Shown here: piece after piece, positions 1-56,665 of the stretch
Numbering within the stretch: position 1 is the stretch's first letter
Layout of the letters: each line of letters begins with the position of its first letter
IMG/VR virus record: IMGVR_UViG_3300035039_000184
Length of the DNA stretch: 56,665 bases
Reading direction: 5' to 3' (one strand)
DNA from: a virus
Program-made: the position numbers and the translations under genes
The notes under the pieces: generated by a model
The model's input: only the letters and a program-made list of their open reading frames with translations
Database searches by the model: none
Told to the model about the DNA's origin: nothing

Positions 1-127
1 CGGCACAGGTTCAGGATTAGACGCAGACCTGCTGGATGGACAACATGCGTCTCATTTTGATGATGCGATAAATACTAAGGTTAATACATCGGACTACGAA
101 GATTTGGACGTGCTCAACAAGGTAAAG
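1..127. repeat. terminal overlap identical to 56539..56665 (circularisation signature of the assembly)
   Basis: cggcacaggttcagg...caacaaggtaaag occurs at both window ends. 127 nt is a common assembler k-mer length, so this is treated as an overlap of a circular or permuted genome, not a biological DTR. Confidence 0.85.
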
Positions 128-439
128 GCTGTTGACGGCGCAGGCTCCGGTCTCGACGCAGACTTGCTGGATGGTGTAGGTGGTGATGGTTATGCAACAA
201 GACCAACATCAAGCACTTTTCCTGTTGGATCTGTAGCTCTTTGTGTGTCTTCATCAAGTACTAATATATACAATGGAGGCACTGTCGCTGGTTCTCTTTT
301 ATATCTTATGGTAGGAGACACCGCTGCTAACGGAATCTATGCTACTGATGACTCTCAATCCGGTACGTGGAAAAATATAAGTGGAAGAACCTCATATTCT
401 GATGGGGTTAATACAGGATATTTTGTACGCATTGCTTAA
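2..439 (+). CDS. tail fibre protein, C-terminal part (continuation of 55886..56665 across the junction; the start at 104 in the ORF track is an artefact)
   Basis: The frame is open from nt 2. Translation GTGSGLDADLLDGQHASHFDDAINTKVNTSDYEDLDVLNKVK equals the repeat unit at the window end. The GSGLDADLLDG motif is typical of phage fibres. Confidence 0.75.
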   Translation, partial: GTGSGLDADLLDGQHASHFDDAINTKVNTSDYEDLDVLNKVKAVDGAGSGLDADLLDGVGGDGYATRPTSSTFPVGSVALCVSSSSTNIYNGGTVAGSLLYLMVGDTAANGIYATDDSQSGTWKNISGRTSYSDGVNTGYFVRIA

Positions 440-450
440 GGAGGGATATT

Positions 451-972
451 ATGAATTTTCTTAGAATCAAAAATCCAATTTACATTGACTCTACAAGAAT
501 AGATTTAACTATAGAAACAGATGAAGGAGATTTACCCTTTACCTATGATCCTGACGATACAGAACAAGCCTCGCTTTGGGTAAAAGAAAATATTGACCTT
601 ACACAAGTTTCTCCATATGTAGCACCTGTATATCCTATTGAACTATTAAAAGAAAAGAAGAAAAACGAAATAGCCAACGCACGTTACGAAGAAGAAGTGT
701 CCGGCTATGTCTTCAAAGGTCAGACCTTTCACTCCGACAGGCAATCGCAGGATAGAATATTTCAGGCGTATATGGCGAGTCTTAATGACTCAACTTTTGC
801 ACAGACGTGGAAGACAAAGGATGGCTGGGCGGAAATGACTGCTACGGATTTTGTGAATTTGTACAACGAGTTCCAGACGTTTTTGCAGGGGTTATATCTA
901 AAAGAAAAGGGCCTTCAGGATCAGATAGATTTAGCTACAACTCCAGAGGAACTTAATCAGATATCATGGTAG
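451..972 (+). CDS. tail-fibre assembly/chaperone-like protein (DUF4376-like C-terminal half)
   Basis: SD aaggaggg lies 5 nt upstream and the gene directly follows the fibre gene. The pattern KNEIANARYEEEVSGYVFKGQTFHSDRQSQDRI...WKTKDGW..MTATDF resembles DUF4376 proteins found next to phage fibres. Confidence 0.5.
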   Translation: MNFLRIKNPIYIDSTRIDLTIETDEGDLPFTYDPDDTEQASLWVKENIDLTQVSPYVAPVYPIELLKEKKKNEIANARYEEEVSGYVFKGQTFHSDRQSQDRIFQAYMASLNDSTFAQTWKTKDGWAEMTATDFVNLYNEFQTFLQGLYLKEKGLQDQIDLATTPEELNQISW

Positions 973-1304
973 TTTTGTATTTACCTTTACTCTGGATACT
1001 GCACGAAGGTGGTCATTGGCTGGCATGTTACGTGATATGCAGAAAAAGTCTTAAGTTTACATGGCACTTTGAGTATGAGTTTATTCCGGTGGGACTTTGG
1101 TACATGCCACACGGACTTACGAAACATCAGAAGAACATAATATGGGCTTCAGGTTTTGGTCTTGAATTTCTGGCTATCCCCTTTTTACCTTGGGTATACG
1201 GGCTTTGTGCGGTAATACATTTTGCGACGTATTTTTTAAGGTGTGATAATGCAGAAGCAGAGTTTTGGTTAAGACTTTTAAAAATAGAGAGGTGGTTTAA
1301 ATGA
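966..1304 (+). CDS. small polytopic membrane protein with zincin-like HExxH motif (LHEGGHWLA)
   Basis: ATG overlaps the upstream stop (ATGGTAG). There are 3-4 hydrophobic segments, and HEGGH lies inside the first hydrophobic stretch, as in intramembrane zincin/M50-like or DUF3267-like proteins. Confidence 0.45.
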   Translation: MVVLYLPLLWILHEGGHWLACYVICRKSLKFTWHFEYEFIPVGLWYMPHGLTKHQKNIIWASGFGLEFLAIPFLPWVYGLCAVIHFATYFLRCDNAEAEFWLRLLKIERWFK

Positions 1305-1783
1305 GTGATCTGACAGCAAAAATGATAAAAGATGGAAACGGAGATCTTGTACCACAGTATTACGGAGCTGACGGCCAATTTCACGTACTTAAGGGTGGAG
1401 ACGGCAGCACCGGAACAACGATAACAAACACAAGTCCTATAGATGTAGAGGTTTCCAACACTTCACCAATAGACGTCAACACTTCCGTTACCATTGCCCC
1501 AGATACATTCGGAGCCGCCCCCGTTGTCGGACAGCACACAATAACATCTGTGGCATCAGAGGTGTTTGCAGATAGCTCGGCAAAGGCGAACCGCACGAGG
1601 ATGGAGATAACAAACATGGGTGACATAGACATCTACGTCGGTCCGTCAGGAGTAACAGCGGATAACGGGCTCCCCATCTTTCCACTTGAGACGAGGGAAT
1701 TCAAGTTCAGCTCCGACACTGCGGTAGCAATATATGCGATAAGCCCCGGCAAGTCTGTTGTATGCCGGGTACTGGAGGTGTAA
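1301..1783 (+). CDS. hypothetical virion-associated protein
   Basis: 160-aa ORF with ATGA overlap to the upstream gene. It has an internal NTSPIDV(E/N) duplication and a beta-rich composition. No family recognised. Confidence 0.5.
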   Translation: MSDLTAKMIKDGNGDLVPQYYGADGQFHVLKGGDGSTGTTITNTSPIDVEVSNTSPIDVNTSVTIAPDTFGAAPVVGQHTITSVASEVFADSSAKANRTRMEITNMGDIDIYVGPSGVTADNGLPIFPLETREFKFSSDTAVAIYAISPGKSVVCRVLEV

Positions 1784-1786
1784 GGC

Positions 1787-2044
1787 ATGGACGTTAAAGT
1801 TATGAGCATAGATGCAAAGAGCAAACCGGAGATAAACCGTGTGTCTGTCGACATCGATGAAAGAGGAGTAAAGCTTCACGGAGAGTGCAACGTATCAGGT
1901 AATGACGCTCAGGCAAGGATAGTTGCACGTGCCCTTGAAAGGGACATGAGAATAAACCACCATGCAAAGTTCCCGATACCCGAACCGGAGCCGATGGAAG
2001 AATTTGAAGAGATGGAATCATCTCTCATAAAGGAGGTAAAGTGA
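1787..2044 (+). CDS. hypothetical protein
   Basis: 85-aa ORF tightly packed between neighbours (3 nt after the upstream stop, 1 nt before the next ATG). Confidence 0.5.
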   Translation: MDVKVMSIDAKSKPEINRVSVDIDERGVKLHGECNVSGNDAQARIVARALERDMRINHHAKFPIPEPEPMEEFEEMESSLIKEVK

Positions 2045-2045
2045 A

Positions 2046-3326
2046 ATGACCGTACATATCCCTGAAGTAAAATGCGTCCTTGGTGAGTCGCTTGCAATGC
2101 AGGACGCGTGGCGTAGAGCCTTTGAGTCTGCGCTTGTTGACAGATTTAAAGAGCTCGGAGCAGACGGATTTGCGAGTGCTGACGAGCGGGCAGAGTGGAC
2201 TGCTAAAATGCAGATTCTCAGCGGTGGCAAGAATACTATAAAGTGGGTAAATGACGGAGCTACTACTCCATTATATTTTCCGTCCATCATGGTTAAATTC
2301 CCGGCCGTAAGGATCAAAGACGTTCTCCAGAACAGCACAAACGAGAACCTGCATCCAGCTTTCATCGTTGGTAGCACGATTTATCCTGAGTTTTACGCTG
2401 GCAAGTATCAGGCCTACAGCATAACATCAAACGCAAAGGATATCGGCCTGTCTCTTTACGGTGTGGACCCGAAAACGAGTATTGACTTTGATGACAGTTT
2501 TACACTGTGCGGAAACGGCGGAACGGGGCATCATCTCATCACAAACGCAGAGTGGGCACTGATTTCATTACTCGCAAAGAACATTAATTCGTATCAGCCC
2601 AAGGGCAACAACTCCTACGGCAAGGATTACCAAGACCCAGACGACCTGAGATACTACGGGATCCCTACATATATTAGTGGAGACAGAATAGCCCGTGTAG
2701 GTTGTGGAACCGGTCCGGTATCGTGGGCACATGATGGCACGCCGTGGGGAGTCTATGACTTAAACGGAAACATCTATGAATACTGTTCAGGGCTAAGACT
2801 CGGAGCTGGTGAAATTAACATCATCAAAAACAACGACGCCGCTGACAGCACAATAGATGTATCCCGTGATTCAGCACTCTGGCAGGGTATATTACCTGAC
2901 GGCACACTCGTTACTCCCGAGACTACATTTATAAGTGACTCAGATGAAACACCTACTCTCGATCCAGCTAACGCAACTTTAAAGTATGACGGAACTATGC
3001 CTATCTCTGTTGTGACAGCAATAACGGTAAGACATACAGGTACAGAATCATCGTCTAATCCATTTGACGATGTATCAGGTACGAGCCTGCCAGAGATTGC
3101 ATCAAGCCTGTGTGTTGCCCCTGAAGTGTCCGGCAACAACAAGCATGGCGGAGATTATTTTTACATGCGGAATCAGTTGAGCGGTAGTTATAGCGAGACC
3201 CTCGCTCGCCGTGGTGGCCATTGGTACAGTGTTAGCCGCGGGGGTGTGTTCAACCTCCTTCTGAGCGACACCCGGTCTAACTCGTCCATCACCTTCGGGG
3301 CTCGCCCAGCTTTTGTGAATCTGTGA
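2046..3326 (+). CDS. Mtd-like receptor-binding protein with FGE-sulfatase/C-type-lectin fold and DGR-type variable C-terminus
   Basis: Motifs HLITNAEWALISLLA, WGVYDLNGNIYEYCSG and RRGGHWYSVSRGGVFNLLLSDTRSNSSITFGARPAF-stop match the FGE-sulfatase/CLec pattern of DGR target proteins. The position after the fibre genes and before an avd-like ORF matches mtd in phage BPP-1. Confidence 0.75.
   Translation: MTVHIPEVKCVLGESLAMQDAWRRAFESALVDRFKELGADGFASADERAEWTAKMQILSGGKNTIKWVNDGATTPLYFPSIMVKFPAVRIKDVLQNSTNENLHPAFIVGSTIYPEFYAGKYQAYSITSNAKDIGLSLYGVDPKTSIDFDDSFTLCGNGGTGHHLITNAEWALISLLAKNINSYQPKGNNSYGKDYQDPDDLRYYGIPTYISGDRIARVGCGTGPVSWAHDGTPWGVYDLNGNIYEYCSGLRLGAGEINIIKNNDAADSTIDVSRDSALWQGILPDGTLVTPETTFISDSDETPTLDPANATLKYDGTMPISVVTAITVRHTGTESSSNPFDDVSGTSLPEIASSLCVAPEVSGNNKHGGDYFYMRNQLSGSYSETLARRGGHWYSVSRGGVFNLLLSDTRSNSSITFGARPAFVNL
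3205..3326 (+). other. putative DGR variable region (VR) with GC-rich IMH-like 3' end (ttcggggctcgccc, 3294-3307)
   Basis: It encodes the RGGxW...FGAR segment where DGR VRs lie. No matching template repeat was found, so the boundaries are approximate. Confidence 0.5.
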
Positions 3327-3348
3327 TCTGTTTTTGTGATTATCTGGT

Positions 3349-3606
3349 ATGGTTTTTGTTTTGGATAATCTAATAATCAGGAAAAAACTTGAGGATGTGA
3401 TAGAGTACGCTTATTGCGTCTTTAGGCATTTCCCTAAATCTGAGAGATTTACACTTGTTGCTGATATGAAGAGAAGCCTTGTGAAAATGCTTGAGCTGAT
3501 TATCCGGGCCAATAACTGGGCGTCGTTTCTGGGGTATATGAAGCACTGCTCGGGGATGATGACGGTTAGGGCCGCTGGCAGAGAAATGAAAATAAAATCA
3601 ACATAA
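3349..3606 (+). pseudogene. avd: truncated avd (DGR accessory variability determinant) remnant, possibly fused to the 3' tail of a deleted reverse transcriptase gene
   Basis: There is no SD. The first ~57 aa (LIIRKKLEDVIEYAYCVFRHFPKSERFTLVADMKRSLVKMLELIIRANN) match the Avd four-helix-bundle consensus (FPKxE(K/R)FxL...IRAN). From ~3515 the sequence switches to WASFLGYMKHCSG.., which resembles a DGR RT C-terminus. Full Avd proteins are ~110-130 aa. Confidence 0.65.
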
Positions 3607-3607
3607 G

Positions 3608-3636
3608 GGCAGGAGCCTTCGGGCTCCTTTTTTATT
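3608..3636 (+). terminator. rho-independent terminator
   Basis: Stem aggagcc/ggctcct with loop ttcg, followed by tttttatt. Confidence 0.7.
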
Positions 3637-3662
3637 TCCCGAAAAAGAGGGGAGGTGTTCTC

Positions 3663-4904
3663 ATGGTTGGAAGTATCGATCCGATGTACGAGCTCTGGAG
3701 ACAGACCTTCCTCAATAGTGGGTATTCAAAAACTCCCACTGTTGATGGACAGCCGTACTATTTTTCTATAGATCCCATCGAGATGTACAAGATCGAACAG
3801 GAAAAGAAGGAAGAGGAAAAGAAAAAAGAGACAGGCAATTCAATAGATCCCATGCAGAGAGAATACGGAAGAGGCCCGGATCTCGATAAATACGGCAACA
3901 GGATGGACGCAAGGGATACACCCTATGCCTACGAGCCTGAATACTGGCATTCCGATGCCTGGGCTCCGGATTACTCTCTGGGCGATTACGCGAAGACGGC
4001 AGGATACGGTCTCGGACTCCTGAAGACCGGGAAGGGGCTTATGTCAAATATTCTCGGGCTTAATCCATTGAGCAACCCTCTGAACGATCCTGGGAATATC
4101 GAGGGCATAAGTCAGATGGGCTCTGCCTACGGATTCGATCCTGACCTGATGAAGACTGCAATTGCAAACGTTTACGCAGGTCCAGGAAGCTCGGACGCAA
4201 AGGCTCCATCTGGAATTCTCGACGGAATTATCGGAGGATTTTCCGACATAGCAAAGGACGGACTGTCTGGTTTTGGAAACTTCACAGATGCGGAGATCTT
4301 CGCAAACGACACAATAAGAGGTCTTCTCGGAATGACCACAGACAAGTGGGGCGATTACAACTGGGCAGATATGGGCTATACCACTTTCGATCCGGCAAAG
4401 GCAGGGGCCGTAAACTGGGGGAACATAGATCCTCACAACGCGAGCCAGCTCATGGATGCCTACGAAGCGAGGTCAGAAAGGACCGGAACAGGAATGCCAA
4501 GTCCCATTGAAGTTGGAATACATTCGAGACTTATAGGAGACGAGCCATATCCGGGATTCAAGAAGCTCATGGAGGAGCGGCTCGCAAACTCCGACGACGG
4601 AGATCCCACAAATAACGCAGGATTCAAACAGGCGGCAGCTGCAAAAGCGGCTAAAGACTCAGGACTGAATGACATGATGGATAAGCCGCTCGACCAGTGG
4701 GACAACGACACGATAGACAACTACATAGACAGGAGAGCAGATCTGCAAGATGACGGAAAACGGAACAGCAGCAATAACAACGGTGGAGGAAACGGCGGAA
4801 GTAACACCAACTCCGGAGGCAACAACAGAGGAAGCGGAAGAGGTGCTTCTGTTGGGGTAGGATCAAACGGACGAGGCAGCGAGGGAGACTATGGGTTCCA
4901 TTAA
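3663..4904 (+). CDS. hypothetical internal-virion/ejection-type protein (low complexity, G/N/S-rich C-terminus)
   Basis: SD ggggagg is upstream. 413-aa ORF with a compositionally biased tail (NSSNNNGGGNGGSNTNSGGNNRGSGRG), located upstream of the giant gene. Confidence 0.5.
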   Translation: MVGSIDPMYELWRQTFLNSGYSKTPTVDGQPYYFSIDPIEMYKIEQEKKEEEKKKETGNSIDPMQREYGRGPDLDKYGNRMDARDTPYAYEPEYWHSDAWAPDYSLGDYAKTAGYGLGLLKTGKGLMSNILGLNPLSNPLNDPGNIEGISQMGSAYGFDPDLMKTAIANVYAGPGSSDAKAPSGILDGIIGGFSDIAKDGLSGFGNFTDAEIFANDTIRGLLGMTTDKWGDYNWADMGYTTFDPAKAGAVNWGNIDPHNASQLMDAYEARSERTGTGMPSPIEVGIHSRLIGDEPYPGFKKLMEERLANSDDGDPTNNAGFKQAAAAKAAKDSGLNDMMDKPLDQWDNDTIDNYIDRRADLQDDGKRNSSNNNGGGNGGSNTNSGGNNRGSGRGASVGVGSNGRGSEGDYGFH

Positions 4905-4916
4905 GAGGTGAATTAA

Positions 4917-5186
4917 ATGGCAGGAATATTTGAAACTCTTTTTAAAACGCAGGAGGGCAAGAAATATCTAAGCCAGAACCCTTCGGATGGAGGATTATCT
5001 AATGATAACAATCCTGGAGGTTATATGCCACCCACAGTCGATTGGTTTCATAACTTTCGTCCTGGCTCTACTAAAACAGGACCTCCTGATCGTAGTATGC
5101 AAGAAATGGTAGATCTATTTAACATTCCTAAATATACTCAAGATGTTCTACATGCACAGCCAACTTACATGACCAACGCTACCTGA
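4917..5186 (+). CDS. hypothetical protein
   Basis: 89-aa ORF with SD aagaggtga upstream. Confidence 0.5.
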   Translation: MAGIFETLFKTQEGKKYLSQNPSDGGLSNDNNPGGYMPPTVDWFHNFRPGSTKTGPPDRSMQEMVDLFNIPKYTQDVLHAQPTYMTNAT

Positions 5187-5255
5187 AGAACTCCGGCTCC
5201 AGCCAACTGGACAATAAACTCCTTCGGGAATAACACATCATCGGGAGGTGATTGA

Positions 5256-6401
5256 ATGTCATTTGATCCTAAAAAAGTGCCGGAGACACCTCAGGGATCT
5301 TCCGGCGAGACCTTTGATCCAAACAAGGATTGGCTTCTGAAATTCCTTCCTCAGGATCTCGGATTCATGGACAACCTGTTCAAAAATCAGGTTGCCACAG
5401 CTTCACAGCAGAATCAGAACGCTATAGGAAGCATGGAAAACGCTATGAACAATGTGTCAAATGTAAACCAGACCTACAATAAATTCCTCCCCGGAGCGAG
5501 AGACGAGATGCTCGGAGGAATGGGAAGTGCCATGTCCGGATACGGGAACACGGCCAACCAGGCCACCGGAACACTGCAATCAGGAAAGAACGACCTTTCT
5601 TCAGGATATAACAACGCCACCGGGACCTATCAGAACTTCCTGAATCAGGCTCTCGGAACGGCAGGACAGTCGACCGGCAACTATACGGACATGATAAACA
5701 ACCTGACTATTCCACAGGGAGCAAACGACACGCTGAACAAGATGCTTGAAAACCAGAGAACGAATGTCGAAAGGTCCGTGAGGAACAACGCAAATCAGCT
5801 CGGCAAGAACTGGCTTGAGGGAATGGGAGCAAGAAACATGATCGACAGCTCGAGGTTTGTCAATGGAGTAACCGACATAACTAACAACGCGAATGCCGAA
5901 CTTGCTGCAATAAATCGTGACCTTGAGAACGCCATTCTCTCTAAGAAGCTGCAGCTGCCCTTTGATATCGCAAAGCAGGGACATGGCATGAATCAGGACC
6001 TTGTTAACCTTCTTGAATCTGGAGGACGTGGAATTTCCGAACTTCAGGCGAGAGGGGCAGAGCAGGGATATCAGGCCGATTCGGACATTGCCCAGCTTCT
6101 CAATCAGAGTGGGCTTAATCTTGCAGAGATGGGCTTTAACCAGGGAGAGGCGGCATATCAGTCTGCATCTGACGCATATAAACAGCTTCTTGGAGGAGCT
6201 ATGCAGGAGGCTGAGCTTCCGGCACGGTATATGCAGATGGTCAACGACGCACCGTACTGGGCACATCAGGGACAGACAGGGTACATGGACAACATGATGA
6301 ACATCTGGAAGATGCTTCTTGAGAAACAGATCGCAGACCGACAGGCAGATATAACTGAGGATGCAAACGACAAGGGTATCGAGGACTTTATCTTTGGATA
6401 G
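5256..6401 (+). CDS. hypothetical N/Q-rich coiled-coil protein (internal virion protein candidate)
   Basis: SD gggaggtga is upstream. 381 aa, rich in N, Q, G and predicted helices. Confidence 0.5.
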   Translation: MSFDPKKVPETPQGSSGETFDPNKDWLLKFLPQDLGFMDNLFKNQVATASQQNQNAIGSMENAMNNVSNVNQTYNKFLPGARDEMLGGMGSAMSGYGNTANQATGTLQSGKNDLSSGYNNATGTYQNFLNQALGTAGQSTGNYTDMINNLTIPQGANDTLNKMLENQRTNVERSVRNNANQLGKNWLEGMGARNMIDSSRFVNGVTDITNNANAELAAINRDLENAILSKKLQLPFDIAKQGHGMNQDLVNLLESGGRGISELQARGAEQGYQADSDIAQLLNQSGLNLAEMGFNQGEAAYQSASDAYKQLLGGAMQEAELPARYMQMVNDAPYWAHQGQTGYMDNMMNIWKMLLEKQIADRQADITEDANDKGIEDFIFG

Positions 6402-6413
6402 GAGGTGTAAAAA

Positions 6414-7511
6414 TTGGCAGGACTTTTGGACTATCTTATAAGATACGGACTTAACGACGCTTCACAGAGAAACGAAGCCTCCGCAATCCGAAGCCAGAGC
6501 ATTACAGACAACAACCTCGACCTGATAAAGGAACTCGGCAGAGCTTCCATCGAGCATGGATATAAGCTTGAAGATCCGAACGAGAACCTCTCAAGCTACG
6601 GAGTGCCTCTGGACGCTATAAACGGAGTTGCAGGTCAGGCTTTTCAGAGAGTTGGAGTAGGGCCTGAAGTGGAGAGGTTTTCAACTGCAGGAATGAACAC
6701 TCCGGAGGATATTCTCGGGTCCCTTTCATACGGGGACCTCAACCGTTCGAAAGGTGGAGCAGGAGAGGACTATACACAGGCCATACTTTCAAAGATCGCT
6801 CAGACTCAGGCAAACACTCCGGGGAATATCCCCTTTCTCGGGGCCAATCCCGATGTAGGAGCCGACACATTCGGGAATATGACCTCAAATCCACAGGGTT
6901 TTCTGGACGCACTTATAAGCGGCAACGCTGATTACGATGCCAGAGAGTACGGGCAACAGGCAGGTCTTGAGAACCTGAAACACGGCAATATGGTCAACAG
7001 AATTAATCTTGAACACGGCAATATTCTCGACAGAATGAGAGTGAAAGAGGAGATGAGTGCAGGATCAGGCCAGGAAGTAAACACCAATACTGTGATTGAG
7101 AGCATCCTCGATCCGGTAGCCTCTATAAGGGCCAACGCAAGAAAGACCTTCAACGAGCAGTACCAGATGATGAAGATGACCAATCCCGACCAGGAACCTG
7201 TAATGCCAGACACCTCGGACGCAGAGAAAAGGGCTATGGAGGAAAGCTATCGACTTACCAAACTGATGTACGGAGACAGTCCCGGTGTTGACTGGAACAA
7301 GGTTGACAGGCTTATGGAAATGAGGGGAATTTCGACAAGGCCGCAGAGTGCAAATATAGCGACTCCAGAATCTGTAGACAGGATGCTGAGAGAGGCCAGA
7401 AACAGGGCAAAGGAGAGCGGAGAAACTCCACCGACAAGAACTGAAATTATTAAAAGACTTCAGGACCGAGGCTGGGTAATTCAGGAAAACACTTCAGATA
7501 TGTCCGGTTAA
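6414..7511 (+). CDS. hypothetical protein (internal virion protein candidate), TTG start
   Basis: SD ggaggtg lies 8 nt upstream of TTG. 365-aa ORF. Confidence 0.5.
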   Translation: MAGLLDYLIRYGLNDASQRNEASAIRSQSITDNNLDLIKELGRASIEHGYKLEDPNENLSSYGVPLDAINGVAGQAFQRVGVGPEVERFSTAGMNTPEDILGSLSYGDLNRSKGGAGEDYTQAILSKIAQTQANTPGNIPFLGANPDVGADTFGNMTSNPQGFLDALISGNADYDAREYGQQAGLENLKHGNMVNRINLEHGNILDRMRVKEEMSAGSGQEVNTNTVIESILDPVASIRANARKTFNEQYQMMKMTNPDQEPVMPDTSDAEKRAMEESYRLTKLMYGDSPGVDWNKVDRLMEMRGISTRPQSANIATPESVDRMLREARNRAKESGETPPTRTEIIKRLQDRGWVIQENTSDMSG

Positions 7512-7525
7512 GAGGAGAGATAGCC

Positions 7526-10500
7526 ATGGATTATCTCGACGAAATAATAAGAAAATACGAGAGGGGGTCGAATGTATCGGCTCCCTCTTCTTCTTTTGAG
7601 AGGAAGGATAGGGAGAGACGGGAATCAGGAGATATCATCGACGAAGTTATAGACGGATACGAGACCGACTCTGCTTCAGGAGGTTCCAGGTTCAACTGGG
7701 ATCGTCCAGATGTACCAGAGGAGATGGACCGTACTTTAAACGACGTAATGTCAGGATATCCCGAATTTCCGTATCCATCAGGCATAGATCCAACCAGTGG
7801 AGACACTGATGAAAAAGAGCGAAGACTTCCCTACGGTACTGTCCTTGACAAGGATGTTCTCGCAGCGGATGCTGCCGACATGCTGATATCAAAATCAGGC
7901 AATGTGTCTCCAATTTCGGGACTTCCCGTTGATGAGAAAGAACCACTTTTCGGAGAGACAGGAAAAAAGATAGAGAAGGCATTTGGAGACAAGGGAATGC
8001 AGACCTTTTCAGGAATTCTCGGATCTGCGGGGGCCTTTGCAAGGAATGTGGAGAGGCTCGCTAATCCGGAAAATGAGCGAATAGAGGCTCCGGTAAATCC
8101 GGGAGTGCTTGGAACGGACGGCCAACTACTGAAAGGGATAGGAGACCGTGATCCCTACGAGAAGAAGAACACCATATTCAAGGCAGCAAAGGCAACAGCT
8201 GATTTTCTCGAAGAGGGGAATGAGCAGATACAGAAAAACCTCCTTCAAGGAGAGGACCCCACATTCTGGGATAAGGTTTTCAACGGAATAGGCTCAAGTG
8301 CCTTCTTTCTCGTTCCTGGAGCTCTTGCAGCAACGGGAATCGCAACGGCGGCAAAGTTCTCTCCGAGCGTGGCAAAATGGCTCGGTGCCGGTGTAGGCGG
8401 AGTAATGGAGGGCTTTGCAGATGCAGGAACCACATACAAGCAGGTACTTGACGACGGAGGGGACTTTCAGGACGCAAACGCAGCAGGCTCTCTTGCCTTC
8501 TGGATGAATGTGCCTCTTGACGTGATAACCGACAAGCTCGGTTTCTTCGGGGATAATAAGGCCACAAAAAGCTTGATAGCAAAGTCTCTCAGTGTCTTCG
8601 TGAAGAACCCGGCACTAAAGAACACCATGTCAAACGTGGCCGGAGGAATGGCAGGAAGAGGGCTTAACGAGATGTTCCAGGAGGGTGCACAGAACCCGAT
8701 CCAGGAGACTCTCACAGAAAAAGCTCTGGAGAAGTCAGGCAAGGGGACCCTGACATGGGCCGACGCTGTTAAGGCAATGCCAGAGATATCGGAAAGAGTA
8801 CCGGAGAGTATATATAACGAAGGGCTTCCGGCCTTTGTCTCTGCCGCAATATTTGGACTTCCAACTCATATGATGCAGATGGATCAGGAGCAGAGGGTGG
8901 AAGAAGAGAAATCGGCAAGAGAGAAGACCGTACAGGAACAGAGAACGAAGGGAATAATGGACGAAGCCTTTGAATCTGTTACGGGAATACCTTCAGGAAC
9001 AGAGGTCCGGCCAATAGTGGCAAAAAGAGACGAGGACATTTCCAGCCCGAGTGCTGGTGATGCTGTTGGAACGTACCTTGAGGGCGAGAAGGCCAAAACA
9101 ATAGACGCGGCCATAGACAAAGTTGCTGGAACACAGCAGGAGGCAGACGTAGCCAGATCCGAAAGATGGGCCGGTACGGTTGACGCTGTTAACGCCGTAA
9201 ATAAATATCTTGACGAGATGGAGCGTCAGCAGCAGGAACAGGACAAAAAGGAGAATGAGCCAGTCCAGAACGCAAGAAAAGACCTTCCTCAGGACATGCA
9301 GGATAATCTGAACGTTAACGATCTTGAGGGTCAGGTTCTTAAAAGATACAACAAGGACATGGACTTTCTCCAGGATCTCCAGAGAAGAAGAGAGGAACTT
9401 GGAGAGCAGGGTTATCAGGATCTGCTCAAGACTGCACTCAATAACCCGAAGGTGTATTCGGACTTCCGGAACAGGCAGAAACCTGTCCAGAAAGAAGAGC
9501 CCGTGAATCAGGATACCGCAAGGGCCGAAGAGATTGTTACCCCTGAAATCGAGGGGGAAAATGTCCAAGAGGTTGAAAAGCCTTCAGAGCCGGAGTCAAT
9601 CAAAAAGGGCGAAGTTGGGCAGAAACTCGGGTCCGGTGAAGTTGTCCTGACATCAACTGGCAGAAAAACAACTCCCTTCCCGAAGGTAGACATGTCCACA
9701 AACAGAAAAGCCGCCAACACAGTCAAGCGAGTTGACAGATGGCTTATCCAGAACGCCATCAATGAAGCGGAGCAGAGGGGAGACGAGTTTAATCTTTTGC
9801 AGTTCAGGGGGTCTCTTGATAATCCATCTCAGGCGGACAAGGACAGTGCTGCATATTATCTTTTCGACGAAGAGTTTATACAAAAGCCTGATCCTAAGAT
9901 TTTAAAGGACATGACCAAAGAACAACCATCGAAGTCAACAGACGATATTAAGCCTGGAGATACAGTATACCGCAAGGATAACGGTCAGGCCCTTGAGGTG
10001 GTAAATGCCGATGATCCTTCTCTTTTGACTGTGAAGCACCCAAAAACAGGGACACAGTTCCAGATGGGGAAAGGAACGGTCGAACTTGCTCCTGAAGGCC
10101 AAAATTTAGCTCCTGAGTCAATTCCCGAACCAGAGCCGACAAATACCCCTGATAAGGGGGATACAGGACGAACTGAGCCAGATATTCAGGCCGAGGGTCA
10201 AAAAAGAACCATCCAAGACCTCCAATCATTAACCTTTGACACCATCGAAATGGGTCATTGGGATAAGGAAACAGAGGGTGTCGGAAAAAACAAGGGAATT
10301 AAATACAGAACTGCCAAATATGCTGCCATTGACAGGGACGGCAAAGAGAGAATTTTCCAGGTCAAGGTTAGCAGTAACGGCAAAACTCAGGTTAAACCTC
10401 TTGGGAGAACCGACAGCCAAAAGGATGCTGATGACCAGTCAGAGTGGAGCAAGGTGCCAGAAGATGTACAAAGACTTGTAAATCTTCATTGGCCTGATCT

Positions 10501-13500
10501 GAACCTTTCGCAAAAAGCAACGATAGGGAAGATTGCTGCAGGGTTGCCAGTAAATGAAATGACTGCAAATGCTGTTCTTGGTGGGTCCGCAAGAAACAAA
10601 ATGCTTGAGCTTTTCCCGAATATCAAGACACTTGAAGATGGGAAAAGGGCTTTGCAAGAATACGTCCGACTAAAGAGAGAAGAAAAGAGTTCCGATATTG
10701 AGGCCGAGGGTCCAGGATTTACAGGTCTCGTGGGCGAGAAGACGCCAAGGGCTCTGGAGTCTCTCAAGCAATTGCTCGATGATCCCAATGCTGTCCATCT
10801 TAAAGGCAGATCCCTTAAATATGTAGAAGAAGACGGCAAGGGCTATTATGAAGACGAGGAAGGCACAAGGATGCCCGACTGGACCCCAATTCCGGGGAAT
10901 CCTGGATATTCCGCAAGGCAGTATGTCCGTGACAACACTCTTGAACCTGCCAAGGCAGTGCAGGAAGTGATGATAAACGAAAACGGAGCCATTGCCAGAA
11001 GGGTCTACAGAGACGGCGAACAGGAAGCCTATGGAGGATTTGAGGCAGAGGACAACCTTAAAAACTTCATGGCAGGAAAACCCTTTGAGGCGTTTTTCGA
11101 CTTCTTTAACCAGAAGCCTGATCAGATACAGGCCCCGGCGGAAGAAGCTCCGGAAGCAGCGCAGCCAGAGCTCACGGACTACCAGAGACAGAGGGAAGAG
11201 AACAGCAAGGCTGCCGATGAGGTCAGGACCTTGCAGACCAAGGGTCAGAACTCCGTTCCCGGCGTGAGGATCGAAGCTGCCGAAGAAGCCGGAAGGATGA
11301 GAGGTCTTCTTGAAAGCGGAGAGATCACCCAGGAAGAGTGGGACAGCTACGTTCAGGATCTCAAGGACTCCGGGAAAGTGGAAGCAGATGAAAGTGAGTC
11401 CAGTCCGGCAGAGAAAGAAACCTTGACCTACAGCCATGAAGATATCACGAGAAAAACTTACTCAGAGGGAGACCTTGTTCGCTTCCGCAAATCTATGGAC
11501 AAGAGCCCGAGAAAGATCGTGGAGATTGACAAGTCAGGGAAGGTCAGGCTTGAGGGTTCGGATGTATTGCGCGACACAGCCGAAATCGTTAAGGTCTCCG
11601 AAGAAGGGCAATCGGAGCAGAAGCCGGCTAAAAAACAGAAGAAATCACCGGCGAAAAAACTAAGGGGAGATTTTTCCAAGATCCCTGAGAAATACGCGAG
11701 CAAGATAGACACCGGAGAGAATATGGACGAGGACTGGGCTCGAAAGCAGGCTTTCATGGACGACGCAGCCAACTATCTCAGGAGCCTTGGAAAGGATCTC
11801 GGGTGGGAGCCATATCGAGGCAAAAACGGCAAGGGAAGCATTGTCAATAAAAATCCTTCCGGCCCAGCCACGAAGGGGAGCGTATCTGCTACATTCTTTG
11901 TGCCTAACCGGGACGAGGGCGTGTATATAACAATTGACGCAGATGGATCTAACATTTCCGGAGTAAAGTCCGCACCATACGGAACTCACATAATGTGGAG
12001 ATCCACCACGAGAAAGGATCCGTTCGGAGGAGGAACCAACCGTTTCGAGAATTGGGATATAACCACAGATGCCCTTTCATCCACTATAGAATCTGAACTT
12101 GACAGTGTAATTGCCAGAAACGACGGGAAAGCACAATCTCAGAAAAGTGATACAATAGTAAACAAAGGAGAGGGGGTAATCCCTAATGAGCCGGAAAGAA
12201 CTGTTAACGGAGATCGAGAAAGAACTGAACAAGAGAGCCAGCGAGGAGGACAGGAGCTTCCTGATGGCGGAGATACCGAAGGCGGAAGCGCTGTTGCCGC
12301 AGGCGGACGAGAACAGCCAGTCTTGGAAGACTCTGGTCAGAGGGCTGACGAAGATGTACGCGGAGCTGAACCTCCAGCTCGGGATGGTGTGCGAGAAACT
12401 GAACTATCCGACGAAACAGTGGGAATGGAAGGACAGCCAGCCACTGAGGATACTGGCGAGGAGCTACCATGGAATAGAGGCAACGGACTGGTACCAACGT
12501 CAGCTCGGGATGATGCTGACGCCACAGGACCATCCCTGGTATCGGATAATTACGACCTAAGAAACAAGGAACCTGTTCTCCTAACTAAGGGAGAAAGAAG
12601 GAGAATAAACGACCAGGCAAGGGAGCTTCTAAACAAGAAAGAGCCACTTACGGAAGACGAAAAGGACATCCTCCGGCAGTATACCGGGGAGGGTGGTCTT
12701 TCATCCGGATCTGTAGAGGCTTTAAATCAGCACTATACAGACTACCAGACCATAAGGGCAATATACGGAGCCCTGGAAAGGTCTGGTTTTTACTTTGAGA
12801 AGGCTCTTGAACCTGCTGTAGGCTCCGGAAACTTTATCGGCAACGCCCCAAGGGGTGTTGACTGGACCACAGTAGATATCGACAGCACAAATCACCAGAT
12901 AGCATCAAAACTGTATCCAGAGGGTAACCATTATCTTCTTTCCTACGAGCAGTTCAAGAAGAGTGGTTTTGACCTTGTTATATCAAACGTTCCATTTCTT
13001 CAGGAGCGAGGAGCAGGGGGGCTTAAAGTCAGGCCGGATATACAGACTCTTCACGACTTCTATTTCGTTCATTCTCTGGACAGGGTTAAGGACAACGGCA
13101 TTGTGGCCTTTATAACGTCCAAGGGAACCATGGACAAGAAGAATTCCTCCGTCAGAAAGGAGATCGTGGAAAAGGCCGATGTGCTTGGAGCCTTCCGTCT
13201 GCCTGGAGGGCATTTCGAGAAGAACGCCCATACCTCCGTTATAACCGACATTATTTTTCTGCAGAAAAGGCCCGAGGGGGCTGTGCCAAGTTCGGAGCAG
13301 AAGGCCATAAACGATTCTTTCGTTAAGGCAACGGAAACAGGGGATGGAATAGTTCTCAACAACTACTATCATGACCGTATGGAATCCAACTTCCTCGGAG
13401 AAGTGGAGGTTGGGAAGGATAAAGCGAGGTTCGGAAAGATCACCTACACCATAAACGGACAGGCAGACCTTTCCCGGATCGACATAGGACCCTATAGGCC

Positions 13501-16500
13501 ATACAAGATCCAGAAGAAGGAAAAGGCTGCTCCTGAATCCGTGGATGTTGACGAAATCCCGAGAGACTCCAAGGACTTCCAGAAATGGGCCTCTGAAAAC
13601 GACATCCTTACCCGTCAGAATATAACGAGGACGGGAACGGATCGAGACGGAAACTCCTTCGAGATCAAAGAGAGAGACCCCGGATTTTCCGAGAACATCA
13701 TCATAGAGTCTGATGCGGTGTACGCAGTGGATAAAGTCATAGACTTCGAGGACGTATCTGGCTCCGCAAAGATATACCGGGAGGTCTCATACAAAGAGAG
13801 AGACAGGATAAAAGATCTCGACTGGATAAGAAGAGACGCAGCTTCCTTTCAGGAGACATCCGATCCGAAGTATGCAGAGAGCGGAAAGAAGCTTATAGAG
13901 AGCTACCGGCAGATTCACAAGGTCCATCCTAAAAAAGACAAGAAGCTCCGGAAGATTTTCAAAGATGCAGGAGAGCAGACACTGTTTGCCGAGCTCTCGT
14001 CATTCTTTGACGAGGACTTCAACCCAGCTCCTGTCCTGGATATACAGACAAGATATTCGGACAGCGGAAGAGCAGAGGTCACAGATGATTCTCCTCTTTC
14101 CATAAGAGCCTTCGCAAATGAGGATAACAAGGGGATTGTCGATATCTCAAAAGCAGAACACCTCTCAATGGACGAACTCGGAGATCTTCTTCACAGTGGC
14201 TATTCCCTTGTTTCCATGGGCGAAGAAGGGGCTGTTGTCCAGAACGACGTGCTCTACTACTCAGGCAACATATACAGCAAAATAGAGAGCGCGGAGAAGA
14301 TCAAGAAGGACATCGAACTCGGCAGAGTTGACGACGGTCACGCAATTGGAGAGAAGCTCGACGAGCAGATACGAAGCCTTGAGGAGATAAAGCCATCTCC
14401 GAAGACTGTTGACGACATCAACTTCAAGGGAAACGAGAACTGGCTTTTGCCCATAATCAAGAAATACGGGATATGGGATATAGACAGCTCCTACGACAGG
14501 AAGAGCGGAAAGATCCAGTACGAAGCGACAAACGCAAGGGGCTTCCCTGACAGTGTGTACTCGAACTATCTTAACAACAATGTCCTCATAAAAAGAGACT
14601 TTGACCAGAGGACGCAGATGCAGGAGCCCATATCCTCATATCTGTCACGCATGAGAGAGGCCGAGGAGCACGTGACGGAGGTCGTGGAGACCATAAAGGA
14701 GCGGATCAAGAGTGATCAGCAGGCTGCCGAAGAGATAGAATACGCCTACAACTCCAAGTTCCGCGCCTACGTAAAACCCAACTACTCAAGAGCCCAGTAT
14801 CTTATTCAGGACGTTCTGAACGAGATAGAGGCAGAGTCCGTCAATCCCAAGGAAGCCGGACAACCGGTAAAGCTTCGCAAAAATCAGATCGAATGGATCA
14901 TCCAGGCGGTATATGAGGGCAAGGGAATAAACGCCCATGATGTTGGCGGAGGAAAGACCTTTGCCTCGATTGCGCTCGCGAGGGTGCTAAAAAAGAGGGG
15001 AATAGCCCACAAGCCTCTCTTCGTCGTCCCGGCGAAGACTATCAACAAGTGGGAGAGGGACATAAAGACGCTGTTTCCGAAAGCCAGAGTCCTCAACCTC
15101 GGACAATTGAGCAAGAACAAGAGGACAGAGCAGCTCTTTGAGCTGGCGAACAACAACTTTGACTATGTTGTGATAAGCCACGAGGGGTTCAAGGCGATAA
15201 AGCTTCCACTCGACACGGAGATGAAATATTTCGACGACGTTGTAAACGAGCATATCGACGATCCGGATATGAAGGGGAGTCAGGCCGCAAGGAACATGGA
15301 AAAGATAGAGAAGTATCGCACGGTCCTGAAGGAGGCCGAAAGAGATTCAAGGCTGACCTTTGACAAACTGGGAATAGACGCGATCATAGCCGACGAGGCT
15401 CATGCCTTCAAGAACATAGGCATACGGGGAGAGTTGAACAAGTTCGGGCTCGGGGCAGCCTTTGGATTCAGCAACCGGCAGAAAAACAGAAAGGATCCAA
15501 AGACCGGAAAGATAATGTACGGAGAAAACGGCAAGCCGCTGAAAGAGGATTCCGTATCGCTCATGTCCTCAAAATCCTACGACTTCCGGTTCAAGTCCAA
15601 CTGGATCATCGAGAACAACAACAATAAGAACGTATTTCTTCTCACTGCCACTCCGACGCCCAACAAACCCATGGAGATATACACCATGCTGAGACACCTC
15701 GGCAAGGACATCTTTGACGAGTACGGACTTGGAAGGGACATCGACTTTTCGAACAACTTCTTCCATCTCGGAACGGTGCAGAAGCCCGACGACCCCGGAC
15801 AGACCAAGAACGTCCTCTCCGCCATAATCAACGCCCTTGAGCTGAGGGGGATACTGAACCGGTACGTTGACAAGATATCCATAGAGGATATGCCATGGAT
15901 AAAGATCCCGGAGGCGAAAGAGTATCGCCAGTTCCTGAACATGTCAGAAGGATACCGGCTGATCGCCGAGGATCTTGCTGAAAGGCAGTCTCGCGCCGGA
16001 AGCGGAAGAAAGGGAGCCGGAGAAGACAACATCATTGCCATATACTCTGGAGGAAGAGCCGCCTCTGTCGACCCGAGGCTCTACGGAGGGGAACACGCAA
16101 ACGTTGAAGTTGACGTTAGGTCCTACGATCCTGGCGACGACAAGATCCAGTGGACCATCGAATCCGTGGCGGAGGTTGCTAAAAAGAACAGAAAGGCGGG
16201 GCAATTGATATTCCTCGACAAGGTGGGCTGGGAGCAGATCGAAAACGAGAAGCTCGCAGAGGACATGCACAGCGAGATAAAGAGTTCCCTCGTGGATATG
16301 GGGTTCAAGGAGAAGGAGATCGCCATAATCAACGGCAAGTATGTAACCAACCCCAAGACCGGAAGAGAGGTTGCGAGCGGAGACAAGAACCAGAGGAAGC
16401 AGGATATTGCCGACATGTACAACGAGGGCAAGGTCAAAGTAGTCATAGGATCTACCGACTCCATGGGAGAGGGCATGGATCTCCAAGTGAAGACCACGGA

Positions 16501-19500
16501 CATATATCACCTCGACATTCCCTGGACTCCCGGAGGATTCCGTCAGCGAAACGGCAGGGGCCTGCGGTTCGGAAACGAGAATGATTCCGTAAACATCCAC
16601 TATCTTCTCATGAGGGGGACCTTTGACGCCATAAGCATGGACGTTGTGATGCACAAGAAGGGATGGAACGAGGCCCTCTACGACAAGGAGGACGCCGACG
16701 TAATTCCCACTGCCGAGGAAATGGCAGGAGGGGCTATTCCTCCAAGGGAGCAGCTTCTTATCGAGCTTGAGACAGACCCGATAAAGAAACAGCAGCTTAT
16801 ACTGAGCTTCGACTACAAGAGGATGCAGGGAGAGCTCGGAGAGTACAATCAGGCTGCCTACCGAATAAGGAACCGTATCAGCACCGCACGAGAGGCGATA
16901 AAGGCCAACAGGCTGAGGCTCCAGGAGCGAGAACAGAAGCTGAGGGAGTCCAGTCCCAACGAGAAGATAAAGGACGAGAAGAAGCGTAAGGAACAGCACG
17001 AGAAGAGCAAGGCTTTTCTCAGAAAGGGTATAGAGACGTCCAAGAGGAAGATTCAGGAGATCGAGGACAAAATAACAACTCTCGAAAAGACCCTGGATGA
17101 GCTTGGAGAAAAGGCGAGAGACGCGAACGAGAGAATAAGCAGGTTCGAGGAAAGCTACCTCGACGAGGAGAAGAACTTCAGGAGAGACGTAATCGAAAGG
17201 CTTGCGGCAACAGAGGACAACCTCGACAACTCTCCGGCTCCGGACGAGAATTCCGGGACGGACACTGCCGAAGAGTTAGACCCTGACGAGGAGGTAACAC
17301 GGAGGATCAACGAAGCCTACGAGGAGAAAACTCCACCTGCCGGAGCCTCTGTCAAGTTTCTCAGGCCGGACGCTCTCATAAAGGCCCTGGACAGCAGAAA
17401 AAAGAACCAGGGCGTCAACGACTTCTTTGTCAAAAAAGACAAGAAGAAAAAGGACAGCGAGAGTGATCCCCGGACCTTCGAATTCACCGACAAGGAGATG
17501 GAGAAGGCCCACAAGGCGTACTCAAGGGGCATCGACAAGGAGAGTACGTGGAGCAAACTGCTTGAAGCCTTTATGGACATGAAGAACCGATCCACAAGGA
17601 CATTCCGGCACCTTCCGGGCGGAGCTCCCTTTGCCGTGGCAAGACATGTGCTGCTGCAGCTCAAGAGGACTATTCCTTCGGCACAGATGGACGCTGAAGA
17701 GAAGATAAGCGCCATTCTGACCAAGGAGACATCCGAGGGGATACAGCTCTACGATCGCACTGACCTGGACCTCTTCACGAGAAAGGTATATCTCGAGGAT
17801 TTTGCGAGAGACGCCAGAGACGGACTTTCACTTCCGGAAGGATACACTGAAGAGAACGTCAACGTGGAGCTCCAGAGGTTAAACGAGCACCTCAGGGAGA
17901 ACGCGCCCTGGATCCTCGACAGCTACCGACTGAGAACGGAGATGTGGAGAAAGGCAAAGAAGGAGTACATACGACAGGCAGGCAGGGCCGGAACGGACAT
18001 GTCCAAGAAGTTCACCAAGGGAGACTCCTATTTCCGTCATCAGGTCCTTGCTCACATGATGGACCAGGGAAGGTCCATATACGGGACCGGCAACAAGCTC
18101 AAGTCACCGGTTACGAGGGGTTTCCTGAAGGAAAGAAAGGGCTCTGAGCTTCCCATAAATCTCAACTACGCCCAGGCGGAATTCGAGGTTCTTGCTCAGA
18201 CCCTTGCGGATACCCATGTATGGGAGACAATCGCGATCATCGACGAGAACTACAGCATAACCGACAGGCTCAAGAAGATGGCTGTCGAGATGAACAACAA
18301 CAACTTCAAGGGGCTTATGGAGGAGCTCGTAAGGATAGAGCAGGGAGTCAAGACGGTGGACGAGGACGTCAGACACGAGGCCCAGAAGAGGATCAACAAG
18401 CTTTCCCAGAAGCAGGCCATAGCTCTCTCCCGGCTCAGCGAACTTGCAGCAATGGGAGAGCTGCCGACAGGCCCCAAGGGACAGTTCTCCCGGATCGTGC
18501 AGGAACTCGGCGATTACTACATGCTGAAAAAGGAGAACAAGAAGGACGACGTAGATGTAGGCAAGGTCAAGTTCAGTCACAAGGAGCTCATGAAGTACCT
18601 GTCCTGGCTCTCGAAACAGGAGGGAGACGGACAGGAGACCATTCTTTCCAGGACCTTCTTCAAGGGCGTGGCCGAGAAGAAGAAGGCTATAAAGGCCACC
18701 CTGAAGGCAGGAGATATCAAGGAGGTAAACTGGAAGGACCTTGTGCCAGACGACTACACCATATATCAGCCGAGGGAGGGTTCCGTCTTCTACAAGGCAT
18801 ACACCATACCGGAGCAGATGGCTGAGAGCATAGCCTCAGGTCTGCTCACAGGGCTGGACCTCACTCCCAACCAGGTCAAGGCCGTTCTCGCAAGAGGACC
18901 GAGGCACAAGGAGATGTGCATACCGACTCCACTTGCCGCGACCCTGGAGGAACTTAACCCCATGGGCTCAAGGAAGGAAGGGCCCTTTTCCGAGCTCTAC
19001 CATACTGGCATAAGGACCCTGAAGAAGTTCTGGCTATACGGACCTACAAGGTGGGTAAAGTACGCCTTCAGAAACCTTACCGGCGACTCAGAGGCCGTGG
19101 TTCTCGGCAGACAGTGGGACACTCTCAATCCGAAGCACCTCAAGAGGGCTACATGGGAGCTCTACCAGGCTGTTATGGCCCATCGAAAGCCGTCCAAGGA
19201 GTTCAAGGACTGGGCCCAGATGGGCGGATTCATGACCTTCGACAGGATCCAGGAACTTGGGGAACTCAAGGCACTTGAGAGGCTGCAACACCTTGAGGTC
19301 CCGGACGAGAGAGCCCTTTCGAAGATCAAGGACAAGACCTGGGACCGCTACTGGAGGGCCATCGACAAGGCGGAAGGAATAAGGGAGGGAGTTCTCCGTT
19401 ACGCCAGCTATCTGTCCTATCTCGAACAGATGGAGAACAACGAGAACGGAGAGCCGAACAACTTCGGAGCATCCAACCGAGATGAGATCATGGCCCTGCC

Positions 19501-20608
19501 CGACAAAAAATGGAGGGCCTTCCGGCTGTCAAATACCCTTTTAGGCGGATATGACGAGCTTACGGAGACCGGAGAATGGATGAGAAACAACATCTGGCCC
19601 TTCTGGAGCTTCCAGGAGATAAACCTGAAGAGGTATTTCTGGACCTTCAAGAACGCCTACATCGACGGCAGGACCGCAGGCAAGGCAGGAGAAGCCGTAA
19701 TGGGCTCCGCGATAAAGAGCTCTCCCTTCATAGCCATGAGGATAGGGACCTTCGCGATAAGGGCAAGCCTCTGGTGGGCGGCGATGCAAGCCTTCAACCG
19801 CTGGAGATGGCCCGAGGAGGAAGAGAACCTGCCGGAGCACGTTAAGAACAGACCTCACCTGATCGTGGGCAAGAACGACGCAGGAGAGGTGAAGGTGATG
19901 ACCAGGCTCGGGCTTCTGCCGGATCTCCTGGAATGGTTCGGAGACGAAACTCCTCCGAGATATGCCCGTGAATGGCTCAACGGCAACATGACCATTAAGG
20001 ACATTGGCGAGGAGATGGCCTTCGGAGTCATAAACAAGACCGTATCCGGGACTTTCCCCTTCATGAAGTTCTTTTACGAGATGTCCAGCGGAAGGTCCAC
20101 CTTTCCTGACGTGAGAAGACAGAGGCAGATACGGGATAAGTGGGAGTATCTCTACGACTGGGTTGGCCTCGGAGACTTCTACCGAGTGGCCACGGACCTC
20201 CCCGACAAGGGATGGACGGACCTTGCGGAGAGAGCTCTTTCCAACAAGTATGATCCTATGGAAAGTTCCTATTGGGACACCGTTTCCAGGGTATACGAGT
20301 GGAAGGAGGATGTCCTCGGACAGAAGGGGCAAGGCTACTATGAATCTCCGAAGTCCCAGGCCCTGTACTATTACAAGAAGTCCATAAGGTACGGAGACAA
20401 GGAAGCCGCAAAGAAATATCTTCTGGATTACTTCAGGGCAGGGGGAACAGCGAAGGGATACGAGCAGTCAATGAGGTGGCTTAACCCCCTTGCTGGAATC
20501 GCAAAGAAGTATTGGCCTGTCTTCTACAACTCCCTGGACGAGGGGGAGAAGAAGGCTTATAAGAGGGCAATGGCCTACTATCAGCAGATGCTGAACGTGG
20601 GCCCATGA
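7526..20608 (+). CDS. giant (4,360 aa) polyvalent virion-module protein with N6-adenine methyltransferase and SNF2/DEAH helicase modules (DarB-like)
   Basis: A single uninterrupted ORF of 13,083 nt with SD agaggagag upstream. It has N-terminal hydrophobic helices (aa ~250-300), MTase motifs I and IV, and helicase motifs I-VI (see sub-features). A terminator follows. Confidence 0.85.
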   Translation: MDYLDEIIRKYERGSNVSAPSSSFERKDRERRESGDIIDEVIDGYETDSASGGSRFNWDRPDVPEEMDRTLNDVMSGYPEFPYPSGIDPTSGDTDEKERRLPYGTVLDKDVLAADAADMLISKSGNVSPISGLPVDEKEPLFGETGKKIEKAFGDKGMQTFSGILGSAGAFARNVERLANPENERIEAPVNPGVLGTDGQLLKGIGDRDPYEKKNTIFKAAKATADFLEEGNEQIQKNLLQGEDPTFWDKVFNGIGSSAFFLVPGALAATGIATAAKFSPSVAKWLGAGVGGVMEGFADAGTTYKQVLDDGGDFQDANAAGSLAFWMNVPLDVITDKLGFFGDNKATKSLIAKSLSVFVKNPALKNTMSNVAGGMAGRGLNEMFQEGAQNPIQETLTEKALEKSGKGTLTWADAVKAMPEISERVPESIYNEGLPAFVSAAIFGLPTHMMQMDQEQRVEEEKSAREKTVQEQRTKGIMDEAFESVTGIPSGTEVRPIVAKRDEDISSPSAGDAVGTYLEGEKAKTIDAAIDKVAGTQQEADVARSERWAGTVDAVNAVNKYLDEMERQQQEQDKKENEPVQNARKDLPQDMQDNLNVNDLEGQVLKRYNKDMDFLQDLQRRREELGEQGYQDLLKTALNNPKVYSDFRNRQKPVQKEEPVNQDTARAEEIVTPEIEGENVQEVEKPSEPESIKKGEVGQKLGSGEVVLTSTGRKTTPFPKVDMSTNRKAANTVKRVDRWLIQNAINEAEQRGDEFNLLQFRGSLDNPSQADKDSAAYYLFDEEFIQKPDPKILKDMTKEQPSKSTDDIKPGDTVYRKDNGQALEVVNADDPSLLTVKHPKTGTQFQMGKGTVELAPEGQNLAPESIPEPEPTNTPDKGDTGRTEPDIQAEGQKRTIQDLQSLTFDTIEMGHWDKETEGVGKNKGIKYRTAKYAAIDRDGKERIFQVKVSSNGKTQVKPLGRTDSQKDADDQSEWSKVPEDVQRLVNLHWPDLNLSQKATIGKIAAGLPVNEMTANAVLGGSARNKMLELFPNIKTLEDGKRALQEYVRLKREEKSSDIEAEGPGFTGLVGEKTPRALESLKQLLDDPNAVHLKGRSLKYVEEDGKGYYEDEEGTRMPDWTPIPGNPGYSARQYVRDNTLEPAKAVQEVMINENGAIARRVYRDGEQEAYGGFEAEDNLKNFMAGKPFEAFFDFFNQKPDQIQAPAEEAPEAAQPELTDYQRQREENSKAADEVRTLQTKGQNSVPGVRIEAAEEAGRMRGLLESGEITQEEWDSYVQDLKDSGKVEADESESSPAEKETLTYSHEDITRKTYSEGDLVRFRKSMDKSPRKIVEIDKSGKVRLEGSDVLRDTAEIVKVSEEGQSEQKPAKKQKKSPAKKLRGDFSKIPEKYASKIDTGENMDEDWARKQAFMDDAANYLRSLGKDLGWEPYRGKNGKGSIVNKNPSGPATKGSVSATFFVPNRDEGVYITIDADGSNISGVKSAPYGTHIMWRSTTRKDPFGGGTNRFENWDITTDALSSTIESELDSVIARNDGKAQSQKSDTIVNKGEGVIPNEPERTVNGDRERTEQESQRGGQELPDGGDTEGGSAVAAGGREQPVLEDSGQRADEDVRGAEPPARDGVRETELSDETVGMEGQPATEDTGEELPWNRGNGLVPTSARDDADATGPSLVSDNYDLRNKEPVLLTKGERRRINDQARELLNKKEPLTEDEKDILRQYTGEGGLSSGSVEALNQHYTDYQTIRAIYGALERSGFYFEKALEPAVGSGNFIGNAPRGVDWTTVDIDSTNHQIASKLYPEGNHYLLSYEQFKKSGFDLVISNVPFLQERGAGGLKVRPDIQTLHDFYFVHSLDRVKDNGIVAFITSKGTMDKKNSSVRKEIVEKADVLGAFRLPGGHFEKNAHTSVITDIIFLQKRPEGAVPSSEQKAINDSFVKATETGDGIVLNNYYHDRMESNFLGEVEVGKDKARFGKITYTINGQADLSRIDIGPYRPYKIQKKEKAAPESVDVDEIPRDSKDFQKWASENDILTRQNITRTGTDRDGNSFEIKERDPGFSENIIIESDAVYAVDKVIDFEDVSGSAKIYREVSYKERDRIKDLDWIRRDAASFQETSDPKYAESGKKLIESYRQIHKVHPKKDKKLRKIFKDAGEQTLFAELSSFFDEDFNPAPVLDIQTRYSDSGRAEVTDDSPLSIRAFANEDNKGIVDISKAEHLSMDELGDLLHSGYSLVSMGEEGAVVQNDVLYYSGNIYSKIESAEKIKKDIELGRVDDGHAIGEKLDEQIRSLEEIKPSPKTVDDINFKGNENWLLPIIKKYGIWDIDSSYDRKSGKIQYEATNARGFPDSVYSNYLNNNVLIKRDFDQRTQMQEPISSYLSRMREAEEHVTEVVETIKERIKSDQQAAEEIEYAYNSKFRAYVKPNYSRAQYLIQDVLNEIEAESVNPKEAGQPVKLRKNQIEWIIQAVYEGKGINAHDVGGGKTFASIALARVLKKRGIAHKPLFVVPAKTINKWERDIKTLFPKARVLNLGQLSKNKRTEQLFELANNNFDYVVISHEGFKAIKLPLDTEMKYFDDVVNEHIDDPDMKGSQAARNMEKIEKYRTVLKEAERDSRLTFDKLGIDAIIADEAHAFKNIGIRGELNKFGLGAAFGFSNRQKNRKDPKTGKIMYGENGKPLKEDSVSLMSSKSYDFRFKSNWIIENNNNKNVFLLTATPTPNKPMEIYTMLRHLGKDIFDEYGLGRDIDFSNNFFHLGTVQKPDDPGQTKNVLSAIINALELRGILNRYVDKISIEDMPWIKIPEAKEYRQFLNMSEGYRLIAEDLAERQSRAGSGRKGAGEDNIIAIYSGGRAASVDPRLYGGEHANVEVDVRSYDPGDDKIQWTIESVAEVAKKNRKAGQLIFLDKVGWEQIENEKLAEDMHSEIKSSLVDMGFKEKEIAIINGKYVTNPKTGREVASGDKNQRKQDIADMYNEGKVKVVIGSTDSMGEGMDLQVKTTDIYHLDIPWTPGGFRQRNGRGLRFGNENDSVNIHYLLMRGTFDAISMDVVMHKKGWNEALYDKEDADVIPTAEEMAGGAIPPREQLLIELETDPIKKQQLILSFDYKRMQGELGEYNQAAYRIRNRISTAREAIKANRLRLQEREQKLRESSPNEKIKDEKKRKEQHEKSKAFLRKGIETSKRKIQEIEDKITTLEKTLDELGEKARDANERISRFEESYLDEEKNFRRDVIERLAATEDNLDNSPAPDENSGTDTAEELDPDEEVTRRINEAYEEKTPPAGASVKFLRPDALIKALDSRKKNQGVNDFFVKKDKKKKDSESDPRTFEFTDKEMEKAHKAYSRGIDKESTWSKLLEAFMDMKNRSTRTFRHLPGGAPFAVARHVLLQLKRTIPSAQMDAEEKISAILTKETSEGIQLYDRTDLDLFTRKVYLEDFARDARDGLSLPEGYTEENVNVELQRLNEHLRENAPWILDSYRLRTEMWRKAKKEYIRQAGRAGTDMSKKFTKGDSYFRHQVLAHMMDQGRSIYGTGNKLKSPVTRGFLKERKGSELPINLNYAQAEFEVLAQTLADTHVWETIAIIDENYSITDRLKKMAVEMNNNNFKGLMEELVRIEQGVKTVDEDVRHEAQKRINKLSQKQAIALSRLSELAAMGELPTGPKGQFSRIVQELGDYYMLKKENKKDDVDVGKVKFSHKELMKYLSWLSKQEGDGQETILSRTFFKGVAEKKKAIKATLKAGDIKEVNWKDLVPDDYTIYQPREGSVFYKAYTIPEQMAESIASGLLTGLDLTPNQVKAVLARGPRHKEMCIPTPLAATLEELNPMGSRKEGPFSELYHTGIRTLKKFWLYGPTRWVKYAFRNLTGDSEAVVLGRQWDTLNPKHLKRATWELYQAVMAHRKPSKEFKDWAQMGGFMTFDRIQELGELKALERLQHLEVPDERALSKIKDKTWDRYWRAIDKAEGIREGVLRYASYLSYLEQMENNENGEPNNFGASNRDEIMALPDKKWRAFRLSNTLLGGYDELTETGEWMRNNIWPFWSFQEINLKRYFWTFKNAYIDGRTAGKAGEAVMGSAIKSSPFIAMRIGTFAIRASLWWAAMQAFNRWRWPEEEENLPEHVKNRPHLIVGKNDAGEVKVMTRLGLLPDLLEWFGDETPPRYAREWLNGNMTIKDIGEEMAFGVINKTVSGTFPFMKFFYEMSSGRSTFPDVRRQRQIRDKWEYLYDWVGLGDFYRVATDLPDKGWTDLAERALSNKYDPMESSYWDTVSRVYEWKEDVLGQKGQGYYESPKSQALYYYKKSIRYGDKEAAKKYLLDYFRAGGTAKGYEQSMRWLNPLAGIAKKYWPVFYNSLDEGEKKAYKRAMAYYQQMLNVGP
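12600..13300 (+). other. N6-adenine DNA methyltransferase module of the giant protein
   Basis: AdoMet motif LEPAVGSGNF (12806-12838) and catalytic motif ISNVPF (NVPF at 12985-12996), a (D/N)PP(Y/F)-type variant. Confidence 0.7.
14870..16650 (+). other. SNF2-family helicase module of the giant protein
   Basis: HDVGGGKTF (motif I, ~14945), IIADEAHAFKN (DEAH, 15392-15403), LLTATPTPN (motif III), STDSMGEGMDLQ (motif V), FRQRNGRGLRFGN (motif VI, ~16544). Confidence 0.8.
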
Positions 20609-20630
20609 GAGACGAGAGTCAAATAGAGAA

Positions 20631-20660
20631 GAGGATCCTTTCCAGGGTCCTCCTTTTTTT
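20631..20660 (+). terminator. rho-independent terminator after the giant gene
   Basis: Stem gaggatcc/gggtcctc (one G-U pair), loop tttcca, then cttttttt. Confidence 0.65.
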
Positions 20661-20680
20661 ATGAGAAAGGAGGTGTCCAT

Positions 20681-21313
20681 ATGACTTATCGCACAAACAC
20701 AGATGACTACAATCTTTTCATCGAAGCACTGGAATTCGTTCTCGACAAGGAGGGCGGACTTAACGACGATCCCGACGACAGGGGAAACAAGGGAGGAGTC
20801 ACCTGGAAAGGCGTCACACCGGGTGCTCTTGCCGCAGCGAGAAGGGCAGGAATAACGGACAAGTCCAGAACCACGGACCTCACGGACAAGGACATCGAGG
20901 ATATCTACTATCAACTCTTCTGGAGAGGTGCACACTGCCACGAGATACCGGATCCCCTGTGCTTTCCGATGTTCGACATATCCGTAAACCACGGAGCCGG
21001 AGGAGCAGTTCACATTCTGCAGGAGACGCTCAACGACTTTTTCCGGGATGAGCACGAGGTAGCTGTTGACGGTGCATGGGGACCTCAGACACACAAGGCA
21101 CTCATGCTCTTTGAAAGGCTATCAAAAATAGTTGGTGATACGGAGGCAGGGAAGTATCTGGAGCCTCTTGTGGCCATAGCCTCATGTGTGGCACTTTACG
21201 AAAGGGCCGAAACCTATGCGGAGATTGTGGAGAGCCGCCCGGTGAACAGGAAATACTTCTACGGCTGGATCAGGCATCGTGTAAAGGATCTGGGCAAAAG
21301 ACTGGGGTTTTAA
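20681..21313 (+). CDS. endolysin, glycoside hydrolase family 108 with C-terminal peptidoglycan-binding (PG_binding_3-like) domain
   Basis: SD aaggagg is upstream. The N-terminal motif LDKEGGLNDDPDDRGNKGGVTWKGVT matches the GH108 signature EGGxxxDPxDxGGxTxxGI. Confidence 0.8.
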   Translation: MTYRTNTDDYNLFIEALEFVLDKEGGLNDDPDDRGNKGGVTWKGVTPGALAAARRAGITDKSRTTDLTDKDIEDIYYQLFWRGAHCHEIPDPLCFPMFDISVNHGAGGAVHILQETLNDFFRDEHEVAVDGAWGPQTHKALMLFERLSKIVGDTEAGKYLEPLVAIASCVALYERAETYAEIVESRPVNRKYFYGWIRHRVKDLGKRLGF

Positions 21314-21315
21314 CC

Positions 21316-21624
21316 ATGCTCAATGACCCCAACTTCAAAATGCTCTTTAAGTCCATGGACAAGAAGCTGGACAAGGTTTCGGACTCCCAGGACAACATAC
21401 AGGAGAGGCTTGCCCATATCGAGCAGCAGCAGCTTGACCAGAAGTCTATCTGCATAGAGAGACACAAGATGCTTGACGCTCACGAGATGAGGATCCGTCA
21501 GATAGAGATAAACGAGGGGAAGACAAACTGGAAGCAGCTGTTCATGACCGGTTCAATTGGTGGGGCTATTGGCTTTGTCTGTGCCAAGTTCAACATCCCT
21601 ATACCCAAGATATTTGGAGGTTAG
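21316..21624 (+). CDS. lysis-associated coiled-coil protein with C-terminal transmembrane anchor
   Basis: ATG lies 2 nt after the endolysin stop. 102 aa, helical N-part plus hydrophobic FMTGSIGGAIGFVCAKF. The longer ORF-track start at 21184 overlaps the endolysin gene and is rejected. Confidence 0.55.
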   Translation: MLNDPNFKMLFKSMDKKLDKVSDSQDNIQERLAHIEQQQLDQKSICIERHKMLDAHEMRIRQIEINEGKTNWKQLFMTGSIGGAIGFVCAKFNIPIPKIFGG

Positions 21625-21626
21625 GC

Positions 21627-21767
21627 ATGAAGAGAACGAGGTGTGAAATCTACAGCAGGGTCGTGGGTTTTCTCTCTCCTGTCTCGCAGTGGAACAGGGG
21701 AAAGAAGGAGGAATTCAGGGACCGAGTGACCTTTAAAGGAGAGGAGGTGGAAAACAGAAATGCTTAA
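21627..21767 (+). CDS. 46-aa micro-ORF resembling the glycyl-radical C-terminus of anaerobic ribonucleotide reductase NrdD
   Basis: SD ggagg lies 6 nt upstream. MKRTRCEIYSRVVGFLSPVSQWNRGKKEEFRDRVTF.. matches the NrdD C-terminal pattern YSR(I/V)xG(Y/F)xxPVxxWNxGKxxE(F/Y)xDR. It is below the ORF-track length cut-off. Confidence 0.55.
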   Translation: MKRTRCEIYSRVVGFLSPVSQWNRGKKEEFRDRVTFKGEEVENRNA

Positions 21768-22164
21768 ATCTCTATCTGAACTAATACCCGGAATAGCACA
21801 AATAGCAGATGATCTCGTAACAAGCGACGAAGAGGTAAGGGCAAAGATCCTTGAAGAGAAGAGGATAGACACCGATGTAGTAAAGGCCCGGCTTGGAGTG
21901 CAGAGGGCATGGCTTTCCAGCAAGAGTCCCTATGTCGCCGGAGCCATACCCACGATACTGTGGATGATATCGCTGGTGATATTCTTCAACCATATACTTG
22001 CTCCGATTCTGGAGTGGGCGACAGTCAAGGATGTTCCCATCCTGGATCTTCCGGACTATTACGTAGGTTTCGGGAAGTGGATAGTCCTGGGGCTGTTCGG
22101 CAAAAAGGCATGGGACAGCTCGGAGGTAAAGATCGGAGGAGTCTACAGTCCCAAAAGGGATTAA
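21760..22164 (+). CDS. holin, 3-TM GTA-type (GTA_holin_3TM-like)
   Basis: The N-terminus LIPGIAQIADDLVTSDEEVRAKILEEKRIDTDVVKARLGVQRAW is followed by hydrophobic helices, matching the pattern of the holin-of-3TMs family. The gene sits in the lysis cassette. Confidence 0.6.
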   Translation: MLKSLSELIPGIAQIADDLVTSDEEVRAKILEEKRIDTDVVKARLGVQRAWLSSKSPYVAGAIPTILWMISLVIFFNHILAPILEWATVKDVPILDLPDYYVGFGKWIVLGLFGKKAWDSSEVKIGGVYSPKRD

Positions 22165-22303
22165 CATGTCCTAAGGGGGCATTACGGTGTCCCCTCTGTA
22201 AAGGCTTCACTCGCTGAGCCAGCCTGGCAGATCAGCGAGCTATCCGGAAATTCCGGACATCCGGCAATAATGAATTAATCACCACAATACGGAGGTGTTC
22301 GTA

Positions 22304-22429
22304 ATGCAATTTATGATAACCGCAGTGCTGATAGTCCTGTTCTTTGTTTTTATCGAATGGGACAAGAACAGAAAGGGAAGGAAGGGACCCATCGGCAAGA
22401 TTCTCGGCAGAAAACTGTTTAAATACTGA
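22304..22429 (+). CDS. 41-aa single-pass membrane peptide
   Basis: SD ggaggtg lies 7 nt upstream. MQFMITAVLIVLFFVFIEW is followed by a basic tail KNRKGRKGPIGKILGRKLFKY. It is the last ORF before the operon terminator. Confidence 0.45.
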   Translation: MQFMITAVLIVLFFVFIEWDKNRKGRKGPIGKILGRKLFKY

Positions 22430-22513
22430 CATTTACTTGCAACGACAATAAACTGTGCGATAATTAAGAGAGAGACGAGAGTTATATTTTCATCATTCTC
22501 TCCTTCCTATTTT

Positions 22514-22551
22514 CAGGGATCCTTGTGATGGGGGATCCCTGTATCATTTTT
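22514..22551 (+). terminator. rho-independent terminator ending the late/lysis operon
   Basis: Perfect 9-bp stem cagggatcc/ggatccctg, followed by tatcattttt. Confidence 0.7.
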
Positions 22552-22585
22552 AAGGTGTCATATAATATATGTTATGTTGCATTGT

Positions 22586-22882
22586 TCAGAATTTTGCAGT
22601 AAATTGCCTTATTCTTTCCTGAATCTGGTTTGCACTCTTCTTTATCATTTCCAGGTTCAGTCCCACCTTTATTCCGCACCTTTCCGCATTTTCGGTCCAC
22701 TCCTTGCCGGTAACCGTGACTCCTATATCACGAACTCTTGTCATTATCACAGATCCGGCATCAATTATTCTCCTGGATCTTTCAAGATCCTTCTGGGATG
22801 GCTCCCATTCCTTTTTCAGAACTCCCTCTGCATAGAGTTTGGGCTGCTCGGCCTTGGGCAGCGAATAGACTATAAGAGACAC
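22586..22882 (-). CDS. hypothetical protein (reverse strand, GTG start), possible regulator
   Basis: 98-aa ORF with the purine-rich stretch gaagagga 7 nt upstream of GTG. The same frame stays open for a further ~47 codons upstream (to 23023) without any ATG/GTG/TTG. Confidence 0.5.
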   Translation of the reverse strand: MSLIVYSLPKAEQPKLYAEGVLKKEWEPSQKDLERSRRIIDAGSVIMTRVRDIGVTVTGKEWTENAERCGIKVGLNLEMIKKSANQIQERIRQFTAKF

Positions 22883-23047
22883 GAGAAAATCCTCTTCCCT
22901 GTCTTGTGAAAAAAGCCACTTGTAGAATCCCTGCGAAATGTCCTCCGGTGCTTTTCTGGCTGCGAGAGTTGCGAGAAAGAAGGAACGAAGTTTTCTCTTT
23001 TTCCCGGCTTCCTTTCCAAAGGGGGTTATTTAATTGACTTTTTGGGG

Positions 23048-23076
23048 TTGACATATTTGATAATCAGGTGTAGATT
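23048..23076 (+). promoter_or_regulatory. sigma70-type early promoter
   Basis: TTGACA (23048-23053), 17-nt spacer, TAGATT (23071-23076). It faces the early operon in the gap between divergent genes. Confidence 0.55.
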
Positions 23077-23158
23077 TGAAAGGCAATATTCAATCCACAC
23101 AGATCCATCACAACTTTCAACGAACCTTGAAAATCGAATAGGAAAGGAGAGAGGCCAC

Positions 23159-23251
23159 ATGTCCCCAACCATCACAGACCAGCATGAACTGTCCACTTTC
23201 ATCGACGCAGCCTTTGGATATCGGGAGGAGGTGTCAGACAATGGTAATTGA
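23159..23251 (+). CDS. 30-aa hypothetical peptide, first ORF of the early operon
   Basis: SD aaggagag lies 7 nt upstream of ATG. Short, so weakly supported. Confidence 0.3.
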   Translation: MSPTITDQHELSTFIDAAFGYREEVSDNGN

Positions 23252-23516
23252 GACTTTTCCCGAAATCGAGGACGCAAAGGAGACATTTATGGACAAGATC
23301 TTTCCTCTCATGGAGAAAAGGTTTTGCTCGAAATGTCCTTATGCACGTATCAACCGTGCCCACTGGGACGATTATTTCGGAGGAAGTCCGGAGGAGTTTG
23401 AATGTCTGAGAAAAACGGAACCGGGAGACCGGGGCTGCTACTTCGAGGACAACGCAAGAGAAATAAGAAGCAAGCTTGAGGAGGTTGGAGAGTTATGCAG
23501 GAAACTGATGTATTAA
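23241..23516 (+). CDS. hypothetical Cys-rich small protein
   Basis: SD gggaggagg is upstream of the ATG at 23241 (an internal start of ORF 23184..23516). Contains CSKC...C...C, a possible zinc site. Confidence 0.5.
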   Translation: MVIETFPEIEDAKETFMDKIFPLMEKRFCSKCPYARINRAHWDDYFGGSPEEFECLRKTEPGDRGCYFEDNAREIRSKLEEVGELCRKLMY

Positions 23517-24787
23517 TCCAGAGCCCTTCCGAAAAGCGTGAAGCCTATCCCTACAACGAGAAATATTTCTACACGGGCAAACGTTTCGGAGACGCACTGG
23601 TATTGATGGAGACAGGCAGAATGGGTCACGAGGAATGGGAGGCCATAAGAACGGATCTTCCCTGTATCGGGGGATCGGACGCAGCTACGGTGCTCGGATA
23701 CAACAAGTACAAGTCCCCCATGATGCTATGGAGTGAACTTTCGGGAATTACCAAAAGACCACGAAACGATGATCCCTCTACATACTGGTATCCGTTCATT
23801 TCAGAACCGGCCTACTGGGGGCATGTCCACGAACCCCAGATAAGAAACACCATCAAAGGGATCCTCGAACCTCGGGGGTGCAGGATTGAGCAGAGAAACG
23901 CAATCCTTACACATCCGGAGCACAAGTGGATGATATGCGACCTTGACGGAGTTATCTACGCTCCGGCGGAGGGAGTGAAAGTGACGGACTCCACGGGAAC
24001 GGATTTTGTCCTCGAAGGCAGGGGAGTGCTGGAGTGCAAGTCGGCCTCTGAATATCTCAAGAACGAATGGACAGGCGACGATCTTCCGATGGCCTACTAC
24101 ATTCAGGTTCAGCACAATCTCGCAGTAACGGGGTTTCAGTGGGCCATCGTTCCGGCTCTTGTGGGAGGAAACCGTTTCAACTGGAAGGTTATCCCCAGAA
24201 GCCAGGAGTACATCGACGCAATAGTCGGAGTCGAGAAGAAGTTCTGGCACGAGCATTACCTCGCTTCCGAGCCTCCGGAGCTCGACGGATCGGCGGCCAC
24301 GGAGAAGTGGCTGAAGGAACAGTATCCAGAGGACCTTACCGATGATGTTGTAGTGGCCAACGAGGAGCTCGACGAGCTTGCCAGGAAATATACGGAAGCG
24401 AAGGCAAGGCTCGAAGAGCTCAAGAAAGAAGAGGCCGAATACAAGAACAAGATCATCCAGCAGATAGCAGAGGCTCCCGGAGCAAAGGGATCCAGATACA
24501 AATGGACCCTGAGCTACAAGAAGGGCAAGGATTCCGTCAAAACTACCACGGACTATGAGGCCGTAGGGAAAGAGATAGAGGACGGAGTTCCCGAGGAGAT
24601 CATCGAGAAACACACGAGGGTCACCACCTACTGGGAGGACGTAGTGAAGGAAATTCTGGACTCGGAAGAGGACGGCCCATTGAAGGATATCGTTTCGGAG
24701 ATAGTTGACAAGTATTCCGAAAGCAAGGTCACGAGAAAGGGATCCAGGACATTTCGCTTTAACTGGGAAGATGAGGAGGTGGCATAA
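23495..24787 (+). CDS. YqaJ-like (lambda Exo-type, PD-(D/E)xK) recombination exonuclease with C-terminal coiled-coil extension
   Basis: IGGSDAATVLGYNKYKSPMMLWSELSG and DLDG...GVLECKSA match the YqaJ viral recombinase motifs. It is adjacent to recT. Confidence 0.8.
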   Translation: MQETDVLIQSPSEKREAYPYNEKYFYTGKRFGDALVLMETGRMGHEEWEAIRTDLPCIGGSDAATVLGYNKYKSPMMLWSELSGITKRPRNDDPSTYWYPFISEPAYWGHVHEPQIRNTIKGILEPRGCRIEQRNAILTHPEHKWMICDLDGVIYAPAEGVKVTDSTGTDFVLEGRGVLECKSASEYLKNEWTGDDLPMAYYIQVQHNLAVTGFQWAIVPALVGGNRFNWKVIPRSQEYIDAIVGVEKKFWHEHYLASEPPELDGSAATEKWLKEQYPEDLTDDVVVANEELDELARKYTEAKARLEELKKEEAEYKNKIIQQIAEAPGAKGSRYKWTLSYKKGKDSVKTTTDYEAVGKEIEDGVPEEIIEKHTRVTTYWEDVVKEILDSEEDGPLKDIVSEIVDKYSESKVTRKGSRTFRFNWEDEEVA

Positions 24788-25729
24788 ATGGCAGCCACTA
24801 ACAGAAACGGGAGCAAGGAAGAGCTTGAGAAACTGAAGGAAAAGGCCGGAACCGAGCTTGAGGCAACATCCAAGTCCAAAGAAAACGCCAAGAACTCTCC
24901 TCTGAAGAGTTTTAAGGCCACAGTGGACCGGATGAAGGGCGAGATCGAGGCGGCTCTGCCTCAACATCTGAAGGCAAACTCGGACAGATACGCCCGGAAT
25001 ACCGTAACTCTGTTCTCCCAGAATCCGTCATTGCAGCTTTGCCGGCCAGTGACGATCCTGGGAGCTATGATGACAGCGACAGCATTAGGGCTGGACCTTT
25101 CCCCTCAGTTGGGACAAGCATACATCATCCCTTACCAGAACAGCAAGTATATGAACGGCAAGTGGGAGAAAGTCTGGGAGGCTCAATTCCAGTTTGGATA
25201 CAAGGGCCTTGTGGCTCTCGCTCATCGCAGTGACAAGATAGCCTACATCGCAGCTCATCCGGTCTACGAGAAGGACGTTTTCGACTACTCCTACGGAACG
25301 AAGGAATATCGGGTCCTGAAGCACAAACCGAGCCCTCTTCCTAAGAAAGAGGACCTCGAAAACAAGGACGACAACCACAGGGGAGATATTAAGTTCTACT
25401 ACGCAATCGCAGAGCTGACAAACGGCGGAGAGAATTTTCTGGTCTGGCCACGAGTGGACGTTATAGCTCATGCCAAAAAGTTCTCCAAAAGTTACTACAA
25501 GTGGGACAAGTCTGGCAACCGGACGGTCAATTCCAACTCCCCATGGGTAAAGGATGAGATAAGCATGGCCCAGAAAACCCTTCTTATCCAGCTTTGCAGA
25601 TATCTTCCGGTCTCCGTTGAGCTCGGCAAGGCCATAGCCCAGGATGAAACAACGAGGGATGATCTGAGTCTGCTTGAGAGGGAAAAGGACATCATCGACA
25701 TTACGCCGTCAGATTCACCGGCGGAGTAA
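24788..25729 (+). CDS. recT: RecT-family single-strand annealing protein
   Basis: 313-aa ORF immediately after the exonuclease gene. RecT-like core (QFQFGYKGLVALAHRSDKI..., WVKDEISMAQKTLL). Confidence 0.75.
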   Translation: MAATNRNGSKEELEKLKEKAGTELEATSKSKENAKNSPLKSFKATVDRMKGEIEAALPQHLKANSDRYARNTVTLFSQNPSLQLCRPVTILGAMMTATALGLDLSPQLGQAYIIPYQNSKYMNGKWEKVWEAQFQFGYKGLVALAHRSDKIAYIAAHPVYEKDVFDYSYGTKEYRVLKHKPSPLPKKEDLENKDDNHRGDIKFYYAIAELTNGGENFLVWPRVDVIAHAKKFSKSYYKWDKSGNRTVNSNSPWVKDEISMAQKTLLIQLCRYLPVSVELGKAIAQDETTRDDLSLLEREKDIIDITPSDSPAE

Positions 25730-25736
25730 ATAAACA

Positions 25737-25768
25737 GGGGAGGGCGGATCTTCCGCCTTCCCCTTATT
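25737..25768 (+). terminator. strong hairpin, terminator or attenuator between recT and the methyltransferase gene
   Basis: 12-bp stem ggggagggcgga/tccgccttcccc (one G-U pair), followed by ttattgt (weak U tract). Confidence 0.45.
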
Positions 25769-25779
25769 GTGGAGGGAAT

Positions 25780-26667
25780 ATGGGGAAACTGAAAATGCTT
25801 GACCTCTTCAGCGGCATAGGCGGGGTCAGCCTTGGAGCGGAAATGACAGGTTGTATTGAGACAGTGGGGTTCTGTGAGATAGAGCCGTTCTGCCAGAGGG
25901 TACTTAAAAAACATTGGCCTGACGTGCCGATTTACACAGACATAAAGGAGTTGACGGCAGAAGATGTGGGATCAGTTGACATTGTTGCAGGTGGTGCCCC
26001 TTGTCAACCATACTCTGTCAACGGAAAAAGACAGGGAGGAAAAGACGAAAGACACCTATGGCCTGAAATGTTCCGATTGGTCAGAGATATCAGACCCAGT
26101 TGGATGGTTTTTGAGAATGTCCCTGGAATCCTGTCTGGAACAATCGACGAGATCCTCAGTGACTTGGAAAGCGAAGGGTACAAAAGCTGGACATATGTAT
26201 ACGGAGCTAATCTATTTGGAGCAGAGCACAAAAGAAACAGGGTCTTCGTTATTGCAGAAAAGAGGGCAATATGGCCCGGAGAATATATATGGGAAGAAGG
26301 ATGGGAAGAACCATACTGCCCCGTTTGCCGAGTTGAATTTGGAAGTAACGAGTGTTTCCACGACGGAATCACAAGTTGGTTTGATGAAAAAATATCCGAT
26401 GATCCCGACACTGAGAGCCAGCGAATGGAAAGGATGTGGCCCGAAGGGGTCAAAATCCCACAACCACTGGTTAAAACACTTTTACCTCTCCGCAATAGTA
26501 ACGGACAGTGGGAAACTGAACCCGACTTTCGCAGAACGGATGATGGGATTCCCGGAAGGGTGGACAAACATAAATCAGCAAGATTGAAAGCCCTCGGCAA
26601 CGCAGTAGTACCGCAGCAGATATACCCTATATTCTGGGCGATCAGTCAAATGGAGGTGCAGAAATGA
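25780..26667 (+). CDS. DNA (cytosine-5) methyltransferase
   Basis: Motif I LFSGIGG, motif IV GGAPCQPYS, motif VI ENVPG, motif VIII KRNRVFVIA, motif X LGNAVVPQ. Confidence 0.85.
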   Translation: MGKLKMLDLFSGIGGVSLGAEMTGCIETVGFCEIEPFCQRVLKKHWPDVPIYTDIKELTAEDVGSVDIVAGGAPCQPYSVNGKRQGGKDERHLWPEMFRLVRDIRPSWMVFENVPGILSGTIDEILSDLESEGYKSWTYVYGANLFGAEHKRNRVFVIAEKRAIWPGEYIWEEGWEEPYCPVCRVEFGSNECFHDGITSWFDEKISDDPDTESQRMERMWPEGVKIPQPLVKTLLPLRNSNGQWETEPDFRRTDDGIPGRVDKHKSARLKALGNAVVPQQIYPIFWAISQMEVQK

Positions 26668-27194
26668 TTTCATCGCAAACAGATACATCATCAGCAATGA
26701 ATACTCGTCTTCTGGAGGCTTCGATGCAGGAAAAGCTTGACCAGAGGGGGGTAACACTTTTCATGCTCAAGAAAGAGATCCTCGAAAAAATGAGGATATG
26801 GAAGGACCCAGTTAGTTTCTCCAAGATCATAGATCTTATCGGCAACGACAAATATGCCGGAGGGTCCATAACATACCAGGCCATTATAGAACTGATAAAA
26901 GACGGACTGGTTGTTGAGGAGGAAAGGAAGGGGAACAGGGTATTTATCGCTCTTCCTGAAACCTTTCTTGGCGAACCCGGAGCATCTCCGGAATATCCAA
27001 GAGTGATCTTTGAGGATGAAGAGACAAGTAATTTCCCCTTTCGCATTGTGCAGATGAGCGAGAATTCCTTTTATCCTGAAGAGTCTACCGACGTGGACCT
27101 CATGGGAGATAGGCAATGGGATGAAGTGGAAGAGCCGTCTTTTGAACACATAAGAGCTCTCGCGAAAGAGATAGTCAAACTGAGGGGTTGGTGA
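26664..27194 (+). CDS. hypothetical protein, possible winged-helix
   Basis: 176-aa ORF with ATGA overlap to the upstream gene. The segment ITYQAIIELIKDGLVVEEERKGNRVFIAL resembles a wHTH. Confidence 0.5.
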   Translation: MISSQTDTSSAMNTRLLEASMQEKLDQRGVTLFMLKKEILEKMRIWKDPVSFSKIIDLIGNDKYAGGSITYQAIIELIKDGLVVEEERKGNRVFIALPETFLGEPGASPEYPRVIFEDEETSNFPFRIVQMSENSFYPEESTDVDLMGDRQWDEVEEPSFEHIRALAKEIVKLRGW

Positions 27195-27196
27195 TA

Positions 27197-28009
27197 ATGG
27201 CAATCTATAGAACAAGTAAGGAAGACCGCCCATTTGTAATGCTGGACAAGACAAGCCTGGAGGATCCCCGGTTGAGCATGGCAGCAAAGGGGTTACATGC
27301 TTACCTCATGAGCAGACCTGACAACTGGACTCCGAGAATAAACCAGCTGACAAAGATCTGCAGCAATGGCAAGGCCCACATAAAAACAACTCTTCGCAAT
27401 CTGGAAGAGGCCGGATATGTCTGGAAACGAAAGATCCGGGATGAGCAGGGAAGGTTTCAGGACTGGGAGTATGTAATATTCGAGACACCGAGAGCCGAAA
27501 ATCCGTTTTCGGAGTCACCGAGAGCCGAAAAACCGACGTCGGAAAAACCGAGGTCGGAAAATCGGCCCTTTAATAATAATTATAAAGATAATAATAATGA
27601 CTCTAATAATATACCCCCTATAGTCCCCCATGAAATTTCTAATGACTCTGACGGCTATGAAGAATTCATGGAGATACATCCAGCAGGAAAGATGGGCAAG
27701 CCCGAAGGAAGAAAGAACTGGAATTTGTGCCTGAAGGACGGATGGACAAAGGATCAGCTTCTCTCCGCAGCAAAAAGATACGCCCACTTCATCACCATGC
27801 GAGAGCAGATGGAGGACGACGTGAAGGTCAAGTATCCCCAGGGCTTTTTAAACCCCAGAAAACTGTACTTCGAACCGTGGATCCCCGGAAACGAGAACCG
27901 GGAATATCAGCGAACTCTCGCAAGGTTTAACAAGCACAAGCGAAAGGGAGTTGCGCCGGTATCGGACTTTTCAAACGTGAAGAAGGGAGAGTGGAAACGC
28001 CATGCATGA
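27197..28009 (+). CDS. replication initiator / replisome organiser (DnaD-like N-terminal HTH)
   Basis: ATG at 27197, after the upstream stop at 27192-27194. N-terminus FVMLDKTSLEDPRLSMAAKGLHAYLMSRPDNW..., followed by the P-x-x-E-x-P repeats PRAENPFSESPRAEKPTSEKPRSENRP typical of this family. Confidence 0.65.
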   Translation: MAIYRTSKEDRPFVMLDKTSLEDPRLSMAAKGLHAYLMSRPDNWTPRINQLTKICSNGKAHIKTTLRNLEEAGYVWKRKIRDEQGRFQDWEYVIFETPRAENPFSESPRAEKPTSEKPRSENRPFNNNYKDNNNDSNNIPPIVPHEISNDSDGYEEFMEIHPAGKMGKPEGRKNWNLCLKDGWTKDQLLSAAKRYAHFITMREQMEDDVKVKYPQGFLNPRKLYFEPWIPGNENREYQRTLARFNKHKRKGVAPVSDFSNVKKGEWKRHA

Positions 28010-28823
28010 ACATCCACAGAGCACGAAAGATTTTATGGAACGGATGTTCTCAGGGATAGCAGAGCAGGTGAAATGGGAAAATGAAATAGAAAATGGTGGC
28101 AAATGTCCAGGATGCACCCAGGGCAGGGTTTCAAAGCTGCTTGAAATTGACGGTAAAGAGTGCAGGGTAACAATCGACTGCCCTCTCTTCAAGCTCAACG
28201 GAGAGAACTGCGAGTATGGCAGGGAAGTGCATAAGGTGATCCAGGACGAGATATACAAAAGGCTCGCAGAAAAGGGCGTTCCAAAGCGTCACCTGAAGCC
28301 AGCGGACGAGATAGACACTAACCAACCGGCATACAAGGCGACAAAAAACTGGGACGGATGGGGCAATCTCACTCTCTGCGGAAACGTCGGAACAGGGAAG
28401 TCCTTTGCAGCAGTATGCGCCCTGCGTCGGTGGGTTGGGTTGAGGACAAGCAGAAGCATTGATGCAGGAGCAGGGCTGCCCTACATAAGGGACAATATCC
28501 GCTACACCGTTCTGCCCTACGTTGAGTGGAAACGCGCCTTCGAGATATGCGACAATCGGGAGTTCCGCGAGAAGGCAAAGAAGGCGGCTATCCTCGTTCT
28601 GGACGAACTGGGAGCGGAAAGCCTGAACGAATACAGCACGGCCATTCTGAATGATCTGTTATCTCACAGATACGACAATGACGCTCTGGCAACGATCATC
28701 ACGACAAATCTGACTCCCGACGCCTTGGAGCAGAGATACGGTCCGAGAATGATGGACCGGCTTTCGGGGGAAGAGGGGAAGATCATAGTTGTGGACGGGA
28801 AGAACATGAGGTTTGAAAGATGA
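28002..28823 (+). CDS. DnaC/IstB-like AAA+ helicase loader
   Basis: Walker A GNVGTGKSF and Walker B ILVLDELGAE, with an N-terminal Cys cluster (CPGC...C..C). It overlaps the initiator gene by 8 nt. Confidence 0.75.
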   Translation: MHEHPQSTKDFMERMFSGIAEQVKWENEIENGGKCPGCTQGRVSKLLEIDGKECRVTIDCPLFKLNGENCEYGREVHKVIQDEIYKRLAEKGVPKRHLKPADEIDTNQPAYKATKNWDGWGNLTLCGNVGTGKSFAAVCALRRWVGLRTSRSIDAGAGLPYIRDNIRYTVLPYVEWKRAFEICDNREFREKAKKAAILVLDELGAESLNEYSTAILNDLLSHRYDNDALATIITTNLTPDALEQRYGPRMMDRLSGEEGKIIVVDGKNMRFER

Positions 28824-28890
28824 TCCTGGCATTGATCCTGATAGATCCTCCTATATGGACTCTGGCCTACATGATAGGGGCGATTCCGGC

Positions 28891-29067
28891 ATGAAAAAGA
28901 AAAGAAACTGCTCGACATGTGCCCTCTGGGACAACGACAAAAAGGAATGCAGGGCCGGACACATCCTGATCGGAGACATCTATTCATCTTACCAGTGTTT
29001 TTACTGGCAGGAGCCGGAGAAGGATATAGGGGAAGGGGATCACAAGGATCAGAAGGTGCTGTTTTGA
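28891..29067 (+). CDS. hypothetical small Cys-containing protein
   Basis: Internal ATG of ORF 28813..29067 (MKKKRNCSTCALWDNDKKEC...). The start is uncertain: the TTG at 28813 is the alternative. Confidence 0.4.
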   Translation: MKKKRNCSTCALWDNDKKECRAGHILIGDIYSSYQCFYWQEPEKDIGEGDHKDQKVLF

Positions 29068-29081
29068 CAGGAGTTGATGGT

Positions 29082-29447
29082 ATGGCAACAGACATTCTGG
29101 AAGAGCTGGACGAACTTATAGGATATGTTGACAAGGTTCCGGAAAAAGGTCCGGAGTGGAGTCTGCCGAACTGGGCTCCTCAATACGAGATAAACGAACT
29201 CTACCATGTAGCAGGATCCCAGGGGGAGAACAGAATAACAGAGGAGACAATCCTGGCAAGTCCTCTGTTTATATATCTCGGGGCGACTATGGGGAAGCAT
29301 ACTCAGATACATGTCTTCCGGTCTCTTAACGCAAAATACAAGGTGGCCTGTTCGGACATTCAGGCCAAAGAGACAGTTCTCCCGGTCAGGGATAGGGAAA
29401 GGAAGGCTCTTAAATGGGATTTGAGGAAGTTGTATGTGCGTACTTAA
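29082..29447 (+). CDS. hypothetical protein
   Basis: ATG at 29082 with caggag 8 nt upstream. The upstream part of ORF 28917..29447 overlaps the preceding gene. Confidence 0.5.
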   Translation: MATDILEELDELIGYVDKVPEKGPEWSLPNWAPQYEINELYHVAGSQGENRITEETILASPLFIYLGATMGKHTQIHVFRSLNAKYKVACSDIQAKETVLPVRDRERKALKWDLRKLYVRT

Positions 29448-29514
29448 AGGTCTGCTTTACAGTCTATGTGGCTATAGCAGTATTCATTTTGGCAGGAAGG
29501 GGAATTGTGAAGAC

Positions 29515-29802
29515 ATGCAGGATAACGGCATTGATCATCCGGCGTATTACAACCAGGGGGATATCGAGGCGATAGATTTTATCGAGAACCTACCCTACAA
29601 CGAGGGTGCTGCGATTAAATACATCGTGAGGCACAGATATAAGGGAGAAGCCCTGAAAGACTTGAGAAAGGCAAGATGGTACGTAAACCGGCTCATTCAA
29701 AACGAGGAGGCGAGGCTGAAAAAGAGGGATGAGCAAAGGGAGGCGATAGTCAGGGATTCAATGGAGAAAGGCCTGAGAAACGCTGCACCACAAAATCTTT
29801 AA
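29515..29802 (+). CDS. DUF3310/SaV-like protein
   Basis: IDHPAYYNQGDIEAIDFIENL...GAAIKYIVRHRYKGEALKDLRKARWYVNRL matches the hP.hY...E.id.ie...gNaiKYi.R...Kg...DL.KA..Y pattern of DUF3310. Confidence 0.65.
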   Translation: MQDNGIDHPAYYNQGDIEAIDFIENLPYNEGAAIKYIVRHRYKGEALKDLRKARWYVNRLIQNEEARLKKRDEQREAIVRDSMEKGLRNAAPQNL

Positions 29803-29804
29803 AA

Positions 29805-29830
29805 GTGAGGTGAGACCTCACTACCTTTTT
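29805..29830 (+). terminator. rho-independent terminator
   Basis: Stem gtgaggt/acctcac with loop gag, followed by taccttttt. A second hairpin (gggcgagg/cctcgccc, 29859-29883) has no U tract. Confidence 0.55.
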
Positions 29831-29906
29831 ACAGATAAGGGAATTTATGATGTCGACAGGGCGAGGCGTTATGAACCTCGCCCATTAACTAAAGGGGGAA
29901 GAGTAA

Positions 29907-30140
29907 ATGAAAGAGAATATTAGAGATCAGATATATGATTTAGAAAGACAGCTCAGCGACGCTGCAAGTGCATACATCTCTACGTGCCATTTCTGTTATG
30001 GGTGTGAACATAAAATGAGAGATGATTGTTCCATAGCTGAGGAATTTGGCAGTCTGGGGTGTATATACAGAGCTGAATATGTTGAACTATTAAGAGCTCT
30101 GATCAATGCTGACGATGTAGTCATGGAGGTGGGGGAATGA
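29907..30140 (+). CDS. hypothetical Cys-rich protein
   Basis: 77-aa ORF with SD agggggaagag upstream. Contains CHFCYGCEHKMRDDC. Confidence 0.5.
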   Translation: MKENIRDQIYDLERQLSDAASAYISTCHFCYGCEHKMRDDCSIAEEFGSLGCIYRAEYVELLRALINADDVVMEVGE

Positions 30141-30508
30141 CAAATCAAGAACTGCGTATCAAGGTTGCGGAGGCAAGAGGGTGGAAACAGAAAACATATG
30201 TAGATAGAGACCCCGGTGGTGCAATACATAGGTATCCGAGGTGCTGGTTTAACGAGAACGAATACGGTGATATTCCACTGAATTTGCCTGAATATACAAC
30301 CAGCATGGATGCTTGTAATGAGTTAAAGAATGAAATGCTACAGAAGGGTAGAATTCTTTATATTTCTGGATGGAAAAATTTGAGAGGATTTAGGTGGGAT
30401 GTAACTCTTACAGATTGTGATCATGTCCACATCGCAGGTAGTTCATTTTGCAAAACCGAGGAGGAAGCAATCTGCAAAGCATATCTGGCATGGAAGGATG
30501 GACAGTGA
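30137..30508 (+). CDS. paralogue family A member 1 (phage ABA-sandwich-domain-like)
   Basis: ELRIKVAEARGW, YTTSMDAC and a C-terminal AYLAWKDGQ are shared with 31791..32141 and, in the C-terminal part, with 37430..37792. Confidence 0.6.
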   Translation: MTNQELRIKVAEARGWKQKTYVDRDPGGAIHRYPRCWFNENEYGDIPLNLPEYTTSMDACNELKNEMLQKGRILYISGWKNLRGFRWDVTLTDCDHVHIAGSSFCKTEEEAICKAYLAWKDGQ

Positions 30509-30723
30509 TGGATTTTAAGTGGCGACTCGAAGCATTTATTGAAAGAGAGCGGCTAATGCCGTTGCAACAGGAGACAAAGGAAGCACTTCTTGACCTTTTA
30601 AACGCAGTGGATACGGTGATCTTCCAAACGGGATACAAGGAAGACAGTAGAGGTAGCTTCTCTGTGAGACAAGACGAAATGGATTGGCTTGTTGAGGCAC
30701 GCCAAGAACTGGAGAAACAGTGA
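30508..30723 (+). CDS. hypothetical small protein (MDFK.. family)
   Basis: TGATG overlap with the upstream gene. The N-terminus MDFKW and the ARQELEKQ end parallel 32141..32251. Confidence 0.5.
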   Translation: MDFKWRLEAFIERERLMPLQQETKEALLDLLNAVDTVIFQTGYKEDSRGSFSVRQDEMDWLVEARQELEKQ

Positions 30724-30914
30724 TGGATATTGCAGAGAAGATAAAAAAACTTGAAAAGAAACTTGATGTTGTAGAAAAAAAACTTGCGGAAAATGAGGCA
30801 AGGGGACATGTTACTGGGATAGTAAGGAGTGCCTTTTTGGCGAGTGCATGGTGTAGGCTTACCGACGAGATAGAAAGACTTAAGGAGCGCCAAAAGCTGG
30901 GAGGTGGGGAGTAA
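30723..30914 (+). CDS. hypothetical coiled-coil small protein
   Basis: TGATG overlap. It ends ..ERQKLGGGE because the next gene's SD is embedded in the coding sequence. Confidence 0.5.
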   Translation: MDIAEKIKKLEKKLDVVEKKLAENEARGHVTGIVRSAFLASAWCRLTDEIERLKERQKLGGGE

Positions 30915-31141
30915 TGACAAATATAGAACAATTAAACGATACGATTGAAAATTTGCGAATAAAGATAGATAAATTGGAAGACGAAAACAAAAAACTACGA
31001 GAAGAGTTACGGACTACTGAATCACACTTACGCTCTGCTAAATTCCGGATAACTGAGGAATTAGAGCCAAGGATTAAAGAAGGTAAAAAAGCGTATGACA
31101 CGTGGGTATCTTCTCCAAATCGCATGGGAGGCGATGAGTAA
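30914..31141 (+). CDS. hypothetical coiled-coil small protein
   Basis: TAATG overlap at both ends. Heptad-like IENLRIKIDKLEDENKKLREEL. Confidence 0.5.
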   Translation: MTNIEQLNDTIENLRIKIDKLEDENKKLREELRTTESHLRSAKFRITEELEPRIKEGKKAYDTWVSSPNRMGGDE

Positions 31142-31791
31142 TGGAAAAATATCACAAGATACAGACAGTGTTTAAGCGCGATCCTGAGACAAAATTTAAG
31201 ACTATTCTTGAAGGTGAATATTCACTTCCTGAATTTGAATTTTTGAAAGACGCTACTTGGGTATGTACAGAAAAGGTAGACGGTACAAATATTCGTGCAA
31301 TCTGGGACGGAGAGAAAATTACCTTCAAGGGTAAAACAGACAACGCACAGATACCACCCTTTCTATTAGAAGCCCTGCAAAATGAGGTTTTTGATTTATT
31401 CACGGTTGAGTTGATTAGAAGCATTTTTAACGACACACCTGTATGTTTCTACGGAGAGGGATATGGAGCAAAAATACAGAAGGGTGGCGGTAATTATCGC
31501 AAAGATAATTCCTTTGTGTTGTTTGATATTAAGTGTAACAACATTTTCTTTGCCAGGGAAAAGGCCGAAGACATAGCCGATAGTCTTGGGATAGAAATAG
31601 TTCCCATTGTCGAGGAATGCAATTTATTTGAGGCTGTCGAAATTGCAAGAGAAGGATTCCAGTCATGGTGGGGGAAATTCGATGCAGAGGGGCTTGTCAT
31701 GAAACCCAAATGTGAACTATCAGACAGGAATGGGAACAGGATAATCACGAAGATTAAGCATAAGGATTTTAGAGATAAGGGGGAGCAGTGA
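31141..31791 (+). CDS. ATP-dependent RNA-ligase-like nucleotidyltransferase
   Basis: Motif I KVDGTN (31273-31290), motif III FVLFDI, motif IV EGLVMKP, motif V ITKIKHK. The N-terminus KYHKIQTVFKRDPET is typical of small bacterial/phage RNA ligase family proteins. Confidence 0.7.
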   Translation: MEKYHKIQTVFKRDPETKFKTILEGEYSLPEFEFLKDATWVCTEKVDGTNIRAIWDGEKITFKGKTDNAQIPPFLLEALQNEVFDLFTVELIRSIFNDTPVCFYGEGYGAKIQKGGGNYRKDNSFVLFDIKCNNIFFAREKAEDIADSLGIEIVPIVEECNLFEAVEIAREGFQSWWGKFDAEGLVMKPKCELSDRNGNRIITKIKHKDFRDKGEQ

Positions 31792-32141
31792 TGGCAATGG
31801 ATGTTCTACGTATCAAGGTTGCTGAAGCAAGAGGCTGGAGAATCTTTGATGAACAGGGAAACCCAATAGCATATCCATTTAACGAGGTTGACTTATCGGG
31901 GATACCACCAGGTGAAGCAATGGATGAACCTGTTCCATCATATACCACCAGCATGGATGCTTGTATGGAGTTGTTGGATGAGCTGAGTGAAAATAACGTA
32001 TCATGGATGCTCGAAAACTACGGTAAGTCTGGTTACAGATTTATAATCATTTTCGACGAAGAGAGAGCCTTAGCGTTTAGATCTGATCAGATATGCATGG
32101 CAGTTTGTGATGGGTATATGGCATGGAAGGAGGAGCAGTGA
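31791..32141 (+). CDS. paralogue family A member 2 (phage ABA-sandwich-domain-like)
   Basis: VLRIKVAEARGW, YTTSMDAC and GYMAWKEEQ, a paralogue of 30137..30508. Confidence 0.6.
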   Translation: MAMDVLRIKVAEARGWRIFDEQGNPIAYPFNEVDLSGIPPGEAMDEPVPSYTTSMDACMELLDELSENNVSWMLENYGKSGYRFIIIFDEERALAFRSDQICMAVCDGYMAWKEEQ

Positions 32142-32251
32142 TGGATTTTAAGGAGATACAAAAAGTTTACCATGATGAGTTACTCATTCCCTTGTGGAAA
32201 AAGTGGTTTGAGCTTAACCAGGCACGCCAAAAGCTGGGAGGTGGGGAGTGA
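32141..32251 (+). CDS. 36-aa ORF (MDFK.. family, short form)
   Basis: TGATG overlaps at both ends. MDFKEIQKVYHDELLIPLWKKWFELNQARQKLGGGE. It is below the ORF-track cut-off. Confidence 0.4.
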   Translation: MDFKEIQKVYHDELLIPLWKKWFELNQARQKLGGGE

Positions 32252-32616
32252 TGGGTAGTAATAAATTAAAAAAGTGGGTGTGTAGTGAATACCCAGAACA
32301 GGGATATGTTGTTGCCAGAACAAAAGAAGAAGCACAAAAAGAATTCCGTTGCAGTGAGTGTGAAACCCAAGAAATAATACTCGATTGCGAAGGGCCTCAA
32401 GTCCTGCGAGACAAAGATGAATATTTTGAAGACATCACTAACCAAATAGCAAGACTCCAAGCCGAAAACGCACGGTTGAGGGAGGCGTTGTTCAAGATAA
32501 CTTATCCGAATCTCTATATTGATAAAAATCAATATGGGGCAACATGGAAGAGTATAGCGAGAAAATATTATGAGATAGCGGAAAAAGCCTTAAAGGAGGG
32601 CAATGATGAAAGATAA
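32251..32616 (+). CDS. paralogue family B member 1 (ENARLREA coiled-coil family)
   Basis: Shares an identical 23-mer gaaaacgcacggttgagggaggc (32464-32486) with the next gene, and the C-terminal motif EIAEKALKEGNDE. Confidence 0.55.
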   Translation: MGSNKLKKWVCSEYPEQGYVVARTKEEAQKEFRCSECETQEIILDCEGPQVLRDKDEYFEDITNQIARLQAENARLREALFKITYPNLYIDKNQYGATWKSIARKYYEIAEKALKEGNDER

Positions 32617-32890
32617 AGGTTCAATGAATGTGGCTTTGAGTGATATGGTAGATACGGTTATGAGACTTGACCGTGAAAACGCACGGTTGAGGGAGGCTAT
32701 TACTGAATTTGCCAAAGCCGACAAGGGGTTGAGAAGGGACTACACAGAATATTGCGATGAAGAAGGTTACCCACCAGACTGGGTTTACGAGGAAGACGAA
32801 GCCTTTCACAATATGTGGGATAAGGCAGTAGCCAATCTTCTCGAAATAGCAGAAGAAGCCTTAAAGGGAGGTGGGGAGTGTAATGATTAA
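32603..32890 (+). CDS. paralogue family B member 2
   Basis: RENARLREAI (23-mer at 32675-32697) and EIAEEALKGGGE. Confidence 0.55.
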   Translation: MMKDKGSMNVALSDMVDTVMRLDRENARLREAITEFAKADKGLRRDYTEYCDEEGYPPDWVYEEDEAFHNMWDKAVANLLEIAEEALKGGGECND

Positions 32891-33146
32891 TTGGTTAAGA
32901 AAACTTTTTAAAAAACAAGAGAACTCGGTCAAACTAAACAATACAGGAGACTCTTTGACTGAAGTACAGTTTACATGTGCTTGTGAGAAAGGTGTTGGGT
33001 GGATAGCTAAAGACAGATTGACAGAACCATGTCCCTATTGTGGCAGGATGTATATCGGCAAATATAATCCCAAAACATACACAATAGATACTGTTGAAGT
33101 GTCAGAATATTGGGTAGCTTGCCAAGATTGGGGAGGTGGGGAATGA
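32883..33146 (+). CDS. hypothetical zinc-ribbon-like small protein
   Basis: ATG at 32883 after the SD gggaggtgggga. Contains CAC...CPYC. Confidence 0.5.
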   Translation: MINWLRKLFKKQENSVKLNNTGDSLTEVQFTCACEKGVGWIAKDRLTEPCPYCGRMYIGKYNPKTYTIDTVEVSEYWVACQDWGGGE

Positions 33147-33457
33147 TGGAAGACCGTAAATATATAACTGATTTTGTAAAAGCGGTGTATCCGGAATCAA
33201 CGGAACTTTCCATGATGGCGAACAGAGAGAAGGAATGTTTGCAAGACGCAACAACTTTAATAACACAACTTAAAGCAGCAAATGAATGTTTCAAAGCTGA
33301 GAACACACGGTTGAGGGAAGCTTTGAGGTGGGTGAATATGAGTCTGTGTGCTTATTTAGACCATGCTCCGGCCAATCTCAAGGAGTTGGCATATTATCCT
33401 GAGAAGGCTGTATCGAATGCGTTTAGATTATTGGAGGGCAATGATGAGGGATATTAA
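33143..33457 (+). CDS. paralogue family B member 3
   Basis: KAENTRLREAL (33301-33321) and the C-terminal LLEGNDEGY. Confidence 0.55.
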   Translation: MMEDRKYITDFVKAVYPESTELSMMANREKECLQDATTLITQLKAANECFKAENTRLREALRWVNMSLCAYLDHAPANLKELAYYPEKAVSNAFRLLEGNDEGY

Positions 33458-33914
33458 GTTTCGAGGTAAACGAGTAGATACAGGTGAGTGGGCGTATGGA
33501 CACCTCTTTAGCGAAGGATGTTACTGTTTTATTATTGGAAACGATTCTGATACTGAGTGGAATATCGATCTCGGTGTTTATTTAATCAATGGCAATGGAA
33601 TGATAGAAATAGACCCAGCAACCGTAGGGGAATACACCGGACTCACTCTCAGCGATGGGACAGACATTTATGAGGGTGATGTCCTGAGACTGTATGGCGA
33701 AGAACCTTACGACAATGGAGTTGTCGGCATGGATTATGACTGGGAGTTTTTCGGAACAGTGGTGTTTCAGGATGGCTCATTTGTAGTGCAGGAATTTAGT
33801 GACAAGTGCTGCATCTGGATAGACGCAATATTCTGTGAAGATATTGACGTTGAGAAGCTTGGCAACATTCACGATAACCCGGAGCTGGTGTTTGGAGAAG
33901 AGGTGGAACAATGA
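33441..33914 (+). CDS. YopX-family protein
   Basis: N-terminus MMRDIKFRGKRVDTGEWAYGHL and C-terminus GNIHDNPEL, characteristic of YopX. Confidence 0.7.
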   Translation: MMRDIKFRGKRVDTGEWAYGHLFSEGCYCFIIGNDSDTEWNIDLGVYLINGNGMIEIDPATVGEYTGLTLSDGTDIYEGDVLRLYGEEPYDNGVVGMDYDWEFFGTVVFQDGSFVVQEFSDKCCIWIDAIFCEDIDVEKLGNIHDNPELVFGEEVEQ

Positions 33915-34195
33915 CACCAGTGGAGACTAAGCAGCAGGTTCGAAAGATCCTCATTGCAAACCTCGGACCGACAGTCAGGGAATTGAGGCAGGATCTTGGG
34001 TACACGGTTGGGGATTTTGCGAAGGATATTGGAGTGGCGAGGCATGCAATAGACTCCTGCGAGAAGCAGCAGGGTATACCTACAATGGTCAATCTCGCCG
34101 TAATAGCTATGGGTTTCGGGATGACACTGGCGGAACTGTGCCAGGCCGTCATGGACAGGATAGCTCGTGAAAGACAGAAAGGAGAACAGTCATGA
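33911..34195 (+). CDS. XRE-family HTH transcriptional regulator
   Basis: LGYTVGDFAKDIGVARHAIDSCEKQQGIPTMVNLAVIAMGFGMTLAEL resembles an HTH_3 domain. Confidence 0.65.
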   Translation: MTPVETKQQVRKILIANLGPTVRELRQDLGYTVGDFAKDIGVARHAIDSCEKQQGIPTMVNLAVIAMGFGMTLAELCQAVMDRIARERQKGEQS

Positions 34196-34686
34196 GAGGA
34201 TTTAACAAGGCGATACTGATAGGCAACCTGACAGGAGCACCGGAACTGAGATACACACAGTCAAAAAAAGGAGTGGCCACGTTTACGGTCGCAAGCAACC
34301 GGACATGGAAGGATAAGGAAGGAAAGACTCAGGAGGACGCTGACTTCTTGAGGGTGGTTACCTGGGGAGCGACAGCCGAAAACTGCGAGAGATATCTGTC
34401 GAAAGGTTCTCCAGTCCTTGTCGAGGGCAGGATCCAGAGCCGAAGCTACGATGACAAGCAGGGGAACAAGAGGTACATAACCGAGATAGTGGCACAGAAC
34501 GTAACATTCCTGGGGACAAAGAGCGACAGCAGCGGCGGCGGCGAAAAGAGCAGTGGAGGCGGACAGAAACAGAGTAACTTTGCGAGTGCGAGGGACAAAG
34601 GGTTTGATGAAGAGGAATTTCCGATGGACATAAGTGAGGAGGTGGATGCAGAGAATGAAGAGGAAGAAGTCGACATCCCATTTTAA
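34192..34686 (+). CDS. ssb: single-stranded DNA-binding protein
   Basis: OB-fold N-terminus NKAILIGNLTGAPELRYT, a G/S-rich linker and an acidic tail ending DIPF. Confidence 0.9.
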   Translation: MRGFNKAILIGNLTGAPELRYTQSKKGVATFTVASNRTWKDKEGKTQEDADFLRVVTWGATAENCERYLSKGSPVLVEGRIQSRSYDDKQGNKRYITEIVAQNVTFLGTKSDSSGGGEKSSGGGQKQSNFASARDKGFDEEEFPMDISEEVDAENEEEEVDIPF

Positions 34687-34939
34687 CACCGGGAAAACCT
34701 ATAACAGCAGACCCAGGAAGGGCGGCTGGAATCCCGGACCTCTGGTCAAGTGGAGGAAGATAAACGGGTTCTCTACAAAGGAGGTCGCCGAGTCTATAGG
34801 TGTAGGAGAGAGACAGTACGCCAGATATGAGACCGGCAGAAACGAGCCGGCAATTATAACGCTGAAAAAGATCATAGACCTGACCGGCATAAAACCGATG
34901 GACCTTATGAGAGAGATCCCGGAAGAGGATGAAGAGTGA
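34646..34939 (+). CDS. XRE-family HTH protein (start uncertain: 34634, 34646 or 34655)
   Basis: KWRKINGFSTKEVAESIGVGERQYARYETGRNEPAIITLKKIIDLTG resembles an HTH_3 domain. The 5' end overlaps the ssb 3' end. Confidence 0.6.
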   Translation: MQRMKRKKSTSHFNTGKTYNSRPRKGGWNPGPLVKWRKINGFSTKEVAESIGVGERQYARYETGRNEPAIITLKKIIDLTGIKPMDLMREIPEEDEE

Positions 34940-35361
34940 TGTATGTTCTTTCTATCCCGAGCACCGAGGCAGTCCTTGTGGTCACTGGGCATAAAAACAT
35001 ACTAAACAAGGGATTCGGTTGCCCGGATCGGGTTCTCGGAAAGAGGTTTCTTGTCCACAGTTCCGGGACATCGGACATGAAAAAGATCGAGGACTCAATT
35101 CCGGAAGGTATAGAGAAGGGTCCCATCCTGAATGATCCTCAGGTCCAGAGGCTTATCACCGTCTCGGAGGGGGTTATAGGATCTGTACTGCTCGCTCAGT
35201 GCATACACGAGACATCCTCCCCATGGGCGGATAAGTACGGGGCCAAGTGGGACCTCCGAGATCCGGCAGCATTTGAGAACGTATATCACTGCAGGGGCCA
35301 TTACGGATTTTTCGAGATTGACGAAGATCTGATTCAAAAAGAGGAGGCAATAAATGAATAG
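34939..35361 (+). CDS. ASCH/PUA-like domain protein
   Basis: VLSIPSTEAVLVVTGHKNILNKGFG..VLGKRFLVHSS resembles the ASCH N-terminal pattern lSI.qPwa.lI..G.K..E.R......G..l.IHa. Confidence 0.45.
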   Translation: MYVLSIPSTEAVLVVTGHKNILNKGFGCPDRVLGKRFLVHSSGTSDMKKIEDSIPEGIEKGPILNDPQVQRLITVSEGVIGSVLLAQCIHETSSPWADKYGAKWDLRDPAAFENVYHCRGHYGFFEIDEDLIQKEEAINE

Positions 35362-35893
35362 CGACAGGCTCAAAGAAGCAGCAATGGATGTGTGCAACAT
35401 GTTCCTGGAAGTATCATCGGTTGGAGATAACGGGAAAAGAAGCCCTCTTTCAGTGGAATATGCAGTGGAGAAAGACGATTCCTTGGGTTCAGGTGTTACG
35501 AATTCTGTTAGATTGGTTGAGGCAATGAAGAGTTCCAGGGTGGGGCTAAAGCTCGTAAGGCTGTATGAGCTTGCCTCCAATGTGAATGATTCCGAAGAGG
35601 GAATCTGTGAATGCCAGGAAGAGGACTCCCTCCCCGATAAACTGGGACTCTACGACGTGCAAAGCAGGATAGTAAGCGAGCAGTTCGAGACCTTTGGCAA
35701 GACTACGGTGGGACATTTTACCCTGGTTAACGGATTTGAGATCGTGACAAGCTCTGCCTGTGTGGATCCTGCCAATTACGACCATGAAATAGGATGTAAT
35801 CTCTGCAGGAACCATGCTATAGACAAGATCTGGGAACTTGAGGGATATCTACTACAACAAAAACGATACGAGGTGAATAATAACTATGCATAA
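35354..35893 (+). CDS. N4 Gp49 / Sf6 gene 66 family protein
   Basis: TVGHFTLVNGFEIVTSSACVDPANYDHEIGCNLCRNHAIDKIWELEGYLL matches that family's core. Confidence 0.6.
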   Translation: MNSDRLKEAAMDVCNMFLEVSSVGDNGKRSPLSVEYAVEKDDSLGSGVTNSVRLVEAMKSSRVGLKLVRLYELASNVNDSEEGICECQEEDSLPDKLGLYDVQSRIVSEQFETFGKTTVGHFTLVNGFEIVTSSACVDPANYDHEIGCNLCRNHAIDKIWELEGYLLQQKRYEVNNNYA

Positions 35894-36305
35894 AAGGGCA
35901 CTCGCACCGCACAACCTGAGGACGTTGACAAAGGAGCACTATTACGACGCAGGGCTTGATATCGCCGCACTGGAGGACACTACAATCCCTGCAAGAGGCA
36001 GGGCAATGGTCAGTACGGGAGTGACTCTGGCTGTTCCGGAGGGGAGTGTGGGCCTTTTATGGTCCCGGTCGGGCATGAGCGCGAAGCACGGAATAGAGTG
36101 CGGAGCCGGATGTATAGACTCCACGTATCGGGGAGAGGTCAAGGTGGTTCTTTATAATCACACCGACGAGGACTACCAGGTCAAAAGGGGAGACAGGATA
36201 GCGCAGCTGCTGACGATTCCGATTGATCCTGATCCTTACGAGAGGGTTGCCGAACTGTCGGAGACAAAGAGAGGCACAGGCGGTTTCGGTTCGACGGGAG
36301 CGTGA
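35886..36305 (+). CDS. dut: dUTP diphosphatase
   Basis: AGLDI, GRAMVSTGV, SRSGMSAKHGI, IDSTYRGEV, GDRIAQL and RGTGGFGSTG are the five dUTPase motifs. Confidence 0.9.
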   Translation: MHKRALAPHNLRTLTKEHYYDAGLDIAALEDTTIPARGRAMVSTGVTLAVPEGSVGLLWSRSGMSAKHGIECGAGCIDSTYRGEVKVVLYNHTDEDYQVKRGDRIAQLLTIPIDPDPYERVAELSETKRGTGGFGSTGA

Positions 36306-36309
36306 TCAG

Positions 36310-36795
36310 ATGATATATGTAGGTATAGATCCAGGGTTCAAGGGTGCGATATCTGCGATAAACTCAGAGGGAGACCTGATCTGTCTACACGACATGCCCG
36401 TCATAAGCGACGGACGTAAGAATCATTACAACGCTGCCATGATGGTAGACATCCTCCGGAAGCTGTCTCTGGAGGGCAAGCTCCATGCAATGCTGGAACG
36501 CTCACAGGCCATGCCCGGTCAGGGCGTGACCAGTATGATGAAAATAGGCATAGGATATGGAGTCTGGCTCGGCATTTTCGCCGGGCTGGAGATCCCCTTT
36601 TCAACCGTCCGGCCTCACGAGTGGGTACGTAAAATTCTTTCAGGGCTGCCCGGCAAGGGCAAGGAGAGATCCGTTCTCTGGGTGCAGCAGAATTTTCCGG
36701 AGGCTGAGCTGACTCCCGGCAGATGTCGAAAACCAAAGGACGGCCGGGCTGACGCAATCTGTCTCGCAAAATACGCACAATCGGTTGTGGTCTAA
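36310..36795 (+). CDS. RuvC-like Holliday junction resolvase
   Basis: ATG at 36310. IYVGIDPGFKGAI (catalytic D), ..LERSQAMPGQGVTS.. and ..DGRADAICLA, the phage RuvC-family pattern. Confidence 0.7.
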   Translation: MIYVGIDPGFKGAISAINSEGDLICLHDMPVISDGRKNHYNAAMMVDILRKLSLEGKLHAMLERSQAMPGQGVTSMMKIGIGYGVWLGIFAGLEIPFSTVRPHEWVRKILSGLPGKGKERSVLWVQQNFPEAELTPGRCRKPKDGRADAICLAKYAQSVVV

Positions 36796-37212
36796 ATGGG
36801 TCCGAAAATCCTGGAGGCAGCTGAAGAGGTTCTGAAGAGCGTGAAGGCCTGGCGAAGGGAATACGAGCAGCAGAAGAAATACATCGAAGAAAAGTGCATG
36901 GGCGGATCCTGCATGAGCGACAAGATAGACGGCGGCGACATGACGGCACAGCAGGAGAGAATCTCGGACCAGATAGCAGAGGACGTGACATGCCAGTCCC
37001 TGCTGGAGAGAATAAATGTGGCCATGAGAGGGGTACAGGGAGTGAAGGAATTCGATGAACTGCACGGAGATATTCTGATGTCCCTGATCCTGCAAAAGCA
37101 CCAGGACAGCGTATGTACGGAGCTCAATATATCGAGAGCGAGATATTACAGGAACAAAAAGCAAGCCCTTGTTGAGCTTGCACCCAGGATATTTGGAGAG
37201 ATAGGGAGATGA
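36796..37212 (+). CDS. ArpU/RinA-like sigma-related late transcription regulator
   Basis: The C-terminal LNISRARYYRNKKQALVELAPRIFG resembles a sigma region-4 HTH as in ArpU-family regulators. It is the last gene of the early/middle operon. Confidence 0.5.
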   Translation: MGPKILEAAEEVLKSVKAWRREYEQQKKYIEEKCMGGSCMSDKIDGGDMTAQQERISDQIAEDVTCQSLLERINVAMRGVQGVKEFDELHGDILMSLILQKHQDSVCTELNISRARYYRNKKQALVELAPRIFGEIGR

Positions 37213-37214
37213 AA

Positions 37215-37250
37215 AAGGGAGCCCGAAATGGACTCCCTTTTATTATTTAT
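37215..37250 (+). terminator. rho-independent terminator (+ strand)
   Basis: Stem aagggag/ctccctt, followed by ttattatttattattt. Confidence 0.6.
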
Positions 37251-37269
37251 TATTTGTTTAGCTGCCTCA

Positions 37270-37294
37270 TAAAAAAAGAGGGCCGAAGCCCTCT
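37270..37294 (-). terminator. rho-independent terminator (- strand)
   Basis: On the - strand: agagggc ttcg gccctct followed by ttttttt. It overlaps the stop codon of the HTH gene. Confidence 0.65.
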
Positions 37295-37436
37295 ATATCA
37301 ACTTGTCGATCTCTTTTTGCTCAACCACCCACATAAACCCGATCTTCTGCCCTTTGATCCGTCCCTGTCGGCACAACCGACGGAGGTAGGATTCCGACAC
37401 TCCGACGAGTTGTGAGGCTTGTTTGAGGGTTAGCAT
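37293..37436 (-). CDS. 47-aa excisionase/MerR-type HTH (HTH_17-like) protein, copy 1
   Basis: MLTLKQASQLVGVSESYLRRLCRQGRIKGQKIGFMWVVEQKEIDKLI. It overlaps the upstream gene end by 7 nt. It is below the ORF-track cut-off and ~95% identical at DNA level to copy 2. Confidence 0.7.
   Translation of the reverse strand: MLTLKQASQLVGVSESYLRRLCRQGRIKGQKIGFMWVVEQKEIDKLI
37297..37436. repeat. direct repeat copy 1 (~140 nt, pairs with 38701..38839)
   Basis: Aligned by eye there are about 7 mismatches over ~140 nt. The copies are ~1.4 kb apart in direct orientation. Confidence 0.8.
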
Positions 37437-37792
37437 GGTTGTTCCATCTTTTTGTCAATCCCATCAATAATCTCTCGATGGGAAGGTCCATCTTTCCACA
37501 AAAGCCACTGTTTATACAATTTCTTTACAGCTTGCGGGAAGGTTTTTGCTTCTCCGGAATGGGCACGTACTGGCCCGCCCATAAGAGTCACGCTCCACCA
37601 TCCACCGCAGTATCTGGCTTCCAGAGTGTGGTGTAAATGCCCGCTGTTTGTCATCTCTTCTATCATTTCTTCTATCCACTCCATTTTTGCAACACTCCCT
37701 ATAGGATTATCCGCTCTTAGTAAAAGCCCTCTCGCCACGTCAAGGCGGCGGATTTTGAGAGGGTGCCGGGGCAAGCCCGGCAGGGTTAGCAT
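37430..37792 (-). CDS. paralogue family A member 3 (C-terminal part), N-terminus derived from an HTH-gene start
   Basis: TAATG overlap with the upstream gene. It begins ATGCTAACCCT, identical to both HTH gene starts. The C-terminus WSVTLMGG..AVKKLYKQWLLWKDG parallels 30137..30508. Confidence 0.55.
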   Translation of the reverse strand: MLTLPGLPRHPLKIRRLDVARGLLLRADNPIGSVAKMEWIEEMIEEMTNSGHLHHTLEARYCGGWWSVTLMGGPVRAHSGEAKTFPQAVKKLYKQWLLWKDGPSHREIIDGIDKKMEQPC

Positions 37793-38664
37793 TATAATCT
37801 CACTTCCTTAAATACGGGTGGTTTTTCTGATAACAGGTCTAAACAATCTTTTTCAAAATCTGTTAATTTTCGGGCTTTCCCTGTAGGATACACATTCCAA
37901 TAATCACCATCTCTAAGTCCGCCCGGTTCTACTCCTTCAGCCACTGCATACGCAGGGTTGATAACGTATCCAACATCAAAAATATTTCTGCAATGGAATT
38001 TGAGTTCTTCATCTGTGTTTTTATTCTTGCATTTCACTATAGCTATGTAATCCGGCCCCTCTCCGCCTTTGATAGTTTTTCTTTCAAGGATCTCTGTTTC
38101 TATGTGCTGATATTTTTCGTTGATTCTCTTTTCTTCTTCTTGCTTTTTTTCTTTGACTATTCTCTTTCTTTCTTCACGTGCCTTTTCTTTCGCAATCTCT
38201 TTATCAAACTGCTCTTTCACATGTTCTTCTGTTATCCCGTCTATTTCATAATATTTTGCGATCTGCTTTATTTCATCTTCAAGTTTTCTATCATCGATGG
38301 TTACTTCATGCGATTCCCAGCCATGAACAAAAAAGGTATGATAATGTGAAAAATGTTCTTCTTGGAGTGCTCCGTATCCTTGTTTTACTTCTTTGATCCA
38401 GTCCTGCATATCCTCTGTGATCTTTATAGATGCCGTGCCATCGGGAGATTCAGAGCATGAAAATTTGATACCTTCAAGAAAGTTTCCGTCTTTGTCTCTA
38501 AGAGTCCTTAGTTCTCCGTCTTTAATTTCTATTTTTTTACTCCCAGTATCTGCCCAGCCAGTGAAAACAAGATTAGTGCGGAGGAATTCGTCTTTAAAGT
38601 TCGCTGTGATCTCAACTTCTGCATTTTTAGATGTTTTCCCTTTGTAAGTTTTTATTGCCTTCAT
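37792..38664 (-). CDS. hypothetical protein with central K/E-rich coiled coil
   Basis: 290-aa ORF with SD aagggggagaaa upstream. No family recognised. Confidence 0.55.
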   Translation of the reverse strand: MKAIKTYKGKTSKNAEVEITANFKDEFLRTNLVFTGWADTGSKKIEIKDGELRTLRDKDGNFLEGIKFSCSESPDGTASIKITEDMQDWIKEVKQGYGALQEEHFSHYHTFFVHGWESHEVTIDDRKLEDEIKQIAKYYEIDGITEEHVKEQFDKEIAKEKAREERKRIVKEKKQEEEKRINEKYQHIETEILERKTIKGGEGPDYIAIVKCKNKNTDEELKFHCRNIFDVGYVINPAYAVAEGVEPGGLRDGDYWNVYPTGKARKLTDFEKDCLDLLSEKPPVFKEVRL

Positions 38665-38692
38665 TTTTTTCTCCCCCTTGATTTTTAAATTG

Positions 38693-38839
38693 TTACTTAA
38701 TCAACTTGTCGATCTCTTTTTGCTCAACCACCCACATAAACCCGATCTTCTGCCCTTTGATCCGTCCCTGGCGGCACAACCGCCGGAGGTAGGATTCCGA
38801 CACTCCGACGATTGTTGAGGCTTGCTTGAGGGTTAGCAT
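38693..38839 (-). CDS. 48-aa excisionase/MerR-type HTH (HTH_17-like) protein, copy 2
   Basis: MLTLKQASTIVGVSESYLRRLCRQGRIKGQKIGFMWVVEQKEIDKLIK. ATG lies 1 nt after the upstream stop. The longer ORF-track start at 38881 is rejected. Confidence 0.7.
   Translation of the reverse strand: MLTLKQASTIVGVSESYLRRLCRQGRIKGQKIGFMWVVEQKEIDKLIK
38701..38839. repeat. direct repeat copy 2 (pairs with 37297..37436)
   Basis: See copy 1. Confidence 0.8.
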
Positions 38840-38840
38840 G

Positions 38841-39413
38841 TTAGTTGTCCCCTTTTCCCACATCATTCTTTGCCCAGTCAACTATTTCATCAATCGGGGC
38901 AGTTGCAACCCATTCGATATGCTCATCCCAGTTTGACCAGTCGTAGAAAATAATGTCTTCGTATTTTTGTAGTTCAGGAATATTGTTTACTCGCTCGTGT
39001 GCTTCATGGTCCCAATGTTCTCTGACAAAATCACCAAAATCATCAAAATCATCAACATCGCTTACATCAGCGTCAGGGAAAGACGTGTAGTCTATCTGGA
39101 AGTCGGTAAACTTTACGAGAAGAAATAAATTAGTTTCGTTAATCTCAATATTCTGGCTGCTCAAAAGTTCTCTTGCTGTTGTCATTTTCGTTTCCCCCTT
39201 ATAATTTTTCTTCCACTCGCTAATTTCATTGAGTGGTGCGGTTGCTACCCATTCAAGACGATCACGGAAGTCATTGTTATTCTCAACATTTACATCTGCG
39301 TCTGGGAACTGTTGGTAATCTATATCGGAGTCTGTGTATTTAGTGAGTAGGAATAGATTAGTCTCATTAACTTCCAAGTTCTGGCTGCTCAAAAATTCTC
39401 TTGCTGTTGTCAT
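38841..39413 (-). CDS. strongly acidic protein made of two tandem homologous modules (DNA-mimic / anti-defence candidate)
   Basis: ATG at 39413 with SD aaggggg. Module 1 runs 39186-39413 and module 2 runs 38841-39185. Both start MTTARE(F/L)LSSQN(L/I)E(V/I)NETNLFLL and contain FPDADV and EWVATAP. The internal Met (39185) has its own aaggggg SD. The protein is very D/E-rich. Confidence 0.65.
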   Translation of the reverse strand: MTTAREFLSSQNLEVNETNLFLLTKYTDSDIDYQQFPDADVNVENNNDFRDRLEWVATAPLNEISEWKKNYKGETKMTTARELLSSQNIEINETNLFLLVKFTDFQIDYTSFPDADVSDVDDFDDFGDFVREHWDHEAHERVNNIPELQKYEDIIFYDWSNWDEHIEWVATAPIDEIVDWAKNDVGKGDN

Positions 39414-39437
39414 TTTGCTTACCCCCTTATGTATTTG

Positions 39438-39485
39438 TGTTCCTCGTTCGGAACAATTATAGTATAGTACCACGCTCGGAACTTG
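39438..39485 (-). promoter_or_regulatory. promoter region with repeated TCGGAAC/GTTCCGA operator-like motifs
   Basis: A - strand TATAAT (39461..39456) is flanked by GTTCCGA at 39454..39448 and 39482..39476. The proximal copy is part of the inverted repeat GTTCC-N6-GGAAC (39439-39454). Confidence 0.4.
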
Positions 39486-39599
39486 TATATAGGTCTTAAG
39501 ACCCATAAAAACAACAAAAACATGAGTCTCAGGTCTCATCTTTGATCTGAAAGGCAATAATTAGACATTCCTGGGTATACCATTCTCGGGAAAAAAGAG

Positions 39600-39660
39600 G
39601 TAAAATACTACAATAGGGAGGAGGGAGGGGCAATATCTATCATCTTACCCACTCCCTCCG
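39600..39660 (-). terminator. hairpin terminator between the two - strand units
   Basis: Stem ggagggag(ggg)/(ccc)actccctcc (39620-39630 / 39648-39659). On the - strand a T-rich tract tattgtagtatttta follows. Confidence 0.4.
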
Positions 39661-39708
39661 GAAAAACTTCATATCTGAGCTATGCTACAGAACGGTAGTT
39701 GAAAATCC

Positions 39709-39906
39709 TTAAATCCTTTCCCACCTTCCTGGATAGCTGCGATAATCGTATTTCTTCGCTTTAGATTCCCTGAGCTCCCTACGAAAATTCCCCAGGAACC
39801 TCAAAAACAGTGATCCAAGAAACATCCCGAGAAAACCTACAGATCCTGCATATAGGAAAACAAGAAACAAAAACCTCCAGAATTCAACTTCAGTCATCGT
39901 GATCAT
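39709..39906 (-). CDS. 65-aa membrane protein
   Basis: Hydrophobic WRFLFLVFLYAGSVGFLGMFLGSLFLRFL followed by a basic tail. ATGA-type overlap with the upstream gene. Confidence 0.5.
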   Translation of the reverse strand: MITMTEVEFWRFLFLVFLYAGSVGFLGMFLGSLFLRFLGNFRRELRESKAKKYDYRSYPGRWERI

Positions 39907-40124
39907 ACCAAAATCCTCTCCTTTTCAAGGAAAAATAAATAGCTTTCTTCGAGAAAACTTCCGTTGATGTTTCTGCTGTTGATCAGGTTGACAACTTCCT
40001 CCCTGTCTCTCTGATCAATAACATTTCCGGCATGATCGGAACATCGTAAAACGGATTTTCCATTCAGGTTTGTGCTAATAGTAATGTCTACAGAGTTGCA
40101 GTTTTTTGTGAGGTAAATAGTCAT
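39903..40124 (-). CDS. 73-aa hypothetical protein
   Basis: ATG at 40124 is preceded by ggaagggagag. The ORF-track GTG start at 40157 has no SD. Confidence 0.45.
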   Translation of the reverse strand: MTIYLTKNCNSVDITISTNLNGKSVLRCSDHAGNVIDQRDREEVVNLINSRNINGSFLEESYLFFLEKERILV

Positions 40125-40301
40125 TGATATTTCTCTCCCTTCCTGGTGTTTTTTCACTTCGATAAAATTTGATTCTTAGCTCCGTGATGGTTGATAGCTA
40201 CTGGAAAGATATTGCTGTCACTTTAGTTGAGAAAAGTTTATAAATACCTCCCTTTGAGAAATTTACTTCAGAAATTTGCCTATTAATCAACTTATATAGC
40301 A

Positions 40302-40330
40302 AAAATACGCCCAAAAAGTCATGCTGTCAA
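40302..40330 (-). promoter_or_regulatory. candidate - strand promoter
   Basis: On the - strand: TTGACA (40330..40325), 17 nt, TATTTT (40307..40302). Confidence 0.35.
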
Positions 40331-40357
40331 GCATAATTTGCTTAAAAAGTCAATTAC

Positions 40358-40389
40358 TTGCCTAAATTCTCAAAAAAATGTGGTAAAAT
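40358..40389 (+). promoter_or_regulatory. candidate + strand promoter with extended -10 (late operon leader)
   Basis: TGgTAAAAT at 40381-40389. TTGCCT at 40358-40363 is 20 nt upstream, which is suboptimal spacing. Confidence 0.35.
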
Positions 40390-40488
40390 ATATAGTGTGT
40401 AGTTGTGTCAGTAAAGATATTGTAATAAACAGTTGCTGCCATTGTTACTACCTCCTTATAAATGCTCCTGTTGCAGCAGGAGCAGGAA

Positions 40489-40526
40489 GGGCCGCCTAAA
40501 CACCCCCAGGCGGCTCTTTTTATTTG
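40489..40526 (+). terminator. rho-independent terminator inside the leader upstream of terS
   Basis: Stem (g)gccgcct/aggcggc(t), followed by ctttttatttgtattt. It is preceded by a second perfect hairpin tgctcctg/caggagca (40463-40484). Confidence 0.6.
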
Positions 40527-40620
40527 TATTTAATTTTAACGAGCTCAATAGAGCGATTCTAAGGGGTATGACTTTGTAGGGTGCGTATGATTTCATCCTC
40601 TTCTATAGGAGTGATTTTTC

Positions 40621-41199
40621 GTGACAAAAAGAGACAAAAAACTCACGGACAAACAGATGATGTTCTGTCACGAATACGGAAAGGACATGAACGCTACCCA
40701 GGCTGCGATACGTGCAGGATATTCAAAAAGGACGGCAGCAGCTATGGGACAGAAGCTCCTCAATCTTCCTCACGTAAAAAACTATCTCTCAAAGCTGACA
40801 AACTGCCGATTTGAAAACGTTAACATCGAGACAGAGGCCGTGTTGAAGGAGCTCGGAACTCTCGCTTTCAGTTCGATGAAAAACCTCGCACGATGGAGTG
40901 ATCCCGAAGGAGTGGTAGTTAACAGCTCTGATGATATCCCAGACGATATCGCACGCTGCATATCCTCAGTAGAGGACGTGATCGACAAGGACGGAAACAA
41001 ATGCGGCGTCAGGATAAAGCTTCACGACAAGATCAGACCTCTTGAGATCCTCGCAAAATACGTGAACATTCTCGTTCAGCCTGCTTCCGGAAAGAAGGAC
41101 GATCCGGTCCATACGAAGGATCTGGGAGCGATCCTGGAGAAAGCCTGGGCAGAGGTAGAGCAGGAGAAACAGGAGGCTGAAAAGGAAAATACAGAATGA
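40621..41199 (+). CDS. terS: terminase small subunit (Terminase_2/P27-type), GTG start
   Basis: LTDKQMMFCHEYGKDMNATQAAIRAGYSKRTAAAMGQKLL is the typical N-terminal HTH of this family. It lies directly upstream of terL. Confidence 0.8.
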   Translation: MTKRDKKLTDKQMMFCHEYGKDMNATQAAIRAGYSKRTAAAMGQKLLNLPHVKNYLSKLTNCRFENVNIETEAVLKELGTLAFSSMKNLARWSDPEGVVVNSSDDIPDDIARCISSVEDVIDKDGNKCGVRIKLHDKIRPLEILAKYVNILVQPASGKKDDPVHTKDLGAILEKAWAEVEQEKQEAEKENTE

Positions 41200-43136
41200 T
41201 CCAGGTAGAGGAAAGGATTGTTGCTGCCACAAAGCAGTTCATTCTACATCCTGTCCCGTTTGTGCAGAAAGTGATCCATGCAGAACCGGATACATGGCAG
41301 AGAGATGCCCTGAATGCCCTGGTCACGGAACCGCGTATCTCCATCATGTCAGGGCACGGAGTCGGAAAGACTTCGTTTGAGGCTTTTTCAATTCTCTGGT
41401 TTCTTGCGACACGTCCCTATTGCCGGGTTGTGGGCACTGCTCCTACGTTTCCTCAGTTGATGGACGTGTTGTGGCCGGAAATCGGCAAATGGTTGAACCG
41501 TTCAGACCTTTCGGACGTGTTCAAGTGGACCAAGACAAGGATCTACTACACAGGAGATCCGGAAAACTGGTTTGCCACTGCGAGGACATCGAATAAACCG
41601 GAAAACCTGGCAGGCTTTCACGAGAGGCATATCCTATTTGTCTGCGATGAGGCGTCAGGTATCTCTGAGGATATCTACGAGACCATTGAAGGAGCTCTTA
41701 CAACTGACGGAGCGAAACAGATCCTCTGCGGAAACCCAACGAAGAATACAGGAACATTTGTTGACAGCTCGGACAGAGACAGGGCCCTTTACTGGTTCCG
41801 GCGTGTTCCCTGCTACGAAAGTCGGCTTGTCAGCCCTGCCTACTGGGAACGGCTTGCACGAAAGTATGGAAAGGACAGCGATGTATATCGAGTTCGCGTT
41901 GAGGGGCTGCCTCCGAAGGCCGAGCCTGATGTTCTGATTCCCATTGATCTGGTCGAGAGCGCGATTAACAGGGACATAGAGACGGAAGACGATCCTGTTG
42001 TCGAGCTCGGAGTCGACGTTGCCCGTTTCGGAAACGATGAGACCGTCATTGCAGGAAGGGTCGGAAACATACTGACAAGGCTGGAGACACGGCACGGACA
42101 GGACACCATGGTCACTACAGGGATGGTCATTTCAACGGCCATGCAGATGCACGAGGAATACCACCCTTCATATATAAAGGTAAAGATCGACGATGACGGA
42201 GTAGGCGGAGGCGTCACGGACAGGGCGCGTGAGATAGTCCGCGAGAAGAAGCTGCCCATACAGATAGTCTCCTGCCACAACGGAGGCAGGGCCTACAACC
42301 GGGACATGTTCCGAAACTGGGGCACGGAAAGCTGGGTGCACTTCAAGAATCTTCTCCTGGACGAAAAGATATCCCTGATCGAAGACGAGGACATGGTAGG
42401 GCAGTTCAGCACAAGGAAATACCGGACCCTCTCAAGCGGACAGATGCAGCTCTGGACGAAAGAGGAGATGAAAAAAGAGGGAGTATCTTCACCGGACAGG
42501 GCGGATGCAATTGTGCTCTGCTTTGCCGAGACGGAAGGAGTTGCGGAGATGGTAGTTCCAGAGTTCGAACCGGGAAAGCACATTGTGAAACCTCCGAAGT
42601 TCGACCGGGCGGATCCTCGCTACATCGCGATAAAGCCCATTCCAGGAGGCAAAATGTCGGCTCTCTGGCTGACAGTCACGAGGGAAGGAGGTATGTATGT
42701 ATCCGATGAATTTACAGAGAGCACCACTGTAGCGGACTTCTGTCAGTTGGTAAGAAGAAAGACCGGAGTTGATCCGGTGGCAATGCATATCATTGATCCG
42801 AAAGCATGTCTGAGAAACGGAGTGACAGGCGAGATCTGGGCAAATGAATTTAGAAAGAACGGATTGCCGGTCATCGAAGGTGCAAAGGACCATAATCGGG
42901 GGATCATGCTGATACGTGAGCAGCTATCAGGTTCCGTAGGCAGGCAGGACCTCAAGATCTGTTCTCACTGCACCGAGACGCTCAGACAGCTTTCGACATG
43001 GCAGACAGGACATGAAGAGGATGACAGGTTCGCACTCATGCAGTGTCTGTGGAGAATTCTCAGTGTGAACCCAAAGTGGCAGGACATGGATAAGTTCGAC
43101 GAACCTCTTGAATACCAGGAGGCAGACGTGCCGTAG
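41196..43136 (+). CDS. terL: terminase large subunit
   Basis: Walker A SGHGVGKTS and Walker B ILFVCDEASGI, with a C-terminal nuclease-like half. 646 aa. Confidence 0.85.
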   Translation: MIQVEERIVAATKQFILHPVPFVQKVIHAEPDTWQRDALNALVTEPRISIMSGHGVGKTSFEAFSILWFLATRPYCRVVGTAPTFPQLMDVLWPEIGKWLNRSDLSDVFKWTKTRIYYTGDPENWFATARTSNKPENLAGFHERHILFVCDEASGISEDIYETIEGALTTDGAKQILCGNPTKNTGTFVDSSDRDRALYWFRRVPCYESRLVSPAYWERLARKYGKDSDVYRVRVEGLPPKAEPDVLIPIDLVESAINRDIETEDDPVVELGVDVARFGNDETVIAGRVGNILTRLETRHGQDTMVTTGMVISTAMQMHEEYHPSYIKVKIDDDGVGGGVTDRAREIVREKKLPIQIVSCHNGGRAYNRDMFRNWGTESWVHFKNLLLDEKISLIEDEDMVGQFSTRKYRTLSSGQMQLWTKEEMKKEGVSSPDRADAIVLCFAETEGVAEMVVPEFEPGKHIVKPPKFDRADPRYIAIKPIPGGKMSALWLTVTREGGMYVSDEFTESTTVADFCQLVRRKTGVDPVAMHIIDPKACLRNGVTGEIWANEFRKNGLPVIEGAKDHNRGIMLIREQLSGSVGRQDLKICSHCTETLRQLSTWQTGHEEDDRFALMQCLWRILSVNPKWQDMDKFDEPLEYQEADVP

Positions 43137-43145
43137 AAAGGAAGG

Positions 43146-43475
43146 ATGAAGATGTCTGAAAAAGCGACAGGATTTGAGATGTTATTAGTGTTTTTGGTGG
43201 CTATAGCTTCAATGGTTCTTCACGGGGCTATTTTTTCTGTTTTATGGGAATGGTTTTTTGTTCCTCTTGGTCTTCCTGGAATATCTATTGTTCACGCAAT
43301 GGGGATTGGCATAACAATAGCCTGGTTAACTAAACCAGCGAGCAAAAAGCCAACAGATAAGGACTCTTTGGATAAGTGGGAAAACATCAGGCGACAACTT
43401 GAATCCTTTAAACAGGTCTGGATATACGATCTTATTACCTTTGGAACTTTATACATTGTTCATGTATTTGTTTAG
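43146..43475 (+). CDS. hypothetical membrane protein (3 predicted TM segments)
   Basis: 109-aa ORF with hydrophobic segments LLVFLVAIASMVL, FSVLWEWFFVPLGL and GIGITIAWL. Confidence 0.5.
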   Translation: MKMSEKATGFEMLLVFLVAIASMVLHGAIFSVLWEWFFVPLGLPGISIVHAMGIGITIAWLTKPASKKPTDKDSLDKWENIRRQLESFKQVWIYDLITFGTLYIVHVFV

Positions 43476-43484
43476 ATAGAAAGG

Positions 43485-43862
43485 ATGGGGAAAATGGAGA
43501 CTGAGAAGTACGGATACTGGTTTATAGTTCCGTGTGCGGGTCGAAAGGACCTATTGGGATGTGAAACTATGTATGAAGAAACCCTTGCGAATGAAAAACT
43601 TTACGAGGATGAACTTATCCTTAGTGATATTGTAAACACTTTATCGGATTCACTACGTGCTATAAAACAAGGCATTGGCATCATATCCGATACAAAGACT
43701 TGCAGTGAGTGGCTTGAAGAGCAGGGAAAGTTTTCTCCATATGCAGAGCTGAGGTGCACAAGTTCTCTTCAGCCAGTATATGATGGCAGGCGTACTATAA
43801 AGATAAGACTTGAGTTAATAGAACCGGAGAATGTGGATTATGATGACACCTCAGAGGCATGA
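43485..43862 (+). CDS. hypothetical protein
   Basis: 125-aa ORF with SD aaaggatgggg upstream. Confidence 0.5.
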   Translation: MGKMETEKYGYWFIVPCAGRKDLLGCETMYEETLANEKLYEDELILSDIVNTLSDSLRAIKQGIGIISDTKTCSEWLEEQGKFSPYAELRCTSSLQPVYDGRRTIKIRLELIEPENVDYDDTSEA

Positions 43863-43884
43863 AAATTAGAGAGAAAGGAAAAAA

Positions 43885-44310
43885 GTGATGTCCAAGAAGA
43901 AACCATATGTAGAAGATCCACTTGAAATAGCTAAGGAATTGGTGGCGAAATGGCAAAAGATTCTGTATCTGCAACCGTGGAATATCGTTGTGGACACTGC
44001 GAGCAGGGATGATATGGAGACTGACGGACAGGCCGAGGTGTCTCTCAACAACTACTGCAGAAATGCCCTTGTTAGGATCCTGTCCCCAAAGGAATTCAGA
44101 AAGAGCATGAACGGCTGGGACCAGTATTTCAAACGTGACATAGAACGTTCGGTAGTCCACGAGCTTCTGCATATCAAGATGGATGAGTTTGTGGGTCAAG
44201 TGGATGGCAAAGACGAAATGCTGTACGAGAGGTTTGTAGACAATATGGCAAAGATTCTTGTCGGGATGGAAAGGAGTGGCCATGACGGAAGAAAACAGGG
44301 AAAAAGCTGA
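43885..44310 (+). CDS. hypothetical protein with HExxH motif (VVHELLHIKMDE), zincin-like
   Basis: 141-aa soluble ORF. The HELLH motif is followed 6 residues later by E/D. No family recognised. Confidence 0.45.
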   Translation: MMSKKKPYVEDPLEIAKELVAKWQKILYLQPWNIVVDTASRDDMETDGQAEVSLNNYCRNALVRILSPKEFRKSMNGWDQYFKRDIERSVVHELLHIKMDEFVGQVDGKDEMLYERFVDNMAKILVGMERSGHDGRKQGKS

Positions 44311-44509
44311 AGAGCAGATACTGAAGAGAGTTCAACATGTTAAAAAATATTTCTCTTCGCGGCGTATACCGAGACAGAAGTGGAAATGGATCAATTCCGG
44401 ACTGAGAGGCGAGGAGTGTATCCGTGCCTGCTGTGACTACTGGTGTGCATACATGTTCCGATACTGGAGAATGAAAAAAGAGGCCGAGGAGCTGTGGCCA
44501 TTGCTTTAG
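44282..44509 (+). CDS. hypothetical basic/Cys-rich small protein
   Basis: ATG at 44282 with aaggag upstream. It overlaps the previous gene by 29 nt. Confidence 0.4.
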   Translation: MTEENREKAEEQILKRVQHVKKYFSSRRIPRQKWKWINSGLRGEECIRACCDYWCAYMFRYWRMKKEAEELWPLL

Positions 44510-44597
44510 GCGACACCTTGCCGTCCAGGGTATCCATGGTATCCCAAGTGGTGTGACGGTGGGAGAGACCATAAAACACAGAAGGGAGACTGAAGAT

Positions 44598-44963
44598 ATG
44601 GGAAGAATTATCATCGACAAGGCAGGAGAAAGTTACGAGGGGTGCATTACTAACAATCCTGACTACAATCCATTGAACCTCACAAAGACTCCTGTCCCTG
44701 AAGCTGAACGCAAGAAACAGATTGAGAAAGCGGAGAAGGGAATTGAAGACCAGCTTGGTCCTGAACTACTCGAAAGACTGAAGGATGAGGGACTTGCACT
44801 GCTTGTCGAGCTCATAAACAACGGACCGGCATATGTCGAGGCAAACCTCGAAAACCTTCCGATGGACCCCACAAGGCCGGCAAATGCGAGCAACAATCCT
44901 CTCCAGGTCGGGCTTTCGATGAGCCTTACCAGGGACAGCGAGGAAAGCGAGGATCCCGAATGA
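44598..44963 (+). CDS. hypothetical protein
   Basis: ATG at 44598 with gaagggag 9 nt upstream. 121 aa. Confidence 0.5.
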   Translation: MGRIIIDKAGESYEGCITNNPDYNPLNLTKTPVPEAERKKQIEKAEKGIEDQLGPELLERLKDEGLALLVELINNGPAYVEANLENLPMDPTRPANASNNPLQVGLSMSLTRDSEESEDPE

Positions 44964-45763
44964 TAACTATCATAGCAGGGGAAAACCAGACCTTCATCTT
45001 TTGCGACACCGAAGAGGAGAAAAGCGCGGAAGTACTGAAGGGGCTCGGAAAGGAGATCATAGAGATGGCAGAGGACGAGGAAAGATTTGAACACGCCGGA
45101 GAGATAGGCGACCAGGAAGAGGGTGGATATTCCGAGTGCATAGAGTCGGAATATGACAAGAGGATCTACCAGGAAGACCTTCATCTCGACGGAAGACCTG
45201 AGTATATGAGATTGTTGAAGTTCCAGGGGAACTTTGCGGACGCGGTACATGCCATGCAGAACGGCCTCGCTGTTCGAAGAAAGTCATGGGGAGACGACCA
45301 GTGGCTTGAGATGATGGACACCGTGGGAGCACACGACGACATCTACGTGAACGACGTTCTTATAGTCAAGTGCCCGAACGAGACCTACGACTGTTATCTC
45401 GCGACCGATGAAGACCGGTTCGAGGTGGAGGACTGGGGCCTTGTGGGAGCTCTCAAGTACCGCCTCAAGATGGAACAGGAGAAGTACCGCGAGGACATCG
45501 TTACAGACGACGAGAAGAGGATCCTCGGAAACTTCATAAAGTCCAGGAAGTTCTTTCATAACTACATCATGGAAAGAGGCAGTCATGTGCTGTTCTCCAC
45601 AGACGCCAGACAGAAGCTGTTTGAGGAGATATCTTCAATATATATCCGTGAGAACGTTGAGGAGATAGCCTACCAGACGGGCAAGATCAGCGACAAGGAC
45701 CTGTGGCTGGACTGCGTGATGGCCTCGGATATAGGAAATGAGAAAGGAAGGAATGAGAAGTGA
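44960..45763 (+). CDS. DUF2829 (Tad2-like) domain-containing protein
   Basis: Residues ~88-163 (nt ~45225-45450): NFADAVHAMQNGLAVRRKSWGDDQWLEMMD...YLATDEDRFEVEDWGLV fit the DUF2829 pattern F..A...m..G..v.R..W...D....DW..v. Extra N- and C-terminal regions are present. Confidence 0.6.
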   Translation: MITIIAGENQTFIFCDTEEEKSAEVLKGLGKEIIEMAEDEERFEHAGEIGDQEEGGYSECIESEYDKRIYQEDLHLDGRPEYMRLLKFQGNFADAVHAMQNGLAVRRKSWGDDQWLEMMDTVGAHDDIYVNDVLIVKCPNETYDCYLATDEDRFEVEDWGLVGALKYRLKMEQEKYREDIVTDDEKRILGNFIKSRKFFHNYIMERGSHVLFSTDARQKLFEEISSIYIRENVEEIAYQTGKISDKDLWLDCVMASDIGNEKGRNEK

Positions 45764-46110
45764 TGACCGAATCAAATTGTGATGCGTGCAGAGAAAGGAA
45801 GGGTATAGATATCTTAACTTCGGATGTCTGTGCAGAGGGAGAAGTGGCAAGCAACTGGGACGAGATATTGACCGATCTTTACAATTTAAGAGACAAGGCA
45901 ACAGAAATCTCCGAAAACACGGAAAAAATGACGATCTTCTTCGTCGGAGGCGTCAAGGACCCAGAACCTGTCGAGGGACATGCCAGTAAGGAAGTTGGGA
46001 AACCGGAGAACAGGAGCTACATAGACAGGATCTTTACGCTATTTGGCGAGATAAGAGAGGAACTGTACAAGATAGAGAATAACCATAACAAACTTTCGAG
46101 AGGATACTAA
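45763..46110 (+). CDS. hypothetical protein
   Basis: TGATG overlap with the upstream gene. 115 aa. Confidence 0.5.
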   Translation: MTESNCDACRERKGIDILTSDVCAEGEVASNWDEILTDLYNLRDKATEISENTEKMTIFFVGGVKDPEPVEGHASKEVGKPENRSYIDRIFTLFGEIREELYKIENNHNKLSRGY

Positions 46111-46118
46111 GGGAAAGG

Positions 46119-47069
46119 GTGAAAACCTTGAAACGTACAGGAATTATGTATCACCTGGCAGATCTTGACGGACACTGTTCCGGAGCTCTCGCCAGGTTTT
46201 TTTGTGAGATTGAGGGTTCCTATCCGTGCATGTTCCCCATGAACTACGGATACAAGGTCCCGGAAGAGATCTTCGGAATGGACAACGTGGTAATGCTCGA
46301 CTTCTCCCTTGACTATGACTCCATGTCAGGGCTGAAAGAGGTATTCGGAGACAACTTTGTCTGGATAGATCATCACGGCCCGGCGATCAACGAAATGCTG
46401 GAGCTCTTTATCCATGGGAAACAGAAGACTGGAGAGGCTGCGTGTGAACTGGCGTGGAAATATTACGCACCTTCATTTAAAGAGACGAAGGGTCTCGACA
46501 TGCCGGAACTGGTAGAGCTTCTCGGACGCTACGACGTCTGGGACCAGTCCGACAGCACGAGATGGAGTGAGGAGATACTCCCTTTTCAGTACGGAATGAG
46601 GGTAATGGAGACCTGTCCAAAGCGGAACTATGCATGGTGGCAGGACAGGTTCAAGGAATATATCTATCCCGGTGCTTCCGCATTCGAGAATAAGAAAAGA
46701 CTTTACAGGGTGATTACAGAGAAGCAGCGAGATGGCAGGGTAATACTGGAGTACCAGAAGCAGCAGGACAGGAAGTACATGGACGCATACGCCTTTGATT
46801 GCAAGTTCCGTGGACAGCCGGCAGTTGCCGTCAACCGTGGAATGATAAATTCAAGGAGCTTTGAGAGCGTCTACAATCCTGTCATTCATACGTTCATGAT
46901 TGCATTTTCGAGAAAGAGTAACGGTAAATATATCGTCTCTGTCTATTCAGAGGAAGAGGGAATACATTGTGGAATCATAGCCAAGGAGTACGGAGGAGGA
47001 GGCCATGCCGGAGCGGCAGGCTTTACACTTTCCGTTGATCCCGTTACAGCAGGGGTAATTGAGATATAG
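46119..47069 (+). CDS. DHH/DHHA1-family phosphoesterase (NrnA-like size)
   Basis: Motifs HLADLDGHCS (DxD), VVMLDFS, WIDHHGP (DHH) and EYGGGGHAGAAGF (DHHA1 GGGH). The start is GTG 46119 or ATG 46146. Confidence 0.75.
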   Translation: MKTLKRTGIMYHLADLDGHCSGALARFFCEIEGSYPCMFPMNYGYKVPEEIFGMDNVVMLDFSLDYDSMSGLKEVFGDNFVWIDHHGPAINEMLELFIHGKQKTGEAACELAWKYYAPSFKETKGLDMPELVELLGRYDVWDQSDSTRWSEEILPFQYGMRVMETCPKRNYAWWQDRFKEYIYPGASAFENKKRLYRVITEKQRDGRVILEYQKQQDRKYMDAYAFDCKFRGQPAVAVNRGMINSRSFESVYNPVIHTFMIAFSRKSNGKYIVSVYSEEEGIHCGIIAKEYGGGGHAGAAGFTLSVDPVTAGVIEI

Positions 47070-47078
47070 CCGAAAGGG

Positions 47079-49214
47079 GTGGTGATTTATGACATGCCGG
47101 ACTTGATTGAGGGAGCAGGATATGAGCCTACAGAGGCAGTAGACGCCACTACCGTATCTCTGCTTGACGAAAAGAACGTTGACACAGAGGGACCTCCAAG
47201 TGAGGAGACAATTGTCAGATGGATAAAGGCAGATATTGATGACGCCGAAGAACTCCAGGACGAACTGAGGGAGATTCGGCGTCAATGTTATCAGCTTTAC
47301 AGAGGAAAAAACGCAGACAAGGAGCGTGAGGGCAGAAGCAACATAGTCTCAACGGAGATAATGAACGCAGTTGAATGGGTAATACCATCCCTTATGAGGA
47401 TCTACTTTCAGTCAGATCAGATAGTAGTATGTGAGGGAATGGGCCCTGAAGACGTCCCCAAGGGCGAACAGATGACCCGCGTCCTGAACGACATGTTCAC
47501 ACGCAGACAGGGTGGGTTTATAAAATGCCTTAAATGGTTCAAGGATGCCCTTGTATATGGCCTCGGGGCAGGGAAAATCACCTGGGAAGAGGAATTCCAG
47601 GAGTCCGAGCTTTATTATAAGGAGCTGCCTGAGGATGCCTTTGATCTTCTCACTTCAGATCCCACTATTCATGTAGAGCATTATGTGGTCGAGGAAGAGG
47701 AACAGGAGACAGCAGGACTCGGTAAGCTGGCTACAATGTTCGGAATTCCATCTCAGACAACAGAGCCAATTGTCAAGAAGACATATTCCGATGTAAGGGT
47801 AACGGAGGCTGTAAAGACCTATGAAGGGATAGCCTTCGAGGTCCTTCCTCTTGAGGATTATCTCTACGATCCAAAGGCCGAGGATACCGGGGACTGTGAC
47901 TACCAAATACACAGGGTGGAGCTGTCTATAGATGAATGCCTGAGAAGAGAAGAAGAGGGCATTTACAAGAATGTAGACGAGCTTATCTCCATAGCACAGA
48001 CCGGACAGGAGCCAAACGACGGTAGGGGAGACGCAGAAAAGGCGGAAAGATACGCCGAAAACAACAGGACGGATCCCAACTCAATAAGCACCACTAACGA
48101 TCCTGACCAGATTGGACGCCAGAAGGTGACTGTCTACGAGTGGTGGGGAGACCTCGACATTGACGGAACAGGGAAGCTCAAACCCTACGTTGTGGCAGTG
48201 TGCGAGGACGTTCTGATCCGTTGTGATCCCAATCCATACAATCACCAGAATCCCCCCTTTGTCACATTAAGACCAATGCTTGATATTCATACCTTCGAGG
48301 GTATAGGAATGGCGGACCTGTTGAAGGAAGAGCAGCAGACTCTTACCGCAATAACGAGACAGTATCTCGACAATCTGTCATGGCAGAATAACGGCATGTG
48401 GGAGACGGACCGAAACGCAAGAGTTGAGATGTCGTCTCTTCTCAAGCCAAGACCTGGAGGAGTAGTGAGGACCGACAGAATTGGATCTGTAAAATCCCTT
48501 GCACCTCCCGACATAGCCTCACAGGCTCTGCAGGGTATTGAGTTCATGAGAGATGCCTGTCAGGCGAAGAGTGGAGTCACGAGATATTCACAGGGGCTTG
48601 ACGCAGACGCCTTGAACAAGACCGCCACTGGCATAACGGCTATCATGAGCAAGTCCGATGCAAGGATCGAGCTCATAGCTCGCACCTTTGCGGAGACAGG
48701 AGTAAGAGACCTCTTTGTGATGGCTAACTCCCTTGTGCAACAGTTCATGACCATGGACTATTCGGTCAGGGTATACGGAGAACCAATACAGGTAGCACCT
48801 GACGACGTTAAGGGCAACTTCGATATTATCGTAAGTGTGGGGACCAATCCTGGAAGGCAGGAGCAGATAGCACAGCAGATGCTCCAGCTTATAAACATGT
48901 CCGGGGCTCTCATGCAGAACGGAGTAATGACGGCTGACAACATGTACCAGATAGTTATTAAGCTGCTGGAATGCTGGGGACACAAGGATACAGAGCACTA
49001 TCTCACAGATCCTCAGGTCATGCAGCAGATGCAGGGAACTATACAGGGACTGAGACAGCAGATAATTCAACTGACGGGAGTTGATCCATTTGGACAGCAA
49101 CAACAGCAACCCGGAAATGCAGGAGGAGGTCCAGGCGGCCCAGGAATTCCTGGCCAAATGCCGGCTGGTGGATCTGGAGGCCCTCCGGGAGCTCCACAGA
49201 CACTATCAGGATAG
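47079..49214 (+). CDS. portal protein (candidate)
   Basis: 711-aa ORF positioned upstream of the scaffold and major capsid genes, with a Q/G/P-rich C-terminal tail. Assigned by size and synteny; no motif verified. Confidence 0.6.
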   Translation: MVIYDMPDLIEGAGYEPTEAVDATTVSLLDEKNVDTEGPPSEETIVRWIKADIDDAEELQDELREIRRQCYQLYRGKNADKEREGRSNIVSTEIMNAVEWVIPSLMRIYFQSDQIVVCEGMGPEDVPKGEQMTRVLNDMFTRRQGGFIKCLKWFKDALVYGLGAGKITWEEEFQESELYYKELPEDAFDLLTSDPTIHVEHYVVEEEEQETAGLGKLATMFGIPSQTTEPIVKKTYSDVRVTEAVKTYEGIAFEVLPLEDYLYDPKAEDTGDCDYQIHRVELSIDECLRREEEGIYKNVDELISIAQTGQEPNDGRGDAEKAERYAENNRTDPNSISTTNDPDQIGRQKVTVYEWWGDLDIDGTGKLKPYVVAVCEDVLIRCDPNPYNHQNPPFVTLRPMLDIHTFEGIGMADLLKEEQQTLTAITRQYLDNLSWQNNGMWETDRNARVEMSSLLKPRPGGVVRTDRIGSVKSLAPPDIASQALQGIEFMRDACQAKSGVTRYSQGLDADALNKTATGITAIMSKSDARIELIARTFAETGVRDLFVMANSLVQQFMTMDYSVRVYGEPIQVAPDDVKGNFDIIVSVGTNPGRQEQIAQQMLQLINMSGALMQNGVMTADNMYQIVIKLLECWGHKDTEHYLTDPQVMQQMQGTIQGLRQQIIQLTGVDPFGQQQQQPGNAGGGPGGPGIPGQMPAGGSGGPPGAPQTLSG

Positions 49215-49230
49215 GGCACTTGTGGAGCTT

Positions 49231-49395
49231 ATGAAGGTGGAAGATCCCTATTCGAGAGAGGCTGGATCAATAGTCGCGAGGATACAGGGAGCTAATGACT
49301 TCATAGCGGAGATAGAGGCAACAAGAGAATATTCGGCAAGTGTGATGGTAGCCGACAGCTACATGAAAGAAGATCAGGAAGATCAACCCGGATAA
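49231..49395 (+). CDS. hypothetical small protein (weak)
   Basis: First ATG after the portal stop within ORF 49081..49395. The SD spacing is poor. Confidence 0.3.
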   Translation: MKVEDPYSREAGSIVARIQGANDFIAEIEATREYSASVMVADSYMKEDQEDQPG

Positions 49396-49453
49396 GGGAG
49401 TCTTCCTTTTATTTTAAGCCACGACAAGGGTGGCAAAAGGAGAGTGAGGAGAA

Positions 49454-50536
49454 ATGGGTAAAAAGACCAACCGAGAGGAGTCTTTTGACCAGGAGCAGTT
49501 CGACCGTGAATTCTTTGGCGAGGTTGAGGAAGACGACACTGGTCTTTTTTCAGGAAGGTCCGACGATGACTTCGAAGATGAAGACGAAGAAGTTGAAGAG
49601 GAAGACGAAAGCAAGAAGTCAACTGAGGAACCGGATGCCGAAGAAGGGAACGAAGGCGAGGAATACGAGGAGGATATCCTTGGAGACGATGAGGAGCCGG
49701 ACGATGAGGAGTTAGAGCAAGACGAAGAGGACGAAGAGGAGGACTCCAAAAAGGACGAGGCCAGTCCCAAAAAAGGAGCAACCGAATCAGATCCCCTTGT
49801 CACTCTCGTTCATCAGGGACGGGAAATTCCGATTCGATCAAAAGAGGACCTTGCAATTCTCGCACAGCAGGGGCTTGACTATACAGCAAAGACTCAGGCC
49901 CTTTCGCCATGGAGAAGTTTAATTCAATATCTGAACTCCAACCCTGAGGTGTTACAGGATATACAGGCGAGGATGGAGGGTAAGGAACCACAAAAAGAGG
50001 ACAAGGAAGAAAAAACAGCCCTCCCGGAACAACGAGAAGATGAGACCTACGAGGAATACGTAGCCAGGGTTGCGAGAGAGAGTGCAAAGCAGGAGTACGA
50101 GAGCAGACAGAAAAGCGAGAGCAGGAAGAATGACCAGATTGCCCGTACTGTAAGCAACGTGCAGAAGGATCCCCTCTTCCGACCTGTGGTCCAGTTAATG
50201 ACCGAGGACCTCAAGAACGGAAGATTGAGCCAGGAAGAGTATCAGAGAGCCAACAAGGACCCAAACGCATTTGCGGAGCTTTACACGAGATATCGCACCA
50301 CAGCGGATGTCCTGATACGAAACTCCCAGAAAAAGAAGAAGGAGCCCGGAGTGCCGGAACCAACCGACAAAAAGACTCCGGTAAAGAAGAAGACAAGAAA
50401 GACCTTTACCGAGAAGTCACGGAGGAAAAAGGCAACTCCGTCTTCTAAGGAGATAACCGACAGGGCAATCGAGGAAATGGACAACGAATCCCTCGAACAG
50501 CTCATCGAGCGAGTGAAAGGAGGAGAAAAAATTTAA
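49454..50536 (+). CDS. scaffolding protein (candidate)
   Basis: 360 aa with an extremely acidic N-terminal third, then a K/E/R-rich helical region. It lies immediately upstream of the capsid gene. Confidence 0.6.
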   Translation: MGKKTNREESFDQEQFDREFFGEVEEDDTGLFSGRSDDDFEDEDEEVEEEDESKKSTEEPDAEEGNEGEEYEEDILGDDEEPDDEELEQDEEDEEEDSKKDEASPKKGATESDPLVTLVHQGREIPIRSKEDLAILAQQGLDYTAKTQALSPWRSLIQYLNSNPEVLQDIQARMEGKEPQKEDKEEKTALPEQREDETYEEYVARVARESAKQEYESRQKSESRKNDQIARTVSNVQKDPLFRPVVQLMTEDLKNGRLSQEEYQRANKDPNAFAELYTRYRTTADVLIRNSQKKKKEPGVPEPTDKKTPVKKKTRKTFTEKSRRKKATPSSKEITDRAIEEMDNESLEQLIERVKGGEKI

Positions 50537-50550
50537 CCGAGGTGATATAA

Positions 50551-51474
50551 GTGAACACCACAACCAGTTTACCTTCAAGGGTGGAGAAATTTTACGTTCG
50601 CACCCTTCTTAAAAGGGCACTGCCCTTTCTTTGCCATAGAAACTGGGCTCAGCACAAGCCAATGAAGAAAAACAGCGGAAAGCAGATCAACTTCACAAGA
50701 TTTGCTTCCCTGGGGCTTGCCACAACTGCCCTTACCGAAGGTGTGACACCTGAAGGACAGGACCTCTCACAAAGCACCATCACTGCGACACTCAAGCAGT
50801 ATGGCGGCTGGGTTCCTGTTACCGATGTTGTTACACTTACCAATTTTGACCCTGCCCTTACTGAGGCCATCGAGCTTCTTGGAGAGCAGAAAGGTCAGAC
50901 CGTAGATGTCCTCATGAGAGACACTATGCTTGCCGGAACCAACGTATGGTACGCCGGTGCAGTTGCGGCACAGAGCTCCATAATCACAGGCCCCTCTGAG
51001 GCAGATCTGAGGGGAATCGTGAGGTTCCTCAAGAACGCCAACGCCAAGAGGATTACTCGGATGATCAATCCCACCACGGGAGTGGGCACCGTTCCGATTC
51101 CTCCATGCTTTATCGCCATATGCGATACCGACGCTTCCGACGACTTTGAACAGCTCTCTAACTTCACGAGGGTTGAGGAATATGCATCCCAGAAGGGAGT
51201 AATGGAGAACGAGATCGGCAAGATAGGCATAGTCCGTTTTGTCGAGACCACTCTCGGCAAGGTGGAATCAGCTGCCGGAGACGCGGTAGGGACCAGCGGA
51301 CTCATAGCCGCAGACGACACCAATGTGGACGTCTACAAGACTCCCATCTTCGGTGCCGAGGCTTACGGTGAGTCTCCGCTGAACGCCGGAACTGTCGGAG
51401 TTATCGTGAAGAGTCACGTCAAGAACGATACTTCCGATACTTCGGACCCATTGAACCAGAGAAACACGGCGGGT
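50551..51474 (+). CDS. major capsid protein (N4-gp56 family), exon 1
   Basis: KFYVRTLLKRALP..KPMKKNSGKQINFTRF..LTEGVTPEGQDLS..TATLKQYGGWVPVTD..ELLGEQKGQTVDVLMRD..GTNVWYAG matches that family. The exon ends ...DPLNQRNTAG with the last nucleotide T. Confidence 0.85.
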
Positions 51475-52711
51475 AAACATTTACAGGCAGCTGCCTGATC
51501 CTGCTCGCCTTAAACCTCTTCTGATTAACTGGGGAACCCCTAACGATAAAGACGAGGGCAACCCACAACAAGGTCACTTGGCAAGGCCAATACCGGTTGC
51601 AACGACTGAGTGAAGAGGCCATGCAAAGCATGGAAGCGACAGTCTGAACTGCATGGAAACATGCAGAGCGAGATCCGAAGAGTTCTCGCCGCTTGGGATT
51701 ATTGACACAACTGACACCCTCAACTAAAATAGTATTGTTGGAGGTGTTGAGATGACAAAGGAGATTTTTACACGGGAATTATTGGAGCATTTCAAAGGGA
51801 TGGGCTTGACTACAACTGAAATTTCTAAAATGATTTATGGACATCCTGAAAATTACAGAAATATCAGGAGAGCCTATAGGCGTCATAGTATCGAGCCTTG
51901 CAAGACACAACCGCTTAAGCCGTCGAGGGAAGAACTTGAACAAATGATTAACAGTGGCAAGACTCCATATGAGATAGCTAATGAACTTGGATATGGAAAT
52001 GGTGGATGGAGTAATATTTACAAATATTGCAGAGACTATGGAATTACAGATTTTGACTTCTCTACAAACGCCGAGGCAAAGAGTAGAGAAGTTAAGGGAG
52101 ATATTGCTTCTGTTGTATTTGGGACGCTTCTCGGTGACGCAACAGTAAATAGTTATGGAGCTCTTGTGGTTTGTCATGGAGAAAAGCAACTCTCTTATTT
52201 GAAATGGATAAAAGAAAAACTTGGGTGGCTTGCCATGCCTAAGCTTTACAAATCCGATAGGCCTCATAAACCTCCATTTAGCAAATTGCCAACATATTCA
52301 GTACGTAGCCATCATCATCCTTTTTTGAAAGAACTGAGGGAAAAGCTATGGATTAATGGAGAAAAGCGAATATCATCTCTCTTGGATCGATGTTATTTTG
52401 ATGAACTATCTTTAGCGGTTTGGTATTTTGATGATGGGTCCCTTAATAAGAATTCTGGTGTAGTTACATTTGCGACCAACGGGTTCCCTGTAGTAGATGT
52501 GGAACTCATAAGAGAGTTTATGCGCGAAAGGTTTGACATACAAACAGTTTTGGAACCAAGGAGAAACAACACGTATTCTATAAGAATCAATAAATCAAAA
52601 ACTCCACGGTTCTTTGATCTCATAAAATCCCGTATAGAGAAAACTCCACCGTCAATGGAGTATAAAATCCCAAGTCAGTAGGAGGAGCCCACCTCCGAAA
52701 GTAACAGAATG
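51475..52711 (+). mobile_element. self-splicing intron (group I-like) carrying a LAGLIDADG homing endonuclease
   Basis: The capsid frame is broken after GGT (51474) and resumes at TGG (52712), giving ..NTAG|WKVLWAGEILDDDHIVRYEH, the conserved family C-terminus. The 5' exon ends in U and the intron ends in G (52711). A candidate P1 pairs GGCGGGU with gctcgcc (51503-51509), giving a U-G wobble at the splice site. Confidence 0.7.
51752..52681 (+). CDS. LAGLIDADG homing endonuclease (double-motif) with N-terminal HTH-like region
   Basis: Own SD ggaggtg. Motifs VVFGTLLGDATVN and LAVWYFDDGSLNKN. It is AT-richer than the flanking capsid exons. Confidence 0.8.
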   Translation: MTKEIFTRELLEHFKGMGLTTTEISKMIYGHPENYRNIRRAYRRHSIEPCKTQPLKPSREELEQMINSGKTPYEIANELGYGNGGWSNIYKYCRDYGITDFDFSTNAEAKSREVKGDIASVVFGTLLGDATVNSYGALVVCHGEKQLSYLKWIKEKLGWLAMPKLYKSDRPHKPPFSKLPTYSVRSHHHPFLKELREKLWINGEKRISSLLDRCYFDELSLAVWYFDDGSLNKNSGVVTFATNGFPVVDVELIREFMRERFDIQTVLEPRRNNTYSIRINKSKTPRFFDLIKSRIEKTPPSMEYKIPSQ

Positions 52712-52810
52712 TGGAAAGTCTTGTGGGCAGGAGAGATCCTGGACGACGATCATATCGTAAGGTATGAACACGGAGTCAACGAGCTTGGTGCAATGAGTGA
52801 AAGTGCATAG
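52712..52810 (+). CDS. major capsid protein, exon 2
   Basis: WKVLWAGEILDDDHIVRYEHGVNELGAMSESA-stop, in frame with exon 1 after removal of the 1,237-nt intron. Confidence 0.8.
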   Translation, partial: WKVLWAGEILDDDHIVRYEHGVNELGAMSESA

Positions 52811-52817
52811 ATTTACG

Positions 52818-52847
52818 GGGCCGGATATTTCCGGCCCATTTTCTTTG
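52818..52847 (+). terminator. rho-independent terminator after the capsid gene
   Basis: Stem gggccgga/tccggccc with loop tatt, followed by attttctttg. Confidence 0.7.
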
Positions 52848-53085
52848 ACTGAGAGGTGAGTAAATTGATACCAGCAAAATACTTTGCGGAGAACAATAAG
52901 ATATTGCCATAGGTGGTAGAGGGAACTCCTACATCTGCCGATGTTTTGCCCGGCAAGATATATACATTGACACTACAAACAAGGCCATAGATATAGTTGT
53001 GGCCGTCGGAGATGACAATGCCCTGACAACCGTGGAGCTCGCAAGCTACGCCACTTAGGGAATAGTCTGAATAAAACAATCCAGG

Positions 53086-53116
53086 GAGGGAGGGCTTATG
53101 CTCTCCCTCTTTTTTG
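53086..53116 (+). terminator. second terminator-like hairpin
   Basis: Stem gagggaggg/ctctccctc (one G-U pair), loop cttatg, followed by tttttt. Confidence 0.55.
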
Positions 53117-53138
53117 TGAATGAAAGGGGAAATGAAAG

Positions 53139-53621
53139 ATGAGAGGCAGAACAAACGAGTTTATAAAACCAAGCCATACATATGAGGCTATTGTCTACGA
53201 CCACAGGAATTCAACTGCAGAGACCTTCTCTGCTGCCCTGAATGGAAAGAGAGTAATGAGACCTGTGGGAATTCCGACAAAGATCCCCGGCTGGGCGATT
53301 ATCGTTATCCAGGAGGCCGTCGTAAAGAGGCCGATCATGAGCAACAACAAGGAAAACGGAATGCCGGAGATAGTTGGATACAAGAGAAGCCCGAGATATT
53401 CGGTCGAGGTCCTGAGCGATCTTACCGACAAGAAGGAACACCATCTTCCACGTATCGCTAATGAGTCAGTGGAGCTTCTCACAGTAGAGGACAAAGAAAG
53501 ATCTCTTGACGACATGACGAGAGACGATCTTAGGGAGATGGCAAAGCAGATGGGAATTACGAGAGCCACAGCGATGAGCAAGGCGGATCTGATCAAGAAC
53601 ATAGAACTTATGCGAACCTAA
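53139..53621 (+). CDS. hypothetical head-associated protein with C-terminal Rho_N/SAP-like motif
   Basis: The C-terminus MTRDDLREMAKQMGITRATAMSKADLIKNIE resembles the Rho N-terminal-domain motif seen on many phage head proteins. Confidence 0.5.
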   Translation: MRGRTNEFIKPSHTYEAIVYDHRNSTAETFSAALNGKRVMRPVGIPTKIPGWAIIVIQEAVVKRPIMSNNKENGMPEIVGYKRSPRYSVEVLSDLTDKKEHHLPRIANESVELLTVEDKERSLDDMTRDDLREMAKQMGITRATAMSKADLIKNIELMRT

Positions 53622-53642
53622 ACCCGAGGGAGGGGAAGTTGA

Positions 53643-54365
53643 ATGATATTAACGAGTTCGATAATAACAAAAATCTGCAGGGAGCTTGAAGATCCCAGAT
53701 CCGATCCCGAGGACGAGAGGGAGTACAGTACACAGGCCCTGCTTGACTGGCTCTATGACGGTTATCGGCTTCTCCTCCCACTGATCATCGAAAACAATCC
53801 GGCTATGGTGTGGAGAAAAGACAGAGTTGATTTCACGGAGCCAGATGACGGATCGAAGGATTTGGCATTTACTCCAATTGCAGCCATAGCTGCCTACTAT
53901 ACAAATAAAAACTACTGGTTAAGCCCGATAAGGGACTCCTTTTCAATCCCAAACGTTATAGTATACGGCTCCGCTGTCGGGGCACCGGCAATGCCCATGA
54001 TGTCCTTCACCGACTTTGATCCGGAGGAGACCGGACATCCAGTGGCATATTTCATCGAGGGAGAGAAAACACTGTCTCTTCGGCCAATACCTGCAGAGGA
54101 TATAAGGATAACTCTGTGGTCAGTGGAGGATCCAGAGAGTTTCGAGTGGGACCCCGGGGAGGAAGAGGATACTCAGATAAATATTCCCTCCTTTATGGAG
54201 CCATATCTGAAGGAATATACCCTTGTTAGGGCGAGAAACCGGGGAGAGGCAAGCATGAATCTGGAGGCATCCTTCATGCAGAACTGGGAGAAGGAAATAA
54301 GATACCAGCTTGAAAAGAGAGCTGGAGGAATGCTTACGGCAGGATCGAGCTATGTCGCAGAGTAG
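53643..54365 (+). CDS. hypothetical structural protein (head-tail adaptor candidate)
   Basis: 240-aa ORF with SD gagggagggga upstream. Assigned by position between the capsid and tail genes only. Confidence 0.4.
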   Translation: MILTSSIITKICRELEDPRSDPEDEREYSTQALLDWLYDGYRLLLPLIIENNPAMVWRKDRVDFTEPDDGSKDLAFTPIAAIAAYYTNKNYWLSPIRDSFSIPNVIVYGSAVGAPAMPMMSFTDFDPEETGHPVAYFIEGEKTLSLRPIPAEDIRITLWSVEDPESFEWDPGEEEDTQINIPSFMEPYLKEYTLVRARNRGEASMNLEASFMQNWEKEIRYQLEKRAGGMLTAGSSYVAE

Positions 54366-54376
54366 GAGTTGGTCTC

Positions 54377-55882
54377 ATGGGAAGATATAAAAACCCCTTT
54401 GAAGATCCTGTAGAGATAGGAATAGGAGGTCTAAACGTTTCGAGACCACCTCACAAGATACACGATACGGAGATAGCAGGAGGATACAACTTCTGGCTGA
54501 CTCCAAATGGGGAGTTCGGTACAAGGCCGGGGACGACTGCGATACTTGATTCGGCTATGTCGGACTCGATAAGGGCTATTTTCTACTATGTTCCCGGCGA
54601 CGAGATAGTCTTCGTGTCGGGGACAAAGGTGTACGTGGTCAACAGGACTGGTGGAGTTCCAGTTGAGCTCGGAGCAATAAGCTCGGGGCTCGATTCAGGA
54701 GAGGTAACAGGGGAGATGTTCTGCGGATATCTCTTCATAGCGTCTGGAGGAGCCCTTCAGTATTATGACGGGTCGACTCTTTCAACCCTTTCGTCAGGGA
54801 GCACTTACTCTCTTGACCCTCCATCTACAGTGAGCCTTTTGGCAGTTGTCAAGAACAGGATGTGGCTCGGAGAGGGCTCGGATATTTTCTACTCCGGAGT
54901 TGCCAACTATCAGGACTGGGGAAGGGACCCGACGTCACCTGAAGGAGAAGGAGCCCGGCTGAACGGAGGATCTTTCTCTGTGCAGAACCAGGACGGAGAC
55001 AGTATAACAGCCTTTGCCACCTTTCAAGGAGACTTGCTCGTGTTCAAGGGTGTAAACAACAACACAATCCACGCAGTACTCGGCGAAACTTCTGATGATT
55101 TCTATCCCAAACAGAAGTCAAAGGGATTGTCATGTGTGAACTCCATGGCGGCAGGGACCGTCGATTCTGACGTTCTTTTCTGCGGAAACGGTGGAGTCTA
55201 CAGCTATCGTGTTGTAGACACCGTAGGCAATACACAGGCAGTGCCGATATCTCTCAAGATCAATCCGGAGCTCGATATCTCGGATGTGGTGTCAGCCACC
55301 TATGCACCTTCAATAGGATATTTCTTCGTGATCATGGGGAACGGATTTACATATCTGTACCACAAGCCGACCCAGACCTGGTATAAGTGGATACTTGAAT
55401 TTTCTCCGGTAGATGTTGCGGAGTTCAAGGATTTTATCTACTTCGGGGCATCTGATGGTCAGATATACAGACTGAACGATGATTCGAAAACTGACAATGG
55501 AAACGAGTTTTACTCAGTGGTCAGAACAAAGGTATTCAAAGGTTCTTCTCCGAGGGCTATAAACATACAGAGACTGTATGCATGGATAAAATACAAGAGT
55601 TCTGGAATTCTGAATATGACTGCTTACGGAAAAATTGGAGAGGAAAAGCTCAAGTCAAGATCAAATACTGGAGAGGGAATAGATATATTCGCTTTTGGCT
55701 CTGATTCTGCCGTATTTGGCGGAGAGGGAGTTGTCTTCGGAAGCGTGGTTCAGACCAGAAAACTCATGTTCAAGATAAACAGGGAAGCTGACGACGTACA
55801 GATAAAATTTACTACAAAGGCAAAGATAATCATCATGCACATCTCTTTAGACGGTGCATACCTTTCCAAGAGGGGGAGATAA
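54377..55882 (+). CDS. tail structural protein (beta-rich, tail tubular/nozzle-type candidate)
   Basis: 501-aa ORF. The N-terminus GGLNVSRPPHKIHDTEIAGGYNFWLTPNGEFGTRPG resembles the start of podovirus tail tubular proteins. It lies directly upstream of the fibre gene. Confidence 0.45.
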   Translation: MGRYKNPFEDPVEIGIGGLNVSRPPHKIHDTEIAGGYNFWLTPNGEFGTRPGTTAILDSAMSDSIRAIFYYVPGDEIVFVSGTKVYVVNRTGGVPVELGAISSGLDSGEVTGEMFCGYLFIASGGALQYYDGSTLSTLSSGSTYSLDPPSTVSLLAVVKNRMWLGEGSDIFYSGVANYQDWGRDPTSPEGEGARLNGGSFSVQNQDGDSITAFATFQGDLLVFKGVNNNTIHAVLGETSDDFYPKQKSKGLSCVNSMAAGTVDSDVLFCGNGGVYSYRVVDTVGNTQAVPISLKINPELDISDVVSATYAPSIGYFFVIMGNGFTYLYHKPTQTWYKWILEFSPVDVAEFKDFIYFGASDGQIYRLNDDSKTDNGNEFYSVVRTKVFKGSSPRAINIQRLYAWIKYKSSGILNMTAYGKIGEEKLKSRSNTGEGIDIFAFGSDSAVFGGEGVVFGSVVQTRKLMFKINREADDVQIKFTTKAKIIIMHISLDGAYLSKRGR

Positions 55883-55885
55883 CAG

Positions 55886-56665
55886 ATGCCGATATTTACC
55901 AAGAGAGAGGAGGATTTTGTTCTCGGTCAGGACATTCTTCCAGGACCGTTTAACAGCCTCTTTGACGGAATATATACAGACCTGAACCTTCTGGCCGTAG
56001 ACTTTTATGGTTCGAGCGAGCCCACGAGCACGGCCTATGGTATGAAGTGGCACGATACTGGTGAGACTCCGAACGTGATTCGGGTCTATACATCCGGCGA
56101 TACCGATCGCTGGCTATGGATGGGAATATGGATCGGAGCGGAAGTCAACCGTCCTTCCTACCCTGCAACAGGAGCAATATGGATAGACAGCGAAAACAAC
56201 TATTATGTCCATGTATATACCGGGTCTGCATGGCAGGCTACTGGGATATCAGCCGCAAGTGTGGTGTACGACAACACCGATTCCGGCCTGACAGCAACTG
56301 ACGTGAAGGCTGCCATAGATGAGATAGTTACATCTATAAATACTAAGGTTAATACATCGGACTACGAAGATTTGGACGTGCTCAACAAGGTAAAGACTGT
56401 TGACGGCACAGGTTCAGGATTAGACGCAGACCTGCTGGATGGACAACATGCGTCTCATTTTGATGATGCGATAAATACTAAGGTTAATACATCGGACTAC
56501 GAAGATTTGGACGTGCTCAACAAGGTAAAGACTGTTGACGGCACAGGTTCAGGATTAGACGCAGACCTGCTGGATGGACAACATGCGTCTCATTTTGATG
56601 ATGCGATAAATACTAAGGTTAATACATCGGACTACGAAGATTTGGACGTGCTCAACAAGGTAAAG
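55886..56665 (+). CDS. tail fibre protein, N-terminal part (open to the window end, continues at nt 128 of the circle; see 2..439)
   Basis: ATG at 55886 lies 4 nt after the upstream stop. There are exactly 260 codons to the window end without a stop. It was not listed in the ORF track because it lacks a stop. Confidence 0.8.
   Translation, partial: MPIFTKREEDFVLGQDILPGPFNSLFDGIYTDLNLLAVDFYGSSEPTSTAYGMKWHDTGETPNVIRVYTSGDTDRWLWMGIWIGAEVNRPSYPATGAIWIDSENNYYVHVYTGSAWQATGISAASVVYDNTDSGLTATDVKAAIDEIVTSINTKVNTSDYEDLDVLNKVKTVDGTGSGLDADLLDGQHASHFDDAINTKVNTSDYEDLDVLNKVKTVDGTGSGLDADLLDGQHASHFDDAINTKVNTSDYEDLDVLNKVK
56336..56665 (+). repeat. in-frame 135-nt (45-aa) perfect tandem repeat in the tail fibre gene (copies at 56336, 56471, 56606; third copy diverges after the junction at nt ~128-202)
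   Basis: The unit ataaatactaaggtt...cattttgatgatgcg encodes INTKVNTSDYEDLDVLNKVKTVDGTGSGLDADLLDGQHASHFDDA. The period was measured from the coordinates 56336/56471/56606. Confidence 0.85.

Follow-up and report, generated by a model that had tools for sequence, protein, structure and literature searches.

Tad2 proteins are nucleotide-signal sponges, and the family norm is a small single-domain homotetramer. The residues that contact gcADPR are described for two members, W25, N26, W73, S76, T78 and D79 in Tad2 of SPO1, and W21, N22, G23, W87, L88, S90, T92 and D93 in HgmTad2. Within the WNG motif, the Asn (SPO1 N26, HgmTad2 N22) touches the gcADPR phosphates, and the HgmTad2 mutants W21A/N22A and S90A/T92A/D93A lose binding. 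Tad2 homologues are functionally plastic, their ligands including 3'cADPR, His-ADPR, N7-cADPR, cUMP/cCMP and cyclic dinucleotides, and more than one pocket is used. DHH-DHHA1 enzymes have also been linked to immune signals. Iyer et al. 2021 (PMC7824862) predicted a counter-signalling role of DHH enzymes for jumbo phages, and a July 2026 preprint by Profeta et al. (10.64898/2026.07.21.739742) reports that viral DHH-DHHA1 enzymes, among them one phage enzyme in a cell assay, degrade 3'3'-cGAMP and other messengers, and describes an ordered helix between the two lobes for viral DHH groups 4 and 5. Among cellular DHH proteins, NrnB is recognised by a COG2404 assignment, a DHH domain and a GGGH motif (Myers et al. 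2025); NrnB acts on short RNAs as a 3'-5' exonuclease, and short-tailed NrnB (clades NrnB-B and NrnB-C) prefer short RNAs of 2-5 nt.

Here we analyse a locus of a novel phage of ~56.7 kb that encodes one protein of each kind. The window, the whole stretch of DNA analysed, is 56,665 nucleotides long, and its ORF list holds both genes, on the + strand. An earlier note on this DNA had read them as a candidate two-gene pair directed against immune signals. We find that they are probably two independently inherited accessory genes in a variable island between terL and the portal gene, rather than a dedicated two-component system. The island is laid out as follows.

41196..43136, + strand: large terminase gene (terL; phrog_2, 1.9e-38), upstream edge of the accessory island
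44960..45763, + strand: gene of the Tad2-like protein, 267 aa in three parts (PF11195; profile match to solved Tad2 structures)
45760..46110, + strand: orf116, a small ORF between the Tad2-like and DHH genes
46113..46113, no strand: mosaic breakpoint, dividing the upstream variable block from the conserved DHH-portal-capsid block
46119..47069, + strand: gene of the predicted stand-alone DHH-DHHA1 phosphodiesterase, 316 aa from GTG 46119
47079..49214, + strand: SU10-type portal gene (PF23899, 1.8e-146), starting 9 nt past the DHH stop

Pfam and PHROG confirm the flanking genes as terS, terL and an SU10-type portal, in agreement with the earlier placement of both genes between terL and the portal gene. 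The packing is operon-like: the Tad2-like start overlaps the stop of the upstream orf136 in ATGA, the orf116 start overlaps the Tad2-like stop in GTGA, and no promoter was found separating the Tad2-like and DHH genes from the late packaging/head operon. The two genes may be co-transcribed with the packaging and head genes. Elsewhere the genome also encodes a DarB-like antirestriction giant protein, and thus invests in counter-defence.

In the Tad2-like protein, the central ~75 residues form a genuine though divergent Tad2/DUF2829 fold. DUF2829 had been placed at residues ~88-163 of this ORF; Pfam finds it there, PF11195 ('Tad2-like') matching with an envelope of 91-162 at 36.4 bits (gathering cutoff 25 bits; E=7.5e-9) over profile positions 2-73 of 73. 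A profile of the four-sequence Tad2-like family matches every solved Tad2/AcrIIA7 structure (9kzr, 9eib, 8v3e, 8kbi, 8wjd, 8sme and 8wje), with E values of 1.4e-16 to 1.8e-13. Although the AlphaFold2 model is of low confidence (pLDDT 44 overall), Tad2 structures make up all of its top 24 PDB fold matches, with target-normalised TM of 0.5-0.78 at a domain pLDDT of ~70, and are the only credible ones. The model contains the N-terminal helix, the five-stranded antiparallel sheet and the short helix ahead of the last strand that define the Tad2 fold. Its divergence is such that a phmmer search of 1.84 billion representatives yields a single real relative. The protein is also very acidic (61 D/E vs 33 K/R, net charge about -28); the domain itself carries 16 D/E vs 5 K/R (net charge -11), while in solved Tad2 domains the charges roughly balance. 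Its parts are listed below, the two pocket features being taken from alignments.

45134..45199, + strand: lineage-specific conserved segment ECIESEYDKRIYQEDLHLDGRP, upstream of the Tad2 domain
45230..45445, + strand: DUF2829/Tad2 domain, residues 91-162 (Pfam envelope)
45287..45304, + strand: remodelled pocket loop WGDDQW (canonical Tad2, WNGKG(M/F))
45395..45436, + strand: second pocket segment YLATDEDRFEVEDW (canonical Tad2, WLASQTD-MLAxDW)
45485..45556, + strand: lineage-specific conserved segment YREDIVTDDEKRILGNFIKSRKFF, downstream of the Tad2 domain

Aligned to canonical WNGKGMW, the first pocket loop reads W-GDDQW: the Asn is deleted, KG is changed to DD, and W110 and G111 are kept. Within YLATDEDRFEVEDW the canonical W is replaced by Y, S by T and T by E, and the D is kept, so that HgmTad2 W87, S90, T92 and D93 correspond to Y146, T149, E151 and D152. 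The protein retains the Tad2 fold together with pocket residues W110, G111, D152, D158 and W159, yet in these alignments the residue set of the gcADPR pocket (W-N-G plus W..S.T-D) is incomplete. NGKG follows R..W in 67 of the 86 canonical Tad2 ORFs sampled. With the phosphate-binding Asn deleted and the pocket loop acidic, canonical gcADPR capture appears unlikely, which tells against canonical Tad2 activity. Given the ligand plasticity and the multiple pockets of Tad2 homologues, a remodelled gcADPR pocket is no proof that sponge function was lost. A nucleotide-signal sponge is the likeliest ancestor of the protein: its relative in L001 still has a fully canonical pocket, with WNGKGMW and W..S.SD.

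The domain had been described as unusually embedded, and so it is: the three-part protein has both N- and C-terminal extensions, a combination seen in none of the 86 sampled Tad2 ORFs. These ORFs range from 66 to 354 aa and 39/86 are N-extended; thus a size of 267 aa is on its own no bar to Tad2 membership. Two natural alleles, reading WGDDQW and WDVNEW at the first pocket loop, share 65% identity overall. Conservation between them is lowest in the pocket loops, YLATDEDRFEVEDW being just 47% identical, and highest in the non-Tad2 segments, with 93% identity over ECIESEYDKRIYQEDLHLDGRP and 96% over YREDIVTDDEKRILGNFIKSRKFF, rising to 100% at residues 176-195. No homologues were found beyond the lineage for ECIESEYDKRIYQEDLHLDGRP, or beyond the window and its relatives L002-L004 for YREDIVTDDEKRILGNFIKSRKFF, and Pfam, PHROG, NCBIfam and homologue searches returned no fold or family evidence for an alternative function of the flanking regions.

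The database start of the DHH protein is ATG 46146, which yields 307 aa (P0001, to which JGI gives a NrnB/COG2404-type name). All of the DHH and DHHA1 motifs quoted in the earlier note are present in the ORF, at these positions.

46161..46172, + strand: DHH motif I, DLDG (aa 15-18); alignment D6 and D8 nearly invariant
46362..46382, + strand: DHH motif III, WIDHHGP (aa 82-88); alignment D75, H76 and H77 invariant in 66 homologues
46527..46544, + strand: DHH motif IV, RYDVWD (D139); alignment D130 invariant
46992..47024, + strand: DHHA1 substrate-binding motif GGGGHAGAAGF (aa 292-302)

Motif II is D61; in this superfamily motifs I-IV (DxD, D, DHH, D) bind two metal ions. Catalytic motif residues are invariant or nearly invariant among the 66 homologues, as are the GGGH and AAG residues of the DHHA1 motif, which align to the GGGH of NrnA and DhhP; conserved Cys residues in DLDGHCSGA and AACELxW are specific to the family. 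Pfam scores DHHA1 at 31.5 bits (cutoff 25.9) and DHH at 27.4 bits, just below its cutoff of 28.1, and phrog_4771 ('DHH phosphoesterase') matches at 7.8e-27. Judged by its motifs, this is a catalytically complete predicted DHH-DHHA1 phosphodiesterase. With dN/dS of 0.19-0.36 vs relatives, the gene is under purifying selection.

The AlphaFold2 model of the DHH protein (pLDDT 96.3, pTM 0.89) has two lobes and an ordered inter-lobe helix at residues 179-215. Searched against the PDB, it yields 57 matches (E<=1e-3), and those at the head of the ranking are all DHH-DHHA1 enzymes; the best are 6mtz, DhhP, NrnA/CdnP, TmPDE and PggH, ahead of RecJ. The profile searches and structure prediction that had been proposed for the locus thus yield a DUF2829 match with a Tad2 fold for one protein and stand-alone phosphodiesterases as the nearest structures for the other, and its two lobes and the lower rank of RecJ agree with the earlier view that it is of NrnA size and too short for RecJ. 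The NCBIfam equivalog NF053633 of NrnA, a bifunctional oligoribonuclease/pAp phosphatase, scores 15.5 bits against a cutoff of 350, aligning to the GGGH region alone. The best structural matches overall are DHH proteins of giant viruses and jumbo phages in BFVD (TM 0.70-0.75), and the model combines an inter-lobe helix with affinity to viral members from several realms, as in groups 4 and 5 of Profeta et al.

The DHH protein has 1074 homologues at E<=1e-3, and the family is mostly viral, with 520 IMG/VR loci vs 37 in a set of about 186,000 species genomes. In other lineages the annotated minority of flanking genes are mostly replication, recombination and nucleotide-metabolism genes, including RNR, Thy1, dCMP deaminase, NUDIX, polymerases, RusA, RecA and RecT; no neighbour family is common to more than 4 of 59 DHH lineages. 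Early/replication regions host anti-defence genes too. As only a minority of the flanking genes is annotated and such regions also carry anti-defence genes, this context fits salvage and counter-defence alike.

Do the two genes work as a pair? A survey of co-occurrence in related phages, suggested in the earlier note, finds them side by side in no lineage but the window's own (L001-L004). L001, L002 and L004 all keep this gene order, at DHH identities down to 55%. No DUF2829 ORF lies within 6-8 kb of any of 116 other DHH loci (0/79 in IMG/VR, 0/37 genomic), and no DHH gene was seen near any of 80 canonical Tad2 loci (~1 Mb of flanking sequence scanned). Moreover, the two genes are parted by a recombination breakpoint at 46113. 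L004 is 99.5% identical to the window over 46113-50924, but upstream identity is 84-88%, with none over orf116; homology to L001 and L002 also picks up again near 46018-46113. By gene, identity to L004 is 97% for terL, 99% for orf125, 96% for orf141, 93% for orf136 and 65% for the Tad2-like gene, then 99% for DHH, 99% for the portal and 100% for the scaffold. Between these, orf116 has no match in Pfam, PHROG or NCBIfam and neither a DNA match nor an orthologue in L004 or L002, its position being filled in close relatives by a non-orthologous ORF. DHH therefore moves with the portal block, and the Tad2-like gene is a swapped allele. Contrary to what had been proposed, genome comparison gives no hint of the two acting together; since adjacency is kept across three relatives, some lineage-specific cooperation is possible.

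Two independently inherited accessory genes is, we believe, the reading that best fits these data. The Tad2-like gene and orf116 lie in a cassette swapped between otherwise near-identical genomes, and under this reading the Tad2-like protein might bind another ligand or have acquired a new role that relies on its conserved flanking segments. The DHH enzyme would fall in an NrnB-like (COG2404) clade rich in viral members, with an ordered helix joining the two lobes; by analogy with characterised DHH-DHHA1 enzymes, its DHH lobe, which binds metal, and its GGGH lobe would most likely close on a short oligonucleotide or dinucleotide and cleave it to mononucleotides. Its role may well be nucleotide salvage; clearance of linear or cyclic immune messengers is a somewhat weaker candidate, and a different substrate is a lesser possibility.

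Might neither protein act in counter-signalling? DHH would then be purely a salvage nanoRNase or dinucleotidase, completing the degradation of host nucleic acids and feeding phage DNA synthesis. The Tad2-like protein, devoid of sponge activity, would act through its conserved acidic flanks; it could mimic DNA or another protein, for instance, or, being expressed along with the head genes, serve as an assembly factor. The nearest characterised cellular DHH relatives are nanoRNases and pApA/pGpG phosphodiesterases, and the COG2404/NrnB label, with the 2-5-nt RNA preference of short-form NrnB, points the same way. So do the nucleotide-metabolism and replication neighbours elsewhere, the strong purifying selection on DHH and its linkage to the core portal block, as well as the high negative charge of the Tad2-like protein and the position of its most conserved segments outside the domain. 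However, the fold and five pocket residues of Tad2 are retained, the L001 orthologue has its canonical pocket, nothing in fold or family speaks for another function of the flanks, and a single DHH enzyme could serve salvage and signal clearance at once. We consider this account unlikely.

Slightly less probable again is the coordinated anti-signalling locus of the earlier note, in which the Tad2-like protein soaks up an immune nucleotide (of Thoeris, CBASS or Pycsar) and DHH breaks down either that signal or one complementary to it, be it a cyclic di- or oligonucleotide, a SAM-AMP-like conjugate or a linear product. It is consistent with a true Tad2-family domain and a DHH-DHHA1 enzyme with intact catalytic motifs, with the order kept in three relatives, with the precedent of viral DHH enzymes acting on 3'3'-cGAMP and the jumbo-phage prediction, and with the broad ligand range of the Tad2 family; the hypervariable cassette that holds the Tad2-like gene has been swapped, such cassettes being frequent sites of accessory and anti-defence genes, and the same genome encodes the DarB-like protein. 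Yet the genes do not co-occur beyond one lineage in either direction, they are kept apart by a breakpoint and a non-orthologous spacer gene, and no promoter sets them off from the late packaging/head operon. The loss of the phosphate-binding Asn from an acidic pocket, the greater conservation of the non-Tad2 segments than of the pocket loops, and the usual place of the DHH family among replication and nucleotide-metabolism genes also argue against it. A variant of it seems decidedly improbable: the acidic, Asn-less pocket would be retuned to a signal that no known sponge binds, such as a non-diphosphate, metal-bridged or positively charged messenger, and DHH would destroy nucleotides of the same pathway, making a lineage-specific late counter-signalling pair. 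Both proteins would then be co-expressed with the head genes and might be delivered, or at least pre-loaded, together with the DarB-like protein.

The RecE/RecT module of the phage lies ~20 kb from the DHH gene. That DHH is a RecJ-like ssDNA exonuclease, serving recombination or DNA end processing during packaging, is very improbable: it belongs to the DHH/DHHA1 superfamily, adjoins packaging genes and has RecJ and RecJ-Cdc45 among its fold matches (E around 1e-6), but at 307-316 aa it consists of two catalytic lobes only, with none of the OB-fold or extra domains that form the ssDNA channel of RecJ (typically >500 aa), the RecJ-type matches come after every stand-alone phosphodiesterase and nanoRNase in the ranking and cover only part of larger targets, the RecJ2 profile match is marginal (E=0.0099), and the phage's own recombination module is that far off.

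How does the locus compare with known systems? Like Acb1, Apyc1 and the AcrIII-1 ring nuclease, the DHH enzyme could conceivably hydrolyse an immune nucleotide. Apyc1 has a metallo-beta-lactamase fold, and the folds and catalytic chemistry of all three are unrelated to DHH. The searches run showed no sequence or structural relation to any of them. Acb1 is a 2H phosphodiesterase (10.64898/2026.07.21.739742).

With Tad2 (SPO1 gp34.65, HgmTad2/AcrIIA7, ModTad2 and SptTad2) the Tad2-like protein shares PF11195 and a predicted fold, as well as the conserved core F..A..A...G..V.R..W and a C-terminal D....DW, and it is likewise phage-encoded in a variable accessory locus. It differs in having unrelated N- and C-terminal regions and 267 aa, where characterised members have about 89-170 aa, in W-GDDQ for WNGKG, in Tyr and Glu at the positions of HgmTad2 W87 and T92, and in the charge of its domain. 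If it still binds a ligand, the deleted Asn, the acidic loop and the flanks would widen the structural and ligand range of Tad2 sponges, and its alleles, most different at the pocket, would offer a ready-made comparison of specificity.

Cellular DHH-DHHA1 enzymes (NrnB of COG2404, NrnA/CdnP Rv2837c, TmPDE, PggH, Borrelia DhhP and the GdpP catalytic domain) share with the window's DHH protein the four DHH motifs, the GGGH and a size of ~300 aa, and are its top PDB fold and profile matches; like NrnB-B and NrnB-C, it is without the long C-terminal tail. However, identity is 11-16%, global TM is 0.4-0.5 only, and its family is mainly viral, with its own conserved Cys. Viral DHH-DHHA1 proteins (mimivirus R106/'Euk-DHH-1B' and phage 'Ph-DHH-3B') are likewise stand-alone, virus-encoded and two-lobed with an ordered inter-lobe helix, and the model matches DHH proteins of Klosneuvirus, Marseillevirus, PaBG, PhiEaH1, ME3 and AR9 at TM 0.61-0.75. 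Identity to the giant-virus and jumbo-phage matches is 12-21%, and the window's gene sits beside the portal gene of a 57-kb phage, not in a jumbo phage or giant virus. The earlier note had held that a phage DHH enzyme with an anti-signal role would be new; such a role is already published, having been predicted in PMC7824862 and partly shown in 10.64898/2026.07.21.739742. The locus is two individually interesting accessory genes and not a new kind of system. Given that the DHH family (>1,000 homologues, 520 IMG/VR loci) has no characterised member, deciding between salvage and clearance would give a function to a phage gene that is widespread, and would probe the recent claim of a DHH fold recurring as a viral immune antagonist.

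Both genes that the earlier note had read between terL and the portal gene are present with the domains assigned to them; the coupled system drawn from the two is not supported, and the novelty of DHH-type counter-signalling no longer stands. The Tad2-like ORF lies as placed (44960..45763), and the DUF2829 domain expected at about residues 88-163 was matched both by profile search and by structure comparison with Tad2. PF11195, the 'Thoeris anti-defense 2-like domain' of Pfam, covers residues 91-162 and is matched over its whole model (36.4 bits, cutoff 25; E=7.5e-9). A direct sequence search of the PDB returned nothing useful and a profile search was needed; the four-member family profile matches every solved Tad2/AcrIIA7 structure with E values of 1.4e-16 to 1.8e-13. 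Because the alignment held four sequences only, the AlphaFold2 model of the full-length protein is poor (pLDDT 44 overall, about 70 in the domain), and it is usable in its domain part, not in the N- and C-terminal regions. As modelled, the domain follows the Tad2 order of a helix, five strands and a short helix, and the top 24 matches of the model in the PDB are all Tad2 structures. By sequence and fold the protein is thus a member of the family, yet an outlier. Among 5.8 billion clustered proteins we find three relatives only: P0122, the other allele (65% identical), P0123, the orthologue from the window relative L001 (34%), and P0124. Word-indexed searches gave 2, then 4 proteins; exhaustive phmmer against 1.84 billion representatives added only the TPR-repeat proteins P0125-P0127, spurious according to Pfam.

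Published structures place gcADPR between W25/N26 and W73/S76/T78/D79 in SPO1 Tad2, and between W21/N22/G23 and W87/L88/S90/T92/D93 in HgmTad2, whose mutants W21A/N22A and S90A/T92A/D93A lose binding. In the alignment, the window protein reads W-GDDQW against the canonical WNGKGMW, with the Asn deleted and Lys-Gly changed to Asp-Asp, and its second pocket segment, YLATDED, carries W to Y, S to T and T to E with the D kept. NGKG follows the Trp in 67 of 86 canonical Tad2 ORFs that were drawn from IMG/VR, where Tad2 genes number about 7,500. The protein would be sponge-derived with a remodelled nucleotide pocket, and canonical gcADPR capture appears unlikely. P0123, from the more distant relative, retains a fully canonical pocket (WNGKGMW and W..S.SD), which argues that the ancestral protein was probably an ordinary sponge. 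Unlike the nearly neutral ModTad2 and HgmTad2, the domain is strongly acidic, with 16 D/E versus 5 K/R. Over its full length the protein has 61 D/E versus 33 K/R, a net charge of about -28. Very acidic composition recalls phage DNA- or protein-mimic inhibitors, a reading for which fold searches on the protein gave no support.

Extended Tad2 proteins are common, as 39 of the 86 sampled ORFs have N-terminal extensions of at least 60 residues. None of the 86 carries both N- and C-terminal extensions as the window protein does, so that its domain is indeed unusually embedded, as had been remarked from the sequence. For these two regions jackhmmer found no relatives beyond the lineage, and hhalign spoke against homology of the N-terminal one (probability 0.1%) with the extension that is common at this end in P0124-like Tad2 proteins. 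Across the two alleles, conservation peaks outside the domain (residues 56-85, 93%; residues 176-195, 100%) and is lowest in the pocket loops (43-47%). Such a pattern would fit a pocket retuned in specificity, or a relaxed one in a protein that keeps another function. The protein may have an altered ligand, or a role carried by its conserved flanking segments.

The DHH ORF (46119-47069) encodes 316 aa, or 307 aa from the ATG at 46146 used by databases. In Pfam, DHHA1 scores over threshold and DHH slightly under, and the protein matches phrog_4771 'DHH phosphoesterase' at 7.8e-27. The motifs DLDG, WIDHHGP and GGGGHAGAAGF noticed earlier are all found, together with D61 and RYDVWD, and the motif positions are invariant or nearly so in 66 homologues; the gene is under purifying selection (dN/dS 0.19-0.36). 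In its AlphaFold2 model (pLDDT 96.3, pTM 0.89) the protein is a stand-alone DHH-DHHA1 enzyme with two lobes, joined across residues 179-215 by an ordered inter-lobe helix. Here too a direct sequence search of the PDB gave nothing useful and a profile search was needed. The best solved matches are H. pylori 6mtz, Borrelia DhhP (PDB 9R7O, by Foldseek), mycobacterial NrnA/CdnP, T. maritima TmPDE and Vibrio PggH, and the best solved phosphodiesterases and nanoRNases share 11-16% identity with it at a global TM of 0.4-0.5. Much nearer (TM 0.61-0.75) are predicted viral proteins of Klosneuvirus, Marseillevirus, Lausannevirus and phages PaBG, PhiEaH1, ME3, RP12 and AR9.

The size of 316 aa had been judged too short for RecJ and near that of NrnA, and this agrees with the structural ranking, in which RecJ-type structures fall below stand-alone phosphodiesterases and nanoRNases; the RecJ reading was set aside. 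Assignment to NrnA proper was likewise rejected, the equivalog model being failed by a wide margin. Family II pyrophosphatases and exopolyphosphatases carry DHHA2; the C-terminal Pfam match here is DHHA1, with no DHHA2 match.

The DHH family is large, and most of it is viral: 1074 homologues reach E<=1e-3, and IMG/VR has at least 520 loci, against 37 among about 186,000 species genomes, all in MAGs scattered across phyla. Archaeal MAGs of the Methanotrichaceae account for seven of these 37 cellular loci (L084, L085, L087-L090, L095), of which one lies on a contig of 2.2 Mb; therefore the family occurs in archaea too, possibly in proviruses. BLAST clustering of the ±5 flanking genes revealed no conserved neighbour, no family recurring in more than 4 of 59 lineages. 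The flanking genes that can be annotated serve mostly replication, recombination and nucleotide metabolism, and include RusA, family-B and Pol III polymerases, DnaB, Thy1, RNR, dCMP deaminase, NUDIX, RecA, RecT and RtcB.

A question remains, are the two genes a pair? Their order is retained in three relatives of the window (L001, L002 and L004), which is shared ancestry. Beyond this lineage every test of co-occurrence was negative. The flanks of 79 other IMG/VR loci of the DHH family (±8 kb) and of the 37 genomic ones (±6 kb) have no DUF2829 ORF, six-frame searches agreeing, and the roughly 1 Mb of sequence surrounding 80 canonical Tad2 genes has no DHH-family ORF. The relative L004 was also compared at the nucleotide level. 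Its identity to the window is 99.5% over a stretch that begins at position 46113, 6 bases ahead of the DHH gene, and takes in portal, scaffold and capsid; upstream of 46113 it is 84-88%, with no match over orf116, the ORF between the two genes. At the protein level the terL side is 97% (terL), 99% (orf125), 96% (orf141) and 93% (orf136) identical, the Tad2-like protein 65%, orf116 has no orthologue, and DHH, portal and scaffold are 99%, 99% and 100% identical. From this breakpoint and these identities, the Tad2-like gene and orf116 read as a swapped cassette and the DHH gene as part of a conserved head-gene block, with a recombination breakpoint between the two. In these surveys the adjacency is confined to the lineage, and the proposed two-gene anti-signalling locus is not supported; very improbable, too, would be a counter-signalling pair peculiar to the lineage and expressed late, its sponge pocket retuned.

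Elsewhere in the packaging region, terS (40621-41199, 75% aa identity) and the membrane-protein-like orf109 (43146-43475, 62%) diverge strongly between window and L004, with the well-conserved terL between them; as aligned, the region is a patchwork of swapped alleles. The large terminase of L001 (L001:4729-7740) is 984-1003 aa long, that of the window (41196-43136) 646 aa, which suggests that one lineage has an insertion, an intein or an extra domain being the candidates.

The placement of both genes between terL and portal was confirmed, the flanks being terS, terL and an SU10-type portal gene. The terL-portal stretch holds eight small co-directional ORFs that overlap by 4 nt or stand 9 nt or some tens of nt apart. 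A sigma-70 promoter scan gave match counts no higher than in shuffled sequence. Terminator-like sites number 18 against 10.4±3.6 in shuffles, and none lies between genes on the coding strand, all being inside coding regions or on the opposite strand. Given this tight packing, the lack of intergenic terminators and promoter counts at shuffle level, co-transcription of both genes with the packaging and head genes would be the simplest reading.

The window is a contig of 56,665 bp in its entirety, and the two ends share a perfect 135-bp repeat; therefore the genome is probably complete. The repeat is tandem at 56336-56665 (2.4 copies, 100% match) and continues at the contig start (1-~127), which points to a genome that is circular or complete, or to wrap-around in the assembly; read by eye, its unit presumably encodes a tail-fibre-like 'GSGLDADLLDGQH' motif. 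Among cultured phages, identity to the portal reaches 30% at most and the matches span many hosts, so that no host could be named from portal similarity. Besides a RecE/RecT pair and a DNA methyltransferase, the genome encodes:

7526-20608, + strand: DarB-like antirestriction/DNA methyltransferase/helicase ORF, 4360 aa (phrog_11801 5e-148, phrog_10089 2e-122, phrog_62 1e-39)
51752-52681, + strand: LAGLIDADG homing endonuclease (phrog_11023 4e-19), directly downstream of the capsid-like ORF 50551-51498

The giant DarB-like ORF ends the block of structural genes and looks like a polyvalent counter-restriction protein, possibly one delivered with the virion. The LAGLIDADG ORF, preceded by the best sigma-70-like match of the region (51702-51730), may represent a mobile insertion or an intron, either within the capsid gene or beside it. 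Just upstream of terS, a minus-strand ORF block (36401-40157) has a GC of 0.40 against about 0.49 and reversed GC/AT skew, and may be a regulatory, lysogeny-like or recently acquired module.

By the known mechanism of NrnA, NrnB, TmPDE and PggH, the DHH protein would be a metal-dependent phosphodiesterase, most likely hydrolysing short oligo- or dinucleotides between its DHH and GGGH lobes, and may act in nucleotide salvage or in clearance of immune messengers or their linear products. Its neighbourhoods lean towards nucleotide metabolism; in the literature the DHH fold is capable of either role. The novelty that is left is modest. The Tad2 variant is acidic, Asn-less and built in three parts, and comes in two natural alleles; the DHH protein adds a member to a widespread viral clade and is unusually placed directly upstream of the portal gene. 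Counter-signalling by a phage DHH enzyme, presented earlier as a novelty, had been proposed in 2021 and was partly shown for viral enzymes in a 2026 preprint. In the proposal of Iyer et al. 2021 (PMC7824862), DHH phosphodiesterases of jumbo phages act against the signals of SMODS and type III CRISPR systems; the authors cite a cellular DHH-DHHA1 enzyme that degrades the type III messenger. Profeta et al. (bioRxiv, July 2026, 10.64898/2026.07.21.739742) describe DHH-DHHA1 enzymes throughout viruses; they report that 3'3'-cGAMP is among several messengers degraded by mimivirus R106, and that in a cell assay signalling by 3'3'-cGAMP is blocked by one phage DHH enzyme. Documented Tad2-family ligands (3'cADPR, His-ADPR, N7-cADPR, cUMP/cCMP and cyclic dinucleotides) attest to functional plasticity on the sponge side. 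NrnB proteins without a long C-terminal tail prefer 2-5-nt RNAs, and the window DHH protein, labelled NrnB/COG2404 by JGI, has no such tail either; an ordered inter-lobe helix like the modelled one is described by Profeta et al. for their viral-rich DHH groups 4 and 5.
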